From assembly GCA_038238915.1 (NCBI GenBank), contig JBBSFH010000003.1, positions 105,294 to 169,293 on the forward strand: a DNA stretch of 64,000 bases, written 5' to 3'. Each line of letters begins with the position of its first letter. Within the stretch, counting starts at the first letter, position 1. Below the pieces are notes generated by a model. The model had not been told where the DNA came from, did not search any database, and worked only from the letters and a program-made list of their open reading frames with translations. The position numbers and the translations under genes were made by a program. This stretch comes from Sphingomonadales bacterium (GTDB taxonomy: Bacteria; Pseudomonadota; Alphaproteobacteria; Sphingomonadales; Sphingomonadaceae). Positions 1-64,000 of this stretch are shown here, one piece after another.

Positions 1-3000
1 ATCCAGACCATGCGGGGCCGCGTGGCGGCGGCCCGAGAGGATCGTAGCGGTCATGGCACGGCGGAAGCGGATACGGCGCACCGCCCCGTCGCCGCCGCGC
101 CATTGCCCGTCACCGCCCGAACCGCGACGGACGGCGAATTCTTCGAGCATCACCGGAAAGCGCGTCTCCAGGATCTCGGGATCGGTCATCCGGCTGTTGG
201 TCATGTGCGTCTGCACCGCGTCGGCCCCTTCAAAGCCCGGACCCGCACCCGCGCCGCCGCAGATCGTCTCATAATATTGGTGCTCTGCATCGCCGAAGGT
301 GAGATTGCTCATCGTTCCCGCCGATGCAGCCATGGCACCGAACGCGCCGAGCAATGCATCGGTGACGATCTGGCTGACCTCGACATTGCCCGCGACCACT
401 GCTGCGGGCGGGCGCGGGTTGAGCAACGATCCCTCGGGCACGATCAGATCGACCGGTCGCAGAAACCCGTCGTTCAGTGGAACATCCTCGCCGACGAGCA
501 GCCGCAGCACATAGAGCACCGCTGCGCGTGTGACCGCGAGCGGGGCATTGAAGCTGCCCGGGCGTTGCGGCGCGGTGCCGCCGAAATCGATCGTGAGCCG
601 CCGCCGGGTCCGATCGACGCGCAGCGCGACCCGCACCTCAGCGCCATCGTCGAGTGCGCAGGCAAAGGCCCCGTCCTTCAGTGTCGCGGTGAGGCGCGCC
701 ACTGCCTCGGCTGCCTTGTCCTGCACGTGCGCCATGAACGCCGCGACGGTCTCGGCTCCATGCGTCTGCGCGGCTGCGATCAGTTCGCCCGCACCGCTCG
801 CGCAGGCGGCAAGCTGCGCCTTCAGATCGGCGACATTCTGATCGGGATTGCGCGCGGGCCACGGCCCTGCCGCCAGCGCCGTGCGCAACTCGGCCTCCCG
901 CAAGCTGCCCGCATCGACGACAAGCAAGCCATTGAGCAGCACGCCCTCCTCGTCGAGCGTGGTGCTGCGCGCGGGCATCGAGCCGGGCGCGATCCCGCCC
1001 ACATCGGCGTGATGGCCACGTGCGGCAACGAAGAAGGCCGGTGCTTGGCCGCCCGGCAGGAATACGGGTCGGATCACGGTGATATCGGGCAGGTGCGTGC
1101 CACCGCGATAGGGGTTGTTGAGGGCCCACGCATCGCCATCGCGCGCGGGCGCAGCCACCATGACCGCGCGCACGCTGTCACCCATCGAGCCAAGGTGAAC
1201 CGGGATGTGCGGCGCATTGGCGACAAGCGCGCCCGCCCCATCGAAAATCGCGCACGAAAAGTCGAGCCTTTCCCGGATGTTGACCGAGCGGGCCGAGAGC
1301 TGGAGCGAGGTGCCCATGCGCTCAGCGATGGCCATGAACAGGCTCTGCATCAGCGCGAGGCGTACCGGATCGGCATCGACCTCCGCACCTGCGCGCGCGC
1401 GGACGATGGGTGTGGCGCGGGCCAGCATAAGCTCGCCGTGCGGTTCCACGTGCGCGTGCCAACCGGGCTCGATGACGGTGGTCGCAGACGCATCCACGAC
1501 GATCGCCGGACCCTCGATCGTCGCGCCCGCGCCGAGATCCTCGCGCCGGTAAATGGGGGTGGAATGCCGGCGACCGTCCATTCGTACCTGCGCGCGCGCA
1601 GCCTCGCGGAGCGGACCCTGCTGCGGCGGCAGTTCGGGCGGCGCATAGTCCGCGCCAAGCGCACGGCCTACCGCTTCGACGACGAGCCGGTCGAGCACGA
1701 TCGCCGCCTCGGGCGTGATGAAACCGAACCGGCGGCCATGTTCGGCCTCGAAGGCGGTTCGCATCGTGGACGCATCGGCGAGGGGAACATCGAAGCCCCG
1801 GTCGCCTTGCGCGTAGCGGACGTGCGCAGTCGCGGTCAGCGTCACCTCACCGACCGGTACGCCCTGGTCATCCAGCGCCGAGCGCGCGGCATCACCCAAT
1901 GTCCGCGCCGTGGCAGCGGCGCGTGCTGCTGTATCGGCGGCAAAAGCCCATCCGAGCGTTAACGCGCGTGTCACGGTCACGTCCGCCAGACCCATGCCGA
2001 GCGCGGAGAGCACACCCGCCAGCGGATGGATCAACACGCGCGCGATGGCGAGCGCGTCCGCGACGAGGCAGGCGTGTTGGCCGCCCGCGCCGCCGAAGGA
2101 GATCAGCGTGTACTCGGCCGGGTCGTGGCCGCGCTCGGTCGAAATGCGGCGGATCGCGCGCGCCATCGTGTCGACGGCGATGGTGACCAGGCCTTCGGCT
2201 AGGTCTTCGGAGGCAAGGCATTGGCCATTGGTGGCCGGAATTTGGGACGCAAGCGCCTGCAAAACCGTGCGGCTGGCGTCGGGATCGATTTGCTGGTTGC
2301 CGTTTTCACCGAATACGGCCGGAAAAAAATCGGGCCGGATCTTGCCGAGCAACACGTTGCAATCGGTCACCGTCGCCGGGCCGCCGCGACGGTAGCAAGC
2401 GGGGCCGGGGTCCGAACCCGCCGAGGCGGGACCGACCGCAAGGCCGCCGCCCACGACCGAGCAGACCGAGCCGCCTCCCGCCGCGACGGTATGGATGGAG
2501 AGCATCGGCGCGGCGATGCGCACGCCCGCGATTTCGGTCTCGAACTGGCGCTCGTAGCTGCCCGCATAGAGCGACACGTCGGTCGAGGTGCCCCCCATGT
2601 CGAAACCGATCAGCTTTGTCAGGCCGAGTGCGGTGGCGGTGCGCGCCATACCGACGATACCGCCCGCGGGGCCCGAAAGGATTGCGTCCTTGCCCCGGAA
2701 GCGATCGGCGGCGACGAGACCACCTGCAGACTGCATGAAGAACAGCCGCGCCTCGTGGCCGAGGCCCTCGCGGACCGCATCGACGTAGCGGCGCAGACCG
2801 GGCGAAAGATAGGCGTCCGCTACGGTGGTCTCGGCGCGCGCAATCAGGCGCTGCGTCGCCGAGACCTCGTGGCTCGCGGACACCTGCGCGAAGCCGAGTT
2901 CGTGCGCGATCGTCGCGAGGCGCGCCTCATGATCTGGGCGCAGCCAGCCGTGCATCAACGCGATCGCGACCGACGCAAACCCCGCCTCGCGGGCCTTGGC

Positions 3001-3432
3001 GAGCGCCGCTCGCGCGCCCGCCTCGTCGAGCGCGATCAGCACCTCGCCCTCGGCGGTGATACGCTCGTCCACCTCGATCACGGTGGCGGCGAGCGGCGGC
3101 GGCTTGACGATGGCGCGCGCGAAAATATCGGGCCGCGCCTGATTGCCGATGATCAGCGCGTCGCCGAAGCCGCGCGTGGTGACGAAGACGGTGGGTTCGC
3201 CGGTGCGCGTCAGCAGCGCGTTGGTGGCGACGGTGGTGCCGATTTTGACGAGCGGCGGCCCTGCATCGATGCCGCCGAGCGCACGCACGCCCGCAACTGC
3301 TGCATCGGCATACCGCGCCGGATCGTGACTGAGCAGTTTGAGCGTGCGGATCGTGCCATCGGGGGCGCGGGCGACGATATCGGTGAAGGTGCCGCCGCGA
3401 TCGATCCAATATTCCGCGCTGCCGTCCCCCAT
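1..3432 (-). CDS. 5-oxoprolinase / N-methylhydantoinase (fused hydantoinase A + hydantoinase B); C-terminus cut by window edge
   Basis: Hand translation of the minus strand from the ATG (plus 'cat' 3430-3432) gives MGDGSAEYWIDRGGTFTDIVARAPDGTIRTLKLLSHDP... It later shows GFDMGGTSTDVSLYAGS (hydantoinase A block) and NNPYRGGTHLPDITVIRPVF (hydantoinase B block). The frame stays open to nt 1, so there is no in-window stop and the ORF track omits it. All listed minus ORFs in 1-3600 lie in the other two frames. Confidence 0.85.
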   Translation of the reverse strand, partial: MGDGSAEYWIDRGGTFTDIVARAPDGTIRTLKLLSHDPARYADAAVAGVRALGGIDAGPPLVKIGTTVATNALLTRTGEPTVFVTTRGFGDALIIGNQARPDIFARAIVKPPPLAATVIEVDERITAEGEVLIALDEAGARAALAKAREAGFASVAIALMHGWLRPDHEARLATIAHELGFAQVSASHEVSATQRLIARAETTVADAYLSPGLRRYVDAVREGLGHEARLFFMQSAGGLVAADRFRGKDAILSGPAGGIVGMARTATALGLTKLIGFDMGGTSTDVSLYAGSYERQFETEIAGVRIAAPMLSIHTVAAGGGSVCSVVGGGLAVGPASAGSDPGPACYRRGGPATVTDCNVLLGKIRPDFFPAVFGENGNQQIDPDASRTVLQALASQIPATNGQCLASEDLAEGLVTIAVDTMARAIRRISTERGHDPAEYTLISFGGAGGQHACLVADALAIARVLIHPLAGVLSALGMGLADVTVTRALTLGWAFAADTAARAAATARTLGDAARSALDDQGVPVGEVTLTATAHVRYAQGDRGFDVPLADASTMRTAFEAEHGRRFGFITPEAAIVLDRLVVEAVGRALGADYAPPELPPQQGPLREAARAQVRMDGRRHSTPIYRREDLGAGATIEGPAIVVDASATTVIEPGWHAHVEPHGELMLARATPIVRARAGAEVDADPVRLALMQSLFMAIAERMGTSLQLSARSVNIRERLDFSCAIFDGAGALVANAPHIPVHLGSMGDSVRAVMVAAPARDGDAWALNNPYRGGTHLPDITVIRPVFLPGGQAPAFFVAARGHHADVGGIAPGSMPARSTTLDEEGVLLNGLLVVDAGSLREAELRTALAAGPWPARNPDQNVADLKAQLAACASGAGELIAAAQTHGAETVAAFMAHVQDKAAEAVARLTATLKDGAFACALDDGAEVRVALRVDRTRRRLTIDFGGTAPQRPGSFNAPLAVTRAAVLYVLRLLVGEDVPLNDGFLRPVDLIVPEGSLLNPRPPAAVVAGNVEVSQIVTDALLGAFGAMAASAGTMSNLTFGDAEHQYYETICGGAGAGPGFEGADAVQTHMTNSRMTDPEILETRFPVMLEEFAVRRGSGGDGQWRGGDGAVRRIRFRRAMTATILSGRRHAAPHGLD

Positions 3433-3528
3433 CCGTTCCAACCCGTGTGCGTAAGCGGGCGTTGTCGCGGGTCGCCGATCGGATGGCAAGCGCCGCGGGT
3501 GCGCCTCCGCCGCTGCATGAACGCCAGA

Positions 3529-3573
3529 GCAGGGCAGGGGCTGGCTTGGCCTGAGGGGTTACTCCACAGCACC
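3529..3573 (+). repeat. Intergenic repeat family, copy 0 (most diverged)
   Basis: gcAGGGCAGGGGCTGGCTTGGCCTGAGGGGTTACTCCACAGCACCG. It shares the 5' box (CAGGG..GGGGCTG) and the 3' box (GTTA.C..ACAGCACC) with the copies at 34.3, 36.1, 38.1 and 48.1 kb. Confidence 0.5.
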
Positions 3574-3823
3574 GTTGCCAAGACCTGCGGCTCATTTATA
3601 CGACCACGCTTCGGGTGTTAAGCGCGCAGCATGGCGTGTCGTAAGCGAAGGGACGCCAAGCGATGGAAGCGATCTTGCACGATCCCCTCGCCGGTTCGCT
3701 CGGCGCGGGCCCGCCGTGGGCGAAAGGCGCACGTTGGCCCTCGTCCGCCATCATCGAGGGTCGCGCGCAGCAGTGCCTGGTCGTTTCGGGCCGGATTTGG
3801 GCCAGCCGCGTGAGCGTACTGCC

Positions 3824-4558
3824 ATGATCTCGGCCGATGCTGCAGGACGCCGTGTCGCGCTTGGCCGCAATCTCACGCACGGGATGCTCGATGCGCTTGG
3901 GCGCGCGATCGTGATCGGCGACTATACCGGCCGCACCTTCCCCACCGAGGCCGAACTCGCGCGCGAGCATGGCGTCAGCCGCTCGGTCACGCGCGAGGCG
4001 GTCAAGATGTTGACCGCGAAGGGTTTGCTCAGCGCCCGCCCGCGCCAGGGAACCGTAGTCGAACCTCAGACGCGCTGGAATTTGTTCGATACTGACGTGC
4101 TGCGCTGGCTTCTGGAGCGCAAATTCTCGCTCCAACTCTTGCGCCACTTCTCGGAACTTCGGATCGCAATCGAACCGCAGGCGGCCGCGATTGCCGCGCG
4201 CGATGCCAACGCGGACGCGCTCGCTGCGATCCGGCGCGGGCTCGAACGGATGCGCGCCGCAGACGCGGGCGCGGACGATTCGCTTGAATCGGACATCGCG
4301 TTTCACGTGGCTGTCCTTCGCGCGTCCGCCAACCCGTTCTACGAACAGTTCCAGAGTGTGGTCGCAACCGCGCTGCAAACCTCGATCCGTTTCACCAATC
4401 GCTTCAAGGGTCGCAGCGCCAGCCTCCCCGCGCACGAGGCGGTCGAGCGCGCGATCGCTGCACGCGATCCCGCCGCCGCGCACGCGGCGATGGTGGCCAT
4501 CATCGCCGATGTGCTGATCCTTATCGAAGAGGCGGCACGGTCCGAATACGCCGCCTGA
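3824..4558 (+). CDS. GntR/FadR-family transcriptional regulator
   Basis: In-frame ATG at 3824 inside ORF 3575..4558. Winged-helix block FPTEAELAREHGVSRSVTREAVKMLTAKGLLSARPRQGTVV, followed by an all-helical FadR-type C-terminal domain. The upstream part of the ORF is Arg/Pro-rich and looks non-coding. Confidence 0.85.
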   Translation: MISADAAGRRVALGRNLTHGMLDALGRAIVIGDYTGRTFPTEAELAREHGVSRSVTREAVKMLTAKGLLSARPRQGTVVEPQTRWNLFDTDVLRWLLERKFSLQLLRHFSELRIAIEPQAAAIAARDANADALAAIRRGLERMRAADAGADDSLESDIAFHVAVLRASANPFYEQFQSVVATALQTSIRFTNRFKGRSASLPAHEAVERAIAARDPAAAHAAMVAIIADVLILIEEAARSEYAA

Positions 4559-4730
4559 CCGGGCCGACGATCCAGCGCGGTTGGCGCGCGACCGGTCGGC
4601 ACCGGCTCTCTCTGCACGCCTGTCACGAGAATCCCGAAGATCGTTTGCGCCCATCCGCTCGAAGAAAGCTGGGGATAAGGGAGAGCGGTGCTGCCGGAAC
4701 CTGCTAGACGCTGATCAGGAGGAGTCCGGC

Positions 4731-7511
4731 TTGCCACCAATCTTGTTCGCGCCCCAGCGTCGCCTTCCGCTCTTTCTAGCGCTCGCGCTCGCCGCGGTCT
4801 GGCAGGCGGTATCCGTGTGGCACATTGCACATGGCGCCCCGGTCTATGTGTTCGTGCTCTCGTGGGCCGTTGCGGCACCGCTTGCGCTCGCGCTGATAGC
4901 GCTGGCCTTTCTACCCCAGGCTGGTCGTGGCATCGATCTGGAGGAGGTCGACGAGCGGGTCGAGCAAGTGCGCGGTCGCGTCGAGCAGATGGCTGCGCAG
5001 GCTGAAGCCGTGGCGGCGAGTCTGGGTGAGTTCACCCAACGGGTGCGGACCATTGCCGAGACCGCCGAGCGGCATGGCGAACAGCTGGCCCGCGCCGCGC
5101 GCGCCATCGCCACCGCCAGCGCGGACGCGCAGCGCGGCGCGAGCGGCGCAACGACCGCCGCCGAGGCGCTGGTGGCGACGTTGCCGCGCGTGGCTGAGCA
5201 GACGCGCGAGATCGATGCGACGCTGCGGCGCACCAACGCAGATGCGGAGCAGCAGCTACGCGCGCTCGATACGTTGCTGGGCGCGGTGCGGCTTCAGAAC
5301 AGTGAATCGGTCGCTGCTGCGGACCAGGCCGTGGGCGCGATCGCCCGGCTGCTTACGCACATCAACGAGACTTCCAGGGACGCGACCGGTGCGATTGCCA
5401 AGCGGACGTATGCACTGGATGCGGCGGTCGATGGCGCGCTCGATCGGTCGACTGCGCTTCTGGATCGCGTGCGCGCGCAGACCGACGCGCATCTTGGGGA
5501 GATCGAATCGCGGCTGGAGGCGGCCCGGGCACTCGTGGAGACGATCGGCGTGGAGGGCGTGCGATCGATCTCGCAGCGTCTCGACGTGCTGGTCGGCGGC
5601 GCACAGAAGCTCAAGACGCTGTTCGCGGGGCACGAGGAAGCGAGCGCGGGGCTGCCCGAGCAGTTCGCGGACGCGGCGGGACAGATCGAGACGCGGCTTC
5701 GCGCGATGGACGAGGCGGGCGCGGCCACGGTCGGAGCGTTGAACGCGAGCTTCGGCCGCATCCATGGCGGCCTCGCGGAGCTACGCCTTCCGCTCGAAGC
5801 GGGTCGTACCGCGATCGCGACCTTGGCGGAGCAGGTAGACCAGCTGCGCCGCGCCTCCGACGAAGTGGCGGGCGGGCTGGAGGCACGCCTTCCCGCGACC
5901 GTCGAGCGCATCGACGCGCTGGGGCGAGGCGCTGGCGAGCTTGGCGCACAGGCCGAGGCGCTGCTCAGTGCGCTGGGCCAGGCCGATGGAGCCGCTCGAG
6001 ACGTTGGCCAGCGCGTCGCGCAAGCGCGGCAGGAGACGGCCGCGTTGGGTACGCACGATGCGCAACGGATCGCGGAGCGCTTCGACGCGCTGGATGCGCG
6101 GATCGGCGAAATCGGCGAACGGTTCGGCGGACTGGAAAATCATGGCACGCGCAGCTTCGGCGTGCTCGGCGAGACGATAGACTCCATGCCCATACGCATC
6201 GCAGAGGCTGGTCGCGCGCATGACGGGCTGCTGACTGCAGCGGGCGAGGCGCTTCATGATCATACCGCCTCGGCCGAACAGCGGCTGATGGACATGGCTC
6301 GCTCGGGTGAGACGCTCGGCTCGCGGATGCGCGATCGCATGGCGGCCGAGATCGAGAGGATCGAGACCGATCTTGCCGCAATGCGCGCCTCGGCCGAGGA
6401 AGGGCTGGGAGCCTTAACGGAGGCGATCCGGGGTGCGCATGCGCAGGCGGAGCGGCTTGGCGAGCCAATCGCCGGATCGCATGCGACCGCGGAGCGCGTG
6501 CACGCGCGGCTGACGGACGCGCGGATTGAACTCAGGGAGCTCGGTACGGACCTGGCGGCTCACCTGCCCGCCGCGGCGATACGGCTCGGCGAGATGGAAG
6601 CTGCGGCGCATTCGCTTGGGGACCGCGTGGATGCGCTCACCAGCACCGCCCGCGATGGCGGGCAGGCGATCGGCGCGGTTTCGGATCGGCTTGCGAAGGA
6701 GGCGAATGCGCTGCACGCGGCGACGTCCGTCCTGAGCGACAATTATCGCCAAGCGGCTTCGATGTTCACCGAACTGGGCGAACGCGCGGGAGTGAGCCGG
6801 GACGAGCAGGCTCGCGCCTTCGCCGACCTGTTCGCGCGGCTCCAGGGCTCGGCTGCGGAAACTGTCGAGACGATGCGCAAATCGCTCGCCCATGTTATCG
6901 AGGAGGCCGAAACTGCGCTCGACCGCGCCGGATCGGAGCGCGCCGAGGTGGCCTTCGGCGCGCCGATCCGCCTCCAGATTGCGGCGGTCGAGGCCGCGAC
7001 CGAGCGAGCGAGCGCCGCGACGCAGGCGGCGGCAGAGCGCATCGCGGGCCAGTTGCGGCGCGTATCGGACCATCTCGAAGCCGTGCAGGCCCATGCGGAC
7101 GAGATCGACACGCACATGGACGTCCGCGTGCGCGACAGCCTGTCCGCACAATCGTCCCGTCTGATCGAGCATCTTCAGGCGGCAGCGATCGACGTCGGCA
7201 AGCTGATGGCCGTCGATGCGGACGGCCGTGCGTGGGTGCGCTATCTCAAGGGCGACAAGGGCGTGTTCGCACGTCGGCTCGTGGCCACGTTCGACGCGGA
7301 TACGCGCCGCCGCATCGCACGCCACTACACGCACGACGGCGCGTTCAGCGACGAGGCGAACCGCTACATGGATTTCTTCGAGCGGTTGATGCGCCGCGTG
7401 CTGCGCGATCCCGAGGGCGATGCGATCGCCTCGACGATGGTGACCTCGGATCTCGGCAAACTCTACGTCGCGCTCGCACGGGGGGCGGGGCGCTGGGAAC
7501 CGATGGCCTGA
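4731..7511 (+). CDS. Membrane-anchored long coiled-coil / apolipoprotein-like helical-repeat protein (function unknown)
   Basis: ORF 4581..7511. The likely start is the TTG at 4731, 7-8 nt after AGGAGG. N-terminus has two hydrophobic segments (LPLFLALALAAVWQAV..., VYVFVLSWAVAAPLALALIALAFL). About 750 aa of Ala/Glu/Arg/Leu-rich helical repeats follow, then a globular-looking tail (...WVRYLKGDKGVFARRLV...YMDFFERLMRRVL...). Confidence 0.6.
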   Translation: MPPILFAPQRRLPLFLALALAAVWQAVSVWHIAHGAPVYVFVLSWAVAAPLALALIALAFLPQAGRGIDLEEVDERVEQVRGRVEQMAAQAEAVAASLGEFTQRVRTIAETAERHGEQLARAARAIATASADAQRGASGATTAAEALVATLPRVAEQTREIDATLRRTNADAEQQLRALDTLLGAVRLQNSESVAAADQAVGAIARLLTHINETSRDATGAIAKRTYALDAAVDGALDRSTALLDRVRAQTDAHLGEIESRLEAARALVETIGVEGVRSISQRLDVLVGGAQKLKTLFAGHEEASAGLPEQFADAAGQIETRLRAMDEAGAATVGALNASFGRIHGGLAELRLPLEAGRTAIATLAEQVDQLRRASDEVAGGLEARLPATVERIDALGRGAGELGAQAEALLSALGQADGAARDVGQRVAQARQETAALGTHDAQRIAERFDALDARIGEIGERFGGLENHGTRSFGVLGETIDSMPIRIAEAGRAHDGLLTAAGEALHDHTASAEQRLMDMARSGETLGSRMRDRMAAEIERIETDLAAMRASAEEGLGALTEAIRGAHAQAERLGEPIAGSHATAERVHARLTDARIELRELGTDLAAHLPAAAIRLGEMEAAAHSLGDRVDALTSTARDGGQAIGAVSDRLAKEANALHAATSVLSDNYRQAASMFTELGERAGVSRDEQARAFADLFARLQGSAAETVETMRKSLAHVIEEAETALDRAGSERAEVAFGAPIRLQIAAVEAATERASAATQAAAERIAGQLRRVSDHLEAVQAHADEIDTHMDVRVRDSLSAQSSRLIEHLQAAAIDVGKLMAVDADGRAWVRYLKGDKGVFARRLVATFDADTRRRIARHYTHDGAFSDEANRYMDFFERLMRRVLRDPEGDAIASTMVTSDLGKLYVALARGAGRWEPMA

Positions 7512-7521
7512 GCCCTCGCCA

Positions 7522-8010
7522 TCAGCCAAGCGGAACGCGGAACGTCAGCGCCCACCAGACTACGCCCGCCGCGATCGCAACCGCGTAGGGCAGCGCCTCT
7601 CCCTCGCGCGCGAGGCGCGGGCGGCTCGCGTCGTCCCGCGATGCGAACGCGAGGCGCCGCAGGAGGTTGAGCAAGAGAACAAGCACACCCCCGGCAAGCG
7701 CGACGCCGAGGAGGAGAACGGGAAGCTGTCTGAGCCCCGTCCACAAGGCGAGCGCGGTCATCAGCTTGACGTCTCCCCCGCCGAGCCAGCCGTGCGAGAA
7801 AGCGAACAGGCCAAAGCCGAACATCAGCGCGGGCGCCGCCAGGTGCGACCGCCATCCGAACCCGGGCATGAGCAGCCCGTCCACCACTGCTGCGAGCGCG
7901 ATCAGGACCGAAAGCCAATCGGGAATCTCATAGCGCCGCAGATCGGATGCCGCCGCGGCGAGTACGGCCGCGAACGCGATCAGTTCGGGCAGGTGACGAA
8001 GCGCGCTCAA
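7522..8010 (-). CDS. cpaA: Type IV prepilin (Flp) peptidase, A24 family, CpaA/TadV
   Basis: 162-aa polytopic membrane protein. The two catalytic-Asp contexts are LRRYEIPDW and GGGDVKLMTAL. It is the last gene of the tad operon. Confidence 0.85.
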   Translation of the reverse strand: MSALRHLPELIAFAAVLAAAASDLRRYEIPDWLSVLIALAAVVDGLLMPGFGWRSHLAAPALMFGFGLFAFSHGWLGGGDVKLMTALALWTGLRQLPVLLLGVALAGGVLVLLLNLLRRLAFASRDDASRPRLAREGEALPYAVAIAAGVVWWALTFRVPLG

Positions 8011-8915
8011 CGCCCGGGCGCATTCTCGCCACTAAGACGACCCGTCAGGTTCTTGAGATAGATAAGGTTGTTCCACGCGGTCCGGTCGAACGCGGGGCTG
8101 AGTTCCATTGCGCGATTGAAGTAGCCTTCGGCCGCCGCATAGTCGCCGCGTGCCATCGCCGCGAAGCCGATCGTGTTGAGATCGCGCGCGAGTGTGGTGC
8201 GGTTCGATCCCTTGAAGGCGGCTTTATAGTCGCCTTGTAACGCGAGCGTCAGACGAAGGTTGGTCTGAGCGGATTCGAGTCCGGGATGAACTACGAGCGC
8301 TGCACGCAGATCCTCGGCTGCCTCGGCATAGTTCCCGCGCAGCAGTCGTGAATAGCCCCGATTGGCAAGCGCGCTCTCCGAATCGGGAACAAGCGCGAGC
8401 GCATGACCATAGGCGCGATCGGCGGCGGACCAGTTGCGAGTGCGATCCGCGGCAACTCCAAGCGCGGTCCATGCGCGCACGAGCTTCGGATCGCCCGCGA
8501 CCGCCGCATTGAGGGCATGGATCGCGGCCACATCATGCCCACGCCGCAGCTCGGCGATCCCAAACCCCTGCAGCGCGCGCGCGCCGACCTGCGGCTCGGC
8601 CTCCAAATGCGCGAAGGTCGAGGCAGCTTCGTCGAGCTGATCCGACGCGAGCGCGCATTCGCCAAGACGCAGTGCCAGCTCCACCTCTGGGGCGTGAAGG
8701 TGTGCGCCATCGATCAGTGCTCGCGCCGCGCTCACGCGGTTGTCGTGCAGCGCGGCATCGATCAGAGAGAGCGGATCGGCGGCGTGAGCGGACAGCGCGC
8801 TGACCAAAGGCGCGATCGCTGCGGGCGGTGCGTTCGCGGTTGCGCCCGGCGCGGCGGCAGCCACCCCCGCAACAACCACGAGCGCCGCCGCCAGCCATGT
8901 GCGCACGGTGATCAT
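8007..8915 (-). CDS. TPR-repeat protein with signal peptide (TadD-like pilus assembly factor)
   Basis: Signal peptide MITVRTWLAAALVVVAGVAAAAPGATA. Repeated 34-aa TPR-like units (e.g. AWTALGVAADRTRNWSAADRAYGHALALVP, ALANRGYSRLLRGNYAEAAEDLRAAL). 4-nt overlaps with both neighbours. Confidence 0.7.
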   Translation of the reverse strand: MITVRTWLAAALVVVAGVAAAAPGATANAPPAAIAPLVSALSAHAADPLSLIDAALHDNRVSAARALIDGAHLHAPEVELALRLGECALASDQLDEAASTFAHLEAEPQVGARALQGFGIAELRRGHDVAAIHALNAAVAGDPKLVRAWTALGVAADRTRNWSAADRAYGHALALVPDSESALANRGYSRLLRGNYAEAAEDLRAALVVHPGLESAQTNLRLTLALQGDYKAAFKGSNRTTLARDLNTIGFAAMARGDYAAAEGYFNRAMELSPAFDRTAWNNLIYLKNLTGRLSGENAPGR

Positions 8916-10066
8916 GCCTGACGTACCATCGCCGCGAACCGCTCGCGTTCGGTCTGCTCACGTGCCGAAAGCCCGGCGCGCACGCGGGTGGCGAAGCGGT
9001 TCAGTTCGTCATCGTCGCTGTCGAACATTCGGACATCGCGCTCGCCAGGCAGCGGCTGCTGCTGCACCCCGGCTGCGGGCGAGACCCACCGCCTTCGAGC
9101 GCCTCCAGTTGCCGCGATCATCGCGACCGATGCAGGCGCGCGCGCCGTAAGCCGTTGACGCGGCGGCATGGCCGGGCTTGGCGAAGATGCTGCGGTGTAA
9201 GTCGGCTGCGCAAACCTTGGCGCCAGGCCGGAGATCGCGAGAGCGATTTCCTCGTTCGACCAGCGCAGAACGCTAGTCGCGGCATCTGCCTGCGCAGAGC
9301 GTACCAAGGTCGGCTCCCGCATCAGCCCTGGCGGCTGCGCCTCCATTCGCCCCACGTTCGCAAGCGCGGTCTTGGCGTTCACCGCAGCCGTGTCGGCGGC
9401 GATCAGGCGTCGGTCATCCGCATCCGACCAGCCGCGTGCAACCACGGTCAATCCCGCCGCCGTCTGTTCGCCGGGCGATCCTTGCGCGGAGGCATGCAAG
9501 ATTAGTCGCTGCTCGCCTTCGCTCGTGCGCTCGACCATCGTGTCGGTTGCCGCATCGGTCGGTTCGGACTCGGCGACGTCCGCGCGGATGGAGGCGATCA
9601 GCTCCAGCGTCCGCTGCGCGGATGCGCGCGCCGCGGGCTGATCGCTGGCCGCCGCGCGTTGGAGCGGTACGCGCGCGGCGGCATAGTCGCCCGTGATCAC
9701 CAGCGCAAAGCCGAGATTGTTGAGCGTGACCGGATCGTCGGGATCGATCAGCAGTGCCGCTTCATAGAAGCCGCGCGATACATCGGGGCGGCCGAGCCGA
9801 TCGTAGCATACCGCCACGCCGTTCAGCGCATCGACCGATCGAGGATCCGCGACCAGTGCCTTGCGGAACGCCGCGAGCGCCTCGGGCACATTTTCAAGCG
9901 CAAGGAGCGATTTTCCCGTCTGATATGCGTCGACGGAGCTCGATCGGGACGCTTCGGTCGCGCTGAAGCGGATATCGATTGGCGGGCCGCGGTGCGCGGA
10001 TGCGCCGCTGGCGTCGAGCAGCAGGAGAACATCGAGCGAGAATGCGAGCGCCGGGGCGGTGCGCAT
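8912..10066 (-). CDS. TPR-repeat protein (Tad-locus associated)
   Basis: N-terminal TPR units (AYQTGKSLLALENVPEALAAFRKALVADPRSVDALNGVAVCYDRLGRPDVSRGFYEAALLIDPDDPVTLNNLGFAL). The C-terminal half is low-complexity. Sits in the operon between tadC and the second TPR gene. Confidence 0.65.
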   Translation of the reverse strand: MRTAPALAFSLDVLLLLDASGASAHRGPPIDIRFSATEASRSSSVDAYQTGKSLLALENVPEALAAFRKALVADPRSVDALNGVAVCYDRLGRPDVSRGFYEAALLIDPDDPVTLNNLGFALVITGDYAAARVPLQRAAASDQPAARASAQRTLELIASIRADVAESEPTDAATDTMVERTSEGEQRLILHASAQGSPGEQTAAGLTVVARGWSDADDRRLIAADTAAVNAKTALANVGRMEAQPPGLMREPTLVRSAQADAATSVLRWSNEEIALAISGLAPRFAQPTYTAASSPSPAMPPRQRLTARAPASVAMIAATGGARRRWVSPAAGVQQQPLPGERDVRMFDSDDDELNRFATRVRAGLSAREQTERERFAAMVRQA

Positions 10067-10069
10067 GGC

Positions 10070-11032
10070 CTAGTGCCCGGCCACGTGTGCGCCGCCGCTG
10101 AACTGACCCCGGATTTTGATCACCGCGGGAAGCATCAGCACCGCAATCATCGTCGGCAACAGGAACACGACCACGGGTACGGACAGCAGCACCGGCAGGC
10201 GATGGGCTTTCTCCTCCGCACGCATCCGCCGCGCCTCGCGCATTTCGGCAGCGTAGATGCGCAGACCCTGCGCGATGCTCGATCCGAGGCGGGCGGACTG
10301 GTTGAGCAGCGCGACGAAAGCTGCAATCTCGGTCAGGCCCGACCGACGGCCGAGATTCTTCAGCGCGTCCTCGCGCGTGCGTCCGGCGCGCAGCTCGAGT
10401 GTCAGCGCGGCGAAAAGCTCGGAGAGGAGGGGATGCGCCTCGGTGATCTCGGCTCCGACGCGGGCGAAGCTGGCGTCGATGCCAAGACCCGCCTCGACGC
10501 ATACCAGCAGCAGGTCGAGCGCGTCGGGGAACGCATTAAGGATCGCTTTGCGCCGCTCGCCCGCCTTTGACGAGATGATGAAGTCGGGAAGATACAAGCC
10601 AGCCGCAGCCGCACCCACGATCTCCATGTAGGTGTTGAGCGAGCCAGGATAGTGGGTGAGAGTGAAATAGGCCACGACGAGCGCGGGCATGCCGAGCGTC
10701 AGCAATGTCTTTGCAAAGACGAACACGCGAACCGCGTGAGGCTGCGAATAGCCCGCCAGCATAAGCTTGTTGGAGAGCGTATCGGCCTTGTCATCCGCGA
10801 GCGAAATCCCGCGCCGCTCGATCTCGCGGACCAATCGCGCCCAAGGTGAGCGGGTATGATCGGTCAGGAGCCGCATCTGATTCGGCTCGGCACTCATGTC
10901 TGCCGATGCCAGGCGTCGTCGGAGATCGACTTTTGGCTCGAACATCGGCGCCAACGCCATGACTGCCAGCGCGACGGCCGCAAAAATGACCAGTGAGACG
11001 AGCAGAAGCTGTGTGTCCGGTCCCGAAAACAT
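10070..11032 (-). CDS. tadC: Flp pilus assembly inner-membrane platform protein TadC (T2SS-F family)
   Basis: 320 aa. N-terminal TM, cytoplasmic T2SSF-like domain (...FPDALDLLLVCVEAGLGIDASFARVG...), C-terminal TM pair. Paralogous to and adjacent to tadB. Confidence 0.85.
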   Translation of the reverse strand: MFSGPDTQLLLVSLVIFAAVALAVMALAPMFEPKVDLRRRLASADMSAEPNQMRLLTDHTRSPWARLVREIERRGISLADDKADTLSNKLMLAGYSQPHAVRVFVFAKTLLTLGMPALVVAYFTLTHYPGSLNTYMEIVGAAAAGLYLPDFIISSKAGERRKAILNAFPDALDLLLVCVEAGLGIDASFARVGAEITEAHPLLSELFAALTLELRAGRTREDALKNLGRRSGLTEIAAFVALLNQSARLGSSIAQGLRIYAAEMREARRMRAEEKAHRLPVLLSVPVVVFLLPTMIAVLMLPAVIKIRGQFSGGAHVAGH

Positions 11033-11033
11033 C

Positions 11034-12029
11034 CTACACCTTTATCTTGATCATGCTCTTCATGACCACGACCCCCGTTGCGTACATCGCAAACATGATC
11101 GCAACGCCAGGCATGAACCAGCGGTCGTCGAGCACGTCCAGATAGAATTTGGGCTGCACCGCGAATAGAAAGCAGAAGGTGGCGACCGGCAGCAGGCTCA
11201 GCATCATGCCCGTGATCTTGCCCTCGCTCGAAAGCGCGCGGACTTTGAGGACCATGCTCGCGCGTTCGCGTATGACCCGGGCCAGGCCATCGAGAATATC
11301 CGCCAGATTGCCGCCGGTGTCCGCCTGGATCGAGACCGAGACCACGAACATCTGCATGTCCGGCGTGCTCACCCGCTCGGCGAGATTGCTTAGCGCGCGG
11401 CGCAGATCATAGCCGTAGTTCATCTCGTCGATGACGGTGCGGAACTCGGTCCGGATCGGCTCGGGGGATTCTTCAACCAGCAGGATCAGCGCACTCTGCA
11501 CCGGATGCCCTGCACGCAGGCCGCGCACGAAGATGTCGAGCGCGGTCGGGAACTGTGCCTCGAATTTGCCGATGCGCGACGCGCCACGACGCGCGACGAG
11601 CGCCAGCGGCAGCGCCACGCCGACGGCGAGCGCAAAGACGAGCACGAGCAGAATCGCGGCGGGCGATCGGAATCTCCCCAGAATGCCCCCCAGCACCGGA
11701 AATCCGATTGCAATCGCAGCGGTCGCGCCCACCATCTTCATCAGGAAGCGCTCCGGCCGAGTGGTCATCCCGGCCTGTCCAAGCTGGCGTGTGAGGAATG
11801 CCCAGAGCGGGATTGGGATCCAGGCCGGCCCGCGCCGACCCGCATCGCGTCGAAGCGTGGCCCGGGCCGCATCGCCGGTGCTATCGGCCGCGAGCGCCCG
11901 CATCCGCTTGGCAATCCGAGTGTCGGATCCGCGTTGATCCTGCAGCAGGCGGTAGAGCCCGACCACCACGAGCGCGATCGCAGCGAACACGATCGCGTAG
12001 AACAGCAGCATCGCCTCGTCGCGGGTCAT
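11034..12029 (-). CDS. tadB: Flp pilus assembly inner-membrane platform protein TadB (T2SS-F family)
   Basis: 331 aa with the same architecture (...FPTALDIFVRGLRAGHPVQSAL...). The ATG overlaps the cpaF stop (ATGA at 12026-12029). Confidence 0.85.
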   Translation of the reverse strand: MTRDEAMLLFYAIVFAAIALVVVGLYRLLQDQRGSDTRIAKRMRALAADSTGDAARATLRRDAGRRGPAWIPIPLWAFLTRQLGQAGMTTRPERFLMKMVGATAAIAIGFPVLGGILGRFRSPAAILLVLVFALAVGVALPLALVARRGASRIGKFEAQFPTALDIFVRGLRAGHPVQSALILLVEESPEPIRTEFRTVIDEMNYGYDLRRALSNLAERVSTPDMQMFVVSVSIQADTGGNLADILDGLARVIRERASMVLKVRALSSEGKITGMMLSLLPVATFCFLFAVQPKFYLDVLDDRWFMPGVAIMFAMYATGVVVMKSMIKIKV

Positions 12030-13447
12030 GCGACCACCTGCGTGTCGGAGAAGGGATTGAAGACGTGTTGGGGTATGTCGATCCCGCGCGCGTTGAGCAC
12101 GCGCATGAAGTTCGGACGAACGCCTGTGGGCCGGAAACTGCCGATCACCTTGCCGTCAGCAGCGATCCCCAGACGTTCGAAGCGGAAGATTTCCTGGAGT
12201 AGCACCACATCGCCTTCCATGCCCGTTACCTCGGACAGTGAGGTCAAGCGGCGGCTGCCATCGCTCAGGCGTTCGAGCTGGAGCACGATCTGAACCGCAG
12301 ATGCGATCTGGTTGCGAATTGAGCGCGGGGCGATATCCAGCCCCGCCATGCCGACCATCTGTTCGACGCGGCTGAGCGCATCGCGGGCCGTATTTGCGTG
12401 GACGGTGGTCATCGAGCCATCGTGGCCCGTGTTCATCGCCTGCAGCACGTCGAACGCCTCGCCCGAGCGGATTTCGCCCAGGATGATGCGATCGGGGCGC
12501 ATTCGCAGCGCGTTCTTGAGCAGTTCGCGTTGTGCGATTTCTCCACGCCCCTCGATGTTCGCGGGCCGGGTTTCCAGCCGGACCACGTGGCGCTGCTGGA
12601 GCTGGAGCTCGGCGGAATCCTCGATCGTGACCACGCGCTCGTGTCCGTCGATCGCCGACGACATCGCATTCAACATCGTCGTCTTGCCCGATCCGGTGCC
12701 GCCCGAGATCAGCACGTTGCGCCGTGCGCGCACCACCCCTTCAAGGACCAGCGCGCAATCCGCGCTCATCGATCCCAGTTGGACGAGGCGAGCCATGTCG
12801 ATCGGCGTCTTGGAAAACTTGCGGATCGACAGCACCGGCCCGTCGAGCGCCAATGGCGGGATAATCGCGTTGATACGGCTGCCATCGGGCAGACGCGCAT
12901 CGACCATCGGCGAGCTTTCATCGACCCGGCGGCCGACATTGGCGACGATCTTGCCGATCACGCGCAGCAGGTGGCGATCGTCGGCAAAGCGCGTGCGCGT
13001 CTCCTCGATCTTGCCGAAGCGCTCGATGAACACGAGCGAGGCACCATTGACCATGATGTCCGAAATCGTCGGATCTTTGAGCAGGGGTTCGAGCGGCCCC
13101 AGACCCATCATCTCATCGACGATATCGTCCACGAGCTGGCGGCGCTCGACGAGATTGAGCGCATAACTTTCCTCCTTCAGCATCTCCGAGACGAGATCGC
13201 CGATCTCGCGGCTCACCTGATCGCGGGTGAGCGTATCGAGCGCGGCGAGATTGATTCGTTCGATCAGTTTCTGGTGCAGGCTGACCTTGAGTTCGGTGTG
13301 CTGATTGATCTTGGACAGCTCGGGGGCGGGCGTTGCGGCAGGAGCGGCAGGAGCGGGAGTGATTGCCGGAGAGGGCGCGCGCGCGCGATCGGGCTCGCGC
13401 CCGTCGGACGGAACCTCGGTCGGCTGCGGGCGCGTGGGCCACTTCAC
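12026..13447 (-). CDS. cpaF: Flp pilus assembly ATPase CpaF/TadA
   Basis: Walker A ISGGTGSGKTTMLNAM, Asp box VVTIEDSAELQL, Walker B/His box RMRPDRIILGEIR...GHDGSMTTVHAN. The proposed GTG start at 13447 overlaps the stop of the cpaE C-terminal frame (GTGA). It is aa 414 of the 886-aa track ORF. Confidence 0.9.
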   Translation of the reverse strand: MKWPTRPQPTEVPSDGREPDRARAPSPAITPAPAAPAATPAPELSKINQHTELKVSLHQKLIERINLAALDTLTRDQVSREIGDLVSEMLKEESYALNLVERRQLVDDIVDEMMGLGPLEPLLKDPTISDIMVNGASLVFIERFGKIEETRTRFADDRHLLRVIGKIVANVGRRVDESSPMVDARLPDGSRINAIIPPLALDGPVLSIRKFSKTPIDMARLVQLGSMSADCALVLEGVVRARRNVLISGGTGSGKTTMLNAMSSAIDGHERVVTIEDSAELQLQQRHVVRLETRPANIEGRGEIAQRELLKNALRMRPDRIILGEIRSGEAFDVLQAMNTGHDGSMTTVHANTARDALSRVEQMVGMAGLDIAPRSIRNQIASAVQIVLQLERLSDGSRRLTSLSEVTGMEGDVVLLQEIFRFERLGIAADGKVIGSFRPTGVRPNFMRVLNARGIDIPQHVFNPFSDTQVVA

Positions 13448-14671
13448 GTCGCCACCTCCGCCGCCTTGAGCGCGGCAGCAAGGGATTTCACCATCGCGCG
13501 CAGATCGCGCTCGGTCCGTGATCGCGGCTTTATGGCGGACAATGGTTTGCCCTGATCGATCGCCGAGCTGACGAGGCGATAATCGTTGGTGATCCCGAAA
13601 TCGATCTTGCGTCCGATCGCAGCTTCGCTCTCGCTCAGATCGGCGCGGCCGAACAGCGGATGGATGATGCGGTTGACGACAAGCTGAACCCGATCGGCAA
13701 AGCCATTCTGCGCGATCACCTCGAGCTGCCGGCTTGGCCTGATGCAGACCGGGAACCGACAGGCCGGTCACCAGACACGTTATCGCCGACCTTTCGATCG
13801 CGTGCATCGACCACTCGGTCCACGCAGCCGGCAGCTCCAGGAGCACGATATCATAGGCTTCCGTCGCAGCATCGAGCACGCGGTCCACCCCTTCGACACC
13901 GACCGCGTCGAGAGGGCGCAGATCGATCGGTGCGCCCACCACCTCGAGACCCGAGCCGTGGCGCACAGCGATCGAGCGCAGCAACTCGCCGTCCAGCCGG
14001 GCGCCCGCCTCGATCACATCGGTCAGTCCGAGTTGCGGGCGCAAGTCCAGGTACAGCGCGGCAGTTCCGAACTGGACGTTGAAATCGATCAGGCACACTC
14101 GGGCGTCCGCCGCCCAGAGTATGCCGAGCTGCGTCGCGATGCTGGTCACGCCGCTGCCGCCGATCGCGCCGACGAGCGCGACGACCTGACCCCGGCGTGC
14201 CGGCGCTCGCGCACGCGCGATTACGCGGCCCATTTCGGTCACCGCGCGGACCGTCTGCCTGACATCGTCGAGCACCAGCGGGAAGGCCAGCGCGTCGGCG
14301 GCGGCCGCACGCATCGCGAGGCGGGTGCGATCGACGTCGAGATCGCGGATCGCGGCGATCACGGGAACGCTGCCCGCCAGATCGCGGGCGAAGCGTTCGA
14401 ACTCGACGCGCTGCGTCGGCACGGCGGGATCGATCTCGAAAATAATCACGTCCGCGTCGCGCAGTTCGGCGGCCGCTGCGGCGACGTTGACGAGCAGCGC
14501 GCTGTCCACGCGCACGTCCATGTCATCGGCATCGCTGAGCGCCGCGGCTGCGGCCAGCGAGGTGCCGGGCTGAAGCAGCAGGCGGACACGCGTGGCGCGA
14601 TCGTTCGACCGCGTCGGCTCCCCGATCTCGCGTCGGATGGGAACAATCTGCGCCGTGGCGGCGGGGTTCAT
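13444..14671 (-). pseudogene. cpaE: cpaE/tadZ (ParA/MinD-like pilus localisation ATPase) interrupted by a 1-nt frameshift near 13729-13732
   Basis: The N-terminal 318 aa are CpaE-like (receiver-like domain, deviant Walker A VALVGAIGGSGVTSIATQLG). They lie in the frame of ORF 12026..14686. The genuine C-terminus (IAQNGFADRVQLVVNRIIHPLFGRADLSESEAAIGRKIDFGITNDYRLVSSAIDQGKPL...) is in ORF 13444..13719, another frame. The junction reads ...HQAK|(c)RQLEVIAQNG at a CCGG. Start is the ATG at 14671 or the TTG at 14686. Confidence 0.7.
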
Positions 14672-14682
14672 TTCATCCCCGC

Positions 14683-14994
14683 TCAATTCGGGGTCTGGAT
14701 GATCGGAATCGAGACAGTGGCCTGTTCTCCAGCGCCGCCCTGTCCGCCGATATCGGTCTTGCCGTTTGTCTTGAGCAGGGGCTTGAGCTTGCCCGCCCGG
14801 TAGCGGATCAGCGCGTCGGTACTGCGCTGCCCGTCGCCGCCCTCGATCAATGCGCCCTCGAACCGCGGATGCGGATCGGCGATCTGCGTTGCAATGTTAC
14901 TGCGTACCGACGCGCCGAGTTCGGGATCGGGTTCGGCGCGCGCGGCGGTGGCACCAAGCGCGATCAGGCCGAGATATGCCAGCATCCGTCTCAT
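14683..14994 (-). CDS. Small secreted protein in the cpaD position of the tad operon
   Basis: ATG at 14994 gives MRRMLAYLGLIALGATAARA|EPD..., a clear signal peptide. It sits between the cpaC stop (14997) and the cpaE start. I recognised no family. Confidence 0.5.
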   Translation of the reverse strand: MRRMLAYLGLIALGATAARAEPDPELGASVRSNIATQIADPHPRFEGALIEGGDGQRSTDALIRYRAGKLKPLLKTNGKTDIGGQGGAGEQATVSIPIIQTPN

Positions 14995-14996
14995 AA

Positions 14997-16402
14997 TCAC
15001 CTCAATACATGCCCGTGATCGCCTTCGATGCCGCCCGGCTGGACGCTGGGTGTCTTGACGACCCCGCGCTTCTCGGACTTGCCGAACAGCAGGATGTCGG
15101 CATCGCCGGGCTGCTGGACGCGGTCGGTAGGCAGCGCGATCGCGTCCGCCGAGACGGGGCGCACGATATGCGGCGTAACTATGATGACCAGTTCGGTCTC
15201 GTTGCGATTGTAGAGCGTCGAGCGGAACAGCGCGCCCAGGATCGGGATGCGGCCGAGCAGCGGGATCGCCTTCACCGTGTCCTGGAAATCGGACTGGATC
15301 AGTCCCGCCATGGCAAAGGACTGACCGTCGCGCAGTTCGAGCGCGGTCTTGGCGCGGCGCACCTTGAGGCCGGGGATCTGCAAGCCCGAAATCGTGACGC
15401 CGGCTGCGGGGTCCAGCGAACTGACCTCGGGCGCGACCGAAAGATTGATCAGCCCGTCCTCGATCACGGTCGGCACGAAGGCGAGCGCGACTCCGAACTG
15501 CTTGAACTCGATCTGCAGGCGGCCGTTCGAGTCGACGCCCGTCGGCACCGGGAACTCGCCGCCAGCAAGGAAACTCGCGGTCTCTCCCGAGAGCGCAACC
15601 AGATTGGGCTGGGCGAGCGTATGGACGAGGCCCTGCTGCTCCAGCGCGTCGATCTGGAGCGAGACGCCCGCGCCGAGGAAGTTGGCGAGGAATTGAAGGG
15701 ATTGGCCTTGGGATCGATCTGCGGGACCGAGTAGCCGCCCGCCAGCGGGCCGTTCGCGGTCAGGCCGTTCTGGGTGATTGCCCCATTGCCTACAGTGGTG
15801 TTGGTGGTGCGGATCGCGCCGTTGAATACCGTCAGGCTGTTGATCCCCAGCGCCTTGACCGTCCCGCGCGACATCTCGGCGAAGCGCACCTCCAGCAGAA
15901 CCTGCTGCGGCTGGCCGACGTTCATCAGGTTGATGACCTTCTTGGGCGCGAAGGTCTCCGCCACGATCGCTGCACGTTCGGCCGCCGCCGCGCTCGACAC
16001 CTTGCCCTCGAGCACGATCGAATCGTTGGAAACGCTCACCCCCACGTGTTCGCTGGGCATCAGTTCGGACAATCGGCGCTTCAGGCCCTGCGTGTCCGGA
16101 CCTACCACCACGTCCACGACCGCGATGACGCCGCCCTTGCGATCGAGCAGTGTCAGGTTGGTGACACCGATCTTCTTGCCCATGACGTAGACCGCGCGGA
16201 TCGACGTGGGCAGTACGTCTGCGATCTCGCTATTGCCGATCAGCGCGCGCGCAATCGGCTGTTCCACGCGCAGCGTCTGCGACTTGTTGAGCGCGACGTT
16301 CATCTCGGCGTTGCCATGCACGAGCATGGGCGCGGTCTGTGCGTAGCCGGGCAGGGGGCTGCCCACGAGGAGCGCGATGATGGGGACGATGTGTTTCATC
16401 AA
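14997..16402 (-). pseudogene. cpaC: cpaC/rcpA outer-membrane secretin, interrupted by a frameshift at about 15685-15730
   Basis: ORF 15464..16402 carries the signal peptide and N-domains up to ...GPLAGGYSVPQIDPKANPF, then turns into Ser/Arg-rich nonsense. The secretin domain continues in another frame: (FLANFLGAGVSLQIDALEQQGLVHTLAQPNLVALSGETASFLAGGEFPV)PTGVDSNGRLQIEFKQFGV...IPLLGRIPILGALFRS...ELVIIVTPHIV. Only its tail is listed, as ORF 14997..15548. Confidence 0.7.
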
Positions 16403-17460
16403 CTTGGCACCGCGTAACTCTCCGAGACCGAACCCTTTTGGGTGCCGCGCACGATCTCGATGTGCGCCGCCGCCTCGTGGCGTGGCGCACGCGCGACGCG
16501 CATTGCGCTGCGGTGGACAATCGGCGCGGGCGCGCGGCGCGGGCCGTCGTGTAGATCGGCAAGATAGGTGGTGGGCACGGCGGCGCGGCTTTCATCGGTG
16601 AGCGCGCGCAGCGCCAGCGTCAGCGTACCGCTGGGCAGATTGGAGCCGAGCACAAGCTTGGCCGCCTGTTCCGCAGTGACCTCGAGCGTCGCGGTACGGA
16701 CCGGGGTCGGTTTCTCGTTCAAGGTGTTGGCGTTCTGCCCGATCGCCAGCACGCGCACGTTCTGCACCAGGAGATCGCTGATCGGCGTGGGCCTGGCGGC
16801 GTCCGTGCTGACGGTGCGCAGTGCCGTGCCGCCCGACTGTACGCCGGGCGGAACATAGGCGAGTGGGCGACGGCCGTTCGTGCTCGCGCCAGGCTGCGGT
16901 GCCGCGACGGCCGCTACGACCGAACTGGCCGCCGCCGCTGCCGCCGCGCTGTCCATCGCGCGCTGCGAGACGATGGTTTCGGTACGCGCCGCCTTCTCGG
17001 GCGGAGTGTAGGAGACGAAGATATCGACGCGGTCCCCGGGGGCGACGAGGCCCGCGACGCCGGTGGGTTCGGATACGTTGACCGAGATGGCGCGCATGGA
17101 TGGACCGATGACGCCCAGCATCGAGAGGCGGTTGCCCTTGGCGGAGATCGCAGCATCGGTGATGACCTCGTTCACGCCGATCGGTCGCAGCGCAACCCGA
17201 GCGCCGTTGGCGACTGCAAGCGGGATGCTGGCGAACGCATCTGCGGGGCGCGACGCGGCGGGAAGCTCGATCAGCTTGAGCGCATCGGCCGAAATCTTGT
17301 CGCCGAACTGGAGGGCGCGGGCGGCGGCGACGACGGGGAGTGTCGCGGAAGCAACGACCGGCGAAGTTCCCCGTGGGCGCAGGATGGTGCGCGCAAGGAC
17401 CACCCCGATCAGGCCGAGGATGAGCGCCGCGGCGAGCATGACGAGAGACGATCTACGCAT
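16399..17460 (-). CDS. cpaB: Flp pilus assembly protein CpaB/RcpC
   Basis: N-terminal TM anchor MRRSSLVMLAAALILGLIGVVLA. SAF-like region (...FGDKISADALKLIELP...) and RcpC-type C-terminal part (...VQNVRVLAIGQN...ATLEVTAEQAAKLVL). ATGA overlap with cpaC. Confidence 0.85.
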   Translation of the reverse strand: MRRSSLVMLAAALILGLIGVVLARTILRPRGTSPVVASATLPVVAAARALQFGDKISADALKLIELPAASRPADAFASIPLAVANGARVALRPIGVNEVITDAAISAKGNRLSMLGVIGPSMRAISVNVSEPTGVAGLVAPGDRVDIFVSYTPPEKAARTETIVSQRAMDSAAAAAAASSVVAAVAAPQPGASTNGRRPLAYVPPGVQSGGTALRTVSTDAARPTPISDLLVQNVRVLAIGQNANTLNEKPTPVRTATLEVTAEQAAKLVLGSNLPSGTLTLALRALTDESRAAVPTTYLADLHDGPRRAPAPIVHRSAMRVARAPRHEAAAHIEIVRGTQKGSVSESYAVPS

Positions 17461-17493
17461 ACGCTATCGACTCTCCCGAGAGATAACTACATC

Positions 17494-17518
17494 AAAACCA
17501 GACAACGACGCGGTCTGG
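17494..17518 (-). terminator. Intrinsic-terminator-like hairpin (attenuator) after the second flp gene
   Basis: The minus strand reads CCAGAC-cgcgtcgtt-GTCTGG followed by TTTT. It lies between the flp stop (17534) and the cpaB start (17460). Confidence 0.45.
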
Positions 17519-17533
17519 GATACTCTTAATAAA

Positions 17534-17692
17534 TTACTTTGCCGTTATCAGCGCAGACGCGCTTTCCAGTACGCCGCTGATCGCCGATCCGAGGACGGAG
17601 AGACCCGCGAGCACCAGGAATGCGATGACCGCCGCGATCAGGGCATACTCCACCGCCGCGGCACCACGTCTATCAAGAAGCCATGCTTTCAC
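17534..17692 (-). CDS. flp: Flp-family type IVb pilin (52 aa), second copy
   Basis: Hand translation gives (GTG)VKAWLLDRRGAAAVEYALIAAVIAFLVLAGLSVLGSAISGVLESASALITAK*. It has the Flp signature G/AAAVEYALI plus a hydrophobic helix. It is too short for the 60-aa ORF track. Confidence 0.8.
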   Translation of the reverse strand: MKAWLLDRRGAAAVEYALIAAVIAFLVLAGLSVLGSAISGVLESASALITAK

Positions 17693-17715
17693 GATTTGAC
17701 CCCGAAAATCCGGTG

Positions 17716-17741
17716 CAGGGCTCGCGCGAACGCGAGCCCTG
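17716..17741 (-). terminator. Intrinsic-terminator-like hairpin directly after the first flp gene
   Basis: The minus strand reads CAGGGCTCGCG-ttcg-CGCGAGCCCTG, a perfect 11-bp stem. It starts 6 nt after the flp stop codon and is followed by caccggATTTTc. Confidence 0.55.
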
Positions 17742-17747
17742 TCTCGG

Positions 17748-17927
17748 TTACTTGGCGTGGGTGCTGTCGAGCTTCGCGGCGGTGTCGGTCAGCGTGCTGC
17801 TGATGCTGGTGCCGAACGTGTTGAGTGCGACGACGATCAGGCCGCCGATCACTGCGATGATCAGCGCATACTCGGCGGCGGCGGCGCCGCTGTTGCTCTT
17901 CTTGAGGTTCGAAAGAAGCTTGGTCAT
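17748..17927 (-). CDS. flp: Flp-family type IVb pilin (59 aa), first copy
   Basis: Hand translation gives MTKLLSNLKKSNSGAAAAEYALIIAVIGGLIVVALNTFGTSISSTLTDTAAKLDSTHAK*. Flp motif G/AAAAEYALI. ATG at 17927, TAA at 17748-17750. Below the ORF-track length cutoff. Confidence 0.85.
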   Translation of the reverse strand: MTKLLSNLKKSNSGAAAAEYALIIAVIGGLIVVALNTFGTSISSTLTDTAAKLDSTHAK

Positions 17928-18401
17928 GATTTACCCTTTTTACTAGCCACTGTTGAACTCGACTCGCCTGTGACCTCTCGGCTACAGAAAAGACGAGCAG
18001 AGCGCGACCGGAGTCCTGCCTGTCCACACCCCTACACTGAGTCCTGAACCGTTTCGGTTCGGACTCGTCATCCGGCTACACAGCTATTTCTGGGGCGTAA
18101 AGAGACAATTGCGATTGTTTGTTGGAAACAACGACATGACGGGGAATCTTAGTAATTTTTACACGTGCATCACCCTTTAAGAAAACCTATATAAATCAGA
18201 GCTTTACGGGGTCGCCTAGCAACATTCGGCTCCGGGTCGCTGTGCGACCGTATGTTGCAGCTCGGCCACAGGGCAATATCATCGTTCTAACTGCCACGAT
18301 TCGTTTCTTCGCCATCCTGCACGAATAATGTTGACGATCCGCATTAATTGGTTAATCGAGTAGCCGCTGGCTTGACCGGCAAGTCGAACAGGCGGTGTTG
18401 G

Positions 18402-18821
18402 ATGCGTGTCTTACGGGACCGGAAAGGGGCGGCGGCGGCTGAGTTCGCGCTCGTTTCGCTGCTGCTGATGACCATGATCTTCGGCACTTTCCAGTATGGT
18501 AGCCTGCTGTTCACCTACGTCGCGATGGAAGATGCGGCGCGTAACGCGGCACGCGCGCTCGCGGTCTGTGCCATATCCACCGAAAGCGATGCGATCGCGC
18601 AGGCCCGGCCGACGCTTCCTTCGTGGATCGCGGCGGGGAATTTCACCTTCTCGCTTCCAGCCACCGCCGATGCCAATGACGTCGCGTTCCAGATCAGCGT
18701 GCCCAGCAGCAAGGCCACGATCCTGTCTCTGGTGCCCATGCCCGAAATGCTGACGACCAGCGTGACGATGCGCTACGAACCGCTCTCCTACGCGCCCGGC
18801 TCATGCCTCTCCGGCGCCTGA
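18402..18821 (+). CDS. TadE-like pseudopilin / pilus assembly protein
   Basis: ATG at 18402 inside ORF 18348..18821. The N-terminus MRVLRDRKGAAAAEFALVSLLLMTMIFG is the TadE/TadG-type processed leader plus hydrophobic helix. Divergent from the flp operon. Confidence 0.75.
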   Translation: MRVLRDRKGAAAAEFALVSLLLMTMIFGTFQYGSLLFTYVAMEDAARNAARALAVCAISTESDAIAQARPTLPSWIAAGNFTFSLPATADANDVAFQISVPSSKATILSLVPMPEMLTTSVTMRYEPLSYAPGSCLSGA

Positions 18822-19864
18822 TCCGTGACAGGCGCGGTGCGGTCGCGACGATCGTCGCGCTCGCCTCGCCCGCGCTGCTGGCTTCGATCGGCTTCGGCGT
18901 CGATTGGGGGCTGGTCCAGGCAAACCGCAGCGCGCTCCAGACCGCCGCCGACGCGACGGCAGCGGCGGGGCGCGAGGTGCTCGATCCCTTCAGTCAGATC
19001 GACACGCAGCCCAGAGTCCTTGATACCACCCAACGCTACGCCAAGACGCTGAACATCGTCAGCGAAGGCGCGACCGCCAAGGTGGATATGGGCTGGTACG
19101 ATCCCAGCACGCACAAGTTCGGCCCGCCCCAGACGAGCCAGAATGATGGCACGCTGTTCGCCAACGCGCTCCAGGTGACGATGAGCATCGATCACAAGCT
19201 GGTGTTCGGGCCGTTCCTGGGACTTGACACAATCACGCTGGCACGCCGGTCGATCGCTTATAAATGTTCCAACTCGGACTATCCCATCGCGCGGGTCGCG
19301 GACGACCTCGTGCCGCCGCCGCCGGACAAGCCCGCGATCTACCTCTCTTACGGCACGCCCAAGGATCCGACGGTGCGCGGTTGGGTGTACAAGAACCCGA
19401 GCACGGGGCGGTGGAATCCCGCGTATAAATTCTGGTCTCCCACCGACAAGGAAGATGTTTCGTTCGTCGTGACGCTGAGCGACGGGACGCTGCTCCAGGT
19501 CGACACATATTGTCGGGGCACTTACCTCGTGGTTCCCGATGCGTTCGATGTGCACGGCTATGTCAACTCCAGGAGGGTGATCTCGGCGGACGTCAATCGC
19601 GGGTCCACGAACAACAGTTTCGATATCTTCCCCGACCAGAGTAAATACCCGCTGGATAATCGCCATATCAGCGTGGATTATGCCGTGCCCGTGGGCGATC
19701 TGCTCGATCTCTACGGCGTCTACAAGCTGAAGCCTGCGGACTTGCGGACGATCACCTATCCTTGCGGCAATCCCTCCTCATGCCCGCAGCAGTGGATCGC
19801 CAACGCCAGCCCCAGCCCCGAACGTCGCACGACACTCGTGGAAGACGTGCGCAACCTTTTCTAG
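18803..19864 (+). CDS. TadG-like pilus-associated protein
   Basis: N-terminus MPLRRLIRDRRGAVATIVALASPALLASIGFGVDWGLVQANRSALQTAADATAAAG matches the TadG-type N-terminal domain pattern. Overlaps the tadE-like gene by 19 nt. Confidence 0.65.
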   Translation: MPLRRLIRDRRGAVATIVALASPALLASIGFGVDWGLVQANRSALQTAADATAAAGREVLDPFSQIDTQPRVLDTTQRYAKTLNIVSEGATAKVDMGWYDPSTHKFGPPQTSQNDGTLFANALQVTMSIDHKLVFGPFLGLDTITLARRSIAYKCSNSDYPIARVADDLVPPPPDKPAIYLSYGTPKDPTVRGWVYKNPSTGRWNPAYKFWSPTDKEDVSFVVTLSDGTLLQVDTYCRGTYLVVPDAFDVHGYVNSRRVISADVNRGSTNNSFDIFPDQSKYPLDNRHISVDYAVPVGDLLDLYGVYKLKPADLRTITYPCGNPSSCPQQWIANASPSPERRTTLVEDVRNLF

Positions 19865-20478
19865 GCACCGCCGGGGGCCGGACAAAAATCGCACGCGACC
19901 CACCTCGAGGATCGCCCCCAATACCTTGATCCAATGAGTTTGCGACCGCCGACGCATGTTCGGCGCAATAGCCTTGCAAACCTGATCGAGCGGCGAACGG
20001 CGCTGGCGGGATTGTGGGCGGCCCTGAGGAAACTTCCTGTTCTTGGCGTCCGTCTCTTGGAGATCACGACGTGAACGCCAGCATCAGAAGTTCAAGTCAC
20101 AAGGCTCGACCCAAAGAGTTCTCTGCACCCACGCCGGCGTCTACAACAAATTCAACGTGCAGCAGTTCCTGAGCGCCCGACCCACCCTCCGCGCTTTTTC
20201 TGGGCAGTGGCGCATACGACTTGGAGCGGCCGGTACCGCGAAGCTCATGCGAGCAGCGCCTAGACCGCAATCAGCGCACCCGAGTGCATCGCTATGAAGT
20301 CGTTTTGCTTCTTCCAACCTGTGGCTCGTGGGACACAGTGTGCAAACCGGTAACCGTTGCTCCGATTTCCGTGTGGTAGCTGAAGATGGAACCGGTTACA
20401 CCGTTCATGTTCGGCGCAGACGTAAAAAATGTCGCATCGGACTGGGGCCCGATTGGCCCGTCTTTGGGGAGCTGCGCT

Positions 20479-21516
20479 TTGGCCAATGCCACGATCAGGG
20501 ACGTCGCTCGCGCCGCCTCGGTTTCGGTCGCGTCGGTCTCGCGCGCGCTCAGCGGTCATGCGGCCGTGCGTCTCGCCACACGCGCGCGCATCGAGGAAGC
20601 CGCGCGTGGCCTGGATTACGTCCCACACGCGGGCGCGCGCAGCCTCAGCCTGGCGAAGGCGCACGCGATCGGCGTGGTGCTGCCTGATCTGCACGGAGAG
20701 TTCTTCTCCGAAATCGTGCGCGGAATGGACCGCGAGGCGCACGCCCGCGGCTTCCATCTGCTGCTCTCCAACATGCACGCCGATCCCGCGCATGCCGCCG
20801 TCGCGATCGGCACGATGCGCGGGCGGGTCGATGGGCTGGCGATCATGGCACCGGATATCTCGCCCGAACTGCTCGCCGCCAGCCTGCCGCGCGCATTGCC
20901 CGTGGTGCTGATCAACACCCCCGCCATCGGCGCACACCCCATTTTGTGCGTGGAAAACCGCGCGGCGGTCACCGCGATGACGCGCCACCTGATCGACACC
21001 GGCCGCCGCGCCATCGTCCACATCGCGGGCCCGCGCGGTAATATCGATGCCGACGCGCGGCGTGAGGGCTTCCTCGCCGCGATGGCCGCTGCAGGCCTGC
21101 CCGCGCGCGTCATCGACGGCGATTTCCACGAGGAGGGCGGGGCCGAGGCCGCGCGACGGCTGTTGGCCGATGGCGAGGCCGTCGATGCGGTATTTGCCGC
21201 CAACGACATGATGGCGATCGGCTGCCTGTTCGCATTCCGATCAGCAGGCGTCGATGTACCGGACCGCATTGCGGTCGCGGGCTTCGACGATATTCCCGCC
21301 GCGCGCTACGTATCGCCCTCGCTTACAACGATGCGCGTCGATATCGCCGAACTCGGCGCGCGCGCGGTGGCGCGCCTCGTCGGAGCGATCACCGGCGACG
21401 CGCCTGTGCACTTCGAAGCGCCGCACCCCGAGCTGATCGTGCGCGAAAGCACCGGGGGACGGCGAAAAATCATATCAGCGAACCAGAACGAAAGGGTATG
21501 CTATGACCAACCGTAA
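20479..21516 (+). CDS. LacI-family transcriptional regulator (start uncertain: TTG 20479; ORF opens at 20386)
   Basis: HTH ATIRDVARAASVSVASVSRALSG...ARIEEAARGLDYVPHAGARSLS, followed by a periplasmic-binding-fold sugar-sensor domain (AIGVVLPDL...VDGLAIM...VVLIN...ANDMMAIGCL...VAGFDD). Confidence 0.85.
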   Translation: MANATIRDVARAASVSVASVSRALSGHAAVRLATRARIEEAARGLDYVPHAGARSLSLAKAHAIGVVLPDLHGEFFSEIVRGMDREAHARGFHLLLSNMHADPAHAAVAIGTMRGRVDGLAIMAPDISPELLAASLPRALPVVLINTPAIGAHPILCVENRAAVTAMTRHLIDTGRRAIVHIAGPRGNIDADARREGFLAAMAAAGLPARVIDGDFHEEGGAEAARRLLADGEAVDAVFAANDMMAIGCLFAFRSAGVDVPDRIAVAGFDDIPAARYVSPSLTTMRVDIAELGARAVARLVGAITGDAPVHFEAPHPELIVRESTGGRRKIISANQNERVCYDQP

Positions 21517-24406
21517 GATGATGATCCGCGCGGCGCTCGCGTGTGCGACCGCAGCGTGTGGCGTTCTCGCCGTGGCTCCTGCGATTGCGCAGACAACTAC
21601 CGCGAGCGTGCTGGGGACGGTTGCAGGCGCGACCAGCGGCACCGTGACCGCGCGAAGCACCACTACCGGCTTCCAGGCCCGCGCCGCGATCGGCGCGGGG
21701 GGCGACTACGCGCTGACCGGTCTCACGCCGGGGACATATACGCTGACCGCGCCCGGACCCGGTGGGGCGACGATCACGCGCGAAGTGACGATTGGCATCG
21801 GCCAGAACCTGACGTTCGATTTCGGCCCGGCGGTTGCCAGCCAGCCCGTCGACGACAAAAATGCGATTGTCGTGACCGGCAGCCGCCTCGTCGAGACCCG
21901 CACGAGCGAGGTGGCGACTAACATCACGCCCGAGCAGATCCGGGTACTGCCGCAGACGGATCGCAACTTCCTGTCCTTTGCCGCGCTCGCGCCTGGTGTT
22001 CGCTATTCGGACAGCGAGACCGACAAGGGATTCAGCTCGGGCGCTTCGACCGCTAGCCAGGTCAACGTATTCGTCGACGGGCAGAGCCTGAAGAATGGCA
22101 TCACCGAGGGCGGCATCGCTGGTCAGCAGAACAGCCGCGGCAATCCCTTCCCGCAATTGGGCGTTCAGGAGTTCCGCGTACTGACACAGAACTACAAGGC
22201 CGAATACGAGCAGGCCGCCGCCGCGATCATCACTGCGGTGACCAAATCGGGAACGAACCAGTTTCATGGCGAATTGATCGGCGCTTACACAGACCGCTCG
22301 TTGTCCGAAACCGATGCGATCAATCGCGGGCGCAATTTGCCCAAGCCCGCTTTCGAGCGCAAACAGTACGGTGGCGCCCTCGGTGGACCGATCATCAAGG
22401 ACCATCTGTTCTTCTTCTTCACCTACGAAGGCAACGATCAAAACCGCGCCTTCAACGTGCAGGCGCGCGGCACGCCGGCGCAGCAAGCGGCCGTGGAGGC
22501 GAGTTCGGGTCGCAAGCTCTCCGAGTTTGCGGGCTCCTTTGTGAGCCCCTTCCGCGCCAAACTGTATTTCGGCAAGCTGACGTGGCAGCCCGACGATCGC
22601 AACCAGATCGATCTCAGCTACAGCCGCCGCGAGGAGACCGACGTCCAGGGCTTCGGCGACACGACCTCGTTCGAGACGGCGGAAAACAAAAAGAATCTTG
22701 TTGAAGGCTATAATCTCCGCTGGAAAATGAGGAACGATCGAGTATTGAACGAGGTGTCAGCTGACTACATCAACTATAACTTTAACCCGACGTCGATCAA
22801 TCCCAATCTGCCTACCTTTGACTACGCAGGCGTGATTCGATTCGGAGGCAAGGACTCGACGCGGACGATCCATCAGAAGACCTATACGTTCCGCGATGAT
22901 CTGACCGTATCGCACATCGACTGGCACGGATCGCATATCTTCAAGGGCGGCTTTAAGCTCGCGCTGCTAGATTTCGATTACATCGACGCGCGCGAGATTC
23001 AGCCGATCTACTTTTTCAACCAGGACGCGAGCAAGAACCTTGATTTTAGCTTCCCGTCTACGGCGATTTTAGGCACCGGCAATCCGCGGATCAAGGACTC
23101 GGATATTCAGCTCGGGCTTTTCGTACAGGACGACTGGAAGATCGACCGTCACTTGACGCTCAACCTCGGTGTGCGCTGGGATTATGAGACTAACCAGTTC
23201 AACAACAGTTATGTTACGCCGTCCAACGCGGTCGCGGTGCTACAGGGTTTGCGGCAGACTAATTACTTCAAGAGCAGCGACTTCATCAGCAACGGTTCAA
23301 ACCGCGATCCTTACCCGTATGCGATCCAGCCACGCATCGGATTATCCTACGATCTCCACGGCGATCAGCGCTGGGTAATCTTTGGTGGTTATGGGCGCTA
23401 CTTCGATCGTAACGCGTTCAACAATTCGCGTGACGAGCGCTTTCGCCAGCAATTTACCGATGGCCGTTTCGAATTTTCGCGCGATGGATTGCCGCGCAAC
23501 GGCAGCCCGACCATCGTCTTCGATCCCAAATATCTGACGCGAGACGGGTTGCTTGCGTTGCAGGCACAGGCGCTGACAGGGCTTCCTGAACTGTTCGCCG
23601 TCCAGAACAGTGCCAAGCCTCCAAAGACCGATCAGTTCAGCCTGGGCGTCCGCCACCGCATGGGCCCGGTAGTTGCCTCGGTGACGGGTAGCTACATCAT
23701 CGGCAAAAATGGCTTTACCAATCTGTTCGGATCACGCGATCCGGTGACAGGCAATTGCTGCGACACGGCGCTCGCACGGCAATATGGTTTCGGGAACGTG
23801 CTGGTCGGTCGGGATGACCTCAGCACGCGCTACTGGGGCCTCTATGTCCAGATCCAGAAGCCATACACGGAACGGTCGGGCTGGGGGTTGGACGTCGCCT
23901 ACACGCTCTCCAAGGCGCAGCAGGACGGCAACGATCTGTTCAGCCTCGATAAGGCCATTCCGTCGGACTACGGCTACCGCGATAGGCCCGGCACCGAACG
24001 GCACGTTCTCGTGCTATCGGGCCAAGTCGATCTGCCGTTCGGCTTCCGCTTCTCCACCCTGTCCACCTTCAGCAGCGGCTCGGCGTTCCAGGTGTTCGAT
24101 GCCACCAAGGGCTTCGATACCAATCAGGTCGTGATCCGTACCCAATATCCCGAGGCGAACTGCATCGGGATCTTCGCTCGCTGCGAGGTTAACCTCACGC
24201 TGGAAAAGGATTTCAAGCTGTTCCGCACGCACCAGCTCGGCTTCGCGGTCGATGTGCTGAACGCCTTCAACAACGATAACTACGGGAGCTTCCCAGGTTT
24301 CGTCTGTTGCGGGGGAAGTTCGGCCAACTTCGGTGATATCAAACAGGCCGGGAGCGTCATTACCCTGCCTCGGCGCTTTCAATTCCGCGCGTCCTACCGC
24401 TTCTAG
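21503..24406 (+). CDS. TonB-dependent outer-membrane receptor with N-terminal carboxypeptidase-regulatory-like domain (Oar-like)
   Basis: Signal peptide ...VLAVAPAIAQ. CarboxypepD_reg-like VLGTVAGA...GDYALTGLTPGTYTLTA. Plug IVVTGSRLVETRTSEVATNITPEQI. 967 aa ending in ...RFQFRASYRF (terminal Phe). Confidence 0.9.
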   Translation: MTNRKMMIRAALACATAACGVLAVAPAIAQTTTASVLGTVAGATSGTVTARSTTTGFQARAAIGAGGDYALTGLTPGTYTLTAPGPGGATITREVTIGIGQNLTFDFGPAVASQPVDDKNAIVVTGSRLVETRTSEVATNITPEQIRVLPQTDRNFLSFAALAPGVRYSDSETDKGFSSGASTASQVNVFVDGQSLKNGITEGGIAGQQNSRGNPFPQLGVQEFRVLTQNYKAEYEQAAAAIITAVTKSGTNQFHGELIGAYTDRSLSETDAINRGRNLPKPAFERKQYGGALGGPIIKDHLFFFFTYEGNDQNRAFNVQARGTPAQQAAVEASSGRKLSEFAGSFVSPFRAKLYFGKLTWQPDDRNQIDLSYSRREETDVQGFGDTTSFETAENKKNLVEGYNLRWKMRNDRVLNEVSADYINYNFNPTSINPNLPTFDYAGVIRFGGKDSTRTIHQKTYTFRDDLTVSHIDWHGSHIFKGGFKLALLDFDYIDAREIQPIYFFNQDASKNLDFSFPSTAILGTGNPRIKDSDIQLGLFVQDDWKIDRHLTLNLGVRWDYETNQFNNSYVTPSNAVAVLQGLRQTNYFKSSDFISNGSNRDPYPYAIQPRIGLSYDLHGDQRWVIFGGYGRYFDRNAFNNSRDERFRQQFTDGRFEFSRDGLPRNGSPTIVFDPKYLTRDGLLALQAQALTGLPELFAVQNSAKPPKTDQFSLGVRHRMGPVVASVTGSYIIGKNGFTNLFGSRDPVTGNCCDTALARQYGFGNVLVGRDDLSTRYWGLYVQIQKPYTERSGWGLDVAYTLSKAQQDGNDLFSLDKAIPSDYGYRDRPGTERHVLVLSGQVDLPFGFRFSTLSTFSSGSAFQVFDATKGFDTNQVVIRTQYPEANCIGIFARCEVNLTLEKDFKLFRTHQLGFAVDVLNAFNNDNYGSFPGFVCCGGSSANFGDIKQAGSVITLPRRFQFRASYRF

Positions 24407-24461
24407 ACCCTCCGGGGGCGGAGAGTTCTCCGCCCCCGTTCTCAGTCGTGGAGTTACCGCA

Positions 24462-25877
24462 GTGATCACTCGCCGCTCGCTCGTTGCCGGAGGAGCCGCG
24501 CTCGCTGCGCTTGCCCGGCCCACGCTGTCGCACGCCGCGTTATCGCCACGTTCCCCGTTGATCGATCAAATCGAAGAGCGCACCTTCCGATACTTCCAGG
24601 ACACCACGGACCCCCACACCGGCCTCGCCCCCGATCGCTGGCCCTCCGCCCCGTTCGCCAGCATCGCCGCCACGGGCTTCGCTCTCACCGCGCTCCCCAT
24701 CGGCGTCACCCGCGGGTGGATCACCCGCGAACAGGCCCGCGCCCGCACGCTCGCCACGCTGCGCTTCTTCTGGACTGCGCCCCAGGGCGACGCGCGCGGC
24801 GGCACCACCGGCTACAAGGGCTTCTTCTATCACTTCCTCGATCTGCGCCACGGCCACCGCACGGGTCGCTGCGAACTCTCCTCGGTGGACACTACGCTGC
24901 TGCTCGGCGGCATCCTGTTCGCGGGCCAATGGTTCGACGCCGATCATCCGCAAGAAGCCGAAATCCGCCGCCTCGCCGCCCAAATCTATGCGCGCGTTGA
25001 CTGGCGCTGGATGCAGGCGCGAAGCCCACGTATCGCCATGGGCTGGCATCCCGAAAACGGTTTCATCGCGCGCGACTGGACCGGCTACAACGAGGCGATG
25101 CTCGTCTACCTGCTCGCGCTCGCAGCGCCCGAGCATGGTGTCGGTCCCGACGCCTGGGCGGCGTGGTGCGCCACATACGGCGCGAACTGGCGCGGCGAGG
25201 GGGCCACACGCCACCTCGCCTTCGCTCCGCACTTCGGCCACCAGTATAGCCACGGCTGGGTCGATTTCCGGGGGATCCGCGATGCCGCGATGCGCGAGGC
25301 AGGGCTCGACTATTTCGAGAACAGCCGCCGCGCCACCTACGCGCAGCGCGCCTACGCGATCCAGAACCCGATGGGGTGGCGGGGCTATCGCGCCGACATT
25401 TGGGGGCTGACCGCGTGCGATGGTCCCGGATCGGGGAACGTGATCGCGGGCGACCACAGTCGCCGGCTGCGCGGCTATTCGGCGCGCGGTCCCGTCGGGT
25501 TCCCGGACGGCTTCGACGATGGCACGCTCGCCCCCACCGCCGCGATCGCCTCGCTGCCGTTCGCACCCGAGATCGTCGTGCCATGCGCGGAGGCGATGGT
25601 GCGGCTGCACGGTTCAAGAATTTACGGGCGCCATGGTTTCGCGGACTCGTTCAACCCGAGCGTGCGGGGGATCGGCGTGCATTCCCGCTTCGGCACGATC
25701 GACGCAGAGCATGGCTGGGTTGCGAACGATCGGCTCGGCATCGATCAGGGGCCGATCCTCGCGATGATCGCCAACGCCAGGGACGAACTGGTCTGGCGCA
25801 CGATGCGCCGCAACCCGGTCATTCGGCGTGGTCTCGAACGTGCGGGCTTCACGGGTGGTTGGCTCGCGTCGGCGTGA
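24462..25877 (+). CDS. GH144-like (putative endo-beta-1,2-glucanase / 'glucoamylase-like' DUF3131) periplasmic enzyme
   Basis: GTG at 24462, 8 nt after GGAG, inside ORF 24333..25877. Tat-type leader VITRRSLVAGGAALAALARPTLSHA. Blocks FRYFQDTTDPHTGLAPDR, SIAATGFALTA, GFFYHFLD, ELSSVDTTLLLGGILFA, WGLTACDGPG, DGTLAPTAAIASLPFAPE and LGIDQGPILAMIAN match my recollection of this family. Confidence 0.7.
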   Translation: MITRRSLVAGGAALAALARPTLSHAALSPRSPLIDQIEERTFRYFQDTTDPHTGLAPDRWPSAPFASIAATGFALTALPIGVTRGWITREQARARTLATLRFFWTAPQGDARGGTTGYKGFFYHFLDLRHGHRTGRCELSSVDTTLLLGGILFAGQWFDADHPQEAEIRRLAAQIYARVDWRWMQARSPRIAMGWHPENGFIARDWTGYNEAMLVYLLALAAPEHGVGPDAWAAWCATYGANWRGEGATRHLAFAPHFGHQYSHGWVDFRGIRDAAMREAGLDYFENSRRATYAQRAYAIQNPMGWRGYRADIWGLTACDGPGSGNVIAGDHSRRLRGYSARGPVGFPDGFDDGTLAPTAAIASLPFAPEIVVPCAEAMVRLHGSRIYGRHGFADSFNPSVRGIGVHSRFGTIDAEHGWVANDRLGIDQGPILAMIANARDELVWRTMRRNPVIRRGLERAGFTGGWLASA

Positions 25878-26210
25878 TGCCATGTCCGCGCGTCCGCGCT
25901 AATTTCAAGTACTGATGATCGAAGACGGGCTTGTGTAGTGATCGGGCTGCGCCTCGGTTCGGTCGCGCCTCGCATGTGTGCCAAGATATATTGCCATGGT
26001 AACTGGCTTTCCGACTCGTCCAAATAGATCGACGAGACTAACATAATGTGAAAGCTCTTCGTTACTGACGTGCAAATATATGGAACTTATGTGAGCGTAT
26101 GTCGCAGCCATATCATCAAATCTGTTGACATGGTTCGATGCGAAAGCGCGCGGTCGCGCCTGAAGCCATAAAACTGAGCCTGCATCGCTATCGAACAATT
26201 TGCCTTTCCA

Positions 26211-26876
26211 ATGAACGCTGCCGCAGGCGGGGCCGACGGTTTTGCGGCAAACATGATGGCTGGCATCGTGATCGGCGATGGGTCGACGACGCCTCGTTCG
26301 CTCCAGCCACAGTCCTTTCGGCAGTTGCTGCAGACCGCCACCGGCGAGACTCATCAGCGATTGCACCATCATTCCGGCCTTTCAGCAGTGCAAGACGGCA
26401 CGATCAGCCGATCGGACTACCGAAGCCTGCTCGAACGCCTCCATGGATTCCATCGCGCTTTCGAACTCGCAGCAGGTCTCACCGCCGAGCGTAGTGTGTG
26501 GCTGGCGCTCGATATCGAGGCGCTGGGTGGCTTCGATCAACCGGGCGGCTCGCCGCCGCTATGTCCTGCCATGCCAGACTTCGATACGGCCGAAAGCGTC
26601 CTCGGCGCGCTCTATGTCGTCGAAGGCTCGGCGCTCGGCGGGCGTAGCCTGGCGCGTGGCCTCGATCGCCTGCTCGGGCCCGGGACGCCGCACGGTCGGC
26701 GCTTCTTCGAAGGGCGCGGTCAGGAAACAGGCGCGGCGTGGCGCGCGTTCCTTGTCCGTCTGGAGCACGCATCGAGAGAATCATCCGCGCGCGCTGCGGT
26801 CATCGAAAGCGCTGTCGAGACGTTTTCGGTGTTCGAGAAGTGGCTCAACGGTTGGAGTACAGCGGATGCCAGTTGA
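26211..26876 (+). CDS. bphO: Heme oxygenase (biliverdin-producing, BphO-type)
   Basis: 221 aa. Heme-oxygenase-like helical pattern (FRQLLQTATGETHQRLHHH..., DYRSLLERLHGFH, ALYVVEGSALGG). Lies directly upstream of the phytochrome gene and overlaps it by 11 nt. Confidence 0.75.
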   Translation: MNAAAGGADGFAANMMAGIVIGDGSTTPRSLQPQSFRQLLQTATGETHQRLHHHSGLSAVQDGTISRSDYRSLLERLHGFHRAFELAAGLTAERSVWLALDIEALGGFDQPGGSPPLCPAMPDFDTAESVLGALYVVEGSALGGRSLARGLDRLLGPGTPHGRRFFEGRGQETGAAWRAFLVRLEHASRESSARAAVIESAVETFSVFEKWLNGWSTADAS

Positions 26877-29535
26877 AATCGAGCCGATCACGGGCGTGAT
26901 CGACGCCACAAATTGCGACCGCGAACCCATCCACATCCCCGGTGCGATCCTGCCGCATGGTGCGATGCTGGTGCTGGACCCGGACAGTTTGGAAGTCCTG
27001 CAGGTCGCAGGCGATACGGCTGGTCTGCTCGGCGTACAGATTGCCGCGCTGCTCGGTTCGTCCGCCACCGACTTGTTCAATCCCGAGCAGGTCGCGCATC
27101 TTCGCGCCCTGAATGCGCGGTTCGACCTTGCCAAGCCCCGTCACCTGCTCGATCCGGTGCTGCGCATCGATCCGGCGCGCCCGCTCGACGCGAGCCTGCA
27201 TCGCAGCGGCGGTGCGCTCGTCCTGGAGTTCGAAGCCGCCGATATCGGCGACCGACTTGCCGCCGATCCGCTCGCCGGCGTGCAGGAAATGATCGCGGGT
27301 TTCGACGAGCCCGGTTCGCTTCAATCGCTCTGCCAGCTTGCGGCTGAACGTGTGCGCAATGTCGCGGGCTACGACCGGGTACTGGTCTATCGCTTCATGC
27401 AGGACGATTCGGGCTGGGTGATCGCGGAGGCGCGCGAGCCACATCTCGAACCGTTCCTCGATCTTCATTACCCGGCCGCCGACATTCCCAGCCAGGCTCG
27501 CGCGCTTTACGTGAAGAGTCCGCTCAGGCTGATCACGCAGGTCAACTACGATCCCGCACCGCTGACGCCGGTGAACAATCCGCGCACGGGCGAACCGCTC
27601 GACATGAGCCACGCCATCCTGCGCGACGTCTCGCCGATCCATCGCCAGTATCTTCGCAACATGGGCATCGATGCATCGATGTCGATCTCGATCATACAGG
27701 CGGGCAAGCTCTGGGGGCTGATCGCCTGTCATAACCACAGCCCGCGCCTGTTACCGCGCCACCTTCGCGCGGTGTGCGAGCTATTCGGTTCGATGTTCTC
27801 GCTGCAGCTCGAGGCGCGCGAGAAGGGAGAGCAATTCCACGAGCGGCTGGCCAGCCGGATGGTGCTGCAGAACCTGATGCTCAACCTCGCCAGCGCCGAA
27901 GACTATGCAGCCGGACTGACGCAGCAGTCGCCAAACCTGCTCGATTATATTCACGGTGGCGAAGCCGCGCTCGACGGCGTTCGCCGCGGCGGCGTGGCGG
28001 TCTGCGTCAAGGACCGATTGACCTTCCTCGGCATCACACCGAGCCAGGTCGAGATCGAAGCGCTGGTCGGGTGGCTGGATACGCACATGCAGCGAAGCGA
28101 GGGGGTTTACTCGACCGACCGCCTCGGGGAGGTGTGGGTAGATGCCAAGGCGTTCGCCGAGGTGGCTTCGGGTATTCTGGTGATCTCGGTCTCGCCCGAC
28201 CATTCCGACTACATTATCTGGTTCCGGCCCGAGATGGTTACGAACGTCCATTGGGCAGGCGCGCCGGAGAAGCGCGTCGAATCCGGTCCCGACGGCGATC
28301 GCCTGGCACCGCGCCGATCCTTCGAGCTGTGGAAGGAGACGGTGGTCGGTCGCAGCATTCAGTGGACTCCCGCGGACGCGGACGCAGCATTCGATCTGCG
28401 CGTCTCGCTGCTGCACGTCGTGCTGCGTCGCATCAAGTCGGCCGCGCGCGAGCGCAAGGCGGCTGCTGACCGCGACCAGCTGCTGATGGCCGAACTCGAC
28501 CATCGCGTGAAGAATACTCTGGCAAACATCCAGGCTCTGGTCGTTCAAACCAGCCGCAGCGCCGAATCGCTGACCGGCTTCGTCGAAGGGCTCGATGGTC
28601 GCATCCAGTCGATGGCGAAGGCGCATAGCCTGCTGTCCGAAAGCCGCTGGGAAGGCGTTTCGATCGGACGTCTGATGCGCGAGGAACTCGATCCTTACAG
28701 CAAGCGCAACAACGTCATCGCCCTGCGCGGGCCGGAGATCGTGCTGACGCCGAAATCGGCGCTATCTTTGTCGCTGGCTGTCCATGAGCTGGCGACCAAT
28801 GCGAGCAAATTCGGTGCGCTGCAGTCTACTAGCGGCAGTGTAACTATAGAATGGGATGTGTCCGGCGACGGCGGGATCAAATTATTGTGGCGTGAGGCCG
28901 ATGGGCCGGTAGTTCTGCCACCCACCCGGCGGGGCTTCGGCTCGACGCTTATCGAGCGTGCCCTTGCGATGGAAACCGGCGGCAGAGCGAAGATCGAATA
29001 TCTGCCAGAAGGCGTGGTTTGCGAAGTCTCGCTGCCGGCAACTTCTGTTTCACGGCTCGCCCCCGAGCTGCCGGTGTTGCCCGAGATCATCGCGACAGGC
29101 CGCATACTAACTGCCACGATCGCTGATCCCTATCGCGTCCTAGTTGTCGAAGATTCGTTTCTCGTCGTCATGCTCCTTGAGGATCTGTTCGAGAAAATCG
29201 GCTGGAAGATCGTCGGACCGGCAACGCGGGTGGACGAGGCGCTGGAGTTCGCACGCTCCGAGACCTTCGACGCGGCCTTCCTCGATCTCAATCTTAATGG
29301 CGAGATGTCGTGGCCGGTAGCCGCCATGCTGCAGGAGCGAAACATCCCGTTCGCGTTCAGCACGGGCTACAACGTCGAGACCTTGCTGCCCGCCAGCCTC
29401 AAGGGCACGCCCATTGTCAGCAAGCCCTTCCAACCCGCTGAGGTCGAGGCATGTTTGCGACAGATCATCATCGACCAGCGCAGTCGGGACCTGGGCGAAG
29501 CGAGCGATGGAAATCGGGCGCTCGATCTTCGCTGA
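26866..29535 (+). CDS. bphP: Bacteriophytochrome: PAS-GAF-PHY photosensory core + HWE/HisKA_2 histidine kinase + C-terminal receiver
   Basis: ATG at 26866 (GGAG 8 nt upstream) inside ORF 26278..29535. Biliverdin Cys context ATNCDREPIHIPGAILPHG. GAF blocks HYPAADIPSQARALY and SPIHRQYLRNMGIDASMSISI. Kinase blocks ELDHRVKNTLANIQALV, HELATNASKFGAL and GFGSTLIERAL. Receiver RVLVVEDSFLV...FLDLNLNGE...STGY...KPF. Confidence 0.9.
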   Translation: MPVEIEPITGVIDATNCDREPIHIPGAILPHGAMLVLDPDSLEVLQVAGDTAGLLGVQIAALLGSSATDLFNPEQVAHLRALNARFDLAKPRHLLDPVLRIDPARPLDASLHRSGGALVLEFEAADIGDRLAADPLAGVQEMIAGFDEPGSLQSLCQLAAERVRNVAGYDRVLVYRFMQDDSGWVIAEAREPHLEPFLDLHYPAADIPSQARALYVKSPLRLITQVNYDPAPLTPVNNPRTGEPLDMSHAILRDVSPIHRQYLRNMGIDASMSISIIQAGKLWGLIACHNHSPRLLPRHLRAVCELFGSMFSLQLEAREKGEQFHERLASRMVLQNLMLNLASAEDYAAGLTQQSPNLLDYIHGGEAALDGVRRGGVAVCVKDRLTFLGITPSQVEIEALVGWLDTHMQRSEGVYSTDRLGEVWVDAKAFAEVASGILVISVSPDHSDYIIWFRPEMVTNVHWAGAPEKRVESGPDGDRLAPRRSFELWKETVVGRSIQWTPADADAAFDLRVSLLHVVLRRIKSAARERKAAADRDQLLMAELDHRVKNTLANIQALVVQTSRSAESLTGFVEGLDGRIQSMAKAHSLLSESRWEGVSIGRLMREELDPYSKRNNVIALRGPEIVLTPKSALSLSLAVHELATNASKFGALQSTSGSVTIEWDVSGDGGIKLLWREADGPVVLPPTRRGFGSTLIERALAMETGGRAKIEYLPEGVVCEVSLPATSVSRLAPELPVLPEIIATGRILTATIADPYRVLVVEDSFLVVMLLEDLFEKIGWKIVGPATRVDEALEFARSETFDAAFLDLNLNGEMSWPVAAMLQERNIPFAFSTGYNVETLLPASLKGTPIVSKPFQPAEVEACLRQIIIDQRSRDLGEASDGNRALDLR

Positions 29536-29787
29536 GCCGATGCTCACCCACGATTTGTCAGCGCGTCATCTCGCTCGTCTGCGTGACGCTGGCCAATGAC
29601 ACCGCTCGACCGTGAGTTTGCTGCCACTTCGAACATCCCCGCCATATCGGCGTTGCTCGAAATGATCTGCCGGACAACTGTCGTTGGCTTCGCTAATGGC
29701 CTGGATCGGAAGTTTCAAACCTGGGCGCGAACCACGGCTGGCCATGCGGGATCTTCGGCGGCTGCTGGTATCGTGCCACTCGAACGG

Positions 29788-30762
29788 TCAGGCACTTGCA
29801 GCCCGCCCGCCGGCGGTTCCCACGAACTCACGGTCGTGCCGTTCGAGGCAGGCGGCGATGGCCGCGGCGATCGGCTGCTCCGTGCGGTCGGCGACGAACA
29901 GATATTCGCCCCCCGGGTTGACCTCCAGAAATACATGCTCGCCTTCGGGCGTGACGCGGAAGTCGACCGCTCCATATTTCAGGCCAAGAAGGTCCATCAG
30001 CGCCTGCAACTTGTCCGCAACGTCGTCCGGCAGCCGATAGCGTGCCACCTCGGCGGTGCCGATGCCGCTGCGGTAATCGACCTGATGCTCGGCGTCCGAA
30101 CGGAAGCTCGCGGTGAACATCTCGCCATCGATCGCCGTGGTGCGCAGATCGAGATCGGCCGCGACGAACTTCTGGAAGATCACCGGCGCGAACCTTACGC
30201 TGTCGATGCGTCCAAGATCCGCCGCCTCCACCCGCGCCGTCTCGCGTGGTGCTTCGGCGATGTTGCGGAATGCCTTGCGGATCACTTCGCCCGGCCCGTG
30301 CGTCCCGATGAAGGCGCGCGCTTCCTCGGGGATGTTGGTGATCAGCGTTTCGGGAATGCTCAGCCCCACCTGCCGCGCGAGCTGCAACTGTCGGATTTTA
30401 CGTTGCGCCACTTCGTCCGCCATCGGCGGGTTCATCCAGAAACAGTCGATCGAATACCACGTCCCCATCAGCGCTTCGGTCGATTCGGACCAGGCGAACA
30501 GTCGCGCCACCTCGTCGGTGAGTGCCGGATCGAGCGTGATCGGCTTGATCCGCCGGTGCCACACCGCACCAACCTCCATCAGGTCGAGATCAGAGCCATC
30601 GGGCAGTCTGAACCCCAGCCGCATGTTGTCCGCGTCCGCGCCCATGCGCAGGCCGAGCTTGCTCGGGAACCAGCCGTTATCGACGATCGTGTAGGGGCGG
30701 GACAGGTGCTGCGTCACCCGACGCACATGCTCGTTGTCGAGGAAAGATATGATCAGGATCAT
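29788..30762 (-). CDS. ATP-grasp ligase resembling MvdC/MvdD-type graspetide (RiPP) macrocyclases
   Basis: ATG at 30762, 5 nt after GGAG, inside ORF 29788..30798. Blocks MILIISFLDNEHVRRV, AVWHRRIKP, QRKIRQLQLARQVGLSIPETLITNIPEEARAFI and KYGAVDFRVTPEGEHVFLEVNPGGEYLF match my recollection of the microviridin ATP-grasp blocks (VLIVTHSHDNES, AVWYRR, QLQLQVARQLGLLIPGTL, NYGAIDMIVTPDERYIFLEINPVGEF). No HMM was run. Confidence 0.75.
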   Translation of the reverse strand: MILIISFLDNEHVRRVTQHLSRPYTIVDNGWFPSKLGLRMGADADNMRLGFRLPDGSDLDLMEVGAVWHRRIKPITLDPALTDEVARLFAWSESTEALMGTWYSIDCFWMNPPMADEVAQRKIRQLQLARQVGLSIPETLITNIPEEARAFIGTHGPGEVIRKAFRNIAEAPRETARVEAADLGRIDSVRFAPVIFQKFVAADLDLRTTAIDGEMFTASFRSDAEHQVDYRSGIGTAEVARYRLPDDVADKLQALMDLLGLKYGAVDFRVTPEGEHVFLEVNPGGEYLFVADRTEQPIAAAIAACLERHDREFVGTAGGRAASA

Positions 30763-30824
30763 GCGCGCTCCATGCGTAAACGCCCGGCAGTGAACCACCG
30801 GGCTATCGAGCTGTTTTGGGTTGA

Positions 30825-32021
30825 CTAGTTCTGCCCGGCTGTGAGTTGCTGATAGGCCGCCGCGAGTTGCTGCGACATCGCGTGGCCCGCGTGATCGAGC
30901 AGGCCCGCCGAGGCGAGCTGGCCGAGCGCCGACAGGATATGCCGATAGGCTTCGGTGAGCTGCGCGCGCGCCGCATCGTCCGCGCGGCCGCCACCCGCGC
31001 CGCCCGCGCCATGCGCACCCTGCGCGCCGCCGAGCACGAACGGCTGTCCCCCGCCGCCGCCGCCGCCGAACACCGGCCCAGGGCCGCCGTGGGGAAAGCC
31101 GTGGTTCTCGAACACGTCTTTGGGAATATCCTTCGGCGGGTCCTTGTGGAAGTCCTTCGGCGGGTCCTTGTGGAAGTCCTTCGGCGGGTCCTTGTGGAAG
31201 TCCTTCGGCGGGTCCTTGTGGAAGTCCTTCGGCGGGTCCTTGGGAGGGTCCTTCCCATTATCCTGTACAGGGTTCTTGGGAAGCTGGGCCTGATAGTGGG
31301 CGAGAATTCGCTTTCTAGAGAGCGCCGTGGCGAAGATCGCCACCTCATCGATCAGGCCATAGAATGTTCGATGGATCGTGCTGCCGACAGGAATCATGCC
31401 CATCCGGTCGCCAATCGCCAGAGCGACTTCCGGGTCGTCTGGCGGCGTGTGTGGCCACTTGGTATCGATGTCGATCGCAGTCGTATTGATGGGAGTCGCG
31501 CTGTCCAGAATGCCGTTCAGGTAAATCCGGATCGCCAGCCCGTCGTAGGTGGCGACCACATGGGTCTCCGCACCCAATGCGACCACCCCGGTGCTGTCGG
31601 CAGCGACGACGTGAGGTGTTGAAGATCCGTCGTTCATGCGGAGTTCCACACGAACCTTCGCGTCCGGATTCACGCTCAGGCCGTATTGCGTCGTGCCCGC
31701 GTAACTCTCTTTTTCCAGGATGCGCTGCTGAAGGCCGGTCGGGCCGTCCCATCGAACCTTGGCTTCCATCGTTATTCGGGGCGGATTGTTGGTCGCACTG
31801 TTGGGAACGACAATTCGTCCGGTCGTGCCGTCGAACAGCGCCGCCGTGTCTCCGCCGTGGAAGCCGGGGTGCCCCAGCGTGATTCCACCGGTCGAGTAGG
31901 TTCCATCGTTGCCGTGCCCGGACGCATCGGCTGCTGGCGCGCTTACGGTAGCCTCCCCCAGGCGCCAGTAGCCGATTGGTCCGTCCGCCAACACTTCAGC
32001 CGCATAGGTTGCGAGTGCCAT
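30825..32021 (-). CDS. LamG/ConA-like lectin-fold protein with C-terminal KDPPKDFH repeats, Gly-rich block and conserved helical tail
   Basis: ATG at 32021, 7 nt after GAGGGG. The LamG pattern includes LFDGTTGRIVVPNS, HVVATYDGLAIRIYLNG and FYGLIDEVAIFATALSRKRILAHY. The C-terminal module follows: ...GKDPPKDPPKDFHKDPPKDFHKDPPKDFHKDPPKDFHKDPPKDIPKDVFENHGFPHGGPGPVFGGGGGGGQPFVLGG...RADDAARAQLTEAYRHILSALGQLASAGLLDHAGHAMSQQLAAAYQQLTAGQN. No signal peptide. Confidence 0.8.
   Translation of the reverse strand: MALATYAAEVLADGPIGYWRLGEATVSAPAADASGHGNDGTYSTGGITLGHPGFHGGDTAALFDGTTGRIVVPNSATNNPPRITMEAKVRWDGPTGLQQRILEKESYAGTTQYGLSVNPDAKVRVELRMNDGSSTPHVVAADSTGVVALGAETHVVATYDGLAIRIYLNGILDSATPINTTAIDIDTKWPHTPPDDPEVALAIGDRMGMIPVGSTIHRTFYGLIDEVAIFATALSRKRILAHYQAQLPKNPVQDNGKDPPKDPPKDFHKDPPKDFHKDPPKDFHKDPPKDFHKDPPKDIPKDVFENHGFPHGGPGPVFGGGGGGGQPFVLGGAQGAHGAGGAGGGRADDAARAQLTEAYRHILSALGQLASAGLLDHAGHAMSQQLAAAYQQLTAGQN
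31129..31250 (-). repeat. Coding tandem repeat: four perfect 24-bp units plus one degenerate unit (encodes KDPPKDFH)
   Basis: The plus-strand unit tccttcggcgggtccttgtggaag is repeated head-to-tail at 31129, 31153, 31177 and 31201. A fifth unit at 31225 diverges in its last third. Confidence 0.9.
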
Positions 32022-32129
32022 AGCCAATCCCCTCGATAGTCCCGCGAGTAACTGCCCGCCTCGGCCGAGCTACGATGAGCGGTGAAGACCGCCTTCGCCG
32101 CTCCACACATGCCGAGGCGGGTCTGCGAC

Positions 32130-33875
32130 CTAGTTTTGCGCGCTTGTGAGCTGCTGGTAAGCCGCGCTCAATTGCTGGTACATCGCCTGACCCTGCGGAT
32201 CGAGCAGCCCCGCCTGGGCAAGCTGGCCCAGCGCGCCCAGCAGTTGCTGGTAGGCCTGTGTGAGCAGCGCGCGCGCGGCATCGTCGCGTCCGCCGCCGCC
32301 GGCTGCCGGGCCGTGTGCTCCGCCGCCGAGCACGAACGGCGTGCCGCCCCCGCCCTGATTGCCGAACACCGGACCCTGCCCGCCGAACTGCGGCCCGGGG
32401 TTGCCGCCGCCTCCCGGGAACCCCGGGTTCTCAACAAGCTGCTTGGGATTTTCGAACCCCGGCGGCTTTTGCGGATCGAAAACCGCTTCCTTGGCATGTT
32501 CCTTGATGAAGTCCTTCAAGGCTTCCTTCGGAAAGTCCTTGTGGAAGTCCTTGGGATTATCCTTGATAATGTCCTTCGGGTTATCCTTGTGACCATCCTT
32601 CGGCTGGTCCTTGTGGAAGTCCTTGGGATTGTCCTTGATCACATCCTTGGGATTGTCCTTGTGACCATCCTTGTGGCCATCCTTGTGACCATCTTTCGGC
32701 TGGTCCTTGTGCAAGTCTTTTGGATCGTCCTTGATGAAATCCTTCGGGTTGTCCTTGATCGCTTCTTTAGGGCTATCCTTGGGATGATCCTTGACGAAGT
32801 CTTTGACCGGTTCCTTGATCAGATCCTTCGGCGAGTGCTTCACCACGGGCCCGCACGACACGCTCGATCCGATTGAACTGCGTGGCCCGTCAAGCGCGGC
32901 CTGGATCCGCGTTACCTGGCCGGTGCTGAACATTACCATCGCGGCGTCGTCGACATAGTCCATGTAATTCATGAACATGTCGCCGTTGGGGCCGTTCGAG
33001 CAACTGATGGTCGGGAACGGCGGATGGCCGAAGTTCGGCCCACCCTGGTTGGGCGTGTCGGCAACGGCATCGGTGCCGCCGCATCCGCCGCCGTCATCGC
33101 CCCAGATATGGAGGAGGTTCAGCCAATGGCCAACCTCGTGCGTTGCCGTCCGCCCAAGGTTGAACGGCGCGGCGGCGGTGCCCGTCGTGCCGAAGCCCGT
33201 ATGCAGGATCACCACGCCATCGGTCGCCGCCGCACCGCCGGGGAACTGCGCATAGCCCAGTAGCGGGCTGGTAAGCTGACAGACCCACAGATTCAGATAC
33301 TGGTCCCTCGGCCACGCGTCCGCGCCGCCCGTCGCCGCCGATTTGACCGTGTCGTCATGGCCGAAGCTGGCCACCGCCGTCTGCGTCCGGGTGACGCCGT
33401 TGGTCGCTGCGCCGTTCGGATCGTGCGTCGCCAATTCGAAGACGATCCGCGCATCGGCGGCGAGCGGCGCGAAAGGCGCGGGTACCGTCGAAACGTCGGG
33501 ATTGGCCTTGCGGTAATCGCGGTTTAGAACCGCGATCTGGCTGTCGATCTGCGCCTGGCTGATGTTCTGGGTGGCGGTGTTGTACACCACATGCACCACC
33601 ACCGGGATCTTGGTGCAGCCCGTGCGCTGCGGGGACATCAGTGATTCGGCTCGGAACGCGCCATCCTCGATGCGCGCGCGCGCCGCCGCATAACGCGGAT
33701 CGGTGTTCAAAAGCCGCCGATGCACCTCCATCGTGCCGCATGAGCGCTTGGTTGGTGACGGTGGAAGCGCGTCCCCGCCATCGGGTCTGGCCCCGCCGCC
33801 GCCGCCGCCCGCTCCTCCATAAGCCGGGCCCCCGCCTGGGGCGTCGGGCTTGTTATCCGTCGGTTCGCTCATCAT
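32130..33875 (-). CDS. M43 (pappalysin/ulilysin-type) zinc metalloprotease with C-terminal KDxPKDxx repeats, Gly-rich block and conserved helical tail
   Basis: ATG at 33875 or 33872 after AGGAGGAAG, inside ORF 32130..34031. Zinc site [31 protein letters not shown]. Met-turn region [23 protein letters not shown]. About 14 K-D-x-P-K-D-x-x units follow ([82 protein letters not shown]...). Then the Gly-rich block and the tail [52 protein letters not shown]. No signal peptide. Confidence 0.85.
32484..32840 (-). repeat. Coding tandem repeat region: imperfect 24-bp (and 12-bp) units encoding KDxPKDxx / KDGH
   Basis: Plus-strand periodic motif 'tccttg..atc..tccttggg..t' runs through 32.48-32.84 kb. 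This corresponds to aa 398-516 of track ORF 32130..34031. Confidence 0.8.
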
Positions 33876-33925
33876 TCTTCCTCCTTCGTCACAAGGTTTG
33901 GAACGCGAAACGCAACCTGCCTGCC

Positions 33926-34231
33926 TTACTCCGCCGACAGCACCAATTTGTCCGGGGTCGATTGTGCGACGTGATATTTGCCCGACCAGCCCGGCGCGTC
34001 GATCGTCAGACGATCCCCCGCAATCGACCACGCCCCCGGCGTGCTCGTGGGCCGGTCATCGGGTCCAGGCGCGTTTGCATGCGCCACGCCCGCCTGCGCG
34101 ATCTTGATTCCCCGGCGTCCGCGCGCGGGGGGGATCGGCGAACCGGCGGGCTTGAGCACGATCTGCCCCTGGCCGCCCTCCTCGCGCACTTCCACCCAGT
34201 CTCCGATCAACGTCGCTGGATCGAGTGCCAT
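33926..34231 (-). CDS. Small hypothetical protein (101 aa), first gene of the KD-repeat/ATP-grasp operon
   Basis: ATG at 34231 preceded by [38 protein letters not shown]...[34 protein letters not shown] looks like a small beta-rich (lipocalin/META-like?) domain. Family not recognised. Confidence 0.5.
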
Positions 34232-34324
34232 CTCGCCTCTCCCACGCGCCCTTCAGGCACCTCAAGAATTACGTGAATGTAATCCGAAATCGCGAACGAC
34301 GCAAGCCCGCTCACAAATAATAAG

Positions 34325-34390
34325 GGGGGAGGGGGTGGTGTCGGGCAAAGGGGCCTTTGCGCCCAGGCCGAGTTAACCTAACAGCGTCCC
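34325..34390 (+). repeat. Intergenic repeat family, copy 1
   Basis: ...GGGGGTGGTGTCGGGCAAAGGGGCCTTTGCGCCCAGGCCGAGTTAACCTAACAGCGTCCCC. Lies in the divergent region between the small ORF (34231) and the permease start (34525). Confidence 0.55.
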
Positions 34391-34524
34391 CGCCATCATC
34401 CCGTCAATCTAGAGCTCGACGATCACCACCGAATACAACACGATATGGATCGACAGGGCTGACTGGTCCCGGGCAGATTTTAATGTCACCTGAGCGAAGC
34501 AGGGCGACCGAGAGGAAAAGCAGG

Positions 34525-35967
34525 ATGGCGTTTTTGGGGCCAGTCAAGCCGATCGAAGCCAATCGAAGCGTCGAGGCGACGCACCGGTTGCGCCCGACAC
34601 TCAGCTGGCCGCACCTGATCGCACTCGGCGTCGGCGCGATCGTCGGTACCGGTATCTATACGCTGACCGGCGTCGGTGCCGCGCGGGCGGGGCCGGCGGT
34701 GATACTGTCATTCGCGATCGCGGGCGCTGTCTGCGCATGCGCCGCGCTCGCCTATGCAGAACTGGCGACGCTGATTCCGCGCGCCGGGAGTGCCTATACC
34801 TACACATATTCGGTGGCTGGCGAAGTCCCTGCCTGGGTGGTGGGATGGAGCCTGATCCTCGAATATTCGCTCGCCTGCTCCACTGTCGCGGTCGGCTGGT
34901 CGGGTTATCTGGTCGGCTGGCTCAAGGCAGCCGGGGTCGCTTTACCAGCGGCATTGCTGGTCGGGCCGCATGCTGGCGGGATCATCAACCTGCCCGCCGT
35001 GATCGTCTCGCTGGCGATCGCTGGCATGTTGATGGCCGGCACGCGCGAGAGCGCCACGCTCAACATCGTCCTGGTGGTTATCAAGCTCGTTGCGCTGACG
35101 GCGTTCGTCGCGATCGCCGCGCCAGCGTTCAACAGTGCCAACTTTCACCCGTTCATGCCCTACGGCTTTGGCAGCCACGAGACGGGCGGGACGACGCACG
35201 GCGTAATGGCGGCGGCGGCGATCGTTTTCTTTGCCTTCTATGGCTTCGACGCGGTTGCGACTTCGGCGGAGGAAGCGCGGCGGCCGGGGCGGGATTTAAC
35301 TATCGGCATCATTGGTTCGATGCTGGTCTGCACAACGGTTTACATTCTTGTTGCGCTGACGGCTGTGGGTGCAACATCCTATTTGACACTGGGCAACTCA
35401 CCCGAGCCGCTGGCGCTCGTGCTGCGAACGCTGGGTCATCCCGCAGCCGCCTATCTCATCGCTGGCGCTGCGCTGGTCGCGCTGCCCTCGGTAATCCTCG
35501 TCATGATGTACGGCCAGAGCCGCATCTTCTTCGTCATGGCGCGAGACGGGCTTCTGCCGCGCTCCTTCGCCAAGGTTTCGAAGCGAACCGGGTCGCCGGT
35601 GCTCGTGACCGGAATCACCGGTGTCCTTGTCGCAGCGACCGCAGGGGTGTTCAGCTTGGGCGAGATTGCCGAGCTGGCCAACGCCGGCACCCTGCTCGCT
35701 TTTATTGCGGTCTCGGGATGCATGATGGCGCTGCGTCGGCGCGCACCTCATCTGCCGCGTGTGTTTCGTTGCCCCCAACCCTACGTCATCGGTGCGCTAG
35801 CGATCGTCGGCTGTTTATACCTGCTAGCCAGTCTCCCGGAAAAGACGCTGGTACGGTTCGCCATCTGGAACGTGATCGGGATCGTCGTCTACTTGCTCTA
35901 TAGCCGCAGCCGCAGTGTGCTGGGGCGCGGCGATGTCGTGGAACACTCCGCGGGGCAGGCAGCATAG
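34525..35967 (+). CDS. APC-superfamily amino acid permease
   Basis: ATG at 34525 inside ORF 34357..35967. About 12 hydrophobic segments. N-terminal signature LIALGVGAIVGTGIYTLTGVGAARAGPAVILSFAIAG...AELATLIPRAGSAYTYTY. Confidence 0.9.
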   Translation: MAFLGPVKPIEANRSVEATHRLRPTLSWPHLIALGVGAIVGTGIYTLTGVGAARAGPAVILSFAIAGAVCACAALAYAELATLIPRAGSAYTYTYSVAGEVPAWVVGWSLILEYSLACSTVAVGWSGYLVGWLKAAGVALPAALLVGPHAGGIINLPAVIVSLAIAGMLMAGTRESATLNIVLVVIKLVALTAFVAIAAPAFNSANFHPFMPYGFGSHETGGTTHGVMAAAAIVFFAFYGFDAVATSAEEARRPGRDLTIGIIGSMLVCTTVYILVALTAVGATSYLTLGNSPEPLALVLRTLGHPAAAYLIAGAALVALPSVILVMMYGQSRIFFVMARDGLLPRSFAKVSKRTGSPVLVTGITGVLVAATAGVFSLGEIAELANAGTLLAFIAVSGCMMALRRRAPHLPRVFRCPQPYVIGALAIVGCLYLLASLPEKTLVRFAIWNVIGIVVYLLYSRSRSVLGRGDVVEHSAGQAA

Positions 35968-36075
35968 GGGGGCGGGATTAAGGTCAAATTAGCGTCATTC
36001 CCTACGTTTTTCGCCTGCGGCGGCGTGTTTGACGAAATGTAAGCGGGGCGGCAGCGACCGCCGTTGCATGAGCGT

Positions 36076-36124
36076 CAGGGTGGGGCAGGGGCCTGTGCGG
36101 CTCGATAAGTTGACTTAACAGCGC
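36076..36124 (+). repeat. Intergenic repeat family, copy 2
   Basis: CAGGGTGGGGCAGGGGCCTGTGCGGCTCGATAAGTTGACTTAACAGCGC. Lies in the convergent gap between the permease and the patatin gene. Confidence 0.55.
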
Positions 36125-36127
36125 TTG

Positions 36128-37300
36128 TCAGCGGTCCGCCCGCGAATGTTTCCGCCACGGCGTGCCTCCCCCCTGCCATTGTCGGCCACCGTAGCTGATC
36201 AGGCATCGCATGAAGGCGGGATCGAATACGGCGTCGTGGCCTGCGTCGGATGAGCCGCAGGTGTGGCCCTCCGCGCTGGCGATCTCGGTCTGGAAATCCG
36301 ATGGCGCGGCTCGCGCGACCTCCTCGATCGAGCTCATCTCGATCTGGTTGACCGCCAGCGTGCGCAGGCGGGCGAGCGTGGGAATCAGCCCGGGTGCAAG
36401 GCGCGCGATGTGCTCGGCGCGGGGATCACCGTTGACAAGGATATACAGTCGGCTCGGAGCCTCGTCCGCCATCGCGTGCGCGGCGGCGCGCTGGATATCG
36501 GTGACGAACACCGAGCGGCGGACGCCGCCGTCGAAATAGGGGTGGCCGCCCAGTTCCACTCGGTCGAACTCGATCGGCACGGCGGCGGACGCCAATAGCG
36601 CGCCAACATAGCAGTCCTCGCGCTCGCGCCCTGTGAGTTCGGCGGCAATGCGTGTGAGATCGATCGCGTACATCTCGCCATCGAGTGCGTCGACCACGCC
36701 GACAAGCAGCAGCCGACCCTTGGCGCTTTCGCGCGCCACCGAATTATAGATGGGGGCGAGGCTGGCGCGGACGCGCGTTTGCAGGGGACGCGTGTCCGCG
36801 AATGATCCGGCGAGTGCGCCGCGCGCGAGACCGCGGCGGTCGATGAGATCGCGCTCGCGGTCGATCGTGTAGGCGTGAAGCAGCGCGGAATCATAGGCGG
36901 TGCCGAGGAAGGCAAACGTCGCCTGCAGCGCACCGGTACTGACCCCCGTGACGAAATCGAACGCGGGGCGGGGATCGGCGTGCGCGCCCGACCATCCCGC
37001 GAGCAGCCCCGCGCCATAGGCACCCCACGGTCCACCACCCGAAAGGACGAGAATCGAGTGCGTCGGCGCGGGAGTGCCGTCGGGTAGGGGTTTTTCGCTC
37101 GTGGTGCGTGGCCGCGAGAGCGCGCTGGTCATCGCGCTCATCAGCGGAGCCATCGACGAAGGCGTGGTGCGCGCGTCGGACGCCGCGTCATCGAGCCGGT
37201 AACGGAACTCTCCGAGGCGCGGACATGCGAAGCGCAGCGGCGTGCTCGCGCAGCTACCAAGCGCAAGCAGCAGCGCCAGCAGGAGTCCGTTTCGTCGCAT
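36128..37300 (-). CDS. Patatin-like phospholipase, predicted lipoprotein
   Basis: ATG at 37300 gives MRRNGLLLALLLALGSC (lipobox). Oxyanion/glycine motif LVLSGGGPWGAYGAGLLAGW, nucleophile GVSTGA (GxSxG), catalytic Asp context YFDGGV. Confidence 0.85.
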   Translation of the reverse strand: MRRNGLLLALLLALGSCASTPLRFACPRLGEFRYRLDDAASDARTTPSSMAPLMSAMTSALSRPRTTSEKPLPDGTPAPTHSILVLSGGGPWGAYGAGLLAGWSGAHADPRPAFDFVTGVSTGALQATFAFLGTAYDSALLHAYTIDRERDLIDRRGLARGALAGSFADTRPLQTRVRASLAPIYNSVARESAKGRLLLVGVVDALDGEMYAIDLTRIAAELTGREREDCYVGALLASAAVPIEFDRVELGGHPYFDGGVRRSVFVTDIQRAAAHAMADEAPSRLYILVNGDPRAEHIARLAPGLIPTLARLRTLAVNQIEMSSIEEVARAAPSDFQTEIASAEGHTCGSSDAGHDAVFDPAFMRCLISYGGRQWQGGGTPWRKHSRADR

Positions 37301-37465
37301 GGCAGAAGCTAACATCACCCCGACTGCGCGCAAGCCCGAACCAGGGCTCAGCGCGGCAACTGACGCTGCTCGGTCGCGACACGTCCGATGCCGCATCCCA
37401 GGTCGTCAGGAAGGTGCTTGGGACTGCAGGCAAGTCGATCTGCGCAAGAGGGGGAAGGGCGTCAG

Positions 37466-37813
37466 CTACTTTTGCGCTTTGCGAGCCGCGTAGCGGGCGT
37501 CCCGCGCCGCTTTCATCTGTGCTGCGTCAGCAGGCTTCAACCGGGCAGCTTTGAGCGCCGCCGCGGCTTCGGCTTCCGCAAGGCTGGCCGCTTCGATTGC
37601 CACCTTTTGGGCCTTTGCCGCCGCGATGGCCGCGACGTTCGCGGCGCGTTCCTCGGCTCGGGTCTTGTCTTGGGCTTCCCGGGCCCGACGTCGTTCCGCC
37701 ATCAATGCGTCATCAACCGGAGGCTTCGCCTTGAGTTGGGCCACGGCCTTTTGCCTGGCCTTCGTGGCCGACGCTACGCGATCTTGAAAGGAAGGGTCTT
37801 TGAACGAAGCCAC
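37466..37813 (-). CDS. Small Lys/Ala-rich conserved hypothetical protein (DUF6481-like, tentative)
   Basis: 115 aa: MASFKDPSFQDRVASATKARQKAVAQLKAKP...RYAARKAQK. The composition and N-terminal motif resemble a small alphaproteobacterial family. Assigned from memory only. Confidence 0.5.
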   Translation of the reverse strand: MASFKDPSFQDRVASATKARQKAVAQLKAKPPVDDALMAERRRAREAQDKTRAEERAANVAAIAAAKAQKVAIEAASLAEAEAAAALKAARLKPADAAQMKAARDARYAARKAQK

Positions 37814-38080
37814 GGATTATCCTTGATGGTGTGCTACAAATTATCTGCGCTGCCGAGTATGCGGCGATTGTCCCGCATTCAAGCTCACCAACGTCTGCAC
37901 TGCGGGAGTGTTGCGGTGACCTGCTGTGCGCAGGTTTGGGTATCCGCAACAAGATTGCCCATCGACGGCCAACGCCATGCGGATGGGCGGCGTCCGACCC
38001 CGATCGTCCTTTGGCACCTGGACGAGACGGTGGTTGGCCATCAGGGGACTGCCGATCGCCTGCTGCGACCGCCACCGCGT

Positions 38081-38140
38081 GAAATCCAGCGCGGGGTCGG
38101 GGCTGTGCGCTTCGATGGAGTTAACCTGACAGCACCCCCG
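38081..38140 (+). repeat. Intergenic repeat family, copy 3
   Basis: gaaatCCAGCGCGGGGTCGGGGCTGTGCGCTTCGATGGAGTTAACCTGACAGCACCCCCG. Lies about 100 nt upstream of the Fe-ADH start. Confidence 0.6.
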
Positions 38141-38241
38141 ACTGGTCGGTTGAACAGTTATCCGCTTTGAGCTTACGTAAGCTCTTGCTACCCTGCAGTA
38201 GCACGGGCCAAGTGAACTGGCCCGTATGGGAGGAGCCGGAG

Positions 38242-39417
38242 ATGACGAGCGCTGCGCATGTCGTGCTGACCGCGACCGAGCGAGTGCATCTGGGAGTACC
38301 CGCTGCGGAGGCGGTGGTGACCGAGGCCGAGCGCCTCGGCGCGGCCCGCGTGTTCCTGCTGACAAGCACCAGCCTAGCCGAACGCACCGACGAGATTGCG
38401 AAGATCGAAGCCGCGTTGGGCGCGCGCCACGCCGCGACGCACCACGGCATCCGGCCGAATGCGCCCAGATCGGACGTGCTCGCTGCTGCCACGCGCGCGC
38501 GCGAGGTCGGGGCCGATCTCGTCGTAACGGTTGGCGGCGGTTCGGTGACCGATGCCGGCAAGATCGTGTTGATCTGCCTCAAACACGATATACGCACCGT
38601 CGAGGATTTCGAGCCATTCCGCACGCGCGTCGAGGACGACGGTACCGTCGTGCAGCCGGAATTCGCCGCGCCCGACATCCGCGCGATCTGCGTGCCGACG
38701 ACGCTTTCGGGGGGCGAGTTCAACCCGCTCTCGGGCGCGACCGATGAGCGGATCAAGCTCAAGCAGGGCTATTCGCAGCGCATGATGGTGCCCGTGTCGG
38801 TCGTGCTCGATCCCGCGATCACGCGGCACACGCCCGAATGGTTGTGGCTGTCGACCGGCATCCGCTCGGTCGATCATGCAGTCGAGACGCTGGGCTCGCT
38901 GCAATCGAACGATTATTGCGACGGCATCGCGGACAGCGCGCTCCGGCTGCTCGCTGCGGGGCTGCCGCGCGTAAAGGCGGACCCTGACGATATGGAGGCG
39001 CGCCTCAAGTGCCAGATTGGCGCGTGGCAATCGATGCTGCCGATCCTGGCCGGCGTTCCGATGGGGGCGAGCCACGCGATCGGGCATGTGCTGGGCGGTA
39101 CCTGCGACGTGCCGCACGGCTATACCTCGTGCGTGATGTCACCGTTCGTGCAAGCGTTCAACGCGCCGGTGAACGCGGCACGCCAGACGCGGATAAGCGA
39201 CTGTCTCGGCGCGGCGGACCGGCACGCATCCGAACTGCTCGACCGCTTCATCGCCGGGCTGGGGATGCCGCGTAGCCTGAAGGCGGTAGGGGTGCAGCGC
39301 GATCAGTTCCCGATTATCGCCAGGTACACACTGCTCGACTTCTGGGGGCGGACCAATCCCCGGCCGATCCGCAACGAGGAGGATGTGATGGGCATCCTCG
39401 AGAGCGCGGCAGGCTAG
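38242..39417 (+). CDS. Iron-containing alcohol dehydrogenase family (maleylacetate-reductase-like)
   Basis: ATG at 38242 after GGGAGGAG. Blocks DLVVTVGGGSVTDAGK, CVPTTLSGGEF and GASHAIGHVLGGTCDVPHG. Confidence 0.85.
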   Translation: MTSAAHVVLTATERVHLGVPAAEAVVTEAERLGAARVFLLTSTSLAERTDEIAKIEAALGARHAATHHGIRPNAPRSDVLAAATRAREVGADLVVTVGGGSVTDAGKIVLICLKHDIRTVEDFEPFRTRVEDDGTVVQPEFAAPDIRAICVPTTLSGGEFNPLSGATDERIKLKQGYSQRMMVPVSVVLDPAITRHTPEWLWLSTGIRSVDHAVETLGSLQSNDYCDGIADSALRLLAAGLPRVKADPDDMEARLKCQIGAWQSMLPILAGVPMGASHAIGHVLGGTCDVPHGYTSCVMSPFVQAFNAPVNAARQTRISDCLGAADRHASELLDRFIAGLGMPRSLKAVGVQRDQFPIIARYTLLDFWGRTNPRPIRNEEDVMGILESAAG

Positions 39418-39432
39418 AGAACGCGTGACGCC

Positions 39433-40116
39433 GTGCGTAAGATCGCAGTGGGAAGGCCGCAGTTGTTTGCGGCGGAGGGCACCGTGACAGCGGACGGGAC
39501 GAGGAGCGCGCGCGCGGCGACGACGCCGCTCAAGAGCGAAGTCGCGGCCTACAAGCGCCGCCGCATTGTCGAGGAGGCAAGTCGGCTGTTCTTCTCGGCA
39601 GGCTATGAGACGACGACGCTGGACGCGGTCGCCGAGCGGTTGCATGTCACCAAGCCGTTCATCTACTCCTATTACAAGAACAAAGGCGAACTGCTTTACG
39701 ACATCTGCCAGACGGGGATCCAATTGTCGCTCACCGCACTTGAGGATGCGCTGGAAGTCGAAGGTACTGCGACCGAACAGCTCAAGATGGTGGTCGAACG
39801 CGTGGCGCGCATCATCATCGAGAACCAGCAATATATCAGTGTCTATCAGCGCGAGGAGAAAAGCCTCGCGTCCGAGGACGCGCGCCGCATTCGCGAACTT
39901 CGCCACCGGTTCGATCAGATCCTGAGCCGCCTGCTCGCCAGGGGCAAGCAGGCGGGCGAGTTCGAGTTCGATGACGCGTCGCGCACCGCGCTCTGGATCG
40001 GCGGCATCCTCAGCTGGATCGCCAACTGGTATCACGAGGGTGGCCGCTGGTCCGCCACGGAGGTCGTGATGGACGCGATTTCGATTGTGATGCGTCTGGT
40101 GGTCAAGCCACGATGA
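39433..40116 (+). CDS. TetR-family transcriptional regulator
   Basis: HTH region RRRIVEEASRLFFSAGYETTTLDAVAERLHVTKPFIYSYYKNKGELL. The stop overlaps the next start (ATGA). Confidence 0.85.
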   Translation: MRKIAVGRPQLFAAEGTVTADGTRSARAATTPLKSEVAAYKRRRIVEEASRLFFSAGYETTTLDAVAERLHVTKPFIYSYYKNKGELLYDICQTGIQLSLTALEDALEVEGTATEQLKMVVERVARIIIENQQYISVYQREEKSLASEDARRIRELRHRFDQILSRLLARGKQAGEFEFDDASRTALWIGGILSWIANWYHEGGRWSATEVVMDAISIVMRLVVKPR

Positions 40117-41714
40117 GCAACGACCCGCGCGTTCCCGACCGGTCTGTGTGCGTGCTGCGTTACTTGCTCGACCGCATGGCCGCCGAACGCCGCGATCAAG
40201 TTCATGTGGTTTTCGAGGACGGCGGATCGTGGACTTTTGCCGAGCTGCGGCGAAGGACAGTGGCGGTCGCGGCCGGGTTGCAGAAGCTGGGCGTCGCGCA
40301 GGGCGATCACGTCGCGGTGTGGCTTCCACACGGGCGCGAGGCGCTGCTGGCCTTTTATGCGATCAACTATCTCGGCGCGGTGTTCGTGCCCTTCAATACA
40401 GCTTATCGCGGTGCGATCCTCGAGCATGTGCTCGGCAATGCTGGCGCGCGCCTTCTGATCGCCCATGCGCAGCTGATCGGCCGGCTGGCCGACGCCGACA
40501 CTGCGTCCATTGAACAGCTGATAGTGGTGGGCGACAGCGCGCCGCCAACGCGGTTTCCCACGGTCGCGTTCGCGGCGGTAACGGGCGCGGAGGCTGATCT
40601 CTCCCCGCCCCAACGACCAATCGAGCCGTGGGATCCGCAGTCGGTCATCTACACTTCGGGTACGACGGGCCCATCCAAGGGGGTGCTATCTTCGTACCTC
40701 CATCTCTACAGCAACGCCGGGCCCGAGGCGTGGCCGTTCGTTACCGGCAACGACCGCTTCCTCGTCAACATGCCGATCTTCCACATCGGCGGCCTCGGCG
40801 TCCCGTTCGTCATGCTCGCGCGAGGCGGCTCCATCGCGCTGATGGAGAATTTCTCGACCGAACGCTTCTGGGAGTTCGCGCGCACCAGCGACAGCACGGT
40901 CGCGTTCCTGCTAGGCGCGATGGCGACCTTCCTGATGAAAGCTTCGTCCTCGCCCGGCGACCGCGATCATATAATTCGACTGGTGATGATGGTGCCGCTG
41001 ACCGGCATCAGCGCAGCATTCCGCGAGCGGTTCGGCGCGGACGTCTACACAATCTTTAACATGACGGAAATTTCGACACCGATCGTCTCTGAAGCCAATC
41101 CGACGAAAGCGGGGACGTGCGGGCGAGTGCGGCCGGGTGTGGAGGTGCGATTGGTCGATGGCAATGATTGCGAGGTGCTCGTTGGCGCGGTGGGTGAAAT
41201 GCTGGTCCGTACTGACCGGCCGTGGGCGATGAACAGCGGCTACTATGGCAATGCCGAGGCGACCGCGCGCGCGTGGCGCAACGGCTGGTTCCACACCGGC
41301 GATGCGTTTCGATGTGACGCGGAGGGCTATTTCTATTTCGTCGATCGTGTGAAGGACGCGATCCGACGGCGCGGCGAAAACATTTCGTCCTTCGAGGTCG
41401 AGGCGCAGCTTCTCGCCCACCCGCATGTGCGCGAGGCGGCTGTGATCGGCGTGCCGAGCGAGTATTCGGAGGAGGACGTGCTGGCAGTGATCGCACCGGT
41501 TGAGGGATGCGCGATCAATCCGGCGGCGCTGCTTGTGTTCCTTGAAACGCGACTGCCCTATTTCATGATTCCGCGCTACATCCGGCTGCTGGATGATCTG
41601 CCCAAGACCCCGTCCGCCAAGGTGATGAAGGCCGAGCTGCGCGCGTCGGGCATTACGGCGGATTGCTGGGACCGGGAATTGGCCGGCATCCGGCTGAAGC
41701 GCGACCGATTGTAG
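40113..41714 (+). CDS. AMP-dependent acyl-CoA synthetase/ligase
   Basis: AMP-binding motif SVIYTSGTTGPSKGVL, plus WFHTGD and the C-terminal ...PKTPSAKVMK. Confidence 0.9.
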   Translation: MSNDPRVPDRSVCVLRYLLDRMAAERRDQVHVVFEDGGSWTFAELRRRTVAVAAGLQKLGVAQGDHVAVWLPHGREALLAFYAINYLGAVFVPFNTAYRGAILEHVLGNAGARLLIAHAQLIGRLADADTASIEQLIVVGDSAPPTRFPTVAFAAVTGAEADLSPPQRPIEPWDPQSVIYTSGTTGPSKGVLSSYLHLYSNAGPEAWPFVTGNDRFLVNMPIFHIGGLGVPFVMLARGGSIALMENFSTERFWEFARTSDSTVAFLLGAMATFLMKASSSPGDRDHIIRLVMMVPLTGISAAFRERFGADVYTIFNMTEISTPIVSEANPTKAGTCGRVRPGVEVRLVDGNDCEVLVGAVGEMLVRTDRPWAMNSGYYGNAEATARAWRNGWFHTGDAFRCDAEGYFYFVDRVKDAIRRRGENISSFEVEAQLLAHPHVREAAVIGVPSEYSEEDVLAVIAPVEGCAINPAALLVFLETRLPYFMIPRYIRLLDDLPKTPSAKVMKAELRASGITADCWDRELAGIRLKRDRL

Positions 41715-41748
41715 CTGACCGCCGCGCTAGCCGGGTGCCAACCCCGCG

Positions 41749-43977
41749 CTAGTAGCTCAGTCCAAGCGTAACGCCGAAGGTTCGCGGAGGGGTGAGCGAA
41801 CCGACGCGCACGCTGTTGAACAGGGGGGCGGTGATGATGTTGTTCGAGATCACGAAATGATCGGTCAGGTTGCGTCCCCAGACCTCCAGCGACCAGCTTT
41901 TCGAACTGCGATAGCGAAGTCCCGCGTTGAGCAGCGCGTATGGTGCCTGTGTGGCATCGGCGTTGTTGAACTCGGTGAAGAAAACGCGATCCTGCCAGTT
42001 GACGTCAGCGCGCAAGTTGAAGGATCCCTTGCTGCCCTTGTACAGTTCATAATCGGCAGCAGCCCGAAACGTGAATTCGGGCGCGTTCGACAGGCGGTTG
42101 CCCGACAGATCGACCTGCTTGAACGCTTGCCGGTAATCGCCGCTGGTGAATTTGGTGTATGTCGCGTTCAGGTAAGTGGCGAAGAGATCGAGTTGCAGCG
42201 CGGGAACCGGCCGCGCATGCAGTTCGGCTTCGACGCCGTAGTTGCGCGCCGAAGCGGCGTTGACTGTGGTGACGACGCTGTCCGCACCGACGAAGCCGAC
42301 CTGAAGGTCCGAATAATCGATGTAGAACAGCGCCAGCGTGCCACTCAGCCGGTGATCGTGCGTGCTAGATTTGGCACCGATCTCGTATCCCCACGCATAC
42401 TCGGGGTTGATCACCGGGTTCTGCGAGCCGACGTTGATGACGCCGGATTTGAAGCCGCGCGTGACCGAGGCATAGAGCAGGGTATCGTCGGTCGCCTGCC
42501 AGTTGAGCACGACCGTGGGCGTGAACGCGTCCCAGCTCTTCGCCTTGTCGGTCGATACGCTGCTCAGGAACTCGAAGCTGCCGACGCCCTTGCGCTTTTC
42601 GTAGCTGTAGCGACCGCCTGCCGTGAGCTTCAGCCGATCGGTGAACTTGTAGGCACCCTGTAGGTAGACGCCGTAGGCATCGGTGTCGACCGTACCCTGC
42701 TGGAGATAATTCTTGTCATTGAAGGTTGCGGCGGGCAGGCCGAACAGGATGCCAAGGTTGACCAGCGGAACGCGCACCGCGCCAGCGAGCTTTTCATGGA
42801 AATACATCGCGCCGAACAGAGCATCCCACCGATCGCTCTTGTAGGTGCCGACGAACTCCTGACTGACGGACTGACTGCTCTCGTTATAGTTGTTCTGCCC
42901 GAACAGCCAGACGTTCGAAGCGTCCAGATCGTCACGATTGAATCGGACGAAATCATGGTAGGACGTGATCGACTTGATGTCCCACGCTTCGTGGTTCCAA
43001 GTGATCGTTCCGGTGAAGTTGTTGCCGTGACGCTCGTTGATCGGATTTTGATCCGAATAGATGTTGCGAGGATTCAGTCTGATTCCGTTTTTCTGCGAGT
43101 AGGTAACGATCGAATCGCCGCCGAGCAGCGATCCCAGCGCGTTTTCGGGCGCAACGGTCGGACCGAAATAGTGGAACGCGTAATTATTGTCGTGTTCCTC
43201 GAAATGCTCGCCCGACAGTAGAAGATCGAACTCGGGCGAGGCCTTGATAAGGACCGAAGCGCGGATCGCCCACGCGTCGCGGTTGTCGATCGGGCTGCCC
43301 GTGAAGATGTTGCGCCCGTATCCGTCATGGCGATCATATTTGCCCGACACGCGGAACATAACCTTATCGTCGACAATCGGTCCGCCAACCCCGCCTTCGG
43401 CAGTGAACTGGTTGTAGTTGCCGTAGGTGAGATCGAGGTTGCTGCGCCACGCATTGCCCGGTTTCATCGTGACGATGTTGATCGCACCTGCCGTCGCGCC
43501 GCGGCCATACAGCGTGCCTTGTGGTCCGCGCAGCACTTCGACGCGCTCGATGTCGTAGAAGCCCGCGAGCTGCGCGGCGGGACGCGAGATGATCGCGCCA
43601 TCCTGCAGAAAGGCGACCGCGCCGTCCGCGCCGAGATCGATGCTGGTGAGCCCGATGCCGCGGATGAAGGTGCGGTTGACGCCAAACTGATCGCCCACCG
43701 ACAGGTTGGGGACCGCGCTGGCGAGCGAGCCGATGTTGGTGACGCCGCCCGCGCCGATCTGGTCCGCGCCGATTGCGGTGATCGATGCCGCAACTTTTGA
43801 AATCCGCTCGCTGCTGCGCGTCGCCGTGACGACGATCTCGCCCGGGGTATTTCCCTCCGACAGCGGTGCCTGTTGTGCCCGGGCGGGCACGACCATTGCC
43901 GCGAAAGCGCTTGCCGCGAGCAGGGCCGAGCCGCACCGATGCCGGGCGAGCGACGCCATTTGAGTCCGGTGTTCCAT
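41749..43977 (-). CDS. TonB-dependent outer-membrane receptor
   Basis: ATG at 43977 after GGGGAGGA, inside ORF 41749..44154. Signal peptide ...AAMVVPARAQQ. Plug EIVVTATRSSERISKV...NRTFIRGIG...IERVEVLRGPQGTLYGR. Beta-barrel ending ...FGVTLGLSY. Confidence 0.9.
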   Translation of the reverse strand: MEHRTQMASLARHRCGSALLAASAFAAMVVPARAQQAPLSEGNTPGEIVVTATRSSERISKVAASITAIGADQIGAGGVTNIGSLASAVPNLSVGDQFGVNRTFIRGIGLTSIDLGADGAVAFLQDGAIISRPAAQLAGFYDIERVEVLRGPQGTLYGRGATAGAINIVTMKPGNAWRSNLDLTYGNYNQFTAEGGVGGPIVDDKVMFRVSGKYDRHDGYGRNIFTGSPIDNRDAWAIRASVLIKASPEFDLLLSGEHFEEHDNNYAFHYFGPTVAPENALGSLLGGDSIVTYSQKNGIRLNPRNIYSDQNPINERHGNNFTGTITWNHEAWDIKSITSYHDFVRFNRDDLDASNVWLFGQNNYNESSQSVSQEFVGTYKSDRWDALFGAMYFHEKLAGAVRVPLVNLGILFGLPAATFNDKNYLQQGTVDTDAYGVYLQGAYKFTDRLKLTAGGRYSYEKRKGVGSFEFLSSVSTDKAKSWDAFTPTVVLNWQATDDTLLYASVTRGFKSGVINVGSQNPVINPEYAWGYEIGAKSSTHDHRLSGTLALFYIDYSDLQVGFVGADSVVTTVNAASARNYGVEAELHARPVPALQLDLFATYLNATYTKFTSGDYRQAFKQVDLSGNRLSNAPEFTFRAAADYELYKGSKGSFNLRADVNWQDRVFFTEFNNADATQAPYALLNAGLRYRSSKSWSLEVWGRNLTDHFVISNNIITAPLFNSVRVGSLTPPRTFGVTLGLSY

Positions 43978-44202
43978 CAATGTCCTCCCCGACGATCGCT
44001 TTTCTACTTTCGCGTAAAGAATACGACATTCGAGTAGGATGCAAGGGGGTTCGGCGCGAATCGATCGATCAGGATCGTAGAAACCTCCGCCGGGTTGACG
44101 CGCATTGCCCGCGCCGTATCTACTGCCGAGTAGGATTCGTAGACTGGCGGGCAACTATCCGCCTCCAGCTCTGCGACGTGGACGAGAGAACGGAGGGACG
44201 CG

Positions 44203-45075
44203 GTGGACCAGTTCGCGATCGGCACCTTTCGGGTCCACCGTGTCGAGGAATGGCGCGGGCCTCTCCTCCCGCCGCGCCAGCTGTTTGCGCTGCGCGATCC
44301 GGGACCGCCGATCGAGGATGTCGATCTCGATGATGACCCAATCGAGGCATATATCCAGAGCTGGGTGATCGAGACGCCGACCCGCACGATCCTGCTCGAT
44401 ACCGGCTGCGGCAACCACAAGAACCGGCCCGGTATCCCGGTCTTCGGCGATCTCTCGACCGATTTCCTCGACCGCCTCGCTGCGATCGGCTTCTCGCGAG
44501 GAGACATCGACCTTGTCGTGTGCACCCATCTCCATGTCGATCACGTCGGCTGGAACACGTGCCGCGATGGCGATCGGTGGGTGCCCACGTTCCCAAACGC
44601 CCGGTATGTATTTCCCCGTGCAGACGTCGAATATTGGGATCCGTGCAACCGGGAGCGCTTTCCAGCGATGATCGGCGCGGCGGTGAACGCGGGGTTCTTC
44701 GACGACAGTGTGCGCCCGATCCTCGACGCCGGCCTCGCCGATCTCGTATCCGCCCCGGTCGATCTTGATGAGGGCGTTTCGCTCGATCCCACACCTGGCC
44801 ATACTCCCGGCAGCCAGGCGATAACCATCGCCAGTGGTGGCGAACGCGCGATGTTCATCGGCGATGTCCTCCACCATCCGCTGCAGATCCGATATCCGCA
44901 GCTCAACAGCATCTTCTGTGAGGACGCCATTCGTGCGCGCGCCACGCGGCTGGGTGTGCTGGCGTGCGCGGCAGAGACGAACGCGGTCCTCGTGCCCGCG
45001 CATTTTGGAGACGAGCACATTGTGCGCGTCCAGCGCCACAGAGAGACCTTCCGCGCGGTCCCGGCCTTCGCGTGA
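44203..45075 (+). CDS. Metallo-beta-lactamase-fold hydrolase (lactonase/esterase-like)
   Basis: HxHxDH motif in VVCTHLHVDHVGWN, with later His/Asp ligand contexts (TPGHTPGS, HFGDEH). Confidence 0.8.
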   Translation: MDQFAIGTFRVHRVEEWRGPLLPPRQLFALRDPGPPIEDVDLDDDPIEAYIQSWVIETPTRTILLDTGCGNHKNRPGIPVFGDLSTDFLDRLAAIGFSRGDIDLVVCTHLHVDHVGWNTCRDGDRWVPTFPNARYVFPRADVEYWDPCNRERFPAMIGAAVNAGFFDDSVRPILDAGLADLVSAPVDLDEGVSLDPTPGHTPGSQAITIASGGERAMFIGDVLHHPLQIRYPQLNSIFCEDAIRARATRLGVLACAAETNAVLVPAHFGDEHIVRVQRHRETFRAVPAFA

Positions 45076-47021
45076 CCGTGCTGCCAAGCCAGCCATCGCG
45101 CAACGCCGATGCGGATTTCCTCGCCGCGCACGCGGAGACGCTGCGCGAGGCGATCGCCGCCGCCGATCCCGCGACGCTGCTGCTTGTTCTCGTCCAGCTG
45201 ACGGGGGCGCGCGCGTGGCTGGACCGCGCCCGGCCGTACATCGCGGGACCGATGAATTACCACGAGACGATGCCGGATGAGATGCGCACCGCAATCCGCG
45301 CGGAGTTGTACGACACTCTCCTGGATCATGCGCGGCATCCTCGCCCATGGCCCCCGATCCCGAGCGGAGAACTGCTCAACGACATGCTTGGCACTGCGGC
45401 GGGCGGCGCGGTCAGCGAAGATTATGCAGCAATGATGCGCGAAGACCTCGATCCCGCGCACCACGCGCCACGCGAACTGGCGCGGCGCGACACGAAGGCG
45501 CGCGTGCCGGACGATTTCAACGCGATCATCATTGGCGCGGGAATGTCGGGTATCGGCGCGGCGATCTACCTGCACGAAGCGGGCATCCGCTTCACGATCC
45601 TCGAAAAGGGATCGGCGGTCGGCGGCACGTGGTACCAGAACACCTATCCCGGTTGCGGGGTCGATACGCCCAACCATTTCTACTCCTATTCGTTCGAACC
45701 CGATTTCAACTGGACGCACTTCTACGCAAAGCGCGACGAACTCTGGCGATACTTCGAAACCATTGCTGACCGCCACGATCTGCGCCCGCACGTCCGTCTC
45801 GGGACCGAGGTAGTCTCGACCACATGGGACGAAGCCGCCGCGCGCTGGACGGTAGTCTCGCGCGACCGGGATGGAGTCACCCAAACGACCACCGCACGCA
45901 TCGTGATTTCGGCGGTTGGCATCCTCAGCCGCCCCAAATGGCCCGAGATCGAGGGATTGGACAGTTTCGTGGGCGTCAAGCTCCACAGCGGCGCTTGGGA
46001 TCCCGCGTTCGACTGGCGCGGCAAGCGCGTGGGGCTGATCGGTACCGGCGCTTCCGGCCACCAGATCGGTCCGACCATTGCGCCCGATGTCGCCAAGCTA
46101 TCGATATTCCAGCGTTCGCCGCACTGGGTCGTGCCGAACCCCAACTATTTCCTCGAAGTCTCGCCCGGCAAGCAGTGGGCGCTGGAGCATATCCCCTTTT
46201 ACGCGCGCTGGTATCGCTTCCAGCTCTTCTGGGCGTTCGCGGACGGCCTGCACGACGCGCTGAAGATCGATCCGGATTGGGGCGATCCCGCGCGCTCGAT
46301 CAACCGCGCCAACGATCGGCACCGGCAGTTCATGGAGCGCTTCATCAAGGCCGAACTCGGTGAGGACTCGCCACTGCTGGCCAAAGTGCTCCCGAGCTTC
46401 CCGCCCTATGGCAAGCGCATTCTGATCGACAATCACTGGTATCGCATGCTCAAGCGGCCCAATGTCGATCTCGTCACCGAGCAGATTCGCCGCGTCGTGC
46501 CTGAAGGCATTGAGACCGAGGACGGCGTGGTCCACCCGCTCGACGCGGTCCTGTGCGCGACGGGCTTCCAGGCGAGCAAGATGCTGGCACCGATGCGGGT
46601 CACCGGCCGTCGCGGTGTCGAGCTGCACCAGATGTGGAAGCCCGATGACGCCACCGCATATCAGGGGACGATGGTACCCGGCTTCCCCAATTTCTTCCTG
46701 CTGCTCGGCCCCAACACCGCGCTCGCGCACGGCGGCAACGCGATCTTCATCGTCGAATGCCAGATGCGCCTCGTGATGAATGCGCTGAACGCCCTGGTGG
46801 ACGAGAACCATATCTCGGTCGACGTGCGCGAGTCCGCGCACGACGCTTACGTCGCCGAGGTGGACCGGCTGCATCGCGGAATGGTCTGGTCGCATCCGGG
46901 CGTCAAAAGCTGGTATCGCAATGCGGCCGGCCGCGTCTTTGCGGTGCTGCCGTTCCGGCTGGTGGATTTCTGGAAGATGACGTCCAGCCTCGACCGTGAC
47001 GCGCTTGCCTTCAGCGATTGA
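45072..47021 (+). CDS. Type I Baeyer-Villiger (flavin-containing) monooxygenase
   Basis: GTG at 45072 overlaps the MBL stop (GTGA). FAD GxGxxG IIIGAGMSGIGAA, GGTWYQNTYPGCGVD, BVMO fingerprint FVGVKLHSGAW (FxGxxxHxxxW), NADP site GLIGTGASGHQ. Confidence 0.85.
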   Translation: MTVLPSQPSRNADADFLAAHAETLREAIAAADPATLLLVLVQLTGARAWLDRARPYIAGPMNYHETMPDEMRTAIRAELYDTLLDHARHPRPWPPIPSGELLNDMLGTAAGGAVSEDYAAMMREDLDPAHHAPRELARRDTKARVPDDFNAIIIGAGMSGIGAAIYLHEAGIRFTILEKGSAVGGTWYQNTYPGCGVDTPNHFYSYSFEPDFNWTHFYAKRDELWRYFETIADRHDLRPHVRLGTEVVSTTWDEAAARWTVVSRDRDGVTQTTTARIVISAVGILSRPKWPEIEGLDSFVGVKLHSGAWDPAFDWRGKRVGLIGTGASGHQIGPTIAPDVAKLSIFQRSPHWVVPNPNYFLEVSPGKQWALEHIPFYARWYRFQLFWAFADGLHDALKIDPDWGDPARSINRANDRHRQFMERFIKAELGEDSPLLAKVLPSFPPYGKRILIDNHWYRMLKRPNVDLVTEQIRRVVPEGIETEDGVVHPLDAVLCATGFQASKMLAPMRVTGRRGVELHQMWKPDDATAYQGTMVPGFPNFFLLLGPNTALAHGGNAIFIVECQMRLVMNALNALVDENHISVDVRESAHDAYVAEVDRLHRGMVWSHPGVKSWYRNAAGRVFAVLPFRLVDFWKMTSSLDRDALAFSD

Positions 47022-47023
47022 GC

Positions 47024-48046
47024 ATGTCAGCCGGACAACTAGCGGGCCTCAAAGTGGTCGAGTTTGCCGGACTTGGCCCGGTTGCCTTCGCCGGCATGAT
47101 GCTGGCCGACATGGGGGCGGACGTGACCCGCATCGCGCGCCCGGGCGAGCCCGCGGTCAGCCCCGGCGATCCCGCGCTCGACATCCTGCTGCGCGGCCGC
47201 GCCTACGTCAGGCTTGATCTGCGCTCCCCAGGCGGGGTTGCGCAAGCCATGCCGCTGGTCGAACAGGCGGACATACTAATCGAGGGCTTCCGCCCGGGCG
47301 TGATGGAGCGGCTCGGCCTTGGTCCTGAACCGTGCGTCGCCGCGAACCCCGCGCTGATCTACGTGCGCCTCACCGGCTGGGGGCAGACCGGGCCGCTCGC
47401 GCACAAGGCGGGTCACGATATCAACTATCTCGCGGTCGCGGGCGCGCTGCATCCGATCGGTCCGGCGGGCAAACCGCCCGTACCGCCGCTCAATTACATC
47501 GGCGATTTCGGGGGCGGGGGGATGCTGGCGGTAGTCGGCGCGCTCGCCGCGCTCGCCGCGCGAGCGCGCACGGGACGCGGCGAAGTGATCGATGTGGCGA
47601 TGGTCGATGGCATCGGCCTGCAGATGGCGATGCTATACTCGTGGCGGGCAATGGGCTTCTGGACCGACCGGCGCGGCGAGAATCTGCTCGATGGCGGTGC
47701 GTATTTCTATCGCTGCTACGAAACCGCAGACGGGGCTTATCTCGCGGTTGGCGCACTGGAACCGCAGTTCCACCGGGCCTTTATCGACGGTCTGGGCCTC
47801 GACCCGGCTGGGTTCGAGCCCCAATATGACCGATCGCGATGGCCAGAACGCGCCGAGCGCATTGCCGGGGTGATCGCCGGGAAGACGCGCGCCGCATGGG
47901 TGGAGGCCTTCGCCGATCTCGACGGCTGTGTGTCGCCGGTGCTCACACCCGACGAAGCCATCGACCATCCCGCCAGCCGCGCGCGCGCGGCGCATATCGA
48001 GGCGGCGGGACAATGGCAGCCCGCCCCCGCACCCCGCTTTGGGTGA
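47024..48046 (+). CDS. Family III CoA-transferase (CaiB/BaiF, alpha-methylacyl-CoA racemase-like)
   Basis: MSAGQLAGLKVVEFAGLGPVAFAGMMLADMGADVTRIARPG..., DILIEGFRPGVMERLGLGPE, GHDINYLAVAGAL. ATG at 47024 (the track ORF opens at TTG 47018). Confidence 0.85.
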   Translation: MSAGQLAGLKVVEFAGLGPVAFAGMMLADMGADVTRIARPGEPAVSPGDPALDILLRGRAYVRLDLRSPGGVAQAMPLVEQADILIEGFRPGVMERLGLGPEPCVAANPALIYVRLTGWGQTGPLAHKAGHDINYLAVAGALHPIGPAGKPPVPPLNYIGDFGGGGMLAVVGALAALAARARTGRGEVIDVAMVDGIGLQMAMLYSWRAMGFWTDRRGENLLDGGAYFYRCYETADGAYLAVGALEPQFHRAFIDGLGLDPAGFEPQYDRSRWPERAERIAGVIAGKTRAAWVEAFADLDGCVSPVLTPDEAIDHPASRARAAHIEAAGQWQPAPAPRFG

Positions 48047-48064
48047 CCGTGATCGCCGTTGCAC

Positions 48065-48127
48065 GAAGTCCAGGGTGGGGTTTGGGGGCTGTGCGCCTCG
48101 TCACGGTTAACCTGACAGCACCGACGG
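48065..48127 (+). repeat. Intergenic repeat family, copy 4
   Basis: gaagtCCAGGGTGGGGTTTGGGGGCTGTGCGCCTCGTCACGGTTAACCTGACAGCACCGACGG. Lies in the convergent gap between the CoA-transferase and paralog A. Confidence 0.6.
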
Positions 48128-48165
48128 TTTCGCTATGGATAAAGCCCTCCAGAGCGATGTCGAGG

Positions 48166-49641
48166 TCAGCGGCGTGGCGGTGGTATCGTACGCGCTGAGG
48201 TGCCGCTTGGAGGAGCGGTCCTGTTCGGAGCGCCAGCCTGCGCTGGCCCTGCGGCCACGTGCGGTGCCGTTGTTGCGTCCGTTCTGGATGTGCTGCCTGC
48301 ACCTGCGACGGGTGCCGCATTTCCGCCCGCCGGTGGAGGCGTGACCACCGTGCCACCCGAAGCACCCGTCGCGCCACTGCTGCCGGTTGCGGGCGGCGGC
48401 GGAAGCGGCGGTGCGACCACGCTTGCCGGGATCGGTGCCCCCGCGCTTGCCAGGCGCGTATCCATCGCCGTGCGCCGCGCCGTCTCGGCGTCGCGCACGC
48501 CTGCCGCGCGCGTGCTATCCGATGCGCTCGCCAGCCGTGCCTCCTCTTGCGGATTGAGCGTGTTGACGCGGATGCGGTCCACCTCCTGAACACCCGCGAG
48601 CCGGGCGAGCGGCACATAATCGCTGCGGAAGACAAGCTCGACCTGGCTATTGAGATCGACGCTGGTGTTCGTTTCCTCGGTGGTGCGCGTCTGTTCGGTG
48701 GTGACATAGCCGATGGTGTTCTTGACGCTGGCAGATGCGCCCCATGGCCCCATGCCGAAGCTGCCGCTGGCGGCGATCTCGTTGTGCATATCGAAGCTCG
48801 ATCCGCGATCGTCGTTGGCGGCGCTGCGTGTATCGATGTGAAAGCGCATTCCCGCGCTGATCCGCCCGCTTTCGATGACGATGCGTTGCAGGCCCATCAT
48901 CACCATCGAGGAGAGCATCTGCTGCCGGTTCTTCGCCATCGCCGCGCGCGCGAAGCCCACCAGGCCCTCGGGATCGCCGCTCGGCACAGGATCTTCGGGG
49001 CGCAGCAAAAGCCCGCCGCGCAGCGCGCCCTCGCTCGGCATCTGCTGTCCGGGTGCCAGGACGAGACGGGTCTCGCGGTCGCGCTGGGCTTGGGCTTCGG
49101 CGCGTTCGTCGGGCGTCATCGCGGCGCGATCCTCGGCACTGGTATCGTCCTCGGGGCCCTGGACGCGGAAGTTGGGGAATTTATCCGCGAGCCACGCGCG
49201 CGCGCCGGACACGCCCACCTGCGCGTCGGCGAACCCTTCGGTGCTGGCTGCTACGTTGCGGATCAGATCGAGATAGGCCTGCAGCTGCTGCTGGTTGCTA
49301 TCGTTCATCGCCTTGAAGACGCCGGTGATCAGCTCGGTGACGAAGCGCGGGAAAGAGACCGCGTTCAGCACCGCCTGCGTGGTGCCCGCGAGCCGATCGG
49401 TGGCGACGCCCGAGTAAGCATGACCCGCGCCGCCCTGCGCCATGGCGAGCGGGGCGGGAGCAGCCTCAGCCTGCTGCGCGAGCGCGCGAGCTGTGTGCGC
49501 CACCTTGACGAGCGCGCCCGCGATCTCGCGGCGGGTTTCGGGATGGAGCGCGTGATAGCGTTCGGACGCGGTGAGCAGATCGCGGACTGCCCCGCGAACC
49601 TCCGGGGTTGGCGCTGCGCGTGCGAGGGCGGGCTGGCCCAC
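48166..49641 (-). CDS. Unknown family 1, paralog A (491 aa; long Pro/Ala/Gly-rich C-terminal tail)
   Basis: Shares three blocks with paralogs B, C and D: SFPRFVTELITGVFKAMNDSNQQQLQAYLDLIRNVAAS, KNRQQMLSSMVMMGLQRIVIESGRISAGMRF and VELVFRSDYVPL. No signal peptide, TM segment or nucleotide-binding motif seen. Confidence 0.75.
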   Translation of the reverse strand: MGQPALARAAPTPEVRGAVRDLLTASERYHALHPETRREIAGALVKVAHTARALAQQAEAAPAPLAMAQGGAGHAYSGVATDRLAGTTQAVLNAVSFPRFVTELITGVFKAMNDSNQQQLQAYLDLIRNVAASTEGFADAQVGVSGARAWLADKFPNFRVQGPEDDTSAEDRAAMTPDERAEAQAQRDRETRLVLAPGQQMPSEGALRGGLLLRPEDPVPSGDPEGLVGFARAAMAKNRQQMLSSMVMMGLQRIVIESGRISAGMRFHIDTRSAANDDRGSSFDMHNEIAASGSFGMGPWGASASVKNTIGYVTTEQTRTTEETNTSVDLNSQVELVFRSDYVPLARLAGVQEVDRIRVNTLNPQEEARLASASDSTRAAGVRDAETARRTAMDTRLASAGAPIPASVVAPPLPPPPATGSSGATGASGGTVVTPPPAGGNAAPVAGAGSTSRTDATTAPHVAAGPAQAGAPNRTAPPSGTSARTIPPPRR

Positions 49642-49644
49642 GGC

Positions 49645-50619
49645 TCAGGCCGCGAGCGCCGCCCACGGCGAGCGCGCGGGCGCGGTCACCGGCGCGGCGG
49701 TTGGGCCAGTGGCGGGAGAAGCGGCGGGCGCGCTCGCCTCGCCGATCTTGAGCGACAGTTGCAGCCAATCGATCGCGGCGGGGATCACCGGATGATCGAG
49801 CGCGACCAGCGGACCGGCGGTCGTGACGAGCTTGGGCGCGGCGTCCGCCAGCCACGACAGGATCGTCATCCCCGCCGCCGCCCGGCTGGCGTGGAGCGAA
49901 GTGTGCACATCGGGGAGCCGACCCATGCGCAGCGCCCCCGCGACCGCGCCCCAGACGTCGTGCGCGCCAAGCGCGAGGCGCAGATCGGGGTGGTGGAAGA
50001 TCGCGAACGCGGCCTTGATCGTGGCGAGCAGATCCTGCGCCATCATTACGGTGAGCCCGCTCGCAGCATTGGCCAGCCCCTCGGCAACGCGCGTGGCGGC
50101 GCGGCGCACGCGCGCCTGCTGCTGGAGGCCGCCCCACTGCGGATTGGTGGCGGCTTCATCGAGTTTGTAGAGCGCCTCGGTCAGTTCGATCATATCGGTT
50201 TCGAAATCGGCGTTGCCGGGATGATCGGCGGCGGCGACGCCGGTATCGCTGCCGAACAGGCGCGCGAATAGCGCCGCGCGCTCGTCCGGCGTGGCGCGCG
50301 TGTGGCGGTGTTGCCAGAATTGGGCGACATCGGGGGCGGCTCCGCCGAGTGCGAATGGAACGCCCGCACCGCTGAGCCCGGTCAGCGCCTCGGCAGCCCC
50401 GATCAGCCCGGCTGCATCGAGTTCGGCGGCAAGATACAGCCCCGCGATCGCGCGCAGTTGCGCGGAATCGGCGGTCGCGATGGGTGGCGGCAGGTCGATG
50501 CCCAGATCTTCGAGCGCCGTGGCAAAGCTGTGCGCTTGCGCGATCAGCCGCTCGGCCTCGCCGATCGCGCGCAACATCGTGGGTGCGTCGGGCGCTTCGT
50601 GGAGAGGACGCCCGGCCAT
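49645..50619 (-). CDS. Unknown family 2, short member (324 aa, all-helical)
   Basis: Blocks FWQHRHTRATPDERAALFARLFG, NADFETDMIELTEAL and HHPDLRLALGAHDVWGAV align to the C-terminal half of the 612-aa protein at 54210..56048. The start overlaps the stop of paralog B by 1 nt (TGATG). Confidence 0.7.
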   Translation of the reverse strand: MAGRPLHEAPDAPTMLRAIGEAERLIAQAHSFATALEDLGIDLPPPIATADSAQLRAIAGLYLAAELDAAGLIGAAEALTGLSGAGVPFALGGAAPDVAQFWQHRHTRATPDERAALFARLFGSDTGVAAADHPGNADFETDMIELTEALYKLDEAATNPQWGGLQQQARVRRAATRVAEGLANAASGLTVMMAQDLLATIKAAFAIFHHPDLRLALGAHDVWGAVAGALRMGRLPDVHTSLHASRAAAGMTILSWLADAAPKLVTTAGPLVALDHPVIPAAIDWLQLSLKIGEASAPAASPATGPTAAPVTAPARSPWAALAA

Positions 50620-51830
50620 CAGGCGTGCGCCGGGGCGGGCGTTGCGGCGGCGGCGGAGGGTTTGTTGGGATTGTACGGGAGCGAATTGCCCTGGATGACG
50701 CTCATCATCTCGGGCGTCGCCATCTTCTCCAGCGGCAGGTAATCGCTCTTGAAGTTGACGCGCACGTCGCCCGAGAGCTTGGCCTTGACTTCGGCCTTGC
50801 TTTCGCTCGTCTCATCGACCGCCGAGCCGACGGTGGCCATATGTTCCTGGACGTTTTCGTTGGTGTCGCTCGCGGAAACGCCCCAGCCGCTGAATCCCGC
50901 AGACGCCACGTTGCGGTTCATCGAGCTTTCCTTGTCGAACATCGATGCGCGCGCATCGGTCTTGGCAGTATCGCTCGCGCGCATATCGAACACGACTTTG
51001 GCATTTATTGACCCATCCGTAATAACTATGCGGTTTATACCGAGCATGACCATCGATGATAGCAGTTGCTGGCGTTGGCGAGCCATCTGCAATCTTGCGG
51101 CGGTGACGAGACGCGCCTCCGCGTTCGCGTCCGACAGATCAGTGATCGGCGGGTTGATGTTCATCTCGGCACTGATCTTGGCAAGCGCAACGGCGGGATC
51201 GTCGCCAACCGGCACGAGACGAGCGACGGGCGGCGCGGGATCGCCCTCGGCGAACGACGAGCTGCTCGAGATGTCGACAGCAAGCGCATCGGGAAAGCGC
51301 CCGGCGAGATAATCACGCCCCGCGCCCTCGCCGATATTGTCGGTCATGAATTGATCGACGGTCTTGGCGACGTTGGAGATCAGCTCGCCATAGGCTCGCA
51401 TCTGTTGCATCGAACTTTCGACGATCGCCTGGAAGACGTTCTTGATCAGACCACCGACGAACTTGGGGAAATCGACCTTCTGCACCAGCGCGCCGAACTG
51501 CTCGACACCCTGTTTGACCGCGCCCGCCTCGAAATTTTTGCCGACTTGTCCGGGTAGTCCCTTGGTAAGTTTGCCAAAGTTCTTGATGCCATCTGCCTGA
51601 TCCATCGCGCTCGCGGTAGGCGGCGTCGGCGTCGCCGACAGCGCGGTGCTCACCGCGTTCGGATCGGCGATGTAGCTCATCACTTTCACCATATCGCGCG
51701 CGAGCTGCTGCTGTTCGGGCTGCGGCAGTGCGCCAAACGCGGGGGCGGCGATCAGCATATCGCGCACCTGCGGACGCACGGCGGCAAGCGCCTGCCCGCT
51801 TGTCCAGCCGGGCGGATCGGCGAGCGCCAC
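50619..51830 (-). CDS. Unknown family 1, paralog B (403 aa)
   Basis: Blocks DFPKFVGGLIKNVFQAIVESSMQQMRAYGELISNVAKT, RQRQQLLSSMVMLGINRIVITDGSINAKVVF and VRVNFKSDYLPL. Confidence 0.75.
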   Translation of the reverse strand: MALADPPGWTSGQALAAVRPQVRDMLIAAPAFGALPQPEQQQLARDMVKVMSYIADPNAVSTALSATPTPPTASAMDQADGIKNFGKLTKGLPGQVGKNFEAGAVKQGVEQFGALVQKVDFPKFVGGLIKNVFQAIVESSMQQMRAYGELISNVAKTVDQFMTDNIGEGAGRDYLAGRFPDALAVDISSSSSFAEGDPAPPVARLVPVGDDPAVALAKISAEMNINPPITDLSDANAEARLVTAARLQMARQRQQLLSSMVMLGINRIVITDGSINAKVVFDMRASDTAKTDARASMFDKESSMNRNVASAGFSGWGVSASDTNENVQEHMATVGSAVDETSESKAEVKAKLSGDVRVNFKSDYLPLEKMATPEMMSVIQGNSLPYNPNKPSAAAATPAPAHA

Positions 51831-51834
51831 GGCC

Positions 51835-53136
51835 TTACGCCCGGGCGGGAGCGGCGGCGGGCGCGGCGGCGGCTGGCGGCGGCGTGGCCACGCGTGCCGA
51901 CGGCAACACGTTGGGATCGACCGGCGTGGAGTTTCCCTGGATCGCGGCGATCATGCCGGGCGTCGCCATCTTGTCCAAGGGCAGGTAATCGCTTTTGAAG
52001 TTGACTTCGACCGCGCCCATCAAATCGGCCGACGCCTGCAAGGACTCGACGCTCGAATCCTGCGCCGCGCTCATCGCGGTGATGATAGGCTTATTCTCGA
52101 ACTGGTATGTGCCCTTGGCGTAACGCTCGCTCGAACTGTCGACCGCGCCGTCCTTGTCGCGGGTGTAATTACCCTTACTGCTGCCATCGTAGGTGCCAGA
52201 CCCCGCGTAGGTCGTCTGGACGTTGCCATTCTGGTCGCGCGCCATGTCCATCGCCTGCGCGCTACGCTCGAGTTTACGGTTTTCCGCCGCTTGGAACTTG
52301 AACATCACCTTGGCCGAAATCTTGCCGCTGGTGACGACGATGCGATTGATGCCAAGCAGGACGGTGCTCGCCATCATCTGCTGGCGCTGCTTGGCAAGCT
52401 GCATTCGCGCGCCGACGACGAGCGCGCGCTCGACATTCTCGTCCGAGAGATCGAGGCTTTTCAGCTCGCCGTTCTCGAAACTCATCGAGCTGTTGACCTT
52501 CGCCCGCGCCTCACCCTCGTCCACCCCCTCGCGCAATTTCAGCTTGGGCTGCGGGTTGTCGCTCATCTCGTCGACGCCGATTTCGAACATGTCGGGGAAC
52601 TTTTGCTTAACATGATCGCGGCCGGCGTTTTCGGAGACATTGTCTTTCATGAATTCTTCCAGCGATTTGGCCACACTGGCGACCATCTTGCTGAATTCTT
52701 CCATCTGGGTAATCGACGTGTGAACGATCGCGTCGAACACGTTGGTGATCAGCCCGCCGACGAAGCCGGGAAAGTTGATGCCCTGGACGTAGTTGACCGC
52801 CGCAGTCACGCCCGCGTTGATCGCATCGGCCTTGAACCCACCCTTGCCGATCTCGCTCACTGCCTTCTGATGATCCTGAAACGTCCCCTCCTGTACCGGA
52901 CCGAAGGCACGCGCTGCGGGCGCGATGCCAAGGCCACCCGGAAGCCGCTGGCCCTCAAAACCCTCGGGCGCAGCCAGATAATCGGAGACAAGCGCCAGAT
53001 CCTTGGCGAGCGCGCGCTGCTTCTCGGGCGACATTGCAGCAAACGCGGGGCTACGCGTGAGAAGCCCGCGCACCGCCTCGCGCACTTCGGCGCGCGGGGT
53101 GGGCAGACGGACCGGGGGGGCGGAGGGCGGATGCAT
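51835..53136 (-). CDS. Unknown family 1, paralog C (433 aa)
   Basis: Blocks NFPGFVGGLITNVFDAIVHTSITQMEEFSKMVASVAKS, KQRQQMMASTVLLGINRIVVTSGKISAKVMF and VEVNFKSDYLPL. The N-terminal block PRAEVREAVRGLLTRSPAFAAMSPEKQRALAKDLALVSDYLAAP is shared with A and B. Confidence 0.75.
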   Translation of the reverse strand: MHPPSAPPVRLPTPRAEVREAVRGLLTRSPAFAAMSPEKQRALAKDLALVSDYLAAPEGFEGQRLPGGLGIAPAARAFGPVQEGTFQDHQKAVSEIGKGGFKADAINAGVTAAVNYVQGINFPGFVGGLITNVFDAIVHTSITQMEEFSKMVASVAKSLEEFMKDNVSENAGRDHVKQKFPDMFEIGVDEMSDNPQPKLKLREGVDEGEARAKVNSSMSFENGELKSLDLSDENVERALVVGARMQLAKQRQQMMASTVLLGINRIVVTSGKISAKVMFKFQAAENRKLERSAQAMDMARDQNGNVQTTYAGSGTYDGSSKGNYTRDKDGAVDSSSERYAKGTYQFENKPIITAMSAAQDSSVESLQASADLMGAVEVNFKSDYLPLDKMATPGMIAAIQGNSTPVDPNVLPSARVATPPPAAAAPAAAPARA

Positions 53137-53162
53137 CGGACTTCACTCCGTCTTGGAAGGGA

Positions 53163-54197
53163 TCAGGCGGCGAGTTGCTGGAGCGCCTGCGGACTCACCT
53201 CGAACTCGGCCGGACGCAGATAAAGGCTGATGCGCGGCGGCGCGTTGACGCCAGCGCGCACCGAGAGGATCGAGAAACGCCCGGGCCATACCTCGTCCTC
53301 GGGCGTGAACGCGGTCATCCAGCGACTGAGCGCGGCGAGTTCGCGCGGGCGTTCGGACATGCCGAGCGTCAGCAGGCTCAAAAACTCGGGCGGCAGATCG
53401 GGGATGCGCGCCAGCTGGACGTACAGCTCGAATTCGGGGCCGTGGTGCCCGATCCCGAACGCCATCAACGCCGAGGCGGGAGGAAGCTCGAAGCGCCCGC
53501 CGAGCACCAGGCCCAGGATTTGCATGATGCCGGGCAACCGCTCCCCCATCCCCAGTTCGTCGAGCACCGGACCGAGATCGGAGAGTTTGAGCGCATCGGG
53601 ATAGATGAACGTCAGCCGCTGGCCGCCCATATCGCGCTGCGCGCTGATCGTGGTGAACAGCGGCCTCAGCCCCGGCAGCATCCGCTGCGCGGTGGTGACC
53701 ACCTGGAACAGCGCAGGCGGCAGCTGCATCATCGCGGCGGGCGAGGTTTCGTAATAGACCTTGGAGGCATACAACCCGTCGCTATCGGTCGCAGCGCCGA
53801 AGAACGCGCCATAATCGAGGTTGTCCGATCCGAACCCGCGATAGGGTTCGGAGCGCTCGTCGAACCAGCGCAGCGTATCGCGCCCCAGGAACGCGCCGAC
53901 CATGCGGCGCATCTCGCGCGTCGCCTCGTCGCGCCGGTCCGCACCGCTTGCCTGCGGGGGCAGCGGTTCGATCGTGAAGCGGAGCTTGACGGGCTGCGTC
54001 TCCGAAAAGCTCGGCTCGAACGGTGCGGCCATCGGCGAGAGCGCGTTCCTCGCATAGCGCGGATCGCCTGCGGGCATCGGAAAGGTGCGGCCGATCAGGT
54101 CCGCCATCGGCGGTCCGGGATCGGCGGCTCCCAGCGCGCGCGCCGCCTGCGCGAGCCGCTGGGTGACCTTGGCGGAGAGGGGTTGGATGCGCATCAT
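53163..54197 (-). CDS. Hypothetical protein, possibly ABBA/DMATS-like aromatic prenyltransferase fold (tentative)
   Basis: 344 aa with recurring beta-strand motifs spaced like alpha-beta-beta-alpha repeats: VKLRFTIEPL, SKVYYETSP, QRLTFIYPD, EFELYVQL, RISLYLRPAEF. Assigned by pattern only. Confidence 0.3.
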   Translation of the reverse strand: MMRIQPLSAKVTQRLAQAARALGAADPGPPMADLIGRTFPMPAGDPRYARNALSPMAAPFEPSFSETQPVKLRFTIEPLPPQASGADRRDEATREMRRMVGAFLGRDTLRWFDERSEPYRGFGSDNLDYGAFFGAATDSDGLYASKVYYETSPAAMMQLPPALFQVVTTAQRMLPGLRPLFTTISAQRDMGGQRLTFIYPDALKLSDLGPVLDELGMGERLPGIMQILGLVLGGRFELPPASALMAFGIGHHGPEFELYVQLARIPDLPPEFLSLLTLGMSERPRELAALSRWMTAFTPEDEVWPGRFSILSVRAGVNAPPRISLYLRPAEFEVSPQALQQLAA

Positions 54198-54209
54198 GAT
54201 GCTCTCTCC

Positions 54210-56048
54210 CTAGTGACGTTGTGCGTTGCCGTTGCGCATTCCCATGCCCATTGCCGCGCCCGGGATCTCGTCCAGGAACTCGCGCGCGAACGCCGGGATC
54301 TGCACGGGTTGCGAGGTCATCACCGGAGACATTCGCGGCTGGCTCATCTCGTCCACACGGCTGTCCGACGTGGCGGTATCGGCGAGCCAGAGTTCGCACG
54401 CGTTGACGAGATCATAGTCGGACGGGTTTTTGGTCGCCTGGCTCGACAGCGTTGGCGCGGGCGAGCGCACGTCCATCATGTCGATCAGCACGCCCATCGG
54501 GCGCATGATCTTCACGATGTTGTTCGCCAGCCACGCGGTGATGATCGCGCCGCAGGTCGCGAGTACGCGGTAACGCGAACTGGTGCGCGCGCCGTGGAGG
54601 TCGCGCGTGGCGACCACGTCGATCACGCCCCACATGTCCTTGGCACCATGCGCGGCCTTGATCTCGGGATCGTCCAGGAGCGCGATCATCTGCTTGATCT
54701 CGCCCTGCAGTTCGAGCGCGGCGTAGTAAGTCATGCCAAAGCCGTGCAGCGACAGATTGGAGGCAAGATCGCGCGCCGCCTTGCGCATCTGCTGTGCTCC
54801 GGTTGCACTCGGCATCGCCGCGCGCAGCAGCTTGTCGACGTCCTGGTTGCGCACGAACTGCGAGACCGAGGAGACGAAGCGCAGCCACAGATCATTAAAA
54901 TCGGTATTGCCCTGGATCGCCGGATTCCCACCCGGCTGGCCCATCGTCATCGCGTAGAGATCGCGCCGCTCGGGCTCGCTCATGCGGTTGGGCGATTCCT
55001 TCCAGCGCTTGTAGAGGATTTGCCCGGCATTGCCCTTGCCGATCGCGAGCATGCCATTCTGGGCATTTTCGAGCAGCTTGTCGACGACCTGGAAGGCTTT
55101 TAGCTCATCGAGCATCGCCGCGCAGATCACCGGCCCCATCAGGCGCACATTGTCCGACACGATCTCGGTGTTCGAGACCGCGTCCAGATCGGGCAGATCG
55201 ATACCGATTTCGCTGGTGACGCCGTTGCCGGCAATGTTCTGGACCGTATCCAGCGCCTCGCTGACCTTGCGGCTGAGCTGCGGCGTGAACTGATCGACTT
55301 GCTTGAGCGCAAGCGCGCGCATCACCTTGGCGAACTCGGTCGCATCTACGTTCTGTGCGGGAGGGTGGGTGCCCTGTGTGTAGTTGGTACTGCCGTCCTG
55401 GTCATCGGCAATGGCACCGAGCTGGCCCAGAATGGCGAGCACGCGGCTGGATAGCGGCTTGTACGATTGTGCCTCGCCAACCGCCTTGAAGAAGGCCTTC
55501 CCCATAGCGGGCATCAGTGGGCTATCGGCGTCGGAGATCAGCGCGAAGTCGATGAACTGGTCTTGGGGCTGATCAGCCGGGTTAGGCGGCACATAGCCAA
55601 GACTGATTTTGACGGGGGGCGGCGTCACGCCGTCCAGCACCAGCAACCCGATTGTCAGCGCGCAGTCCACTGCGTTCGCTGTGTTGAGATTGCCCTTGAG
55701 GAGTTTGAGTGCGACGCCCGGCGGCTCGGAATCGAGCGATCCGACCGGATTGCCGAGTGTATCGTTCAACAGGCCGGTCCGGGCGTTGAACTGATCGCGC
55801 GCGGCAACAAACAGCGGATCGCAAAACTCGCCGCGTTGATCGTCGATGACGTCGAGCGTCAGCGCGATCCGGGCGCGTTCGGCCTTCTCCTCGATCGAAT
55901 AGAAAACCTGATCGGTCTCGCGGCCGACCCCCTGGCCGCCACGCGAGCGGGCAGAGCGATCGAGCTGGATCAATCGTTCGTTCAGCCGATGCCGTTCGGC
56001 AAGCTCGCGCTGGGCGATATCGCGGTACTGGATGGTGGTCACACTCAT
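54210..56048 (-). CDS. Unknown family 2, long member (612 aa)
   Basis: ATG at 56048, 8 nt after AAGGAG, inside ORF 54210..56393. Alternative ATGs at 56102 and 56099 overlap the S8 stop. The C-terminal half (LYKRWKESPNRMSEPERRDLYAMTMG, NTDFNDLWLRFVSSV, DDPEIKAAHGAKDMWGVI) is paralogous to 49645..50619. Confidence 0.7.
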   Translation of the reverse strand: MSVTTIQYRDIAQRELAERHRLNERLIQLDRSARSRGGQGVGRETDQVFYSIEEKAERARIALTLDVIDDQRGEFCDPLFVAARDQFNARTGLLNDTLGNPVGSLDSEPPGVALKLLKGNLNTANAVDCALTIGLLVLDGVTPPPVKISLGYVPPNPADQPQDQFIDFALISDADSPLMPAMGKAFFKAVGEAQSYKPLSSRVLAILGQLGAIADDQDGSTNYTQGTHPPAQNVDATEFAKVMRALALKQVDQFTPQLSRKVSEALDTVQNIAGNGVTSEIGIDLPDLDAVSNTEIVSDNVRLMGPVICAAMLDELKAFQVVDKLLENAQNGMLAIGKGNAGQILYKRWKESPNRMSEPERRDLYAMTMGQPGGNPAIQGNTDFNDLWLRFVSSVSQFVRNQDVDKLLRAAMPSATGAQQMRKAARDLASNLSLHGFGMTYYAALELQGEIKQMIALLDDPEIKAAHGAKDMWGVIDVVATRDLHGARTSSRYRVLATCGAIITAWLANNIVKIMRPMGVLIDMMDVRSPAPTLSSQATKNPSDYDLVNACELWLADTATSDSRVDEMSQPRMSPVMTSQPVQIPAFAREFLDEIPGAAMGMGMRNGNAQRH

Positions 56049-56098
56049 GGCTGGTCTCCTTTGCTCCGGTTGGCCTTTGCGTTTGCGTTGCGTGGCCA

Positions 56099-57529
56099 TC
56101 ATCCGTCCTCGGTTTCGGGTTGGTCGTGGTCGATGAAACGATCGACCGCAGCGAGCGCGGCGGCGGCATCGAGTACCCCCGCGCCGCAGCCGGGTGCCGG
56201 GCCGGGGAAGGTACGCGCGGACGCGGCTAGCAGGTGCTTGATCATGGGCGGATCGAGCGGGAAGGCGCGGCGTTCGGCGCGCGCGATCATCAGCGCGACC
56301 GTCGCGGTGACGAATGGCGCGGCAAAGCTGGTGCCCGTCGCGCGCTGATAGCCTTCGAGCGCAGCGGTGAAGACGCGCTCGCCCGGCGCGCACAGCGCCA
56401 CATGATCGCCGCGCGTCGAGAAGCCGGTAGGCCGCATGTCCGCGCCGACTGCGCCCACCGCGATCACCTGCGGGTAGGCGGCAGGCCAGTAGACGGTTTC
56501 CTTGCCGTTGTTGCCGCTCGCGGCGACGAAGGCGCAGCCGCGGTCCGCACCATAGGCGATCACGTCGGCGTGCGGCTTGGGGATATGCGCTCCGAGCTGC
56601 GCATCGTCTGTGCCGAAACTGAGGTTGAGCACGCGCGCGCCCAGATCGATCGCGAGCTTGGCGGCGGCATCAAGATCGGCGATCGCACCCATGCCGATCG
56701 CGCCCGCGCGCCCTGGCAGCCGGGCCGCGCCGAGCGCGCGCATCGGCAACAGCTGCGCCTCGCCCGCCATCCCCGGCGGCATATCGAGGCCGAGCGCGCC
56801 GATGATCGCCGCGCAGGCCGAGCCGTGGCCGACATAATGATCGACCGGCTCATGATCGGGATTGTTCCCGCTGCTAAGGATCTCGACACCTTGGGCGACA
56901 TCGCTCTGGCCAAGATTGACGGTATCATAGCCCTGGCGGAAGCGGCGCGCGAATTCGGGGTGGGTGGGTGCGACGCCGCTATCGACGATGCCCACGATCA
57001 CGGTGCTGTCGCCGGGTTCGTAGGCGAGCGCCTGCGGGCCACGGATCATCGCCCACGGCGCCCACATCTCCCCGTCGTCGACCGTTTCGACCGCGAAGGC
57101 CATGTCGAAAGGATTGGCGGCGACATAATTGGGGCTTGCCCACTCGACCGTGCTTACAGCCGAGAGCGCGTCGACCAGATTGCCGAGCGCGGTGGTGCGA
57201 TCGGTTTTGATGAGGAAGGTGCGCGCGAGGCCGCTCGTCTGTTCGGCGTCGGTATAGTGGCGGTTGCGGGAGCCCTTGCGGCCGATATTGGCGGCGGACG
57301 TATGCAGCCGCGCAATCGCAACCTCGCCGCCGTGCGCATGCAGGATGCGATCGATCGCGCCGCCGTCCATCGTGCGTGCCGCCGGAGCCGCGTGGTCGCG
57401 CACGTCGTTTCTCGCGGGGATCGCGGCAGGCGCTTCGCCGAGCGCCACCTTGAGTAGCAGCGAGCCGGGCAGGCAGTAGGCGCTCGATCCGGGCGGAACC
57501 CAGGGCGCGGCGAGGCGGCGCATCGTCAT
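56099..57529 (-). CDS. Subtilisin-like serine protease (S8 family) without an obvious signal peptide
   Basis: Catalytic contexts GIVDSGVAPTHPEF (Asp), HYVGHGSACAAIIGA (His), VAASGNNG (oxyanion Asn) and ATGTSFAAPFVTA (Ser). About 150 aa of N-terminal pro-region. ATGA overlap with the upstream gene. Confidence 0.85.
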   Translation of the reverse strand: MTMRRLAAPWVPPGSSAYCLPGSLLLKVALGEAPAAIPARNDVRDHAAPAARTMDGGAIDRILHAHGGEVAIARLHTSAANIGRKGSRNRHYTDAEQTSGLARTFLIKTDRTTALGNLVDALSAVSTVEWASPNYVAANPFDMAFAVETVDDGEMWAPWAMIRGPQALAYEPGDSTVIVGIVDSGVAPTHPEFARRFRQGYDTVNLGQSDVAQGVEILSSGNNPDHEPVDHYVGHGSACAAIIGALGLDMPPGMAGEAQLLPMRALGAARLPGRAGAIGMGAIADLDAAAKLAIDLGARVLNLSFGTDDAQLGAHIPKPHADVIAYGADRGCAFVAASGNNGKETVYWPAAYPQVIAVGAVGADMRPTGFSTRGDHVALCAPGERVFTAALEGYQRATGTSFAAPFVTATVALMIARAERRAFPLDPPMIKHLLAASARTFPGPAPGCGAGVLDAAAALAAVDRFIDHDQPETEDG

Positions 57530-58317
57530 GCGTGTGCTCCCGTGCCGTTGATTGCGCCGTTAGCCACCGGCGGCGGTGGCGCGAACGGGCGCAGATCAAA
57601 CGCCATCGAGGTGGCGACCATAGGCGCGGGCTCGACGCGAAGTTCACCCGCCCATTGATGCGGCGCGGGTGCGAGCAGCAGTTCGTCCGCGCTCGCCTTC
57701 ACCACCGCTACCGGCTCGCCGCCAAGCGTCACCGATGGCGGCCCCGCCTGCATGAGGTTGCGCCCGCGCACGCGCATCAGCGGCATGTCGCCCTCGCCGC
57801 CGGGGACGGGCACCACATGCTCCATCAGCGGCGCGGACGCGCGTTCGAGTGCCTTGCGCAGCCGATCGATGGGCAGGTTGGTCACGCGCCCGATCGCTGA
57901 ATCGCCGCCACGCGCCATGCTCTCCTTGAGCTTTGAGACGGTGCGCACGCCGACCCATTCGAGCTTGCGGCGATCCTCCTCGGACAACCCGTCGCCCAGT
58001 TCGTCGAGCGAGGTATCATGCGGACCGTCCGCAAACGCGACCGCGTTCTCCTCGATCATCGGCCGGGTGATCGCGGCGAACACGAGGTGGAACACGCTCG
58101 CCTGCACATCCGCCGCCCCGGCCGGGCGAATGCGGATTTCGCCCGCCGTAAACTCCACCTGCGCGCGCAGATCGAGCGTGATGTCCTTGATCGCGAAGGT
58201 GAGCGGCAGATTGAGGTTATGCGCCTTCACCGCCATCGCGGTCTGCGCCTTATCGAGCTGGCTTTGCACCGCCTGAATGAAGTTTTCGAGCGGGAGGGCG
58301 GCGGTGGCGGTGGTCAT
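57526..58317 (-). CDS. Hypothetical protein (263 aa): N-terminal helix + beta-hairpin domain, HhH-like middle, IPT/TIG-like C-terminus
   Basis: ATG at 58317 inside ORF 57526..58419, with an ATGA overlap onto the 75-aa ORF. PLENFIQAVQSQLDKAQTAMAVKAHNLNLPLTFAIKDITLDLRAQVEF; LEWVGVRTVSKLKE...LPIDRLRKAL; MRVRGRNLMQAGPPSVTLGGEPVAVVKASADELLLAP. Confidence 0.6.
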   Translation of the reverse strand: MTTATAALPLENFIQAVQSQLDKAQTAMAVKAHNLNLPLTFAIKDITLDLRAQVEFTAGEIRIRPAGAADVQASVFHLVFAAITRPMIEENAVAFADGPHDTSLDELGDGLSEEDRRKLEWVGVRTVSKLKESMARGGDSAIGRVTNLPIDRLRKALERASAPLMEHVVPVPGGEGDMPLMRVRGRNLMQAGPPSVTLGGEPVAVVKASADELLLAPAPHQWAGELRVEPAPMVATSMAFDLRPFAPPPPVANGAINGTGAHA

Positions 58318-58541
58318 GGCCGTGCCTCCCACGTGAGGTGGAGGCGCGAGGGGGGCGCATCGAACTGGGTTCGTGTGACGGTGCGCGGGAAATCGGCGAA
58401 CAGCGCGCCGCCGGTCCACGCGATTTCGATGGGGAGCTTCATTTCGATGCGGGTGACGCGCACGCCGACGCTACCGCCCGCGACCATTGCGCCCTCGGCC
58501 ACCTCCGCGATCATATCGCCCATTTGGCGCCGCGCGCTCAC
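58314..58541 (-). CDS. Small hypothetical protein (75 aa)
   Basis: MSARRQMGDMIAEVAEGAMVAGGSVGVRVTRIEMKLPIEIAWTGG... Coupled on both sides: its GTG start overlaps the stop of paralog D (GTGA) and its TGA stop overlaps the next ATG (ATGA). Confidence 0.5.
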   Translation of the reverse strand: MSARRQMGDMIAEVAEGAMVAGGSVGVRVTRIEMKLPIEIAWTGGALFADFPRTVTRTQFDAPPSRLHLTWEARP

Positions 58542-59677
58542 CGTGTTGCTCCAGCGGGTGCGGGCGGCGGGGCGGACGCGATCACGACCGGCGGGGGCAG
58601 CGTGGCGACGGCGCTTGGGGGTTGCGTTGGTGCAATCGGTGGCGTGGCAGCGCGCTGCGGTCCGCGCGCGTGGCGTTCGAGCTGGCCGCGCTTGGCATCG
58701 TCCACGAAACGATCGAGCGGCACGGTCTCGCTGGCGAAGTTGATCTTCACTTCGCCAAATAACTGCGCCTTGAGTTCGCTATCGGCCTGGACATTGACGC
58801 CCATGGTCGAAACCTTCGTCGTCGGAGCGTCGTAGGTGGTCGAGCCGCGCGCTCCCCACTGTGTCGCATTGCTTTGCGGATCCGAACCGGTCGCATAATC
58901 GAATTTCTTGTGATCGGCAGCAGACGCGCGGAAGCGGACGTTGGCGTTGATCGAGCCATCCTTGACCACAACGCGATTCATTCCGAGCAGCACCATCGTC
59001 GAGAGCGTCTGCAACCGCTGCTTCGCCACGGTCTCGCGCGCATGGGCGAGGATCTGCTGTTCGAGCACCTCCGAAGTCAGTTCCTGTCCTTCCAGGCCAT
59101 AATCTGCGAGCACGCGCGGTGCCTCCGCCTCCCCGTCCGGCCCGGCTGTCCTGGCGATCGGCACCAATGTTGGTGTGCCGCTTTCGTGGTTCAGCGCCAC
59201 GTCACGCGGATATTGTTCGACAAGATAGTCACGCGCCTGGTTCGGCGTGACATTCTCCTGCGTGAATTGTTCGAGCGGCTTGGCGACGGCTGCGACAAGG
59301 TCGGCGAAGCTCTCCATCTGGCGGATCGACGCGTCGACGATCGCGTCGAACGTGCCGTGGACCAGGCTGGCAACGAAGGCGGGGAAATCGACTTCATCGA
59401 CAAGGTTGCCCACGCGCCGCCCGAGCGCGTCGGTTGCGAGTTCGCGCTTGGCGGGCGGAGAGGCGGGCGCTGGCGTTTGCGACGCGCTATCGGCGGGCGG
59501 GCCCGCCGCGTCGGGAATCTCGCGCCCGAACGCATCGCGCGCGAGGCTGCGCACGAGCGGCGCACGGCCGTAACTCGGCGGTGGAGGAGGGGGGCGCAGA
59601 CCCGGCACGTGCAACCGATCAGGCGCTGACGTGGAGGGGATCGAGTTCCCATTCGTTGGTGCGGTCGTGACGCCCAT
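58538..59677 (-). CDS. Unknown family 1, paralog D (379 aa; start uncertain, overlaps the end of the upstream gene by 59 nt)
   Basis: Blocks DFPAFVASLVHGTFDAIVDASIRQMESFADLVAAVAKP, KQRLQTLSTMVLLGMNRVVVKDGSINANVRF and VKINFASETVPL. Pro-rich N- and C-termini. Confidence 0.7.
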   Translation of the reverse strand: MGVTTAPTNGNSIPSTSAPDRLHVPGLRPPPPPPSYGRAPLVRSLARDAFGREIPDAAGPPADSASQTPAPASPPAKRELATDALGRRVGNLVDEVDFPAFVASLVHGTFDAIVDASIRQMESFADLVAAVAKPLEQFTQENVTPNQARDYLVEQYPRDVALNHESGTPTLVPIARTAGPDGEAEAPRVLADYGLEGQELTSEVLEQQILAHARETVAKQRLQTLSTMVLLGMNRVVVKDGSINANVRFRASAADHKKFDYATGSDPQSNATQWGARGSTTYDAPTTKVSTMGVNVQADSELKAQLFGEVKINFASETVPLDRFVDDAKRGQLERHARGPQRAATPPIAPTQPPSAVATLPPPVVIASAPPPAPAGATR

Positions 59678-62600
59678 CGCCGTGCAGGATCACGCGAACC
59701 GCCGATCGATGCTCGGGCTGCGTGGCGTGGGTGAAACGATGGCGCAGTTCGACCGTCATCCCCGCAACCGTCTCGCTGTCCGGCCCGTCGAGGACTTCTC
59801 CCTCGACCGCAAGTGACCAGCCGTCGCTCAGCCCCGCATTCTCGGGCATCACGCGCACATCGCCGACCGTGCCGCCGCCATAATGCCACGCGATCTTGAC
59901 CGCGCCGAAGGTTCTGCCGTGCTCGTCGGGCATTCGGGGCCAGTCCGCGACGCTGATCATCCCGGACTGGATATCGGCGTTCATCATGACTTGCGTTCGA
60001 GGCGCGCGCATGCCGTCCAGCTGTTCGAGCGAGAAGGTTACCCCGTCGCGTGCGGTGGTTTCGGTGCGGCGCATCCCCAACGGCGGCGGCCCGACGTCCA
60101 GCCCGCGCGCGGCGGTGCGCGTGGGCGGGGGCGGGGCCATGCGGCGCGGCGCGTAGGATTGCGCGTAGCCCGCCGGAGGCGATCCCCGGTTGGGCTGACG
60201 GCCGCCGGTGTCGGGCGCGTACATGATTTGCAGGATATTGTCCTCGACGCGCGCTTGCCGCATCTCGTAATCGTTCATGAACTCCTCGAAGCGCATGATG
60301 TAGCGGCTGCCTGTCGTGTGTGTATCCAGGTAGCTGCCGGGCGCTTGCGGTGTTCCGACCACGCGGTCCCAAGGGTCGGCGACGCGAACATAGGCGTTGG
60401 TGCCGTCCGAATAGAGGCCGACCACCACAACCGCGTGACCGCTATCGAACCCCGTCTGCCCCGGTGCCATGAGTTTGGTGACCACCATCGGGCCGTGCGC
60501 TTCAACCAACTGGCGGAAGCCATCGACGTTGAAGCATTGCGGCGGCCCAACTTCGAGTCCTACCTGCTTGGCAAACCGCGCCCGGGCCGCAGCGAGCGGC
60601 GATTGCCCGTCGGTGAGCGAAATGGCGCACAGCCGCGCCAGCATGTCCTCGTCTACCGATACGCGGTCGCGCCATCCAACAACCATGGCGGTTGCAGCGC
60701 CGACGCAGGTCGTACCGGTATGCTGCGGAACCAGGTCCACATCGTCCCAGGTGACGCTGAACGCGCCCGAGTCCATCGCGCGCGCGGGGGTGGATTTCGC
60801 ATACGCCAGCAGATGCCCGAACAGCCCGCCCGAGGGCGCGGCCTTCAGGTGGCCGATGTAGCGCAGCTTGGAGAAGTCGAAGCGCAGATTGGCGATATCG
60901 TCGGGCGAGGCCCAGTTGGGCTGTTCCGACGTGAGCGGTTGTCCTGCGGCGCGATAGGCTTCGAGCACCAGTTCCGAACAGAAAAAGCTGTCGTTGGAAG
61001 CCGTGCCCATGTCGATTCGGCCCGCGAACGCGCGGCAGCGGTCGGACAGGCCGTTGGGAAGCGCCGAGCACAGGCGCTGATCGATCTGGAACAGCGCCTG
61101 GCGCGCGATGCCGATGTGGTTGTAATCCTGCCCGATGTGGGCGGCGGCGGCGTCGGCCACCTGCTGGCGCTGATCGCGCGTGAGGCCGGGCACCCGGAAC
61201 GCGACTGCGACCGTGGCCGAAGCGATCGCGTCGCCGAGAGGCACCATGCGCACGCCCTCGCCCACCGCTTCGATCACCTGCCCGCCCTGATCCACATACA
61301 GCATCACGTGGCTGACCTGCCCGCTGGTGGCGGCGCGGATCGCACGGCTGATCGTCGCGTCCGTAGTCGAAAGGATGATGTCGCCCACCTGGAGCGCGTT
61401 CATCCCGATCGACTGGCCGCCGACGCCCGGATCGAGCGGGATTTCCGCATCGAACAGGCGGGCGGTGCGCGGGGGGAGGCCAAGCGACTGGCCGGTGGGC
61501 AGCGATACGCGTTGCTGGATCATCTGCATGAAATGATCCCAGTCCCACGGCGCGGCGTTGGGACAGGATGTATGCGTGGTGTGCGCGTCCGCTTCCGAAT
61601 GGCCGATGATGTGCGTGCGATCGGTCGGGATCGAGTATTTGTCGCAGAGATAGCTGACCAGCGCGGCCGATTCGGCGTATTGGATATCGGTGGGCGGTAG
61701 CGCAGGCAGCGTGGTGCGCCCGTAGGTCGCGCCGCGCTGGTTCACGCAGACGTGCTCAATCCCGATACTGCGCGAATTGACCCCGTGTGCGTGCCACGCG
61801 ATGTCCAGTTCGCGCACGAACTGCACGATCTCGCCATCCTGGCCCACGAGGTAATGAGCGCTCGAGTTCGCGTCGGCGCGCGTGAAGTGGCCAACCGTGC
61901 TTCCGGTCGTGTTCGCGTCGGTGATGTGGATGACGACGCGATCGATCGTGCGGCCCGGCCGAGAGGTGAAGGCGGGCGAGGCCTCGAAGCGCGATGCGCG
62001 CGGGTAATCGGGCGTCGCGGCGAGCGCGCCTGACCATGCCTGCGTCTGCACGGACGGATCGCTCGCGGCGGGGCCCTCAATCCCCATCGTATCGGGATCG
62101 ACGTCCATCGCACTGGCGCGCGGCCCGCATTCTCCGAGCGCCGCCGCCATGCCGAGCGTGGTCGCGACCGAACGCTGGACCGAGACGTAGAAATCGACCG
62201 GCGAGAAGCCTGCGCCCACGCCCACCTGCGCGCTCACGCCCTGGAAATTGGCCTGGGTATCGAACAGCGCCGATGCGCCCGCCACGATCCCCTCGCCGCC
62301 CGAGATGGTCGCCGAATTGCTCCAGCCGCCGAACGCATCGATCGCGCCACGTATCACGGTGATTTGCACCGACGCATTGACCGACAACACGAAGCCGACA
62401 TCGAACTGCGCGCTGCCGTAGACGCCCAGGCTGTTGTCGGGACCGAAGATGATGCCAGCCCCCAAAGTGCCGCCCGCGCCCAATCCTGCGCCCACGGACG
62501 GCCCGAGGCCGATCGACACGGGCGTGCCCGCAGCAGCCGATGCGGTTGCGGCAAGGCGGAGTGCAGCGATCATCGGTGCGAGCGGGCCGGTCAGCACCAT

Positions 62601-63410
62601 CAGCGCGGCATCGGCGGCCACCCGCGCGACGCCGCTCAGGCGGGTGACCGGGGGTGCCGTCACCGGGTTGCGCACGGACCCGATTGTCACGTCGTTCGAC
62701 ATCGCGCTCGCGGGGCTTCGTGTGCCGTTCCATGCCATCGACTTGGCTGCGGCGGGGGGTGGGGTCGATGTGGCTGGGGACGGCGTTGCTGCCGACGTGG
62801 ACGGGGCGGATGCGCTGGCCTTGTCCGGCGCTGGTGCGGTAGGCGCAGGCGCAGGCATCGGGCCGAAGCCGTCGTCATAATGCGCCGCAGGTGGCGGATT
62901 GGTGTTCGCGGGCTGACTGCTTGCGCGTTCGGCGGGGCGCTGGCCGGGCTGGGCGGTATCGCCAGCCCAGTCGAGCAAACCCTCGCCCGGCCCGCGCGCC
63001 CGGCCGGGGATTACCCGCACCCGGCGCAGACTGCGGCCGGTCAGCGCGCGTAGCGAGACATAGGGGCTATCCGTAGTGGGGAGGACTTCCACTTCGAAGG
63101 CCCCAGGCCCTGTCGCGGGCGCGGTTGCGAGCCCGAAATAGAGCTTCTCCGATCCGACGAACCGCGCGAGGATTTCGGGCGGCAGCACATAGACCGCCTC
63201 GCCGCGAGGGGCTGCGAGCGGACCGCCCGCACGGCTCGAATAGAAATTGCCCGCCGAACGCCGCGCCTTGCCCTCGGGTGCCAGCAGTGCGGGATCGGTC
63301 GCGACGGCCACCTCGGCGCGGCGAGGTTCGCCGTGGGTGCGGATGGTGAAGCCCAGCATCGGGAAGCGGTCGTTCACCTCGAGGCGGGTCGGGCGGATCA
63401 TCGCTGGCAT
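59619..63410 (-). CDS. Giant multidomain protein (1263 aa): unknown N-domain, Pro-rich linker, Gly-zipper hydrophobic region, Amidase_2 (PGRP-type N-acetylmuramoyl-L-alanine amidase), YiiX/permuted-papain NlpC/P60-like domain, second papain-like Cys peptidase domain, unknown C-domain
   Basis: ATG at 63410 follows the TAG of the upstream gene inside ORF 59619..63731. Amidase_2: RTIDRVVIHITDANTTG...AHYLVGQDGEIVQFV...AWHAHGVNSRSIGIEH...IIGHSEA...CPN (nt ~61512-61958). YiiX-like: QVGDIILSTTDATISRAIRAATSGQVSHVMLYV...NDSFFCSELVLEAY (nt ~60897-61400). Papain-like: QHTGTTCVGAATAMVVGW...DSGHAVVVVGLYSDG...VRVADPW (nt ~60252-60764). Gly-rich: GLGPSVGAGLGAGGTLGAGIIFG... (nt ~62142-62639). Confidence 0.8.
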   Translation of the reverse strand: MPAMIRPTRLEVNDRFPMLGFTIRTHGEPRRAEVAVATDPALLAPEGKARRSAGNFYSSRAGGPLAAPRGEAVYVLPPEILARFVGSEKLYFGLATAPATGPGAFEVEVLPTTDSPYVSLRALTGRSLRRVRVIPGRARGPGEGLLDWAGDTAQPGQRPAERASSQPANTNPPPAAHYDDGFGPMPAPAPTAPAPDKASASAPSTSAATPSPATSTPPPAAAKSMAWNGTRSPASAMSNDVTIGSVRNPVTAPPVTRLSGVARVAADAALMVLTGPLAPMIAALRLAATASAAAGTPVSIGLGPSVGAGLGAGGTLGAGIIFGPDNSLGVYGSAQFDVGFVLSVNASVQITVIRGAIDAFGGWSNSATISGGEGIVAGASALFDTQANFQGVSAQVGVGAGFSPVDFYVSVQRSVATTLGMAAALGECGPRASAMDVDPDTMGIEGPAASDPSVQTQAWSGALAATPDYPRASRFEASPAFTSRPGRTIDRVVIHITDANTTGSTVGHFTRADANSSAHYLVGQDGEIVQFVRELDIAWHAHGVNSRSIGIEHVCVNQRGATYGRTTLPALPPTDIQYAESAALVSYLCDKYSIPTDRTHIIGHSEADAHTTHTSCPNAAPWDWDHFMQMIQQRVSLPTGQSLGLPPRTARLFDAEIPLDPGVGGQSIGMNALQVGDIILSTTDATISRAIRAATSGQVSHVMLYVDQGGQVIEAVGEGVRMVPLGDAIASATVAVAFRVPGLTRDQRQQVADAAAAHIGQDYNHIGIARQALFQIDQRLCSALPNGLSDRCRAFAGRIDMGTASNDSFFCSELVLEAYRAAGQPLTSEQPNWASPDDIANLRFDFSKLRYIGHLKAAPSGGLFGHLLAYAKSTPARAMDSGAFSVTWDDVDLVPQHTGTTCVGAATAMVVGWRDRVSVDEDMLARLCAISLTDGQSPLAAARARFAKQVGLEVGPPQCFNVDGFRQLVEAHGPMVVTKLMAPGQTGFDSGHAVVVVGLYSDGTNAYVRVADPWDRVVGTPQAPGSYLDTHTTGSRYIMRFEEFMNDYEMRQARVEDNILQIMYAPDTGGRQPNRGSPPAGYAQSYAPRRMAPPPPTRTAARGLDVGPPPLGMRRTETTARDGVTFSLEQLDGMRAPRTQVMMNADIQSGMISVADWPRMPDEHGRTFGAVKIAWHYGGGTVGDVRVMPENAGLSDGWSLAVEGEVLDGPDSETVAGMTVELRHRFTHATQPEHRSAVRVILHGDGRHDRTNEWELDPLHVSA

Positions 63411-63414
63411 GGGG

Positions 63415-63798
63415 CTACCTCGGTCCGATGGGCGACGCGGGCGTCGCGGGGTTGGTGTGCGTTGGAAGCGGACGGGCACGCGCGCGGATCGCGCGGCGCT
63501 CGAAATCGGGGACGCTGCCGAGTAGCGCGCTGAGCGCATCATCATCGGTGACCTCGGCAATCGGTCCATGTGCGGCCTCGAAGCGCTCGACCGCGTCCGA
63601 AAACAGCCGCGCGAACAGCTTGGCCTGCACCGGTCCCGCCACGATGCGCGAATGGACGTGGACCGAGTCGGTCTCGGGGCGGAACTGGCCGAAATCCAGC
63701 AGGAACTCGAAGGCATTGTGGCCGACTTCACAATAGTTCGCGTAAACCGCGAGCGGTGCGCCGTTGGTAGCCGGGGCGAGTGCGGGTGGGGTCATCAC
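63415..63798 (-). CDS. DUF3467-like small protein (first gene of the sigma-54 operon)
   Basis: (GTG)MMTPPALAPATNGAPLAVYANYCEVGHNAFEFLLDFGQFRPE...VHSRIVAGPVQAKLFARLFSDAVERFE. The YAN..V.H...EF.LDF core matches my recollection of DUF3467. Confidence 0.6.
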   Translation of the reverse strand: MMTPPALAPATNGAPLAVYANYCEVGHNAFEFLLDFGQFRPETDSVHVHSRIVAGPVQAKLFARLFSDAVERFEAAHGPIAEVTDDDALSALLGSVPDFERRAIRARARPLPTHTNPATPASPIGPR

Positions 63799-63807
63799 GC
63801 AGCGCGA

Positions 63808-63823
63808 TGCAATCGGCGTGCCA
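63808..63823 (-). promoter_or_regulatory. Sigma-54 (RpoN) -24/-12 promoter
   Basis: The minus strand reads cTTGGCACgccgaTTGCATcgcg, which is TGGCAC-N5-TTGCA, the full consensus. It lies in the 121-nt gap between the Fis-HTH regulator stop (63920) and the operon's first start codon (63798/63795). Confidence 0.6.
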
Positions 63824-63919
63824 AGCCGAAACAGCGCGGGTGAGGGCGGGAGACAGCGTTCCGGCGATCCGATGTTACAAGCGCGGTGTCACATCGGCCC
63901 CGGCACTGCGAGACACCCG

Positions 63920-64000
63920 TTACACGCCAACGCTGCGTTCGATGTTGTAGTGCGCAAGCTTGCGGTAGAGCGTCATGCGCGACCAGTTGAGTGCCTTGGC
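63920..64000 (-). CDS. 3' end (last 26 codons) of a Fis-type HTH regulator, probably a sigma-54 enhancer-binding protein; the rest lies outside the window
   Basis: The minus-strand frame reads ...AKALNWSRMTLYRKLAHYNIERSVGV*. This is the characteristic C-terminal HTH_8 (..S..TLYRKL..Y.I) of NtrC-family activators. Confidence 0.55.
   Translation of the reverse strand, partial: AKALNWSRMTLYRKLAHYNIERSVGV

Follow-up and report, generated by a model that had tools for sequence, protein, structure and literature searches.

A widespread and previously undescribed protein family is represented by four genes, A, B, C and D, in the 64,000-nucleotide stretch of Sphingomonadales DNA analysed here (the window), where they sit in a tightly packed cassette of 12-13 genes whose order is common to at least five bacterial phyla. 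From a sigma-54 activator and promoter, the cassette runs through DUF3467, Hyd, D, g75, g264, S8, g612, g344, C, B and g324 to A (Table 1). The spacing between its genes is -4 to +50 nt, which points to a single operon, and no description of the cassette was found in the literature.

Table 1. Cassette features by position in the window
Feature	Coordinates	Strand	Size	Basis
Paralog A	48166-49641	minus	491 aa	ORF, four-way alignment
g324	49645-50619	minus	324 aa	paralog of g612 C-terminal domain
Paralog B	50619-51830	minus	403 aa	ORF, four-way alignment
Paralog C	51835-53136	minus	433 aa	ORF, four-way alignment
g344, predicted ABBA-fold (PT-barrel) aromatic prenyltransferase, DMATS/CymD type	53163-54197	minus		AlphaFold and Foldseek
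g612	54210-56048	minus	612 aa	start corrected by ortholog alignment
S8, subtilisin-like serine protease	56099-57529	minus	476 aa	Pfam Peptidase_S8
g264	57526-58317	minus	263 aa	ORF; weak Trypco2 match
g75	58314-58541	minus	75 aa	ORF; conserved
Paralog D	58538-59677	minus	379 aa as called	ORF, alignment, BLASTP
Hyd, modular cell-wall hydrolase	59619-63413	minus	~1264 aa	Pfam domains
DUF3467 protein	63415-63798	minus	127 aa	Pfam PF11950
Sigma-54 (-24/-12) promoter-like site	63808-63823	minus		consensus match only
Sigma-54 enhancer-binding protein gene, 3' end	63920-64000	minus		cut by window edge

The A-D family and its conserved neighbourhood

An earlier note had proposed, from the letters of the window, that four open reading frames encode paralogs of one unknown family; all four were found at the positions of Table 1, together with every peptide it had quoted, and pairwise BLASTP with a four-way alignment established true paralogy. 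E values ranged from 4e-24 for the weakest pair (A-D) to 2e-74 for the strongest (B-C), a sequence similarity far beyond chance, and B, C and D showed 26-32% identity to A in the alignment, in which F97, P98, F100, V101, Q119, R239, G250, R253, G259, F267, V334 and F338 are invariant. The third conserved block, proposed as VxxxFxSDYxPL, kept its SDYxPL part in A, B and C only, since D has SETVPL, and across the family an SE-T-F-PL form is more frequent than SDYxPL. The variable polar stretch separating block 2 from block 3 was recovered as a family feature (median 55 aa; S 16%, T 11%, A 9.5%, G 9%), as were the Pro/Ala-rich termini of the four proteins. A is the best conserved paralog and carries a long Pro/Ala/Gly C-terminal tail, its orthologs in other genomes being sometimes fused to a SAM methyltransferase. 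The ORF of D shares 59 nt with the end of Hyd, so its true start may lie downstream of the called one.

Clustering at 50% identity gives about 1,960 clusters for the family, which had no above-threshold match in Pfam, NCBIfam, PADLOC or PHROG, no match in a PDB sequence search and no significant fold match in the PDB or in the viral BFVD. Nor was it found in IMG/VR viral contigs, an absence that is neutral with regard to the anti-phage role considered below.

The order from Hyd to A is kept in Pseudomonadota (Alpha-, Beta- and Gammaproteobacteria) and is the same in Desulfobulbus (Desulfobacterota), Myxococcota, Holophagales (Acidobacteriota) and Actinomycetota. Of the 50 well-flanked loci, 46 contained four or more family genes, which fall into four orthologous groups in fixed order across many phyla. 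Given this co-occurrence and the lack of any match to a known family, the proposal of one unknown family stands, and it is plausible that A-D are non-redundant subunits of one assembly. Since monoderm as well as diderm bacteria carry the cassette, an outer membrane cannot be a requirement for it.

Regulation, hydrolase and protease

At the upstream end, the activator gene fragment encodes ...AKALNWSRMTLYRKLAHYNIERSVGV up to its stop codon, a Fis-type helix-turn-helix tail as read from the sequence. Of 34 related loci with DUF3467, 33 have a short homologous activator gene immediately in front of it, and the activator of B. pyrrocinia is annotated as a sigma-54-dependent regulator. The promoter-like site, TGGCACGCCGATTGCA, lies some 10 nt ahead of the start codon of DUF3467, and a strict pattern finds similar TGGC-N8-TGC sites upstream of this gene in 14 related loci; the putative sigma-54 promoter and the activator are conserved across related loci. 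The DUF3467 assignment is well above threshold, scoring 51.5 bits where the cut-off is 25 (E 1e-13), and this protein, which co-occurs with the activator, may serve the hydrolase as chaperone or adaptor, or else partner the activator.

Hyd, whose start was corrected from 63731 to near 63413, begins with a constant N-terminal domain (~200 aa), which is followed by a Gly-rich module, Amidase_2, C92 (YaeF-like) and C70/C39-like domains and a C-terminal beta-rich module. Across loci the N-terminus stays constant while downstream modules are shuffled and repeated, homologs elsewhere carrying trypsin, SLT or DUF3238 modules. This layout resembles that of polymorphic toxins and effectors of the T6SS and T7SS, in which a constant N-terminal domain precedes shuffled and repeated lytic modules (here Amidase_2, C92, C70, trypsin, SLT and binding repeats), but Hyd has no known trafficking domain or secretion ATPase, and the genes accompanying it match no known secretion system. 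No immunity gene adjoins Hyd, as one usually would, and this counts against a role as antibacterial effector. Hydropathy revealed no signal peptide in Hyd and no signal peptide or transmembrane helix in any cassette protein, so that the lytic enzyme needs a route out of the cytoplasm; no ATPase was found among the cassette proteins.

The S8 protease matches Peptidase_S8 at E 2e-35, with its D/H/S motifs (VDSG, HGS, GTSFA) visible in the sequence. Its closest NCBIfam model is mycosin, under the cut-off; it is predicted to be cytoplasmic as encoded, and its N-terminal 170 aa are uncharacterised. The N-terminal 90 aa of the neighbouring g264 are Trypco2/Pepco-like below threshold (E 9e-4, 19.9 bits against 24.2), 23 of 50 orthologs matching Trypco2 weakly and one having a weak TIG match; Pepco has been described as a protease-activated beta-barrel pore (bioRxiv 10.1101/2025.11.14.688446). 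The other neighbour, g75, has orthologs in 42 of 50 loci and overlaps the adjoining genes by 4 nt at both its start and its stop. The suggestion that the helix/hairpin logic of A-D recurs in these "two small proteins" did not hold: g264 is not small, profile comparison gave no homology of either protein to A-D or to each other, and any shared logic is at most an analogy.

The proximity of a cytoplasmic protease and a Pepco-like protein recalls protease-gated pore effectors, a documented defence logic, and raises the question of an anti-phage or abortive-infection suicide module with the protease as switch, in which infection-triggered cleavage would free latent pores (the Pepco-like protein and A-D) and the hydrolase would complete lysis before phage progeny mature. 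Consistent with this, the protease weakly matches the PADLOC subtilase and IetS models, and the cassette is patchily distributed, has spread horizontally and in one example adjoins a transposase. However, the remaining components match no PADLOC system model, no recognisable sensor (STAND, Avs, nucleotide signalling) is present, the neighbours in the window are metabolic genes as judged from ORF translations only, and the dedicated sigma-54 activator and promoter imply regulated expression rather than a constitutively poised sentinel. Such a module is considered unlikely.

Predicted architecture of A-D, prenyltransferase and the g612/g324 pair

Modelling agrees with the anatomy first proposed, predicting helices for the core and a long beta-hairpin whose polar tip is variable. 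In the AlphaFold model of A, the core helices reach pLDDT 94-97, the strands span residues 259-273 and 324-338, and the tip is disordered. Among 116 diverse family members the strands are strictly amphipathic, hydropathy alternating position by position, and the loop carries a Trp in 90 of 114 members, usually single, at relative position 0.48 and in the context G-[P/G]-W-[G/F]. A bears G-P-W-G at its tip; C has the longest insert of the four and a Tyr-rich tip without Trp. Such a highly polar tip, predicted to be disordered, would be unusual for a membrane-spanning segment and counts against one, and the amphipathic strands could instead pack on their own core or on a partner in a soluble assembly.

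By its modelled fold, g344 can be assigned confidently as a DMATS/CymD-type aromatic prenyltransferase: the AlphaFold model (pLDDT 94, pTM 0.91) displays five beta-beta-alpha-alpha repeats forming a ten-strand PT-barrel, as in DMATS/CymD-type ABBA and cyanobactin prenyltransferases. Foldseek returned CymD (6os5, E 1.8e-13), then DMATS1, PriB, 5- and 6-DMATS and FgaPT2, with IptA also among the relatives (TM 0.6-0.76, 13-19% identity), and 45 of 61 orthologs gave weak Trp_DMAT matches under the Pfam threshold. Instead of lying in a natural-product cluster, g344 sits in a non-biosynthetic 12-gene cassette, and its proposed substrate is a folded protein. Its nearest structural relatives, CymD and DMATS, use free amino acids and not proteins, which counts against subunit prenylation, and we know of no ABBA enzyme that prenylates a folded protein (cf. 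review PMC13290415).

An S8 protease with an ABBA prenyltransferase is also the enzyme pair of cyanobactin pathways, and A-D could be seen as oversized precursors of a RiPP-like maturation, their Trp/Tyr insert being prenylated by g344 and excised by the protease as prenylated peptides, which some genomes would also methylate. The variable segment flanked by conserved blocks, the fold of g344, the methyltransferase fusions of A and a partial match of the protease to the PatA/PatG model (2e-20) are in line with this. On the other hand, that match reaches 73 bits against a cut-off of 421, the supposed core shows no hypervariability among the members of one orthologous group (A keeps 60-90% conservation in its tip from phylum to phylum), precursors of 380-490 aa with confidently folded conserved domains would be needed, and the four groups stay separate in fixed order. 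No YcaO, macrocyclase or transporter accompanies them and the giant peptidoglycan hydrolase is left unaccounted for, which makes this explanation highly improbable.

The remaining conserved proteins form a second paralogous set. The start of g612 was moved from 56393 to 56048; the roughly 300 aa at its C-terminus form a highly conserved domain, which other phyla encode as a gene of its own and which is paralogous to g324 (hhalign, 99.9% probability and E 1.2e-31 over 257 aligned columns), and PDB and Pfam searches with g612 gave no match. Two paralog sets, A-D and the g612 domain with g324, are reminiscent of multi-subunit shells, and together they might form a soluble cytoplasmic lattice, shell or scaffold, a compartment or filament for storing or organising the hydrolase until another cause lyses the cell. 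The absence of membrane segments and of an ATPase from all components would suit it, the constant Hyd N-terminal domain could serve as a targeting tag, and the weak fold echoes are all ring or tube formers (FliF collar, phi29 lower collar). Those echoes are nevertheless not significant (TM below 0.15), encapsulin, microcompartment and gas-vesicle proteins show no similarity, and the prenyltransferase and apical Trp better suit membrane targeting; a lattice is thus very unlikely.

A tentative route to the cell wall for the hydrolase

We tentatively favour, at somewhat less than even chances, a hetero-oligomeric beta-barrel pore or conduit made of A-D, matured by the cassette enzymes and releasing the signal-less hydrolase. 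The operon would be transcribed from the sigma-54 promoter under the cassette's own sensor-less activator, and the four subunits would co-assemble into a hetero-oligomeric ring whose hairpins build a beta-barrel entering the cytoplasmic membrane from inside. Assembly or insertion would be licensed by the S8 protease, trimming the Pro/Ala-rich tails, the Pepco-like g264 or both, and by g344, lipidating the apical Trp or Tyr of the tips. The pore would then give the hydrolase, which DUF3467 may escort, access to peptidoglycan. Against this mechanism, the conserved g612/g324 and g75 get no part in it, and 12 genes are many for a lysis device.

With proteolysis-licensed beta-barrel pores (aerolysin, alpha-haemolysin, bacterial gasdermin, Pepco/Trypco, EACC1), A-D share a long beta-hairpin that is amphipathic and includes a stretch rich in Ser, Thr and Gly, a co-encoded dedicated protease, Pro-rich unstructured tails that could be removed and, through the neighbouring g264, a Pepco-like domain. 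They differ in that no sequence or fold similarity was detected, in their 380-490 aa with a large helical core and highly polar tip, and in keeping four distinct paralogs, with a prenyltransferase and a cell-wall hydrolase, where those pores use one protomer. The alpha-pore-forming toxins (ClyA, Hbl, Nhe, AhlABC, YaxAB) likewise have side-by-side paralogous, mostly helical subunits that are required jointly, and a helical body with a beta-hairpin tongue. However, these toxins are secreted and their tongue is short and hydrophobic, while the cassette proteins lack signal peptides and the A-D hairpin is far longer (modelled 15-residue strands and the 55-aa median loop); no ClyA-family structure was among the Foldseek results. 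Holin-endolysin cassettes and type 10 secretion also place a signal-less peptidoglycan hydrolase beside candidate membrane-breaching proteins, but here there is no small TM-helix holin and no spanin, and the system is not phage-borne, has far more components and is under putative sigma-54 control.

Either the producer would lyse or a bacteriolytic weapon would be set free, and the functions we infer for its parts give the cassette the appearance of a new machine for membrane breaching or lysis.

Paralogs A to D and their predicted anatomy

The four open reading frames, termed A to D, and every peptide block quoted for them in the earlier note were located on the minus strand (see the table). 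Their paralogy was confirmed by a four-way alignment, in which identity to A is 26-32% and invariant residues cluster in three blocks, and by BLASTP between pairs, with E values from 4e-24 (A-D) to 2e-74 (B-C). By their sequences, A to D are true paralogs, a chance resemblance being excluded. The third block, given in the earlier note as VxxxFxSDYxPL, contains SDYxPL in A, B and C but reads SETVPL in D, the commoner form across the family being SE-T-F-PL. The called start of D lies 59 nt inside the end of the gene for Hyd, a modular cell-wall hydrolase, against 1-4 nt at four other overlapping junctions, and the true start of D may be further downstream.

When 1.84 billion representatives were searched with a profile, 1,961 clusters of the family were recovered at E <= 1e-3, 490 of which reach E <= 1e-30. 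Among the homologs listed in the first search, all source names were 'hypothetical protein' except one, 'predicted O-methyltransferase YrrM', on a methyltransferase-fused ortholog. The A orthologs of several lineages carry a C-terminal class I SAM methyltransferase while the cassette is otherwise unchanged (proteins P0044, P0054, P0061, P0254, P0255 and P0259; loci L084 and L085 (10001-12109)), which puts this C-terminal end on the cytoplasmic side.

The view that this family is an unknown one was borne out by searches of curated families, PDB sequences and folds, all without match. Nothing was found for A to D at E <= 0.01 in Pfam, NCBIfam, PADLOC or PHROGs, and the only recurring Pfam match when 116 diverse members were each scanned was the uncharacterised DUF6683, weak and sub-threshold in 17 of them (best E 3e-4). 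The PDB sequence-profile search returned low-complexity noise only, and Foldseek comparison of the A model with PDB and BFVD gave no significant match, the best PDB match having an E value of 7.5e-3 and TM < 0.12. The FliF collar, colicin Ia, the phi29 lower collar and ssRNA-phage maturation proteins were rejected as homologs of A (TM < 0.15). The weak fold echoes of the FliF collar, the phi29 lower collar and the iota-toxin pore (iota toxin Ib pore, E 3.1) are all to ring or tube formers. A phage or prophage origin was rejected as well, IMG/VR viral contigs containing no relative of A to D and PHROGs no match.

The anatomy proposed in the earlier note matches the model of A, which was built with AlphaFold2 from 124 sequences (mean pLDDT 71). 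A helical core (residues 13-60 and 144-250) is predicted at pLDDT 94-97, with the block-1 helix at residues 97-131, followed by a beta-hairpin of two 15-residue strands (259-273 and 324-338) whose tip (276-319) is predicted to be disordered, and by a C-terminal helix (364-400) that precedes a Pro/Ala/Gly tail, likewise predicted to be disordered. Along each of the two strands, hydropathy averaged over the 116 diverse members shows a strict alternation (+4.5, -2.8, +1.8, -2.5, +3.6, -0.1, +2.6, -3.3, +3.6 and -2.9 at positions 261-270, with the same alternation at 324-339), and thus the amphipathicity of the hairpin is a conserved property. The predicted hairpin is amphipathic and would be long enough to span a bilayer. 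Ser, Thr, Ala and Gly are abundant in its loop, which has a median of 55 aa. A Trp occurs in the loop of 90 of 114 members, generally as a single residue midway along it (median relative position 0.48) and with the surrounding sequence G-[P/G]-W-[G/F]-[S/A]-S. This tip Trp is present in A, B and D, and the tip of C is Tyr-rich.

Operon structure, conservation and putative sigma-54 control

On the minus strand, the order is activator (a sigma-54 enhancer-binding protein), sigma-54 promoter-like site, DUF3467, Hyd, D, g75, g264, S8 (a subtilisin-like serine protease), g612, g344, C, B, g324 and, as the last gene, A. Adjacent genes of the cassette are separated in the window by -4 to +50 nt, and the cassette was therefore taken as one operon. 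No intrinsic terminator was found 3' of gene A.

Features of the cassette and of the region 3' of it in the window
Feature	Position	Strand	Remark
TonB-dependent receptor	41749-44154	minus	ORF translation
Metallo-beta-lactamase-fold protein	within 41749-48046		ORF translation
Flavin monooxygenase	44964-47021		ORF translation
CoA-transferase	47018-48046		ORF translation
A	48166-49641	minus	491 aa ORF
g324	49645-50619	minus	paralog of g612 C-terminal domain
B	50619-51830	minus	403 aa ORF
C	51835-53136	minus	433 aa ORF
g344	53163-54197	minus	predicted ABBA/DMATS fold
g612	54210-56048	minus	start corrected to 56048
D	58538-59677	minus	379 aa ORF
Hyd	59619-63413	minus	start corrected to near 63413
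Sigma-54 promoter-like site TGGCACGCCGATTGCA	63808-63823	minus	-24/-12 consensus match
Activator, 3' end	63920-64000	minus	short, sensor-less enhancer-binding protein

The same order was found in Sphingomonas and Burkholderia genomes and, by protein search, on one Burkholderia pyrrocinia megaplasmid; a nucleotide search of plasmids gave no match. When the g612 alignment was scanned against one genome per species, 80 loci were obtained, from Alphaproteobacteria (Sphingomonadales, Phenylobacterium, Ruegeria, Sedimentitalea), Burkholderiales, Xanthomonadales/Lysobacterales, Desulfobulbus, Myxococcota, Holophagales and other Acidobacteriota, and from Cellulomonas, Amycolatopsis and other Actinomycetota. 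Synteny across these loci, mapped with ORFs and phmmer, is almost invariant. In the 50 loci flanked by at least 8 kb on each side, Hyd, D, g264, S8, B and g324 are present in 47, and at least four A-D family genes occur in 46, so that the four paralogs do co-occur elsewhere. The interpretation in the earlier note is partly supported, namely for the unknown family, its anatomy and the co-occurrence of its members. In several loci of Myxococcota and of one unclassified Pseudomonadota MAG (L075-L079 and L082), one or two extra B-like copies bring the total to 5-6 family genes, and Hyd is there much shorter (700-850 aa), with C-terminal parts devoid of Pfam match.

As judged by ORF translations, the genes 3' of the cassette (41749-48046) are apparently ordinary metabolic genes. 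From these translations, the surroundings of the cassette are neither a defence island nor a prophage.

Just upstream of the DUF3467 gene, a site tested against the pattern TGGCAC-N5-TTGCW is a perfect -24/-12 consensus (TGGCAC-N5-TTGCA). With both this element and a cognate activator present, the cassette is a putative sigma-54-dependent operon. DUF3467 itself (PF11950, E 1e-13) gave no meaningful match in the PDB sequence-profile search. Of the 34 loci with DUF3467, 33 have a short activator homolog immediately upstream, the corresponding gene on the B. pyrrocinia megaplasmid being annotated as a sigma-54-dependent regulator, and both genes are missing from the Actinomycetota, Lysobacterales and Myxococcota cassettes. 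This co-occurrence and joint absence suggest that DUF3467 might be a regulatory partner of the activator and not a chaperone, by analogy with PspA and HrpV, which are regulatory partners of their activators.

Proteins encoded with the paralogs

The most conserved component of the cassette is g344, with a mean column identity of 62%. Its AlphaFold model (pLDDT 94, pTM 0.91) has five beta-beta-alpha-alpha repeats and displays the ten antiparallel strands and five alpha-beta-beta-alpha units of a PT-barrel. Foldseek returned 104 PDB matches at E <= 1e-3, and every one of the best 50 of these 104 is an aromatic prenyltransferase (highest TM 0.76), with CymD as the best match (E 1.8e-13), others being FunA, DMATS1, PriB, bacterial 5- and 6-DMATS, IptA, TleC and FgaPT2. 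On the basis of this model and these matches, g344 can be confidently predicted to have an ABBA prenyltransferase fold. It was missed by Pfam and NCBIfam since it scores below TIGR03429 and below the Trp_DMAT gathering score (13 bits for g344 of the window against 25). Weak Trp_DMAT matches were seen in 45 of 61 orthologs (best E 8e-4), and the PDB sequence-profile search gave no meaningful match. The invariant residues E61, R73, Y149, R188, Q193, R322, Y326 and R328 and the near-invariant K146, Y148 and R194 are on or beside predicted strands, and the invariant Glu, Arg and Tyr at these predicted positions are compatible with activity. The structural relatives closest to g344 use free amino acids as substrates.

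S8 is a bona fide Peptidase_S8 (E 2e-35), with mycosin and PatA/G as the nearest named models, both far below cut-off (PatA, 73 vs 421 bits). The stop of the g264 gene overlaps the start of the S8 gene by 4 nt, and the g264-S8 adjacency is kept in 47 of 50 loci. The g264 protein scores 19.4-19.9 bits against Trypco2 (PF19631; E about 1e-3), the gathering score being 24.2, and a sub-threshold Trypco2 match was obtained with the N-terminus of 23 of 50 orthologs (best E 2e-4). This putative, remote likeness to Pepco/Trypco2 is a consistent one. Trypco/Pepco proteins were described as protease-activated beta-barrel pores (2025 preprint 10.1101/2025.11.14.688446), and the cassette is like Pepco/Trypco2 systems in that g264 adjoins a serine protease. 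Homology of A to D to either g264 or g75, and of g75 to the Pepco-like domain, was rejected (hhalign probabilities < 1%). The pore logic is shared with a further reading, namely a protease-gated anti-phage suicide module, which we consider unlikely given that the cassette lacks a sensor and matches none of the defence-system models, and that transcriptional sigma-54 control fits such a role poorly.

By hhalign, the g324 protein is clearly homologous to the last ~260 aa of g612 (99.9%, E 1.2e-31), and therefore a second paralog set is present in the cassette beside A to D. No Pfam or PDB relative was found for g612 or g324, and none of g612, g324 and g75 matched the curated libraries (Pfam, NCBIfam, PADLOC, PHROGs). 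The domain common to g324 and g612 is also encoded by lone genes of ~300 aa in Pyrinomonadaceae, Verrucomicrobia and Bifidobacteriaceae MAGs (loci L060, L070-L074, L080, L081 and L083), where neighbourhoods are unrelated.

The Hyd ORF as first listed (start 63731) is ~106 codons too long. In the window, Hyd has Amidase_2, C92 and C70/C39-like domains. Its N-terminal 200 aa are constant across loci; the matches to a search with this N-terminal domain were almost exclusively fragments. The modules that follow it vary from genome to genome by duplication, reordering or replacement (mosaic examples in L006, L008, L009, L021, L028, L042, L043 and L075-L079), with 1-3 copies of Amidase_2 and, as other modules, C70, C92, trypsin, SLT, DUF3238, a Gly-rich module and a C-terminal beta-rich repeat (up to three). 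This constant N-terminal region followed by variable C-terminal modules is shared with polymorphic toxins; in contrast to these, no immunity gene lies directly downstream of Hyd, paralog D always being there instead. No signal peptide, transmembrane helix or ATPase motif was found in the cassette proteins, and a hydrophobic segment, taken as 19 residues above KD 1.6, is absent from them except for a weak one inside Hyd.

Proposed mechanism, comparison with known systems and significance

The cassette comprises four non-redundant paralogs, characterised by an apical Trp and by a hairpin whose amphipathicity is conserved, obligately linked to S8, to a Pepco-like protein, to a Trp-type prenyltransferase, to a second paralog pair and to the signal-less Hyd, with a predicted dedicated sigma-54 switch over the whole. 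In the mechanism proposed here, A to D would co-assemble as a ring, their hairpins making a beta-barrel inserted into the cytoplasmic membrane from inside. Insertion would be licensed by S8 cleavage and possibly also by g344 prenylation of the apical Trp/Tyr; Hyd would then reach the wall, leading to lysis of the producer or to release of the bacteriolytic enzyme. This overall picture is put forward tentatively, with somewhat less than an even chance of being right, and its weak points are the polar disordered tip, the free amino acid substrates of the relatives of g344, the absence of an immunity gene and two components left without a role. The version in which g344 prenylates the apical Trp/Tyr of A to D, lipidation and S8 cleavage driving a barrel that exports or releases Hyd, is itself rather doubtful. 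That A to D would form instead a soluble lattice or compartment packaging Hyd appears quite improbable.

A to D are like beta-barrel pore-forming toxins in their predicted long amphipathic beta-hairpin and unlike them in having no fold or sequence match to a known protomer, while no ClyA, Hbl, Nhe, Ahl or Yax chain of the alpha-pore-forming toxins was present among 49 Foldseek matches. The resemblance to beta-barrel and tripartite pore-forming toxins is one of logic only. As compared to the cyanobactin RiPP pathway, S8 falls below the PatA/PatG cut-off, no YcaO was detected among the cassette proteins scanned, and A to D, with 380-490 aa, differ from the short precursors, their inserts being conserved within each orthologous group. 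A RiPP-like pathway with A to D as giant precursors, suggested by the pairing of S8 with an ABBA enzyme, is thus very improbable, since the proteins are folded and of this length and their supposed 'core' is conserved within each orthologous group. As opposed to holin-endolysin systems, there is no small holin with 1-3 transmembrane helices. Gas-vesicle, encapsulin, microcompartment and contractile-injection systems had no matching component either, and for the T7SS only the mycosin-like S8 bears a resemblance, with no component matching.

From these comparisons, none of the known systems for secretion, lysis, defence or biosynthesis matches the cassette as a whole. In a literature search of incomplete coverage, no description of it was found, only the Pepco preprint and a prenylation review being retrieved. 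Because of these failed membership tests and the lack of a published description, the cassette is regarded as probably categorically new, and its function is what we infer.

Taken together, ~2,000 sequence clusters are without name, domain model or fold relative, and a cassette of 12-13 genes has kept its order while moving among five or more phyla that include Gram-negative as well as Gram-positive bacteria, a degree of conservation which implies a strongly selected function. The combination of a sigma-54 switch, a subtilase, a Pepco-like protein, a Trp-type prenyltransferase, two structural paralog sets and a shuffled hydrolase is unprecedented, and over-expression of the activator is expected to turn on the entire system. 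Should the prenylation reading be true, it would be to our knowledge the first case in nature of an ABBA enzyme prenylating tryptophan in folded proteins, and would also be a new cytoplasmic exit route without Sec or any ATPase. What the cassette could bring to light is a novel lipidation of proteins, a novel means of crossing or rupturing the cytoplasmic membrane, or a weapon of soil bacteria, antibacterial or suicidal, that is new.

Follow-up and report, generated by a model that had tools for sequence, protein, structure and literature searches.

Several described systems resemble the locus analysed here in part. Phage endolysins and virion-associated lysins of modular design, such as those combining CHAP and Amidase_2 domains with a wall-binding domain, carry several enzymatic domains in a single chain. 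Protease-gated death effectors, such as Pepco, Trypco1-2, EACC1 and bacterial gasdermin, form a second group: Trypco/Pepco proteins are protease-activated beta-barrel pore toxins, and peptidoglycan-binding domains are reported to be attached as sensor modules to proteases associated with Pepco (bioRxiv 10.1101/2025.11.14.688446). Some protease-gated conflict systems also have peptidoglycan-directed effectors, such as lysozyme or papain-like peptidases (bioRxiv 10.1101/2025.11.14.688446; eLife 2020, PMC7159879). S8-PTS toxins of Gram-positive bacteria feature a signal peptide, a BetaH domain and a single hypervariable C-terminal toxin, mostly a nuclease, and are encoded next to an immunity gene (PMC9424270). 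R- and F-type tailocins are cytoplasmic products without export signals or an immunity gene, and their fibres join a conserved N-terminal part to a rapidly evolving distal part.

The window, i.e. the whole 64,000-nucleotide stretch of Sphingomonadales DNA that was analysed, encodes a 1263-aa protein (BIG) at positions 59619-63410 of the minus strand, with the ATG at 63410 and the stop codon at 59619-59621. The sequence-only reading had given these coordinates and this length exactly; the first residues are MPAMIRPTRLE, three residues ahead of the start 'MIRPTRLE' it had assumed. The stop-to-stop frame holding the gene has a GC3 of 0.81, a ribosome-binding site (GAGG) lies 7 nt before the ATG, and an identical 1263-aa protein is present in public collections (P0001). 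BIG is confirmed as a real protein in which a conserved head and a conserved tail flank three wall-hydrolase-type domains, catalytically intact as judged from their residues. A hydrophobicity scan detected neither a signal peptide nor a TM helix, and the absence of a hydrophobic N-terminus agrees with the earlier claim that a signal peptide is lacking. Residues 1-470 have no match in Pfam, NCBIfam, PADLOC or PHROGs, and residues 468-649 match the endolysin and amidase families of PHROGs.

Our preferred reading, which we hold tentatively and at somewhat under an even chance, is that BIG acts as an endolysin-like effector in an inside-out lysis module gated by a protease, within a sigma54-induced apparatus of 12 genes. 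The apparently intact catalytic residues of its domains, the constant ends around a shuffled middle, the restriction of the payload to wall hydrolases and peptidases and the conserved operon argue for this reading. As in modular lysins, an Amidase_2 amidase is joined to papain- and NlpC/P60-type peptidases followed by a C-terminal non-catalytic beta module, and modules are shuffled among relatives. Since BIG has no signal peptide, its access to the wall, like that of a lysin, would depend on a separate membrane lesion. BIG is three to five times larger than lysins, has a conserved N-domain of 135 aa as well as a hydrophobic, Gly-rich module unknown in lysins, and belongs to a fixed cellular operon of 12 genes, which no phage or viral contig was found to contain. 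A holin-endolysin lysis cassette was also considered; the operon contains no gene for a small TM protein (holin) or a spanin. Its eleven conserved partner genes far exceed the need of a holin-endolysin pair, which we counted against lysis from within.

The three enzyme domains are assigned to the families that the sequence-only reading had proposed, as Amidase_2, C92 and C70 were all found above their Pfam cut-offs by domain HMM searches; the catalytic residues, whose loss had been named as one refuting point, are kept at 96-100% across 36-150 family copies. The N-acetylmuramoyl-L-alanine amidase (Amidase_2) domain occupies residues 486-618 (61557-61955, minus strand) and matches positions 2-130 of the 131 of PF01510 with 102 bits against a cut-off of 26 (E = 3e-29). 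Its zinc ligands H495, H604 and C616 and its catalytic E552 are kept in 96-100% of 92 family copies, and H604 and C616 align structurally to H154 and D164 of AmpD. The above-threshold match and the retained zinc triad and catalytic glutamate identify an Amidase_2/PGRP-type domain at the sequence level. The second domain, a YaeF/YiiX-type permuted papain (C92, NlpC/P60 superfamily; residues 662-857; 60840-61427, minus strand), matches Peptidase_C92 (PF05708) over residues 673-765 (50.9 bits against a cut-off of 27, E = 2e-13) and the NCBIfam YaeF model over residues 662-857 (E = 1e-40, below its equivalog cut-off). H701 (in SHVMLYV) and C811 (in FFCSELV), the predicted catalytic pair, are fully conserved (100% of 36 copies) and align to YiiX (2if6). 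This match and the permuted order, with the histidine ahead of the cysteine, place the domain in C92. The third, a papain-like domain of the AvrRpt2 type (Peptidase_C70/C39_2; residues 890-1016; 60363-60743, minus strand), matches PF12385 with 64.5 bits against a cut-off of 19 (E = 1e-17), and its predicted triad C902, H992 and D1012, which together with the match assigns it to Peptidase_C70, is 96-99% conserved in 150 copies. Its fold matches staphopain (probability 1.0, TM 0.53-0.56) and also a cyanophage protein annotated as lysozyme.

The remaining regions are present as described earlier, namely an N-domain, a Pro/Ala/Ser/Thr linker, a hydrophobic Gly-rich region and a C-domain. The N-domain (residues 1-135; 63006-63410, minus strand) is beta-rich and conserved from residue 1, and is modelled by AlphaFold2 with a pLDDT above 90; it has no Pfam relative and no PDB match by profile or fold. 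Its profile finds 599 representative clusters, and nearly all of the 150 listed matches start where the matching protein itself starts; most of these proteins are 700-1800 aa long, the shorter ones being probably fragments. The linker (residues 136-244; 62679-63005, minus strand) is predicted to be disordered (pLDDT below 50) and holds two near-invariant motifs, W148-A-G-D151 and Y178-D-D-G-F-G183 (invariant in alignment A3), each present as a single copy in 109-115 of 120 homologues. Candidate substrates of the C70 domain are a protein with a PxFGxW site, as for AvrRpt2 (PMC3661340), or a peptidoglycan stem peptide; the near-invariant linker motif D-G-F-G-P has just the FG core in common with that site, a lead only. 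The hydrophobic Gly/Ala/Ser-rich module (residues 245-420; 62151-62678, minus strand) had been called a glycine zipper. Its hydrophobic, Gly-rich character stands, and the zipper label is weakly supported, with seven GxxxG motifs against 4.1 +/- 1.7 in shuffled sequences. AlphaFold2 predicts two Ala-rich helices and about seven strands, and the module occurs in 72 of 120 homologues, in 0-2 copies and at variable positions. Its composition is membrane-like (GRAVY +0.69, 7% charged), a feature counted for the lysis reading. The C-domain (residues 1111-1257; 59640-60080, minus strand) is all-beta and always C-terminal (pLDDT above 90); the domain proper is about 150 aa long rather than the roughly 200 aa given before. 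With a median identity of 29%, against 52% for the N-domain, it is the fastest-evolving constant part of the protein. It is single and terminal in 114 of 120 relatives, and some orthologues (L009, L010, L012, L056) have three to four related copies. A recurrent R-[A/G]-[L/M/F] junction motif is found 2.6 times per 100 aa upstream of modules and 0.9 times elsewhere. This enrichment was likewise entered in favour of the lysis reading, and on the other side stands the observation that the motif could be inherited along with each module cassette.

Between the constant N- and C-domains, the middle of BIG relatives varies by shuffling: a few types of module occur there in 0-4 copies, and nearly all of them are wall hydrolases or peptidases by sequence. 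Among 39 proteins sampled by N-domain rank, C70 was present in 27, Amidase_2 in 17, a trypsin-like domain in 15 and C92 in 10, and CHAP, NlpC/P60 and Rv2525c-like modules in one each; a single relative may hold up to four C70 or three Amidase_2 copies. Across orthologous loci, the enzyme content of BIG varies and all other operon genes are fixed, with no extra genes accompanying the differing payloads in the loci compared across genomes; the earlier suggestion that BIG is the effector or tool of the operon is thereby borne out, in the sense of its variable enzymatic component. The conservation of catalytic residues at 96-100% in about 90% of orthologues indicates selection for catalysis. The other approximately 10% (L009, L010, L050, L056, L061) have no recognisable enzyme and are built of binding-type beta modules in an intact operon; wall hydrolysis is thus not indispensable, unless these modules are unrecognised enzymes. 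We counted these enzyme-free orthologues against the lysis reading, together with the shuffling and the fast-evolving C-domain, which resemble an arms race with foreign targets more than adaptation to the producer's own wall.

BIG is always the second gene of a strictly colinear, sigma54-driven operon of 12 genes. The colinearity is kept in 80 genomes of diderm and monoderm phyla, which share the same gene set, and the operon is unchanged in over 80 species. Its hosts live mostly in soil, the rhizosphere or water and include Lysobacter, Cytophagia and Chloroflexia. No relatives of the operon were found in phage or viral collections. We found no paper describing it, and it matches no described system, which leaves the 12-gene operon with BIG as an undescribed one. 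All its genes lie on the minus strand. The C-terminal end of an HTH_8-like upstream regulator (63920-64000), cut by the window edge, ends in AKALNWSRMTLYRKLAHYNIERSVGV and presumably belongs to a sensor-less sigma54 enhancer-binding protein; the gene at the same position in five loci (L001, L003, L005, L006, L007) encodes Sigma54_activat and HTH_8 domains in 312-342 aa. The -24/-12 promoter TGGCACGCCGATTGCA (63808-63823) is the sole zero-mismatch match to TGGCAC-N5-TTGCW within the window, and five proteobacterial loci have GG-N10-GC elements in the corresponding intergenic region that agree with the consensus at 8-10 of 11 positions. The perfect promoter and the enhancer-binding protein tail, like the lack of export features, were noted in favour of lysis from within. 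A DUF3467 protein of about 126 aa (63415-63795; PF11950, E = 1e-13), a possible chaperone or adaptor, has its stop codon 5 nt ahead of the BIG start, and its gene keeps this position in every locus covered.

Directly downstream of BIG, in all 80 or more loci, lies parA (58538-59677), the first of four paralogues that share common motifs and comprise a helical N-terminal part, long beta-hairpins and Pro/Ala-rich tails. The annotated parA ATG overlaps the 3' end of BIG, so the true start may be downstream. The others are parB (51835-53136), parC (50619-51830), with the par motifs at a conserved position, and parD (48166-49641), the last gene of the operon, followed by a convergent gene. ParB has more than 1214 homologues at 55-80% identity, which carry no Pfam annotation except a stray PF08696 on two matches. 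Its AlphaFold2 model shows long beta-hairpins (pLDDT 65) and has no significant fold match; on such a model, the par paralogues are candidate pore formers. The hairpins and the non-significant structural neighbours, which are only ring and pore formers, were also counted for the lysis reading. Between parA and parB lie genes for a conserved protein of about 75 aa (58314-58541), a 263-aa Trypco2 (Pepco)-like protein (57526-58317), an S8 subtilase (56099-57529), the helical p727 (54210-56048; probably about 612 aa from MSVTT, with no NTPase motif found) and p344 (53163-54197), which in Cellulomonas forms a fusion with the p727 homologue. The first two of these genes each end in a stop codon overlapping the next start (ATGA), which couples the S8 gene translationally to the Trypco2-like gene. 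The helical p324 (49645-50619) is paralogous to the C-terminal half of p727 (BLASTP E = 8e-17). The subtilase, encoded four genes downstream of BIG, matches PF00082 (E = 2e-35), has the D-H-S triad motifs and lacks a signal peptide; its best NCBIfam model, T7SS mycosin, scores below cut-off. The Trypco2 match is N-terminal and sub-threshold in three orthologues (E = 0.0013, 0.0098 and 0.015; 16-19 bits against a cut-off of 24.2), always at positions 2-44 of the 78-position profile, and the protein is 263 aa long against about 117 aa for Pepco. That the match falls below the Pfam cut-off was weighed against the lysis reading, as was the reliance of pore formation by the paralogues on a pLDDT-65 model that has no significant structural match. 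No operon product has a signal peptide, a TM helix (Kyte-Doolittle threshold 1.6 over 19 residues), a known ATPase domain, or a secretin or lipoprotein feature, and in PADLOC only generic subtilase models match.

Like protease-gated death effectors, the operon couples a serine protease gene to a (sub-threshold) Trypco2-like gene, and its proteins, predicted to be cytoplasmic, lack export signals and include candidate beta-barrel formers with Pro-rich tails. Unlike them, it has no STAND, vWA-MoxR or other NTPase sensor, its protease is an S8 enzyme rather than a trypsin or caspase, and it has unusually conserved core proteins and a dedicated transcriptional activator. We propose a protease-gated pore because the S8 gene is coupled to the Trypco2-like one and Trypco/Pepco proteins are protease-activated pores. 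In the lysis reading, the dedicated enhancer-binding protein would turn the operon on; the subsequent steps, from docking to wall cutting, are inferred. All proteins would be made in the cytoplasm, where the N-domain would dock BIG to the conserved machinery, perhaps while held by the adjacent DUF3467 protein. The S8 protease would then activate the pore or ring formers, which would be the Trypco2/Pepco-like protein, the four beta-hairpin paralogues with cleavable Pro/Ala tails, or both, and may also cleave BIG at the R-[A/G]-[L/M/F] junction motifs. Once the cytoplasmic membrane is breached, possibly aided by the hydrophobic Gly-rich module, the enzymes of BIG would reach the producer's own peptidoglycan, the C-domain would bind the wall, and the amidase and peptidases would strip and cut stem peptides until the cell lyses. 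Lysis could be an end in itself (altruistic or abortive death, content release) or could provide the release step of an attack directed outward.

Such a release step is where the main rival, possible but doubtful, overlaps with rather than excludes the lysis reading, because release needs producer lysis. Here the operon would encode a released bacteriolytic weapon with a tailocin-like logic: an S8-matured cytoplasmic complex of paralogue rings and helical proteins, freed by producer lysis, in which BIG is the target-engaging arm. The N-domain would anchor the arm, the C-domain would bind a foreign surface or wall, the enzymes would dig through peptidoglycan and the hairpin paralogues would puncture the target membrane, with receptor specificity, not an immunity gene, protecting self. 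The conserved N-terminal anchor, variable enzymes and fastest-evolving C-domain fit this, as do the module multiplicity, the enzyme-free variants of binding-type modules, the missing immunity gene, the weapon-typical dedicated activator, the machine-like conservation of the core proteins and the habitats of the hosts. However, searches of Pfam, PHROGs, PDB and BFVD gave no phage-tail, sheath, tube or baseplate homology, the operon is absent from viral collections, no route across the target's outer membrane is evident, and the particle itself is hypothetical. A phage tail-like bacteriocin or contractile injection system as such was rejected: no sheath, tube, baseplate or fibre homologues were found with Pfam, PHROGs, the parB fold or viral collections. 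Outward attack is also the theme of a classical polymorphic toxin, exported by a dedicated secretion route and released by the S8 protease, with an immunity protein guarding sister cells. The enzymes do vary behind a constant N-terminal region, an S8 peptidase (PF00082) is encoded alongside as in S8-PTS (PMC9424270), and the payload is of an established kind. Peptidoglycan amidases and peptidases of the T6SS Tae/Tse families are interbacterial effectors. Yet the polymorphic-toxin architecture proposed earlier is not supported in its defined sense, as the C-terminal domain is constant, the variation internal, the payload restricted to wall hydrolases and peptidases, and about 10% of orthologues free of any recognisable enzyme; no nuclease, deaminase or ADP-ribosyltransferase tip occurs in the 39 sampled or about 120 listed relatives, and no orphan toxin cassettes were seen. 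BIG also has no signal peptide, known trafficking domain or Rhs/filament repeats (Pfam, NCBIfam, PADLOC, PHROGs, hydrophobicity). The sequence-only reading had been unable to name an immunity gene, and there is none, adjacent or co-varying, in any of more than 80 loci, where a conserved paralogue takes the downstream place and no variable small gene tracks the payload. We regard this possibility as the most improbable of all.

Two further explanations keep BIG at home. As a sensor or scaffold, it would bind peptidoglycan or muropeptides through its beta modules and signal damage to the S8 protease, the enzymes being accessory. This unlikely role draws on the enzyme-free orthologues, the PG_binding_1 protein of a cyanobacterial variant and the sensor modules reported on Pepco-associated proteases (bioRxiv 10.1101/2025.11.14.688446), but it sits badly with the conserved catalytic residues of most orthologues, a cytoplasmic protein would encounter only recycled muropeptides, and the C-domain is a putative binding module. 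Flagella and type III and type IV secretion systems have dedicated lytic enzymes that open the wall for them, and BIG might similarly open the sacculus locally for an envelope-spanning structure of the other operon proteins. We consider this very unlikely, although the BIG gene is invariably accompanied by the same genes for probable structural proteins, the enzymes of BIG are wall-specific by family, and sensor-less sigma54 activators control secretion machines too, HrpR/S being an example. The operon proteins lack TM helices, signal peptides and secretin or lipoprotein features, monoderm and diderm gene sets are identical, three to five lytic domains per chain are excessive for a local opening, and payload shuffling is unexpected in a housekeeping tool.

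In a distant cyanobacterial variant of the operon, which lacks a gene for BIG, the core of S8, par, p727-like and Trypco2-like genes is retained; the homologue of the 263-aa Trypco2-like protein there has a TIG-like C-terminus. The extra genes of this variant include an alpha/beta-hydrolase and the PG_binding_1 protein, counted for the lysis reading in that the wall theme persists without BIG.

BIG, the 1263-aa modular protein encoded on the minus strand (ATG at 63410, stop codon at 59619-59621), is to judge from its sequence a catalytically competent modular wall hydrolase. As the sequence-only reading had proposed, three hydrolase domains lie in one chain, and Pfam and NCBIfam profiles bear them out: Amidase_2 (residues 486-618, E 3e-29), Peptidase_C92 (C92; residues 673-765, E 2e-13), which is part of a YaeF-type permuted papain domain (residues 662-857, E 1e-40), and the AvrRpt2-like Peptidase_C70 (C70; residues 890-1016, E 1e-17). 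To follow the catalytic residues, each module copy was taken from 120 BIG relatives and aligned. The Amidase_2 zinc ligands and catalytic residue (H495, H604, C616, and E552) are 96-100% conserved, the C92 pair H701 and C811 is invariant (100%), and the C70 triad C902, H992, and D1012 is 96-99% conserved. In addition, H604 and C616 align with H154 and D164 of AmpD, and H701 and C811 with the catalytic motifs of YiiX. The loss of active-site residues, which would have spoken against the assignment, is thus not seen, and BIG is a member of the Amidase_2, C92, and C70 families by both its overall sequence and its catalytic residues.

The reading frame itself is well delimited. The plus-strand reading of the same coordinates contains stops throughout, and the stop-to-stop frame holding the BIG ORF has a GC3 of 0.81 (window GC 65%). 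A longer, GTG-started ORF of 1370 aa (to 63731) was rejected, as it runs into the upstream DUF3467 gene; the ATG is preferred because of a ribosome-binding site (GAGG, 7 nt 5' of it) and an identical 1263-aa protein in public collections (P0001). Other long ORFs over BIG at 59883-61700 (+), 59191-60372 (-), and 60502-61548 (-), of 605, 393, and 348 aa, are high-GC artefacts; coding-type GC3 occurs in the BIG frame only.

The catalytic domains of BIG are familiar, whereas its N-domain (residues 1-135), hydrophobic module, C-domain (residues 1111-1257), and linker motifs are not. An AlphaFold2 model was built for a deletion construct joining residues 1-470 to 871-1263, with 34 family sequences; its pTM of 0.36 makes the geometry between domains unreliable. 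Within domains, residues 1-130 are modelled as a beta-rich fold with pLDDT above 90, residues 132-243 as a disordered P/A/S/T linker, residues 245-400 as two Ala-rich helices and seven strands, the C70 part as a papain fold, and the C-domain, confidently, as an all-beta fold. The Gly-rich module had been described as a glycine zipper. Its hydrophobic character holds (GRAVY +0.69, 7% charged residues), giving it a membrane-like composition, but the zipper label is weak: shuffling the same residues gives 4.1 +/- 1.7 GxxxG motifs, and the module has 7. Fold searches with the model matched only through the C70 part, to staphopain in the PDB and, in BFVD, to a cyanophage protein carrying a lysozyme annotation; they detected no relatives of the N-domain, Gly-rich module, or C-domain, although weak ones may have been masked by the use of a multi-domain query.

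Within the variable, disordered linker, two near-invariant motifs stand out (window 62862-62969): W-A-G-D at residues 148-151 and Y-D-D-G-F-G-P from residue 178. W148-A-G-D and Y178-D-D-G-F-G each occur once per protein in 109-115 of the 120 relatives. The latter motif has an F-G core in common with PxFGxW, the cleavage motif of AvrRpt2, so self-processing is conceivable: the C70 domain could possibly cleave BIG itself at this site.

Mapping the modules of BIG onto the 120 relatives, which range from 700 to 1800 aa, revealed fixed ends around a shuffled centre. A single N-domain begins at residue 1 in 119 relatives, and a single C-domain closes the chain in 114. Between them, C70 (106 relatives, up to four copies), Amidase_2 (63, up to three copies), C92 (36, single copy), and the Gly-rich module (72, up to two copies) appear in varying order, joined in some relatives by trypsin-like, DUF3238, PGDYG, or Rv2525c glycoside-hydrolase-like modules. 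Median identity to BIG is 52% for the N-domain and 46-60% for the enzymes, but only 29% for the C-domain. A homology search with the N-domain alone returned almost exclusively contig-edge fragments, uninformative on architecture; we therefore used an exhaustive profile search, which yielded 599 representative clusters. Among the 150 listed matches, nearly all begin at the N-terminus of their own protein, and most of these proteins are large. A Pfam census of 39 proteins from the N-domain search, ranked by this domain only, found C70 in 27, Amidase_2 in 17, Trypsin_2 in 15, C92 in 10, C39_2 in 5, DUF3238 in 4, and CHAP, NlpC/P60, and Rv2525c-like domains in one each; no nuclease, deaminase, ADP-ribosyltransferase, or lipase was present among these 39. 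About one in ten BIG orthologues carries no recognisable enzyme. Such enzyme-free forms lie inside otherwise intact operons (L009, L010, L012, L050, L056, and L061) and either pair the N-domain and DUF3238 with repeats resembling the C-domain (three or four of them) or lack any Pfam match.

A short motif, [RQHK]-[AGSTV]-[LMF], is found upstream of all four module types, typically as A-R-A-L/M before C70, A-R-A-F before C92, and A-R-G-L before the C-domain (ARAM at residues 876-879 and ARGL at 1101-1104 of BIG). Over the 40 residues that precede a module it is about three-fold enriched (2.6 per 100 aa, compared with 0.9 elsewhere). Subtilisins prefer a hydrophobic P1 and a small P2 residue, which would suit an S8 protease. 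These R-[A/G]-[L/M/F] junctions may be sites of proteolysis, with BIG as a polyprotein, or leftovers of the shuffling, and the motif could just as well move together with its module cassette.

The operon to which BIG belongs as second gene runs on the minus strand (~63795 to 48166), and several of its genes are joined by ATGA overlaps. Its products are, in order, DUF3467, BIG, parA, a 75-aa protein, a 263-aa protein, an S8 subtilase (E 2e-35), p727, p344, parB, parC, p324, and parD. parA to parD are paralogues of one another, and the C-terminal half of p727 (54210-56048, -) has a paralogue in p324 (49645-50619, -; 26% identity over 345 aa, E = 8e-17), so the operon is largely built from two duplicated families. 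Ten of the 12 proteins lack a match above threshold to a curated family or solved structure, and PDB sequence and profile searches with parB, p727, p344, DUF3467, and the N-domain gave nothing significant. TM helices and signal peptides are missing from all operon products, none of which matches an ATPase/NTPase family in Pfam or NCBIfam, and no Walker A motif was seen on reading the p727 sequence. The 263-aa protein shows a sub-threshold Trypco2 match (E = 0.0013) that recurs in two orthologues. The parB model (pLDDT 65) combines a helical bundle with long beta-hairpins, and its only fold neighbours, none significant, are ring and pore formers with long hairpins. For p344 (53163-54197, -), an assignment as ABBA prenyltransferase was rejected, the Trp_DMAT match (E = 0.059) being confined to one orthologue and probably noise; in Cellulomonas, p344 is fused to a p727 homologue (L002 18252-21227, 991 aa).

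A perfect sigma54 promoter, the sole exact match in the 64 kb, lies at 63808-63823 (-). The DUF3467 ATG (63795) follows after only 13 nt, which implies either a (nearly) leaderless transcript or a real start codon elsewhere. Further upstream, the HTH_8 tail of a regulator gene (63920-64000, -) is cut by the window end. At equivalent positions, five proteobacterial loci carry a GG-N10-GC element and a sigma54 activator that lacks a sensor; the Cellulomonas locus has a BTAD/TPR regulator instead.

One genome per species was scanned, which gave 164 relatives. The 80 best loci keep the operon strictly colinear and come from Alpha-, Beta-, Gamma-, and Deltaproteobacteria, Holophagales, Actinobacteria, Cyanobacteria, Chloroflexia, and Cytophagia; overall, the fixed gene order extends to more than 80 species, Bacteroidota among them. 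BIG lies upstream of parA in every covered locus with the single exception of Cupriavidus. Loci with other payloads (for example four C70; three Amidase_2 and C70; DUF3238, C70, and trypsin) contain no extra genes, and within this fixed operon only BIG varies. That monoderms and diderms share the same operon argues against an envelope-spanning secretion machine. A search of phage and viral collections gave no relatives of the system, and we found no paper describing the operon in a literature search on DUF3467, the BIG domain combination, and the operon features.

With its protease switch, putative pore formers, and battery of lytic enzymes, this conserved and tightly regulated operon likely controls cell lysis or killing. 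The sequence-only reading had favoured a polymorphic-toxin-like effector. The wall-hydrolase families fit that proposal; the missing trafficking domain, the constant C-terminus, and the lack of an immunity gene in any of the operon loci, as had already been noted for the neighbourhood of BIG, set it apart from polymorphic toxin systems, and a classical polymorphic toxin is the least probable of the explanations considered. Unlike S8-PTS (PMC9424270), BIG lacks a signal peptide, a nuclease tip, and an immunity gene. Functionally it resembles modular endolysins, and it is a new architectural variant of modular wall lysins; the operon differs from holin-endolysin cassettes in having no TM protein. 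We tentatively favour the view that BIG acts like an endolysin once proteins of the operon itself have breached the membrane, which would be its route to peptidoglycan. One candidate for this breach is the Trypco2-like 263-aa protein, encoded beside the S8 gene as a candidate Pepco-protease module, its Trypco2 match being sub-threshold; proteins of the Trypco/Pepco type are beta-barrel pore toxins that proteases activate (bioRxiv 10.1101/2025.11.14.688446). The four par paralogues are a second candidate, from the hairpin model of parB. BIG would be docked through its N-domain, with DUF3467 as a possible partner; the Gly-rich module would touch the membrane, and the C-domain would attach to the wall, where the enzymes would cleave stem peptides and the MurNAc-L-Ala bond.

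The main rival, which we consider rather doubtful, holds that lysis merely frees a bacteriolytic complex with tailocin-like logic. The pairing of a conserved anchor with a fast-evolving distal domain, the shuffled modules, the enzyme-free BIG variants, the dedicated activator, and the absence of immunity genes all argue for it; unlike tail-like particles, the operon has no tail homologues. An inside-out first step is common to this and to the endolysin-like reading. The enzyme-free variants also bear on a non-lytic sensor or scaffold, which is improbable, and wall remodelling associated with assembly, despite the hydrolase families, is very improbable. A bolder possibility, somewhat less likely than not, is a categorically new cytoplasm-made machine lacking a recognisable ATPase, in which a large, subtilase-triggered conduit of the four par proteins and the Pepco-like protein delivers BIG, a modular polyprotein, to the peptidoglycan of its own cell or, once released, of a competitor. 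If such a conduit exists, bacteria would have a third route for lytic enzymes to reach the wall, in addition to holin-endolysin cassettes and dedicated secretion systems, and it would have spread by horizontal transfer over at least eight phyla. Study of the system could yield a new mechanism of regulated lysis or delivery, multi-enzyme lysins already shuffled by nature for use in enzybiotic design, and annotation for >1200 "hypothetical" protein clusters; parB has >1214 homologues at 55-80% identity, all named merely "hypothetical protein".

Several other contexts were considered and rejected: a contractile injection system or tailocin had no supporting matches, viral collections included; matches to known defence systems in PADLOC were to generic subtilase only; and a T7SS link, suggested by the mycosin-like S8 protease and a W-x-G motif, finds no EccC-type ATPase, the motif lying within the disordered linker. 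The Cupriavidus necator A5-1 locus (L079) was likewise dismissed as a BIG-less system. It retains p344, parB, parC, two copies of p324, and parD between housekeeping genes (fumarase and NuoF-like), and is probably a decaying, truncated remnant. A distant, reduced variant on a Tolypothrix plasmid (L004; NZ_CP063787.1, 136150-147368) lacks BIG. It encodes an S8 protease, proteins resembling p727 and Trypco2 (the latter with a terminal TIG domain), and only one member of the par family, along with an alpha/beta-hydrolase and a PG_binding_1 protein; the same arrangement occurs on two other cyanobacterial plasmids. In a metagenomic locus (L005 1-8120), the operon adjoins a ThiF/JAB/UQ_con cluster (E1/E2/deubiquitinase-like) with FHA, trypsin-like, and HSP70 genes, a conflict-system-type neighbourhood not seen at the other loci. 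Finally, the N-terminal ~65 residues of the Trypco2-like protein are nearly identical between Cellulomonas (L002, Actinobacteria) and Burkholderia (L003, Betaproteobacteria), which reflects either extreme conservation or recent horizontal transfer.

What the first reader, a model, noticed from the sequence alone, without database searches (positions are those of the whole stretch)
63795..64000. Consensus sigma-54 promoter next to a Fis-HTH activator gene, giving an almost leaderless first gene
Seen in the sequence: the minus strand has TGGCAC-gccga-TTGCAT (63823-63808), a 10/10 match to the -24/-12 core. The last 26 codons of the upstream gene read ...LNWSRMTLYRKLAHYNI..., the C-terminal HTH of NtrC-type enhancer-binding proteins. 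Established knowledge: EBPs are usually encoded next to their target sigma-54 promoters. The oddity is that the -12 GC lies only about 11-14 nt from the first possible start codons (GTG 63798, ATG 63795). The predicted transcript would then start at or within a few nt of the start codon, making it a leaderless mRNA. By my rough estimate, a chance 10-position match anywhere in the window is around 0.1-0.2. A match in exactly this gap is far less likely.
Basis: partly seen in the sequence, partly recalled or inferred. Interest (0 to 1): 0.6.

Follow-up and report, generated by a model that had tools for sequence, protein, structure and literature searches.

The report
Sigma-54 promoter abutting a start codon
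A real sigma-54 promoter sits 14 bases before the ATG of a small DUF3467 gene, so its message should have almost no leader, and this layout, with a sensor-less activator and its binding sites, recurs in front of tail-like injection systems and an unknown lysis-type operon in several phyla.

Summary
TGGCACgccgaTTGCA lies at 63823-63808 (minus strand). It is the only exact match in the window (0.03 expected). It is one of 20 in a genome that has rpoN and seven activators.

The upstream gene is a true sigma-54 activator with Walker A, GAFTGA, an AAA lid and a Fis-type HTH. It has no sensor domain (311 aa, PspF-like).

The only usable start codons of the DUF3467 gene are GTG 63798 and ATG 63795. 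They lie 11 and 14 nt after the C of the -12 GC, and there is no Shine-Dalgarno sequence.

Across 148 unique homologous loci, 82% carry a sigma-54 motif upstream, against 1-3% in controls. 104 of 120 carry TGTNACA heptamers, a likely enhancer, 60-fold enriched.

In 27 loci from Alpha- and Betaproteobacteria and Acidobacteriota the ATG lies 13-19 nt after the C, without an SD. The start is ATG in 27 of 28 such loci, against 31 of 66 in leadered relatives. Caulobacter 5'-RACE data place sigma-54 start sites 12-14 nt after that C. This predicts a 0-2 nt leader here.

I found no paper describing this pairing.

The same front end drives either a 12-gene lysis-type cassette or tail-sheath (eCIS) loci.

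The parts
63920..64000 (-). 3' end (last 26 codons plus TAA stop at 63922-63920) of the sigma-54 enhancer-binding protein gene. The whole gene runs beyond the window to G000:C3:170148 (311 aa: AAA+ domain then HTH_8, no sensor domain).
63869..63897 (.). Candidate enhancer (UAS): the dyad CCGATGTGACA-N7-TGTAACATCGG, which holds two TGTNACA heptamers (63893-63887 and 63879-63873). Its centre is about 87 nt upstream of the predicted start site.
   Evidence: The heptamer is 60-fold enriched upstream of the promoter in 120 homologous loci.
63918..63924 (-). Third, degenerate heptamer TGTAACG, overlapping the activator's stop codon.
63818..63823 (-). -24 element TGGCAC (GG at 63822-63821).
63808..63812 (-). 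-12 element TTGCA (GC at 63810-63809).
63795..63797 (-). Predicted transcription start, 12-14 nt after the C of the GC. This gives a 5'UTR of 0-2 nt.
   Evidence: Inference from geometry. Calibrated on Caulobacter 5'-RACE data (PMC4287350 S15). Not mapped here.
63415..63795 (-). DUF3467 gene (126 aa, ATG 63795, TAG 63417-63415). It has no SD and is the first gene of the operon.
63418..63421 (-). Ordinary Shine-Dalgarno GAGG, 7 nt before ATG 63410 of the second gene. This shows that the genes after the first have a conventional SD.
   Evidence: read directly
59619..63410 (-). Second gene: a 1263-aa protein with Amidase_2, C92 and C70/C39-like hydrolase domains.
48166..59677 (-). Rest of the co-oriented cassette: four paralogs of an unknown family, a subtilase S8 and other proteins with no family match.
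   Evidence: Earlier notes e1-3001719 and e1-3001720.

Best explanation
This is a complete sigma-54 control unit. The gene just upstream, on the same strand, encodes a 311-aa enhancer-binding protein made only of the AAA+ sigma-54-activation domain and a C-terminal Fis-type HTH, the same build as PspF and HrpS. It most likely binds the TGTNACA heptamers at 63893-63873. From there it remodels the sigma-54 holoenzyme sitting on TGGCAC-N5-TTGCA (63823-63808). Transcription should start 12-14 nt after the -12 C, at or 1-2 nt before ATG 63795. The first cistron (DUF3467) would then be carried on a leaderless mRNA and translated by 5'-AUG recognition without a Shine-Dalgarno sequence. The following genes, from 63410 on, use ordinary SDs. 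Shown here: the motif, the activator's domains, rpoN, the conserved heptamers, the conserved spacing, ATG-only starts and the absence of an SD. Inferred: the start site, EBP binding to the heptamers, and leaderless translation. One consequence, also inferred: an internal AUG without an SD is poorly used, so DUF3467 would be made only from sigma-54-initiated transcripts. Read-through from the activator gene would not yield it.
For: There is one exact motif in the window against 0.03 expected. The genome has 20 exact copies, rpoN and seven EBPs, one of them adjacent to this promoter. The EBP has Walker A and GAFTGA. Pfam finds Sigma54_activat 9e-67, AAA_lid_14 and HTH_8. Only about 8 residues precede the AAA+ domain, after the SD GGGGAG. 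The homologs' open frames allow only 10-25 residues there, and the protein aligns to PspF from residue 3. GTG 63798 and ATG 63795 are the only start codons ahead of the DUF3467 domain. Met1 is conserved in at least 90% of 55 homologs. Of 148 unique loci, 82% have a sigma-54 motif scoring at least 9 of 11 upstream in sense orientation, against 1.4% antisense, 0.8% in coding sequence and 2.9% in shuffles. In 27 loci the ATG lies 13-19 nt after the C (mode 14). Only 1 of those 27 has an SD-like word. ATG is the start in 27 of 28 against 31 of 66 in leadered loci, Fisher p = 1.7e-6. In-frame ATGs in that window number 30 against about 6 expected. The leaderless state is clustered on the protein tree but present in several clades and phyla. 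TGTNACA occurs 1.66 times per locus against 0.027 in controls. Caulobacter sigma-54 start sites lie 12-14 nt after the C. In the same genome, flgA and a flagellar SLT-like gene have an ATG 13 nt after a sigma-54 motif. The SLT-like spacing is kept at 12-14 nt in all three species of the genus.
Against: No 5' end has been mapped. There is no terminator between the activator gene and the promoter, so read-through transcripts with a long leader cannot be excluded. In 66 related loci the same promoter is followed by a 30-50 nt leader with an SD, so the leaderless layout is not required for the system. In loci with 16-19 nt spacing the leader would be 3-7 nt, at the edge of the usual 5-nt definition. 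Binding of the EBP to TGTNACA is inferred from position and conservation only.
Confidence: 0.75

Rival explanations
1. The sigma-54 promoter is real, but DUF3467 is mainly translated from a longer transcript. That transcript would be read-through from the activator gene or start at an unrecognised upstream promoter. The promoter sequence would then lie inside the 5'UTR and the gene would not be leaderless in practice.
For: No terminator-like hairpin lies between the EBP stop codon and the promoter. The two genes are co-oriented and only 124 nt apart.
Against: There is no SD within 17 nt of the ATG, here or in 26 of 27 loci of this type. The near-exclusive use of ATG and the narrow 13-19 nt spacing make no sense for an internal start. 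No sigma-70-like promoter is found.
Confidence: 0.12
2. The sigma-54 transcript starts at the ATG but its first cistron is translated poorly or not at all. The promoter would really serve the SD-bearing genes from 63410 onward, and the abutting ATG would be a tolerated by-product of intergenic compaction.
For: Leaderless translation is inefficient in some bacteria (E. coli; background in PMC3616915). The second gene has a good SD.
Against: DUF3467 is strongly conserved as a protein, with 55 homologs and many invariant residues. It is always the first gene. The ATG-only rule and the in-frame enrichment (30 against 6 expected) indicate selection for a usable 5'-AUG. Alphaproteobacteria have many leaderless mRNAs: 171 in S. 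meliloti and 192 in B. japonicum.
Confidence: 0.1
3. The -24/-12 match is a chance occurrence and the gene has some other promoter.
For: With one mismatch allowed, such motifs are expected by chance (1.65 per window).
Against: The exact match has an expectation of 0.03. It lies next to a cognate EBP. The motif is present in 82% of 148 homologous loci against 1-3% of controls.
Confidence: 0.01

Closest known systems
Canonical sigma-54 (-24/-12) promoters with upstream enhancers, for example glnAp2, nifH, pspA (own knowledge; consensus TGGCAC-N5-TTGCW)
   Same: The locus has a perfect -24/-12 core, an adjacent bEBP with GAFTGA, dyad or repeated enhancer sites about 80-100 nt upstream, and rpoN in the genome.
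   Different: The start codon is 14 nt from the -12 C, so there is essentially no 5'UTR and no SD. Described sigma-54 genes have leaders with an SD. Most other sigma-54 sites of this genome also appear to have an SD-bearing leader. I found no paper that describes sigma-54-driven leaderless mRNAs.
Leaderless mRNAs from sigma-70-type promoters whose -10 box abuts the ORF (Deinococcus-Thermus, PMC12340547; S. meliloti, PMC3616915; B. japonicum, PMC4842269)
   Same: The promoter element lies at a fixed short distance from an SD-less start, with a strict preference for AUG and conservation of the spacing.
   Different: The promoter class here is sigma-54, which is activator- and ATP-dependent, not sigma-70 with an (extended) -10 box. 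The B. japonicum study linked its leaderless set to a TGnTA extended -10 motif only.
PspF / HrpR-HrpS type enhancer-binding proteins (sensor-less bEBPs controlled in trans by PspA or HrpV; own knowledge; PspF structures 2bjw, 5nss)
   Same: The AAA+ domain begins at the N-terminus and a C-terminal HTH follows. There is no receiver, GAF or PAS domain. The controlled operon lies next to the activator gene and begins with a small conserved protein.
   Different: DUF3467 shows no sequence or fold similarity to PspA or HrpV. The activator gene is co-oriented with its target rather than divergent. The proposed enhancer is TGTNACA repeats. The cargo is a lysis-type cassette or an eCIS.
NifA upstream activator sequence TGT-N10-ACA (own knowledge)
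   Same: The enhancer site is a TGT...ACA dyad for a Fis-type HTH and lies about 100 nt upstream of a sigma-54 promoter.
   Different: Here the half-sites are separated by 1 nt (TGTNACA), and 2-5 copies are clustered. Binding has not been tested.

Membership tests
Sigma-54-dependent promoter | GG and GC doublets 10 nt apart within TGGCAC-N5-TTGCW | tested here: met
   11 of 11 consensus positions match at 63823-63808. The expectation is 0.03 per window.
Sigma-54-dependent promoter | Host encodes RpoN | tested here: met
   Sigma54_DBD hit of 194.7 bits in a 504-aa frame at C1:102594.
Sigma-54-dependent promoter | Cognate AAA+ activator with GAFTGA loop | tested here: met
   The adjacent gene has Sigma54_activat at 9e-67 and the sequences GETGTGKE and GAFTGA.
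Sigma-54-dependent promoter | Upstream enhancer sites | tested here: inconclusive
   TGTNACA repeats are conserved and 60-fold enriched at -70 to -120 from the -24 element. Protein binding was not tested.
Sigma-54-dependent promoter | Transcription depends on RpoN and the EBP, with a start 12-14 nt after the GC | not testable with these tools
This needs wet-lab work or RNA data.
Leaderless mRNA | Primary 5' end within 5 nt of the start codon | not testable with these tools
   Predicted only. C 63809 plus 12-14 nt gives 63797-63795. Calibration comes from Caulobacter 5'-RACE.
Leaderless mRNA | AUG start codon | tested here: met
   ATG at 63795. ATG is the start in 27 of 28 loci with this spacing, against 31 of 66 in leadered loci.
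Leaderless mRNA | No Shine-Dalgarno sequence | tested here: met
   No GGAG/GAGG/AGGA/GGGA/AAGG word at -4 to -17 in the window's own locus. Only 1 of 27 loci has one.
Sensor-less bEBP (PspF/HrpS type) | AAA+ domain at the N-terminus, no regulatory domain, C-terminal HTH | tested here: met
   The start follows the SD GGGGAG, 8 residues before the AAA+ domain. Homologs allow only 10-25 residues there. The protein aligns to PspF residues 3-235. HTH_8 is found.
Sensor-less bEBP (PspF/HrpS type) | Trans-acting inhibitor encoded in the regulon (PspA or HrpV) | not tested
   DUF3467 is a positional candidate only. It shows no similarity to PspA or HrpV.
DUF3467 (PF11950) | Pfam model above the gathering score | tested here: met
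   51.6 bits against a cut-off of 25, E = 1e-13, residues 17-80.

The most novel reading that the evidence does not exclude
The unit 'sensor-less EBP, then TGTNACA enhancer, then sigma-54 promoter, then DUF3467 as first cistron' would be a portable master switch. It turns on costly, probably lysis-linked machines: extracellular contractile injection systems in Acidobacteriota, Methylomirabilota and Binatia, and an undescribed 12-gene wall-lytic cassette in Proteobacteria. In this reading DUF3467 is the PspA/HrpV-like partner that feeds back on the activator. In the leaderless variants its 5'-terminal AUG ties its synthesis strictly to sigma-54 initiation, because read-through RNA cannot express it. 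More generally, sigma-54-driven leaderless mRNAs would be a widespread class of bacterial messages that has not been described.
Probability: 0.2. Interest if true: 0.8.

Novelty: new variant of a known kind. Interest (0 to 1): 0.62.

Why it matters
Sigma-54 promoters are the tightest off-switches bacteria have, and leaderless translation is the simplest way to start a protein. Finding the two fused and conserved across phyla matters in two ways. It gives a clean natural system for asking how a ribosome takes over an mRNA whose first base leaves an activator-remodelled polymerase. It also shows that annotation pipelines that expect a leader will miss or mis-start such genes; three homologs were called with false N-terminal extensions that run through the promoter.

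Separately, how extracellular contractile injection systems are switched on is largely unknown. This work identifies a concrete, testable regulator, its probable DNA site and its promoter. The same set is shared by eCIS loci and by an uncharacterised lysis-type cassette.

Tried and rejected
1. A search for the DUF3467 gene in 60 relatives of the same genus, family and order found none, so vertical conservation could not be used. I switched to public genome and metagenome loci.
3. Function of DUF3467 stayed unknown. There was no NCBIfam hit and no PDB sequence hit with the family profile. The AlphaFold model (pLDDT 73.7; three strands plus a long helix) gave no Foldseek PDB match better than E = 0.16. 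A SecB or secretion-chaperone idea and a PC4/Sub1-like resemblance (TM 0.5, not significant) were dropped.
4. A literature check for sigma-54 leaderless mRNAs came up empty. Two full-text searches gave 36 and 35 papers, and four were read at the relevant passages. None links the two. The S. meliloti RpoN table S10 was truncated in the held copy. The Barrios 1999 compilation was not found under the id I tried, which I recalled from memory.
5. The Caulobacter tables give no UTR lengths, so I could not tell whether any of its sigma-54 start sites is leaderless.
6. A scan for a sigma-70-type promoter or a terminator between the activator gene and DUF3467 found nothing.
7. My first automatic 'leaderless-like' class was contaminated by chance in-frame TTG or ATG codons far from the domain. 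It was replaced by stricter rules.
8. Out-of-frame ATGs at 11-19 nt (19 seen, about 12 expected) looked like possible leaderless mini-ORFs, for example MQGAG* in two Erythrobacter loci. They are close to background and I did not pursue them.

Full report
**The observation.** Read on the minus strand, the end of the window shows:
- the last 26 codons of a gene (...AKALNWSRMTLYRKLAHYNIERSVGV, TAA at 63922-63920);
- a 96-nt spacer;
- TGGCAC (63823-63818), gccga, TTGCA (63812-63808), T;
- cgcgctgc, then GTG (63798-63796) and ATG (63795-63793).

The exact pattern TGGCAC-N5-TTGCW occurs once in the 64-kb window. The expectation is 0.03, with 3 of 100 dinucleotide shuffles giving a match. With one mismatch allowed the pattern is no longer significant.

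**Is there a sigma-54 system?** The window is C3:105294-169293 of a 3.07-Mb assembly.
- The genome has one rpoN (Sigma54_DBD, 194.7 bits) and seven proteins with a strong sigma-54 interaction domain. One of these lies directly beyond the window's end.
- It holds 20 exact copies of the motif where about 1.4 are expected. Nearly all lie in front of ORFs, and most of these appear to have a 30-60 nt leader with a visible SD.

The motif is therefore used in this organism.

**The upstream gene.** I extended the frame beyond the window.
- It contains GETGTGKE (Walker A) and GAFTGA.
- Pfam finds Sigma54_activat (9e-67), AAA_lid_14 and HTH_8.
- The only start preceded by an SD is TTG/GTG at C3:170148/170145, after GGGGAG. 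It lies about 8 residues before the AAA+ domain.
- In 20 homologous loci the stop-to-stop frame leaves room for only about 10-25 residues there.
- The 311-aa protein aligns to the central domains of NtrC, ZraR, FleQ and NifA from its residue 8, and to PspF from residue 3.

It is thus a sensor-less activator of the PspF/HrpS build.

**The downstream gene.**
- The ORF 63795-63415 is a DUF3467 protein (PF11950, 51.6 bits, domain from residue 17).
- GTG 63798 and ATG 63795 are the only canonical starts before the domain. The next in-frame start, near residue 52, would cut the domain.
- Among 55 homologs the Met1 column is conserved in at least 90%. It is followed by 13-16 variable residues, which are disordered in the AlphaFold model, and then by the conserved PLAxYANYCEVGHNAFEFL block.
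- No SD-like word precedes the ATG.
- The next gene (ATG 63410) has GAGG 7 nt upstream.

**Comparative test.** The gene is absent from 60 genomes of the same genus, family and order, so it sits on an acquired island.
- Pattern searches returned 80 genome loci and 80 metagenome loci.
- Of 148 unique loci, 82% have a sigma-54 motif upstream in sense orientation (at least 9 of 11 positions, GG and GC fixed). The control rates are 1.4% antisense, 0.8% in downstream coding sequence and 2.9% in shuffles.
- An activator gene lies immediately upstream on the same strand in nearly all loci with enough flank.

Sigma-54 control of this DUF3467 subfamily is thus a family-wide trait.

**The spacing.** There are 121 unique loci with a motif.
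- In 27 loci an in-frame ATG lies 13-19 nt after the -12 C, with no SD. The counts are 13: 5, 14: 7, 15: 3, 16: 6, 17: 3, 18: 2, 19: 1.
- In 66 loci an SD-preceded start lies 30-50 nt or more downstream.
- 28 loci are ambiguous.
- Only 1 of the 27 has an SD-like tetramer.
- In the short-spacing class the start is ATG in 27 of 28 loci. In the leadered class it is ATG in 31 of 66, GTG in 32 and TTG in 3 (Fisher p = 1.7e-6).
- In-frame ATGs at 11-19 nt number 30 where about 6 are expected. The two other frames together have 19 where about 12 are expected.

A strict AUG requirement is the known signature of leaderless translation (PMC3616915).

On a tree of the proteins the leaderless state is clustered, needing 8 changes against 22.8 in shuffles. 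It still occupies several clades: Sphingomonadaceae, Sphingosinicellaceae, Usitatibacter (Betaproteobacteria), Bryobacteraceae, and metagenomic clades that group with the Acidobacteriota rows. Protein identity within these falls as low as 44%. The layout has therefore been maintained for a long time and probably arose or was lost several times.

**Where would transcription start?**
- In the Caulobacter 5'-RACE data set of RpoN-motif start sites (PMC4287350, S15), the 14-mer GG...TTGC begins at -26 in twelve good cases, at -27 in three and at -25 in two. That places +1 at 12-14 nt (mode 13) after the C of the GC.
- Applied here, +1 falls at 63797-63795, a leader of 0-2 nt.
- For the whole short-spacing class the predicted leader is 0-6 nt, mostly within the 5-nt definition quoted in PMC12754779.

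This is inference.

**Independent support inside the same genome.**
- Two flagellar genes show an ATG 13 nt after a sigma-54 motif. They are flgA (ChapFlgA; TGGCCC-N5-TTGCA) and an SLT-like gene (TGGCAC-N5-TTGCA).
- For the SLT-like gene, all three species of the window's genus keep a 12-14 nt spacing.
- Most other genera of the family that have the gene keep the promoter but show a longer leader of 30-43 nt, several with an SD-like G-rich stretch.

The lineage thus uses this architecture repeatedly.

**The enhancer.**
- Between the activator's stop and the promoter lies the dyad CCGATGTGACA-N7-TGTAACATCGG (63897-63869).
- Homologous loci from all phyla show 2-5 copies of TGTNACA in the same region.
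- The heptamer occurs 1.66 times per 160 nt upstream of the -24 element, against 0.027 in coding sequence and 0.025 in shuffles.
- It is present in 104 of 120 loci, and positions peak 70-120 nt before the -24 element.
- In 5 kb around the window's own locus it occurs only there.

These are very probably the activator's binding sites, but binding is untested. No sigma-70-like promoter and no terminator lie in this spacer, so read-through from the activator gene is possible.

**What the unit controls.**
- In 76 loci DUF3467 is followed by the cassette seen here. It comprises a giant protein with a conserved head and variable wall-hydrolase domains, paralogs of an unknown family, and a subtilase. 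Earlier notes e1-3001719, e1-3001720 and e1-3001723 describe that cassette.
- In 31 other loci the cargo is phage-tail-like: tail sheath, Pvc16_N, and an AAA ATPase with a winged-helix domain. That is an extracellular contractile injection system. These loci come from Acidobacteriota, Binatia, Methylomirabilota, Nitrospirota and others.
- Two of the tail-like loci (L141, L159) have the leaderless spacing.
- I found no paper linking such injection systems to sigma-54 or enhancer-binding proteins.

**What DUF3467 does remains unknown.**
- The model shows three strands, a long helix and two short helices. It has no significant match among solved structures.
- Only one paper in the library mentions the family, in passing.
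- The protein travels with the sensor-less activator whatever the cargo. A role as the activator's partner, in the way PspA serves PspF or HrpV serves HrpS, is therefore my preferred guess.
- This guess rests on position only. A chaperone or assembly role is equally open.

**Comparison with what is known.** Each component is ordinary: a -24/-12 promoter, a bEBP, and leaderless mRNAs in Alphaproteobacteria (171 in S. meliloti, 192 in B. japonicum). Two things appear new:
- their fusion, with strict spacing, ATG-only starts and no SD, conserved across phyla;
- the definition of this regulatory front end for tail-like injection systems.

Other agents of this scan noted the same sigma-54-abutting-ATG layout in unrelated genomes and also found no description in print. 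I treat these notes as leads, not evidence.

**Verdict.** It is a new variant of a known kind. The decisive missing piece is a mapped 5' end.

Noticed in passing
G000:C27:6591-8507 (loci L164, L165), outside the window: In the flagellar cluster, flgA (ATG at C27:6695) and an SLT-like gene (ATG at C27:7782) each start 13 nt after the C of a sigma-54 motif and have no SD. flgB, which is divergent, has a sigma-54 promoter with a normal leader. The SLT-like spacing is 12-14 nt in all three species of the genus. Most other genera with the gene keep the sigma-54 motif but have a longer leader of about 30-43 nt.
   Followed up: partly
L046, L141, L159, L056, L061, L044 and about 25 more loci: EBP-DUF3467 pairs sit directly in front of phage-tail-sheath, Pvc16_N and AAA+WHD genes, that is eCIS loci. 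These come from Acidobacteriota, Binatia, Methylomirabilota and Nitrospirota. This suggests a sigma-54/EBP switch for these systems that has not been described.
   Followed up: partly
L063:~6030 and L073:~1814 (Erythrobacter loci): In these leadered loci an out-of-frame ATG lies 14 nt after the -12 C. It opens a 5-7 codon mini-ORF (MQGAG*, MQGVADR*) that overlaps the SD of the real start. It could be a leaderless upstream mini-ORF or a relic of the leaderless layout, but the frequency is close to chance.
   Followed up: partly
P0005, P0009, P0013 (homologs): Gene callers gave these DUF3467 homologs N-terminal extensions of 12-30 residues that run through the sigma-54 promoter. The conserved Met lies inside them. 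This is probably a systematic mis-annotation of leaderless sigma-54 genes.
   Followed up: no
window 63824-63868, and the same region in homologs: Between the heptamers and the -24 element many homologs have an A/T-rich stretch resembling an IHF site, for example aaatcatgcgcttg and ttttcaacagcttag. The window's own spacer is G+C-rich and lacks it.
   Followed up: no
window 48166-59677: Ten consecutive minus-strand genes have no Pfam or NCBIfam hit apart from one subtilase. Four of them (g3, g8, g9, g11) are paralogs at 25-33% identity, and the synteny is kept in Burkholderia, Roseobacter, Desulfobulbus and Bryobacteraceae loci.
   Followed up: partly
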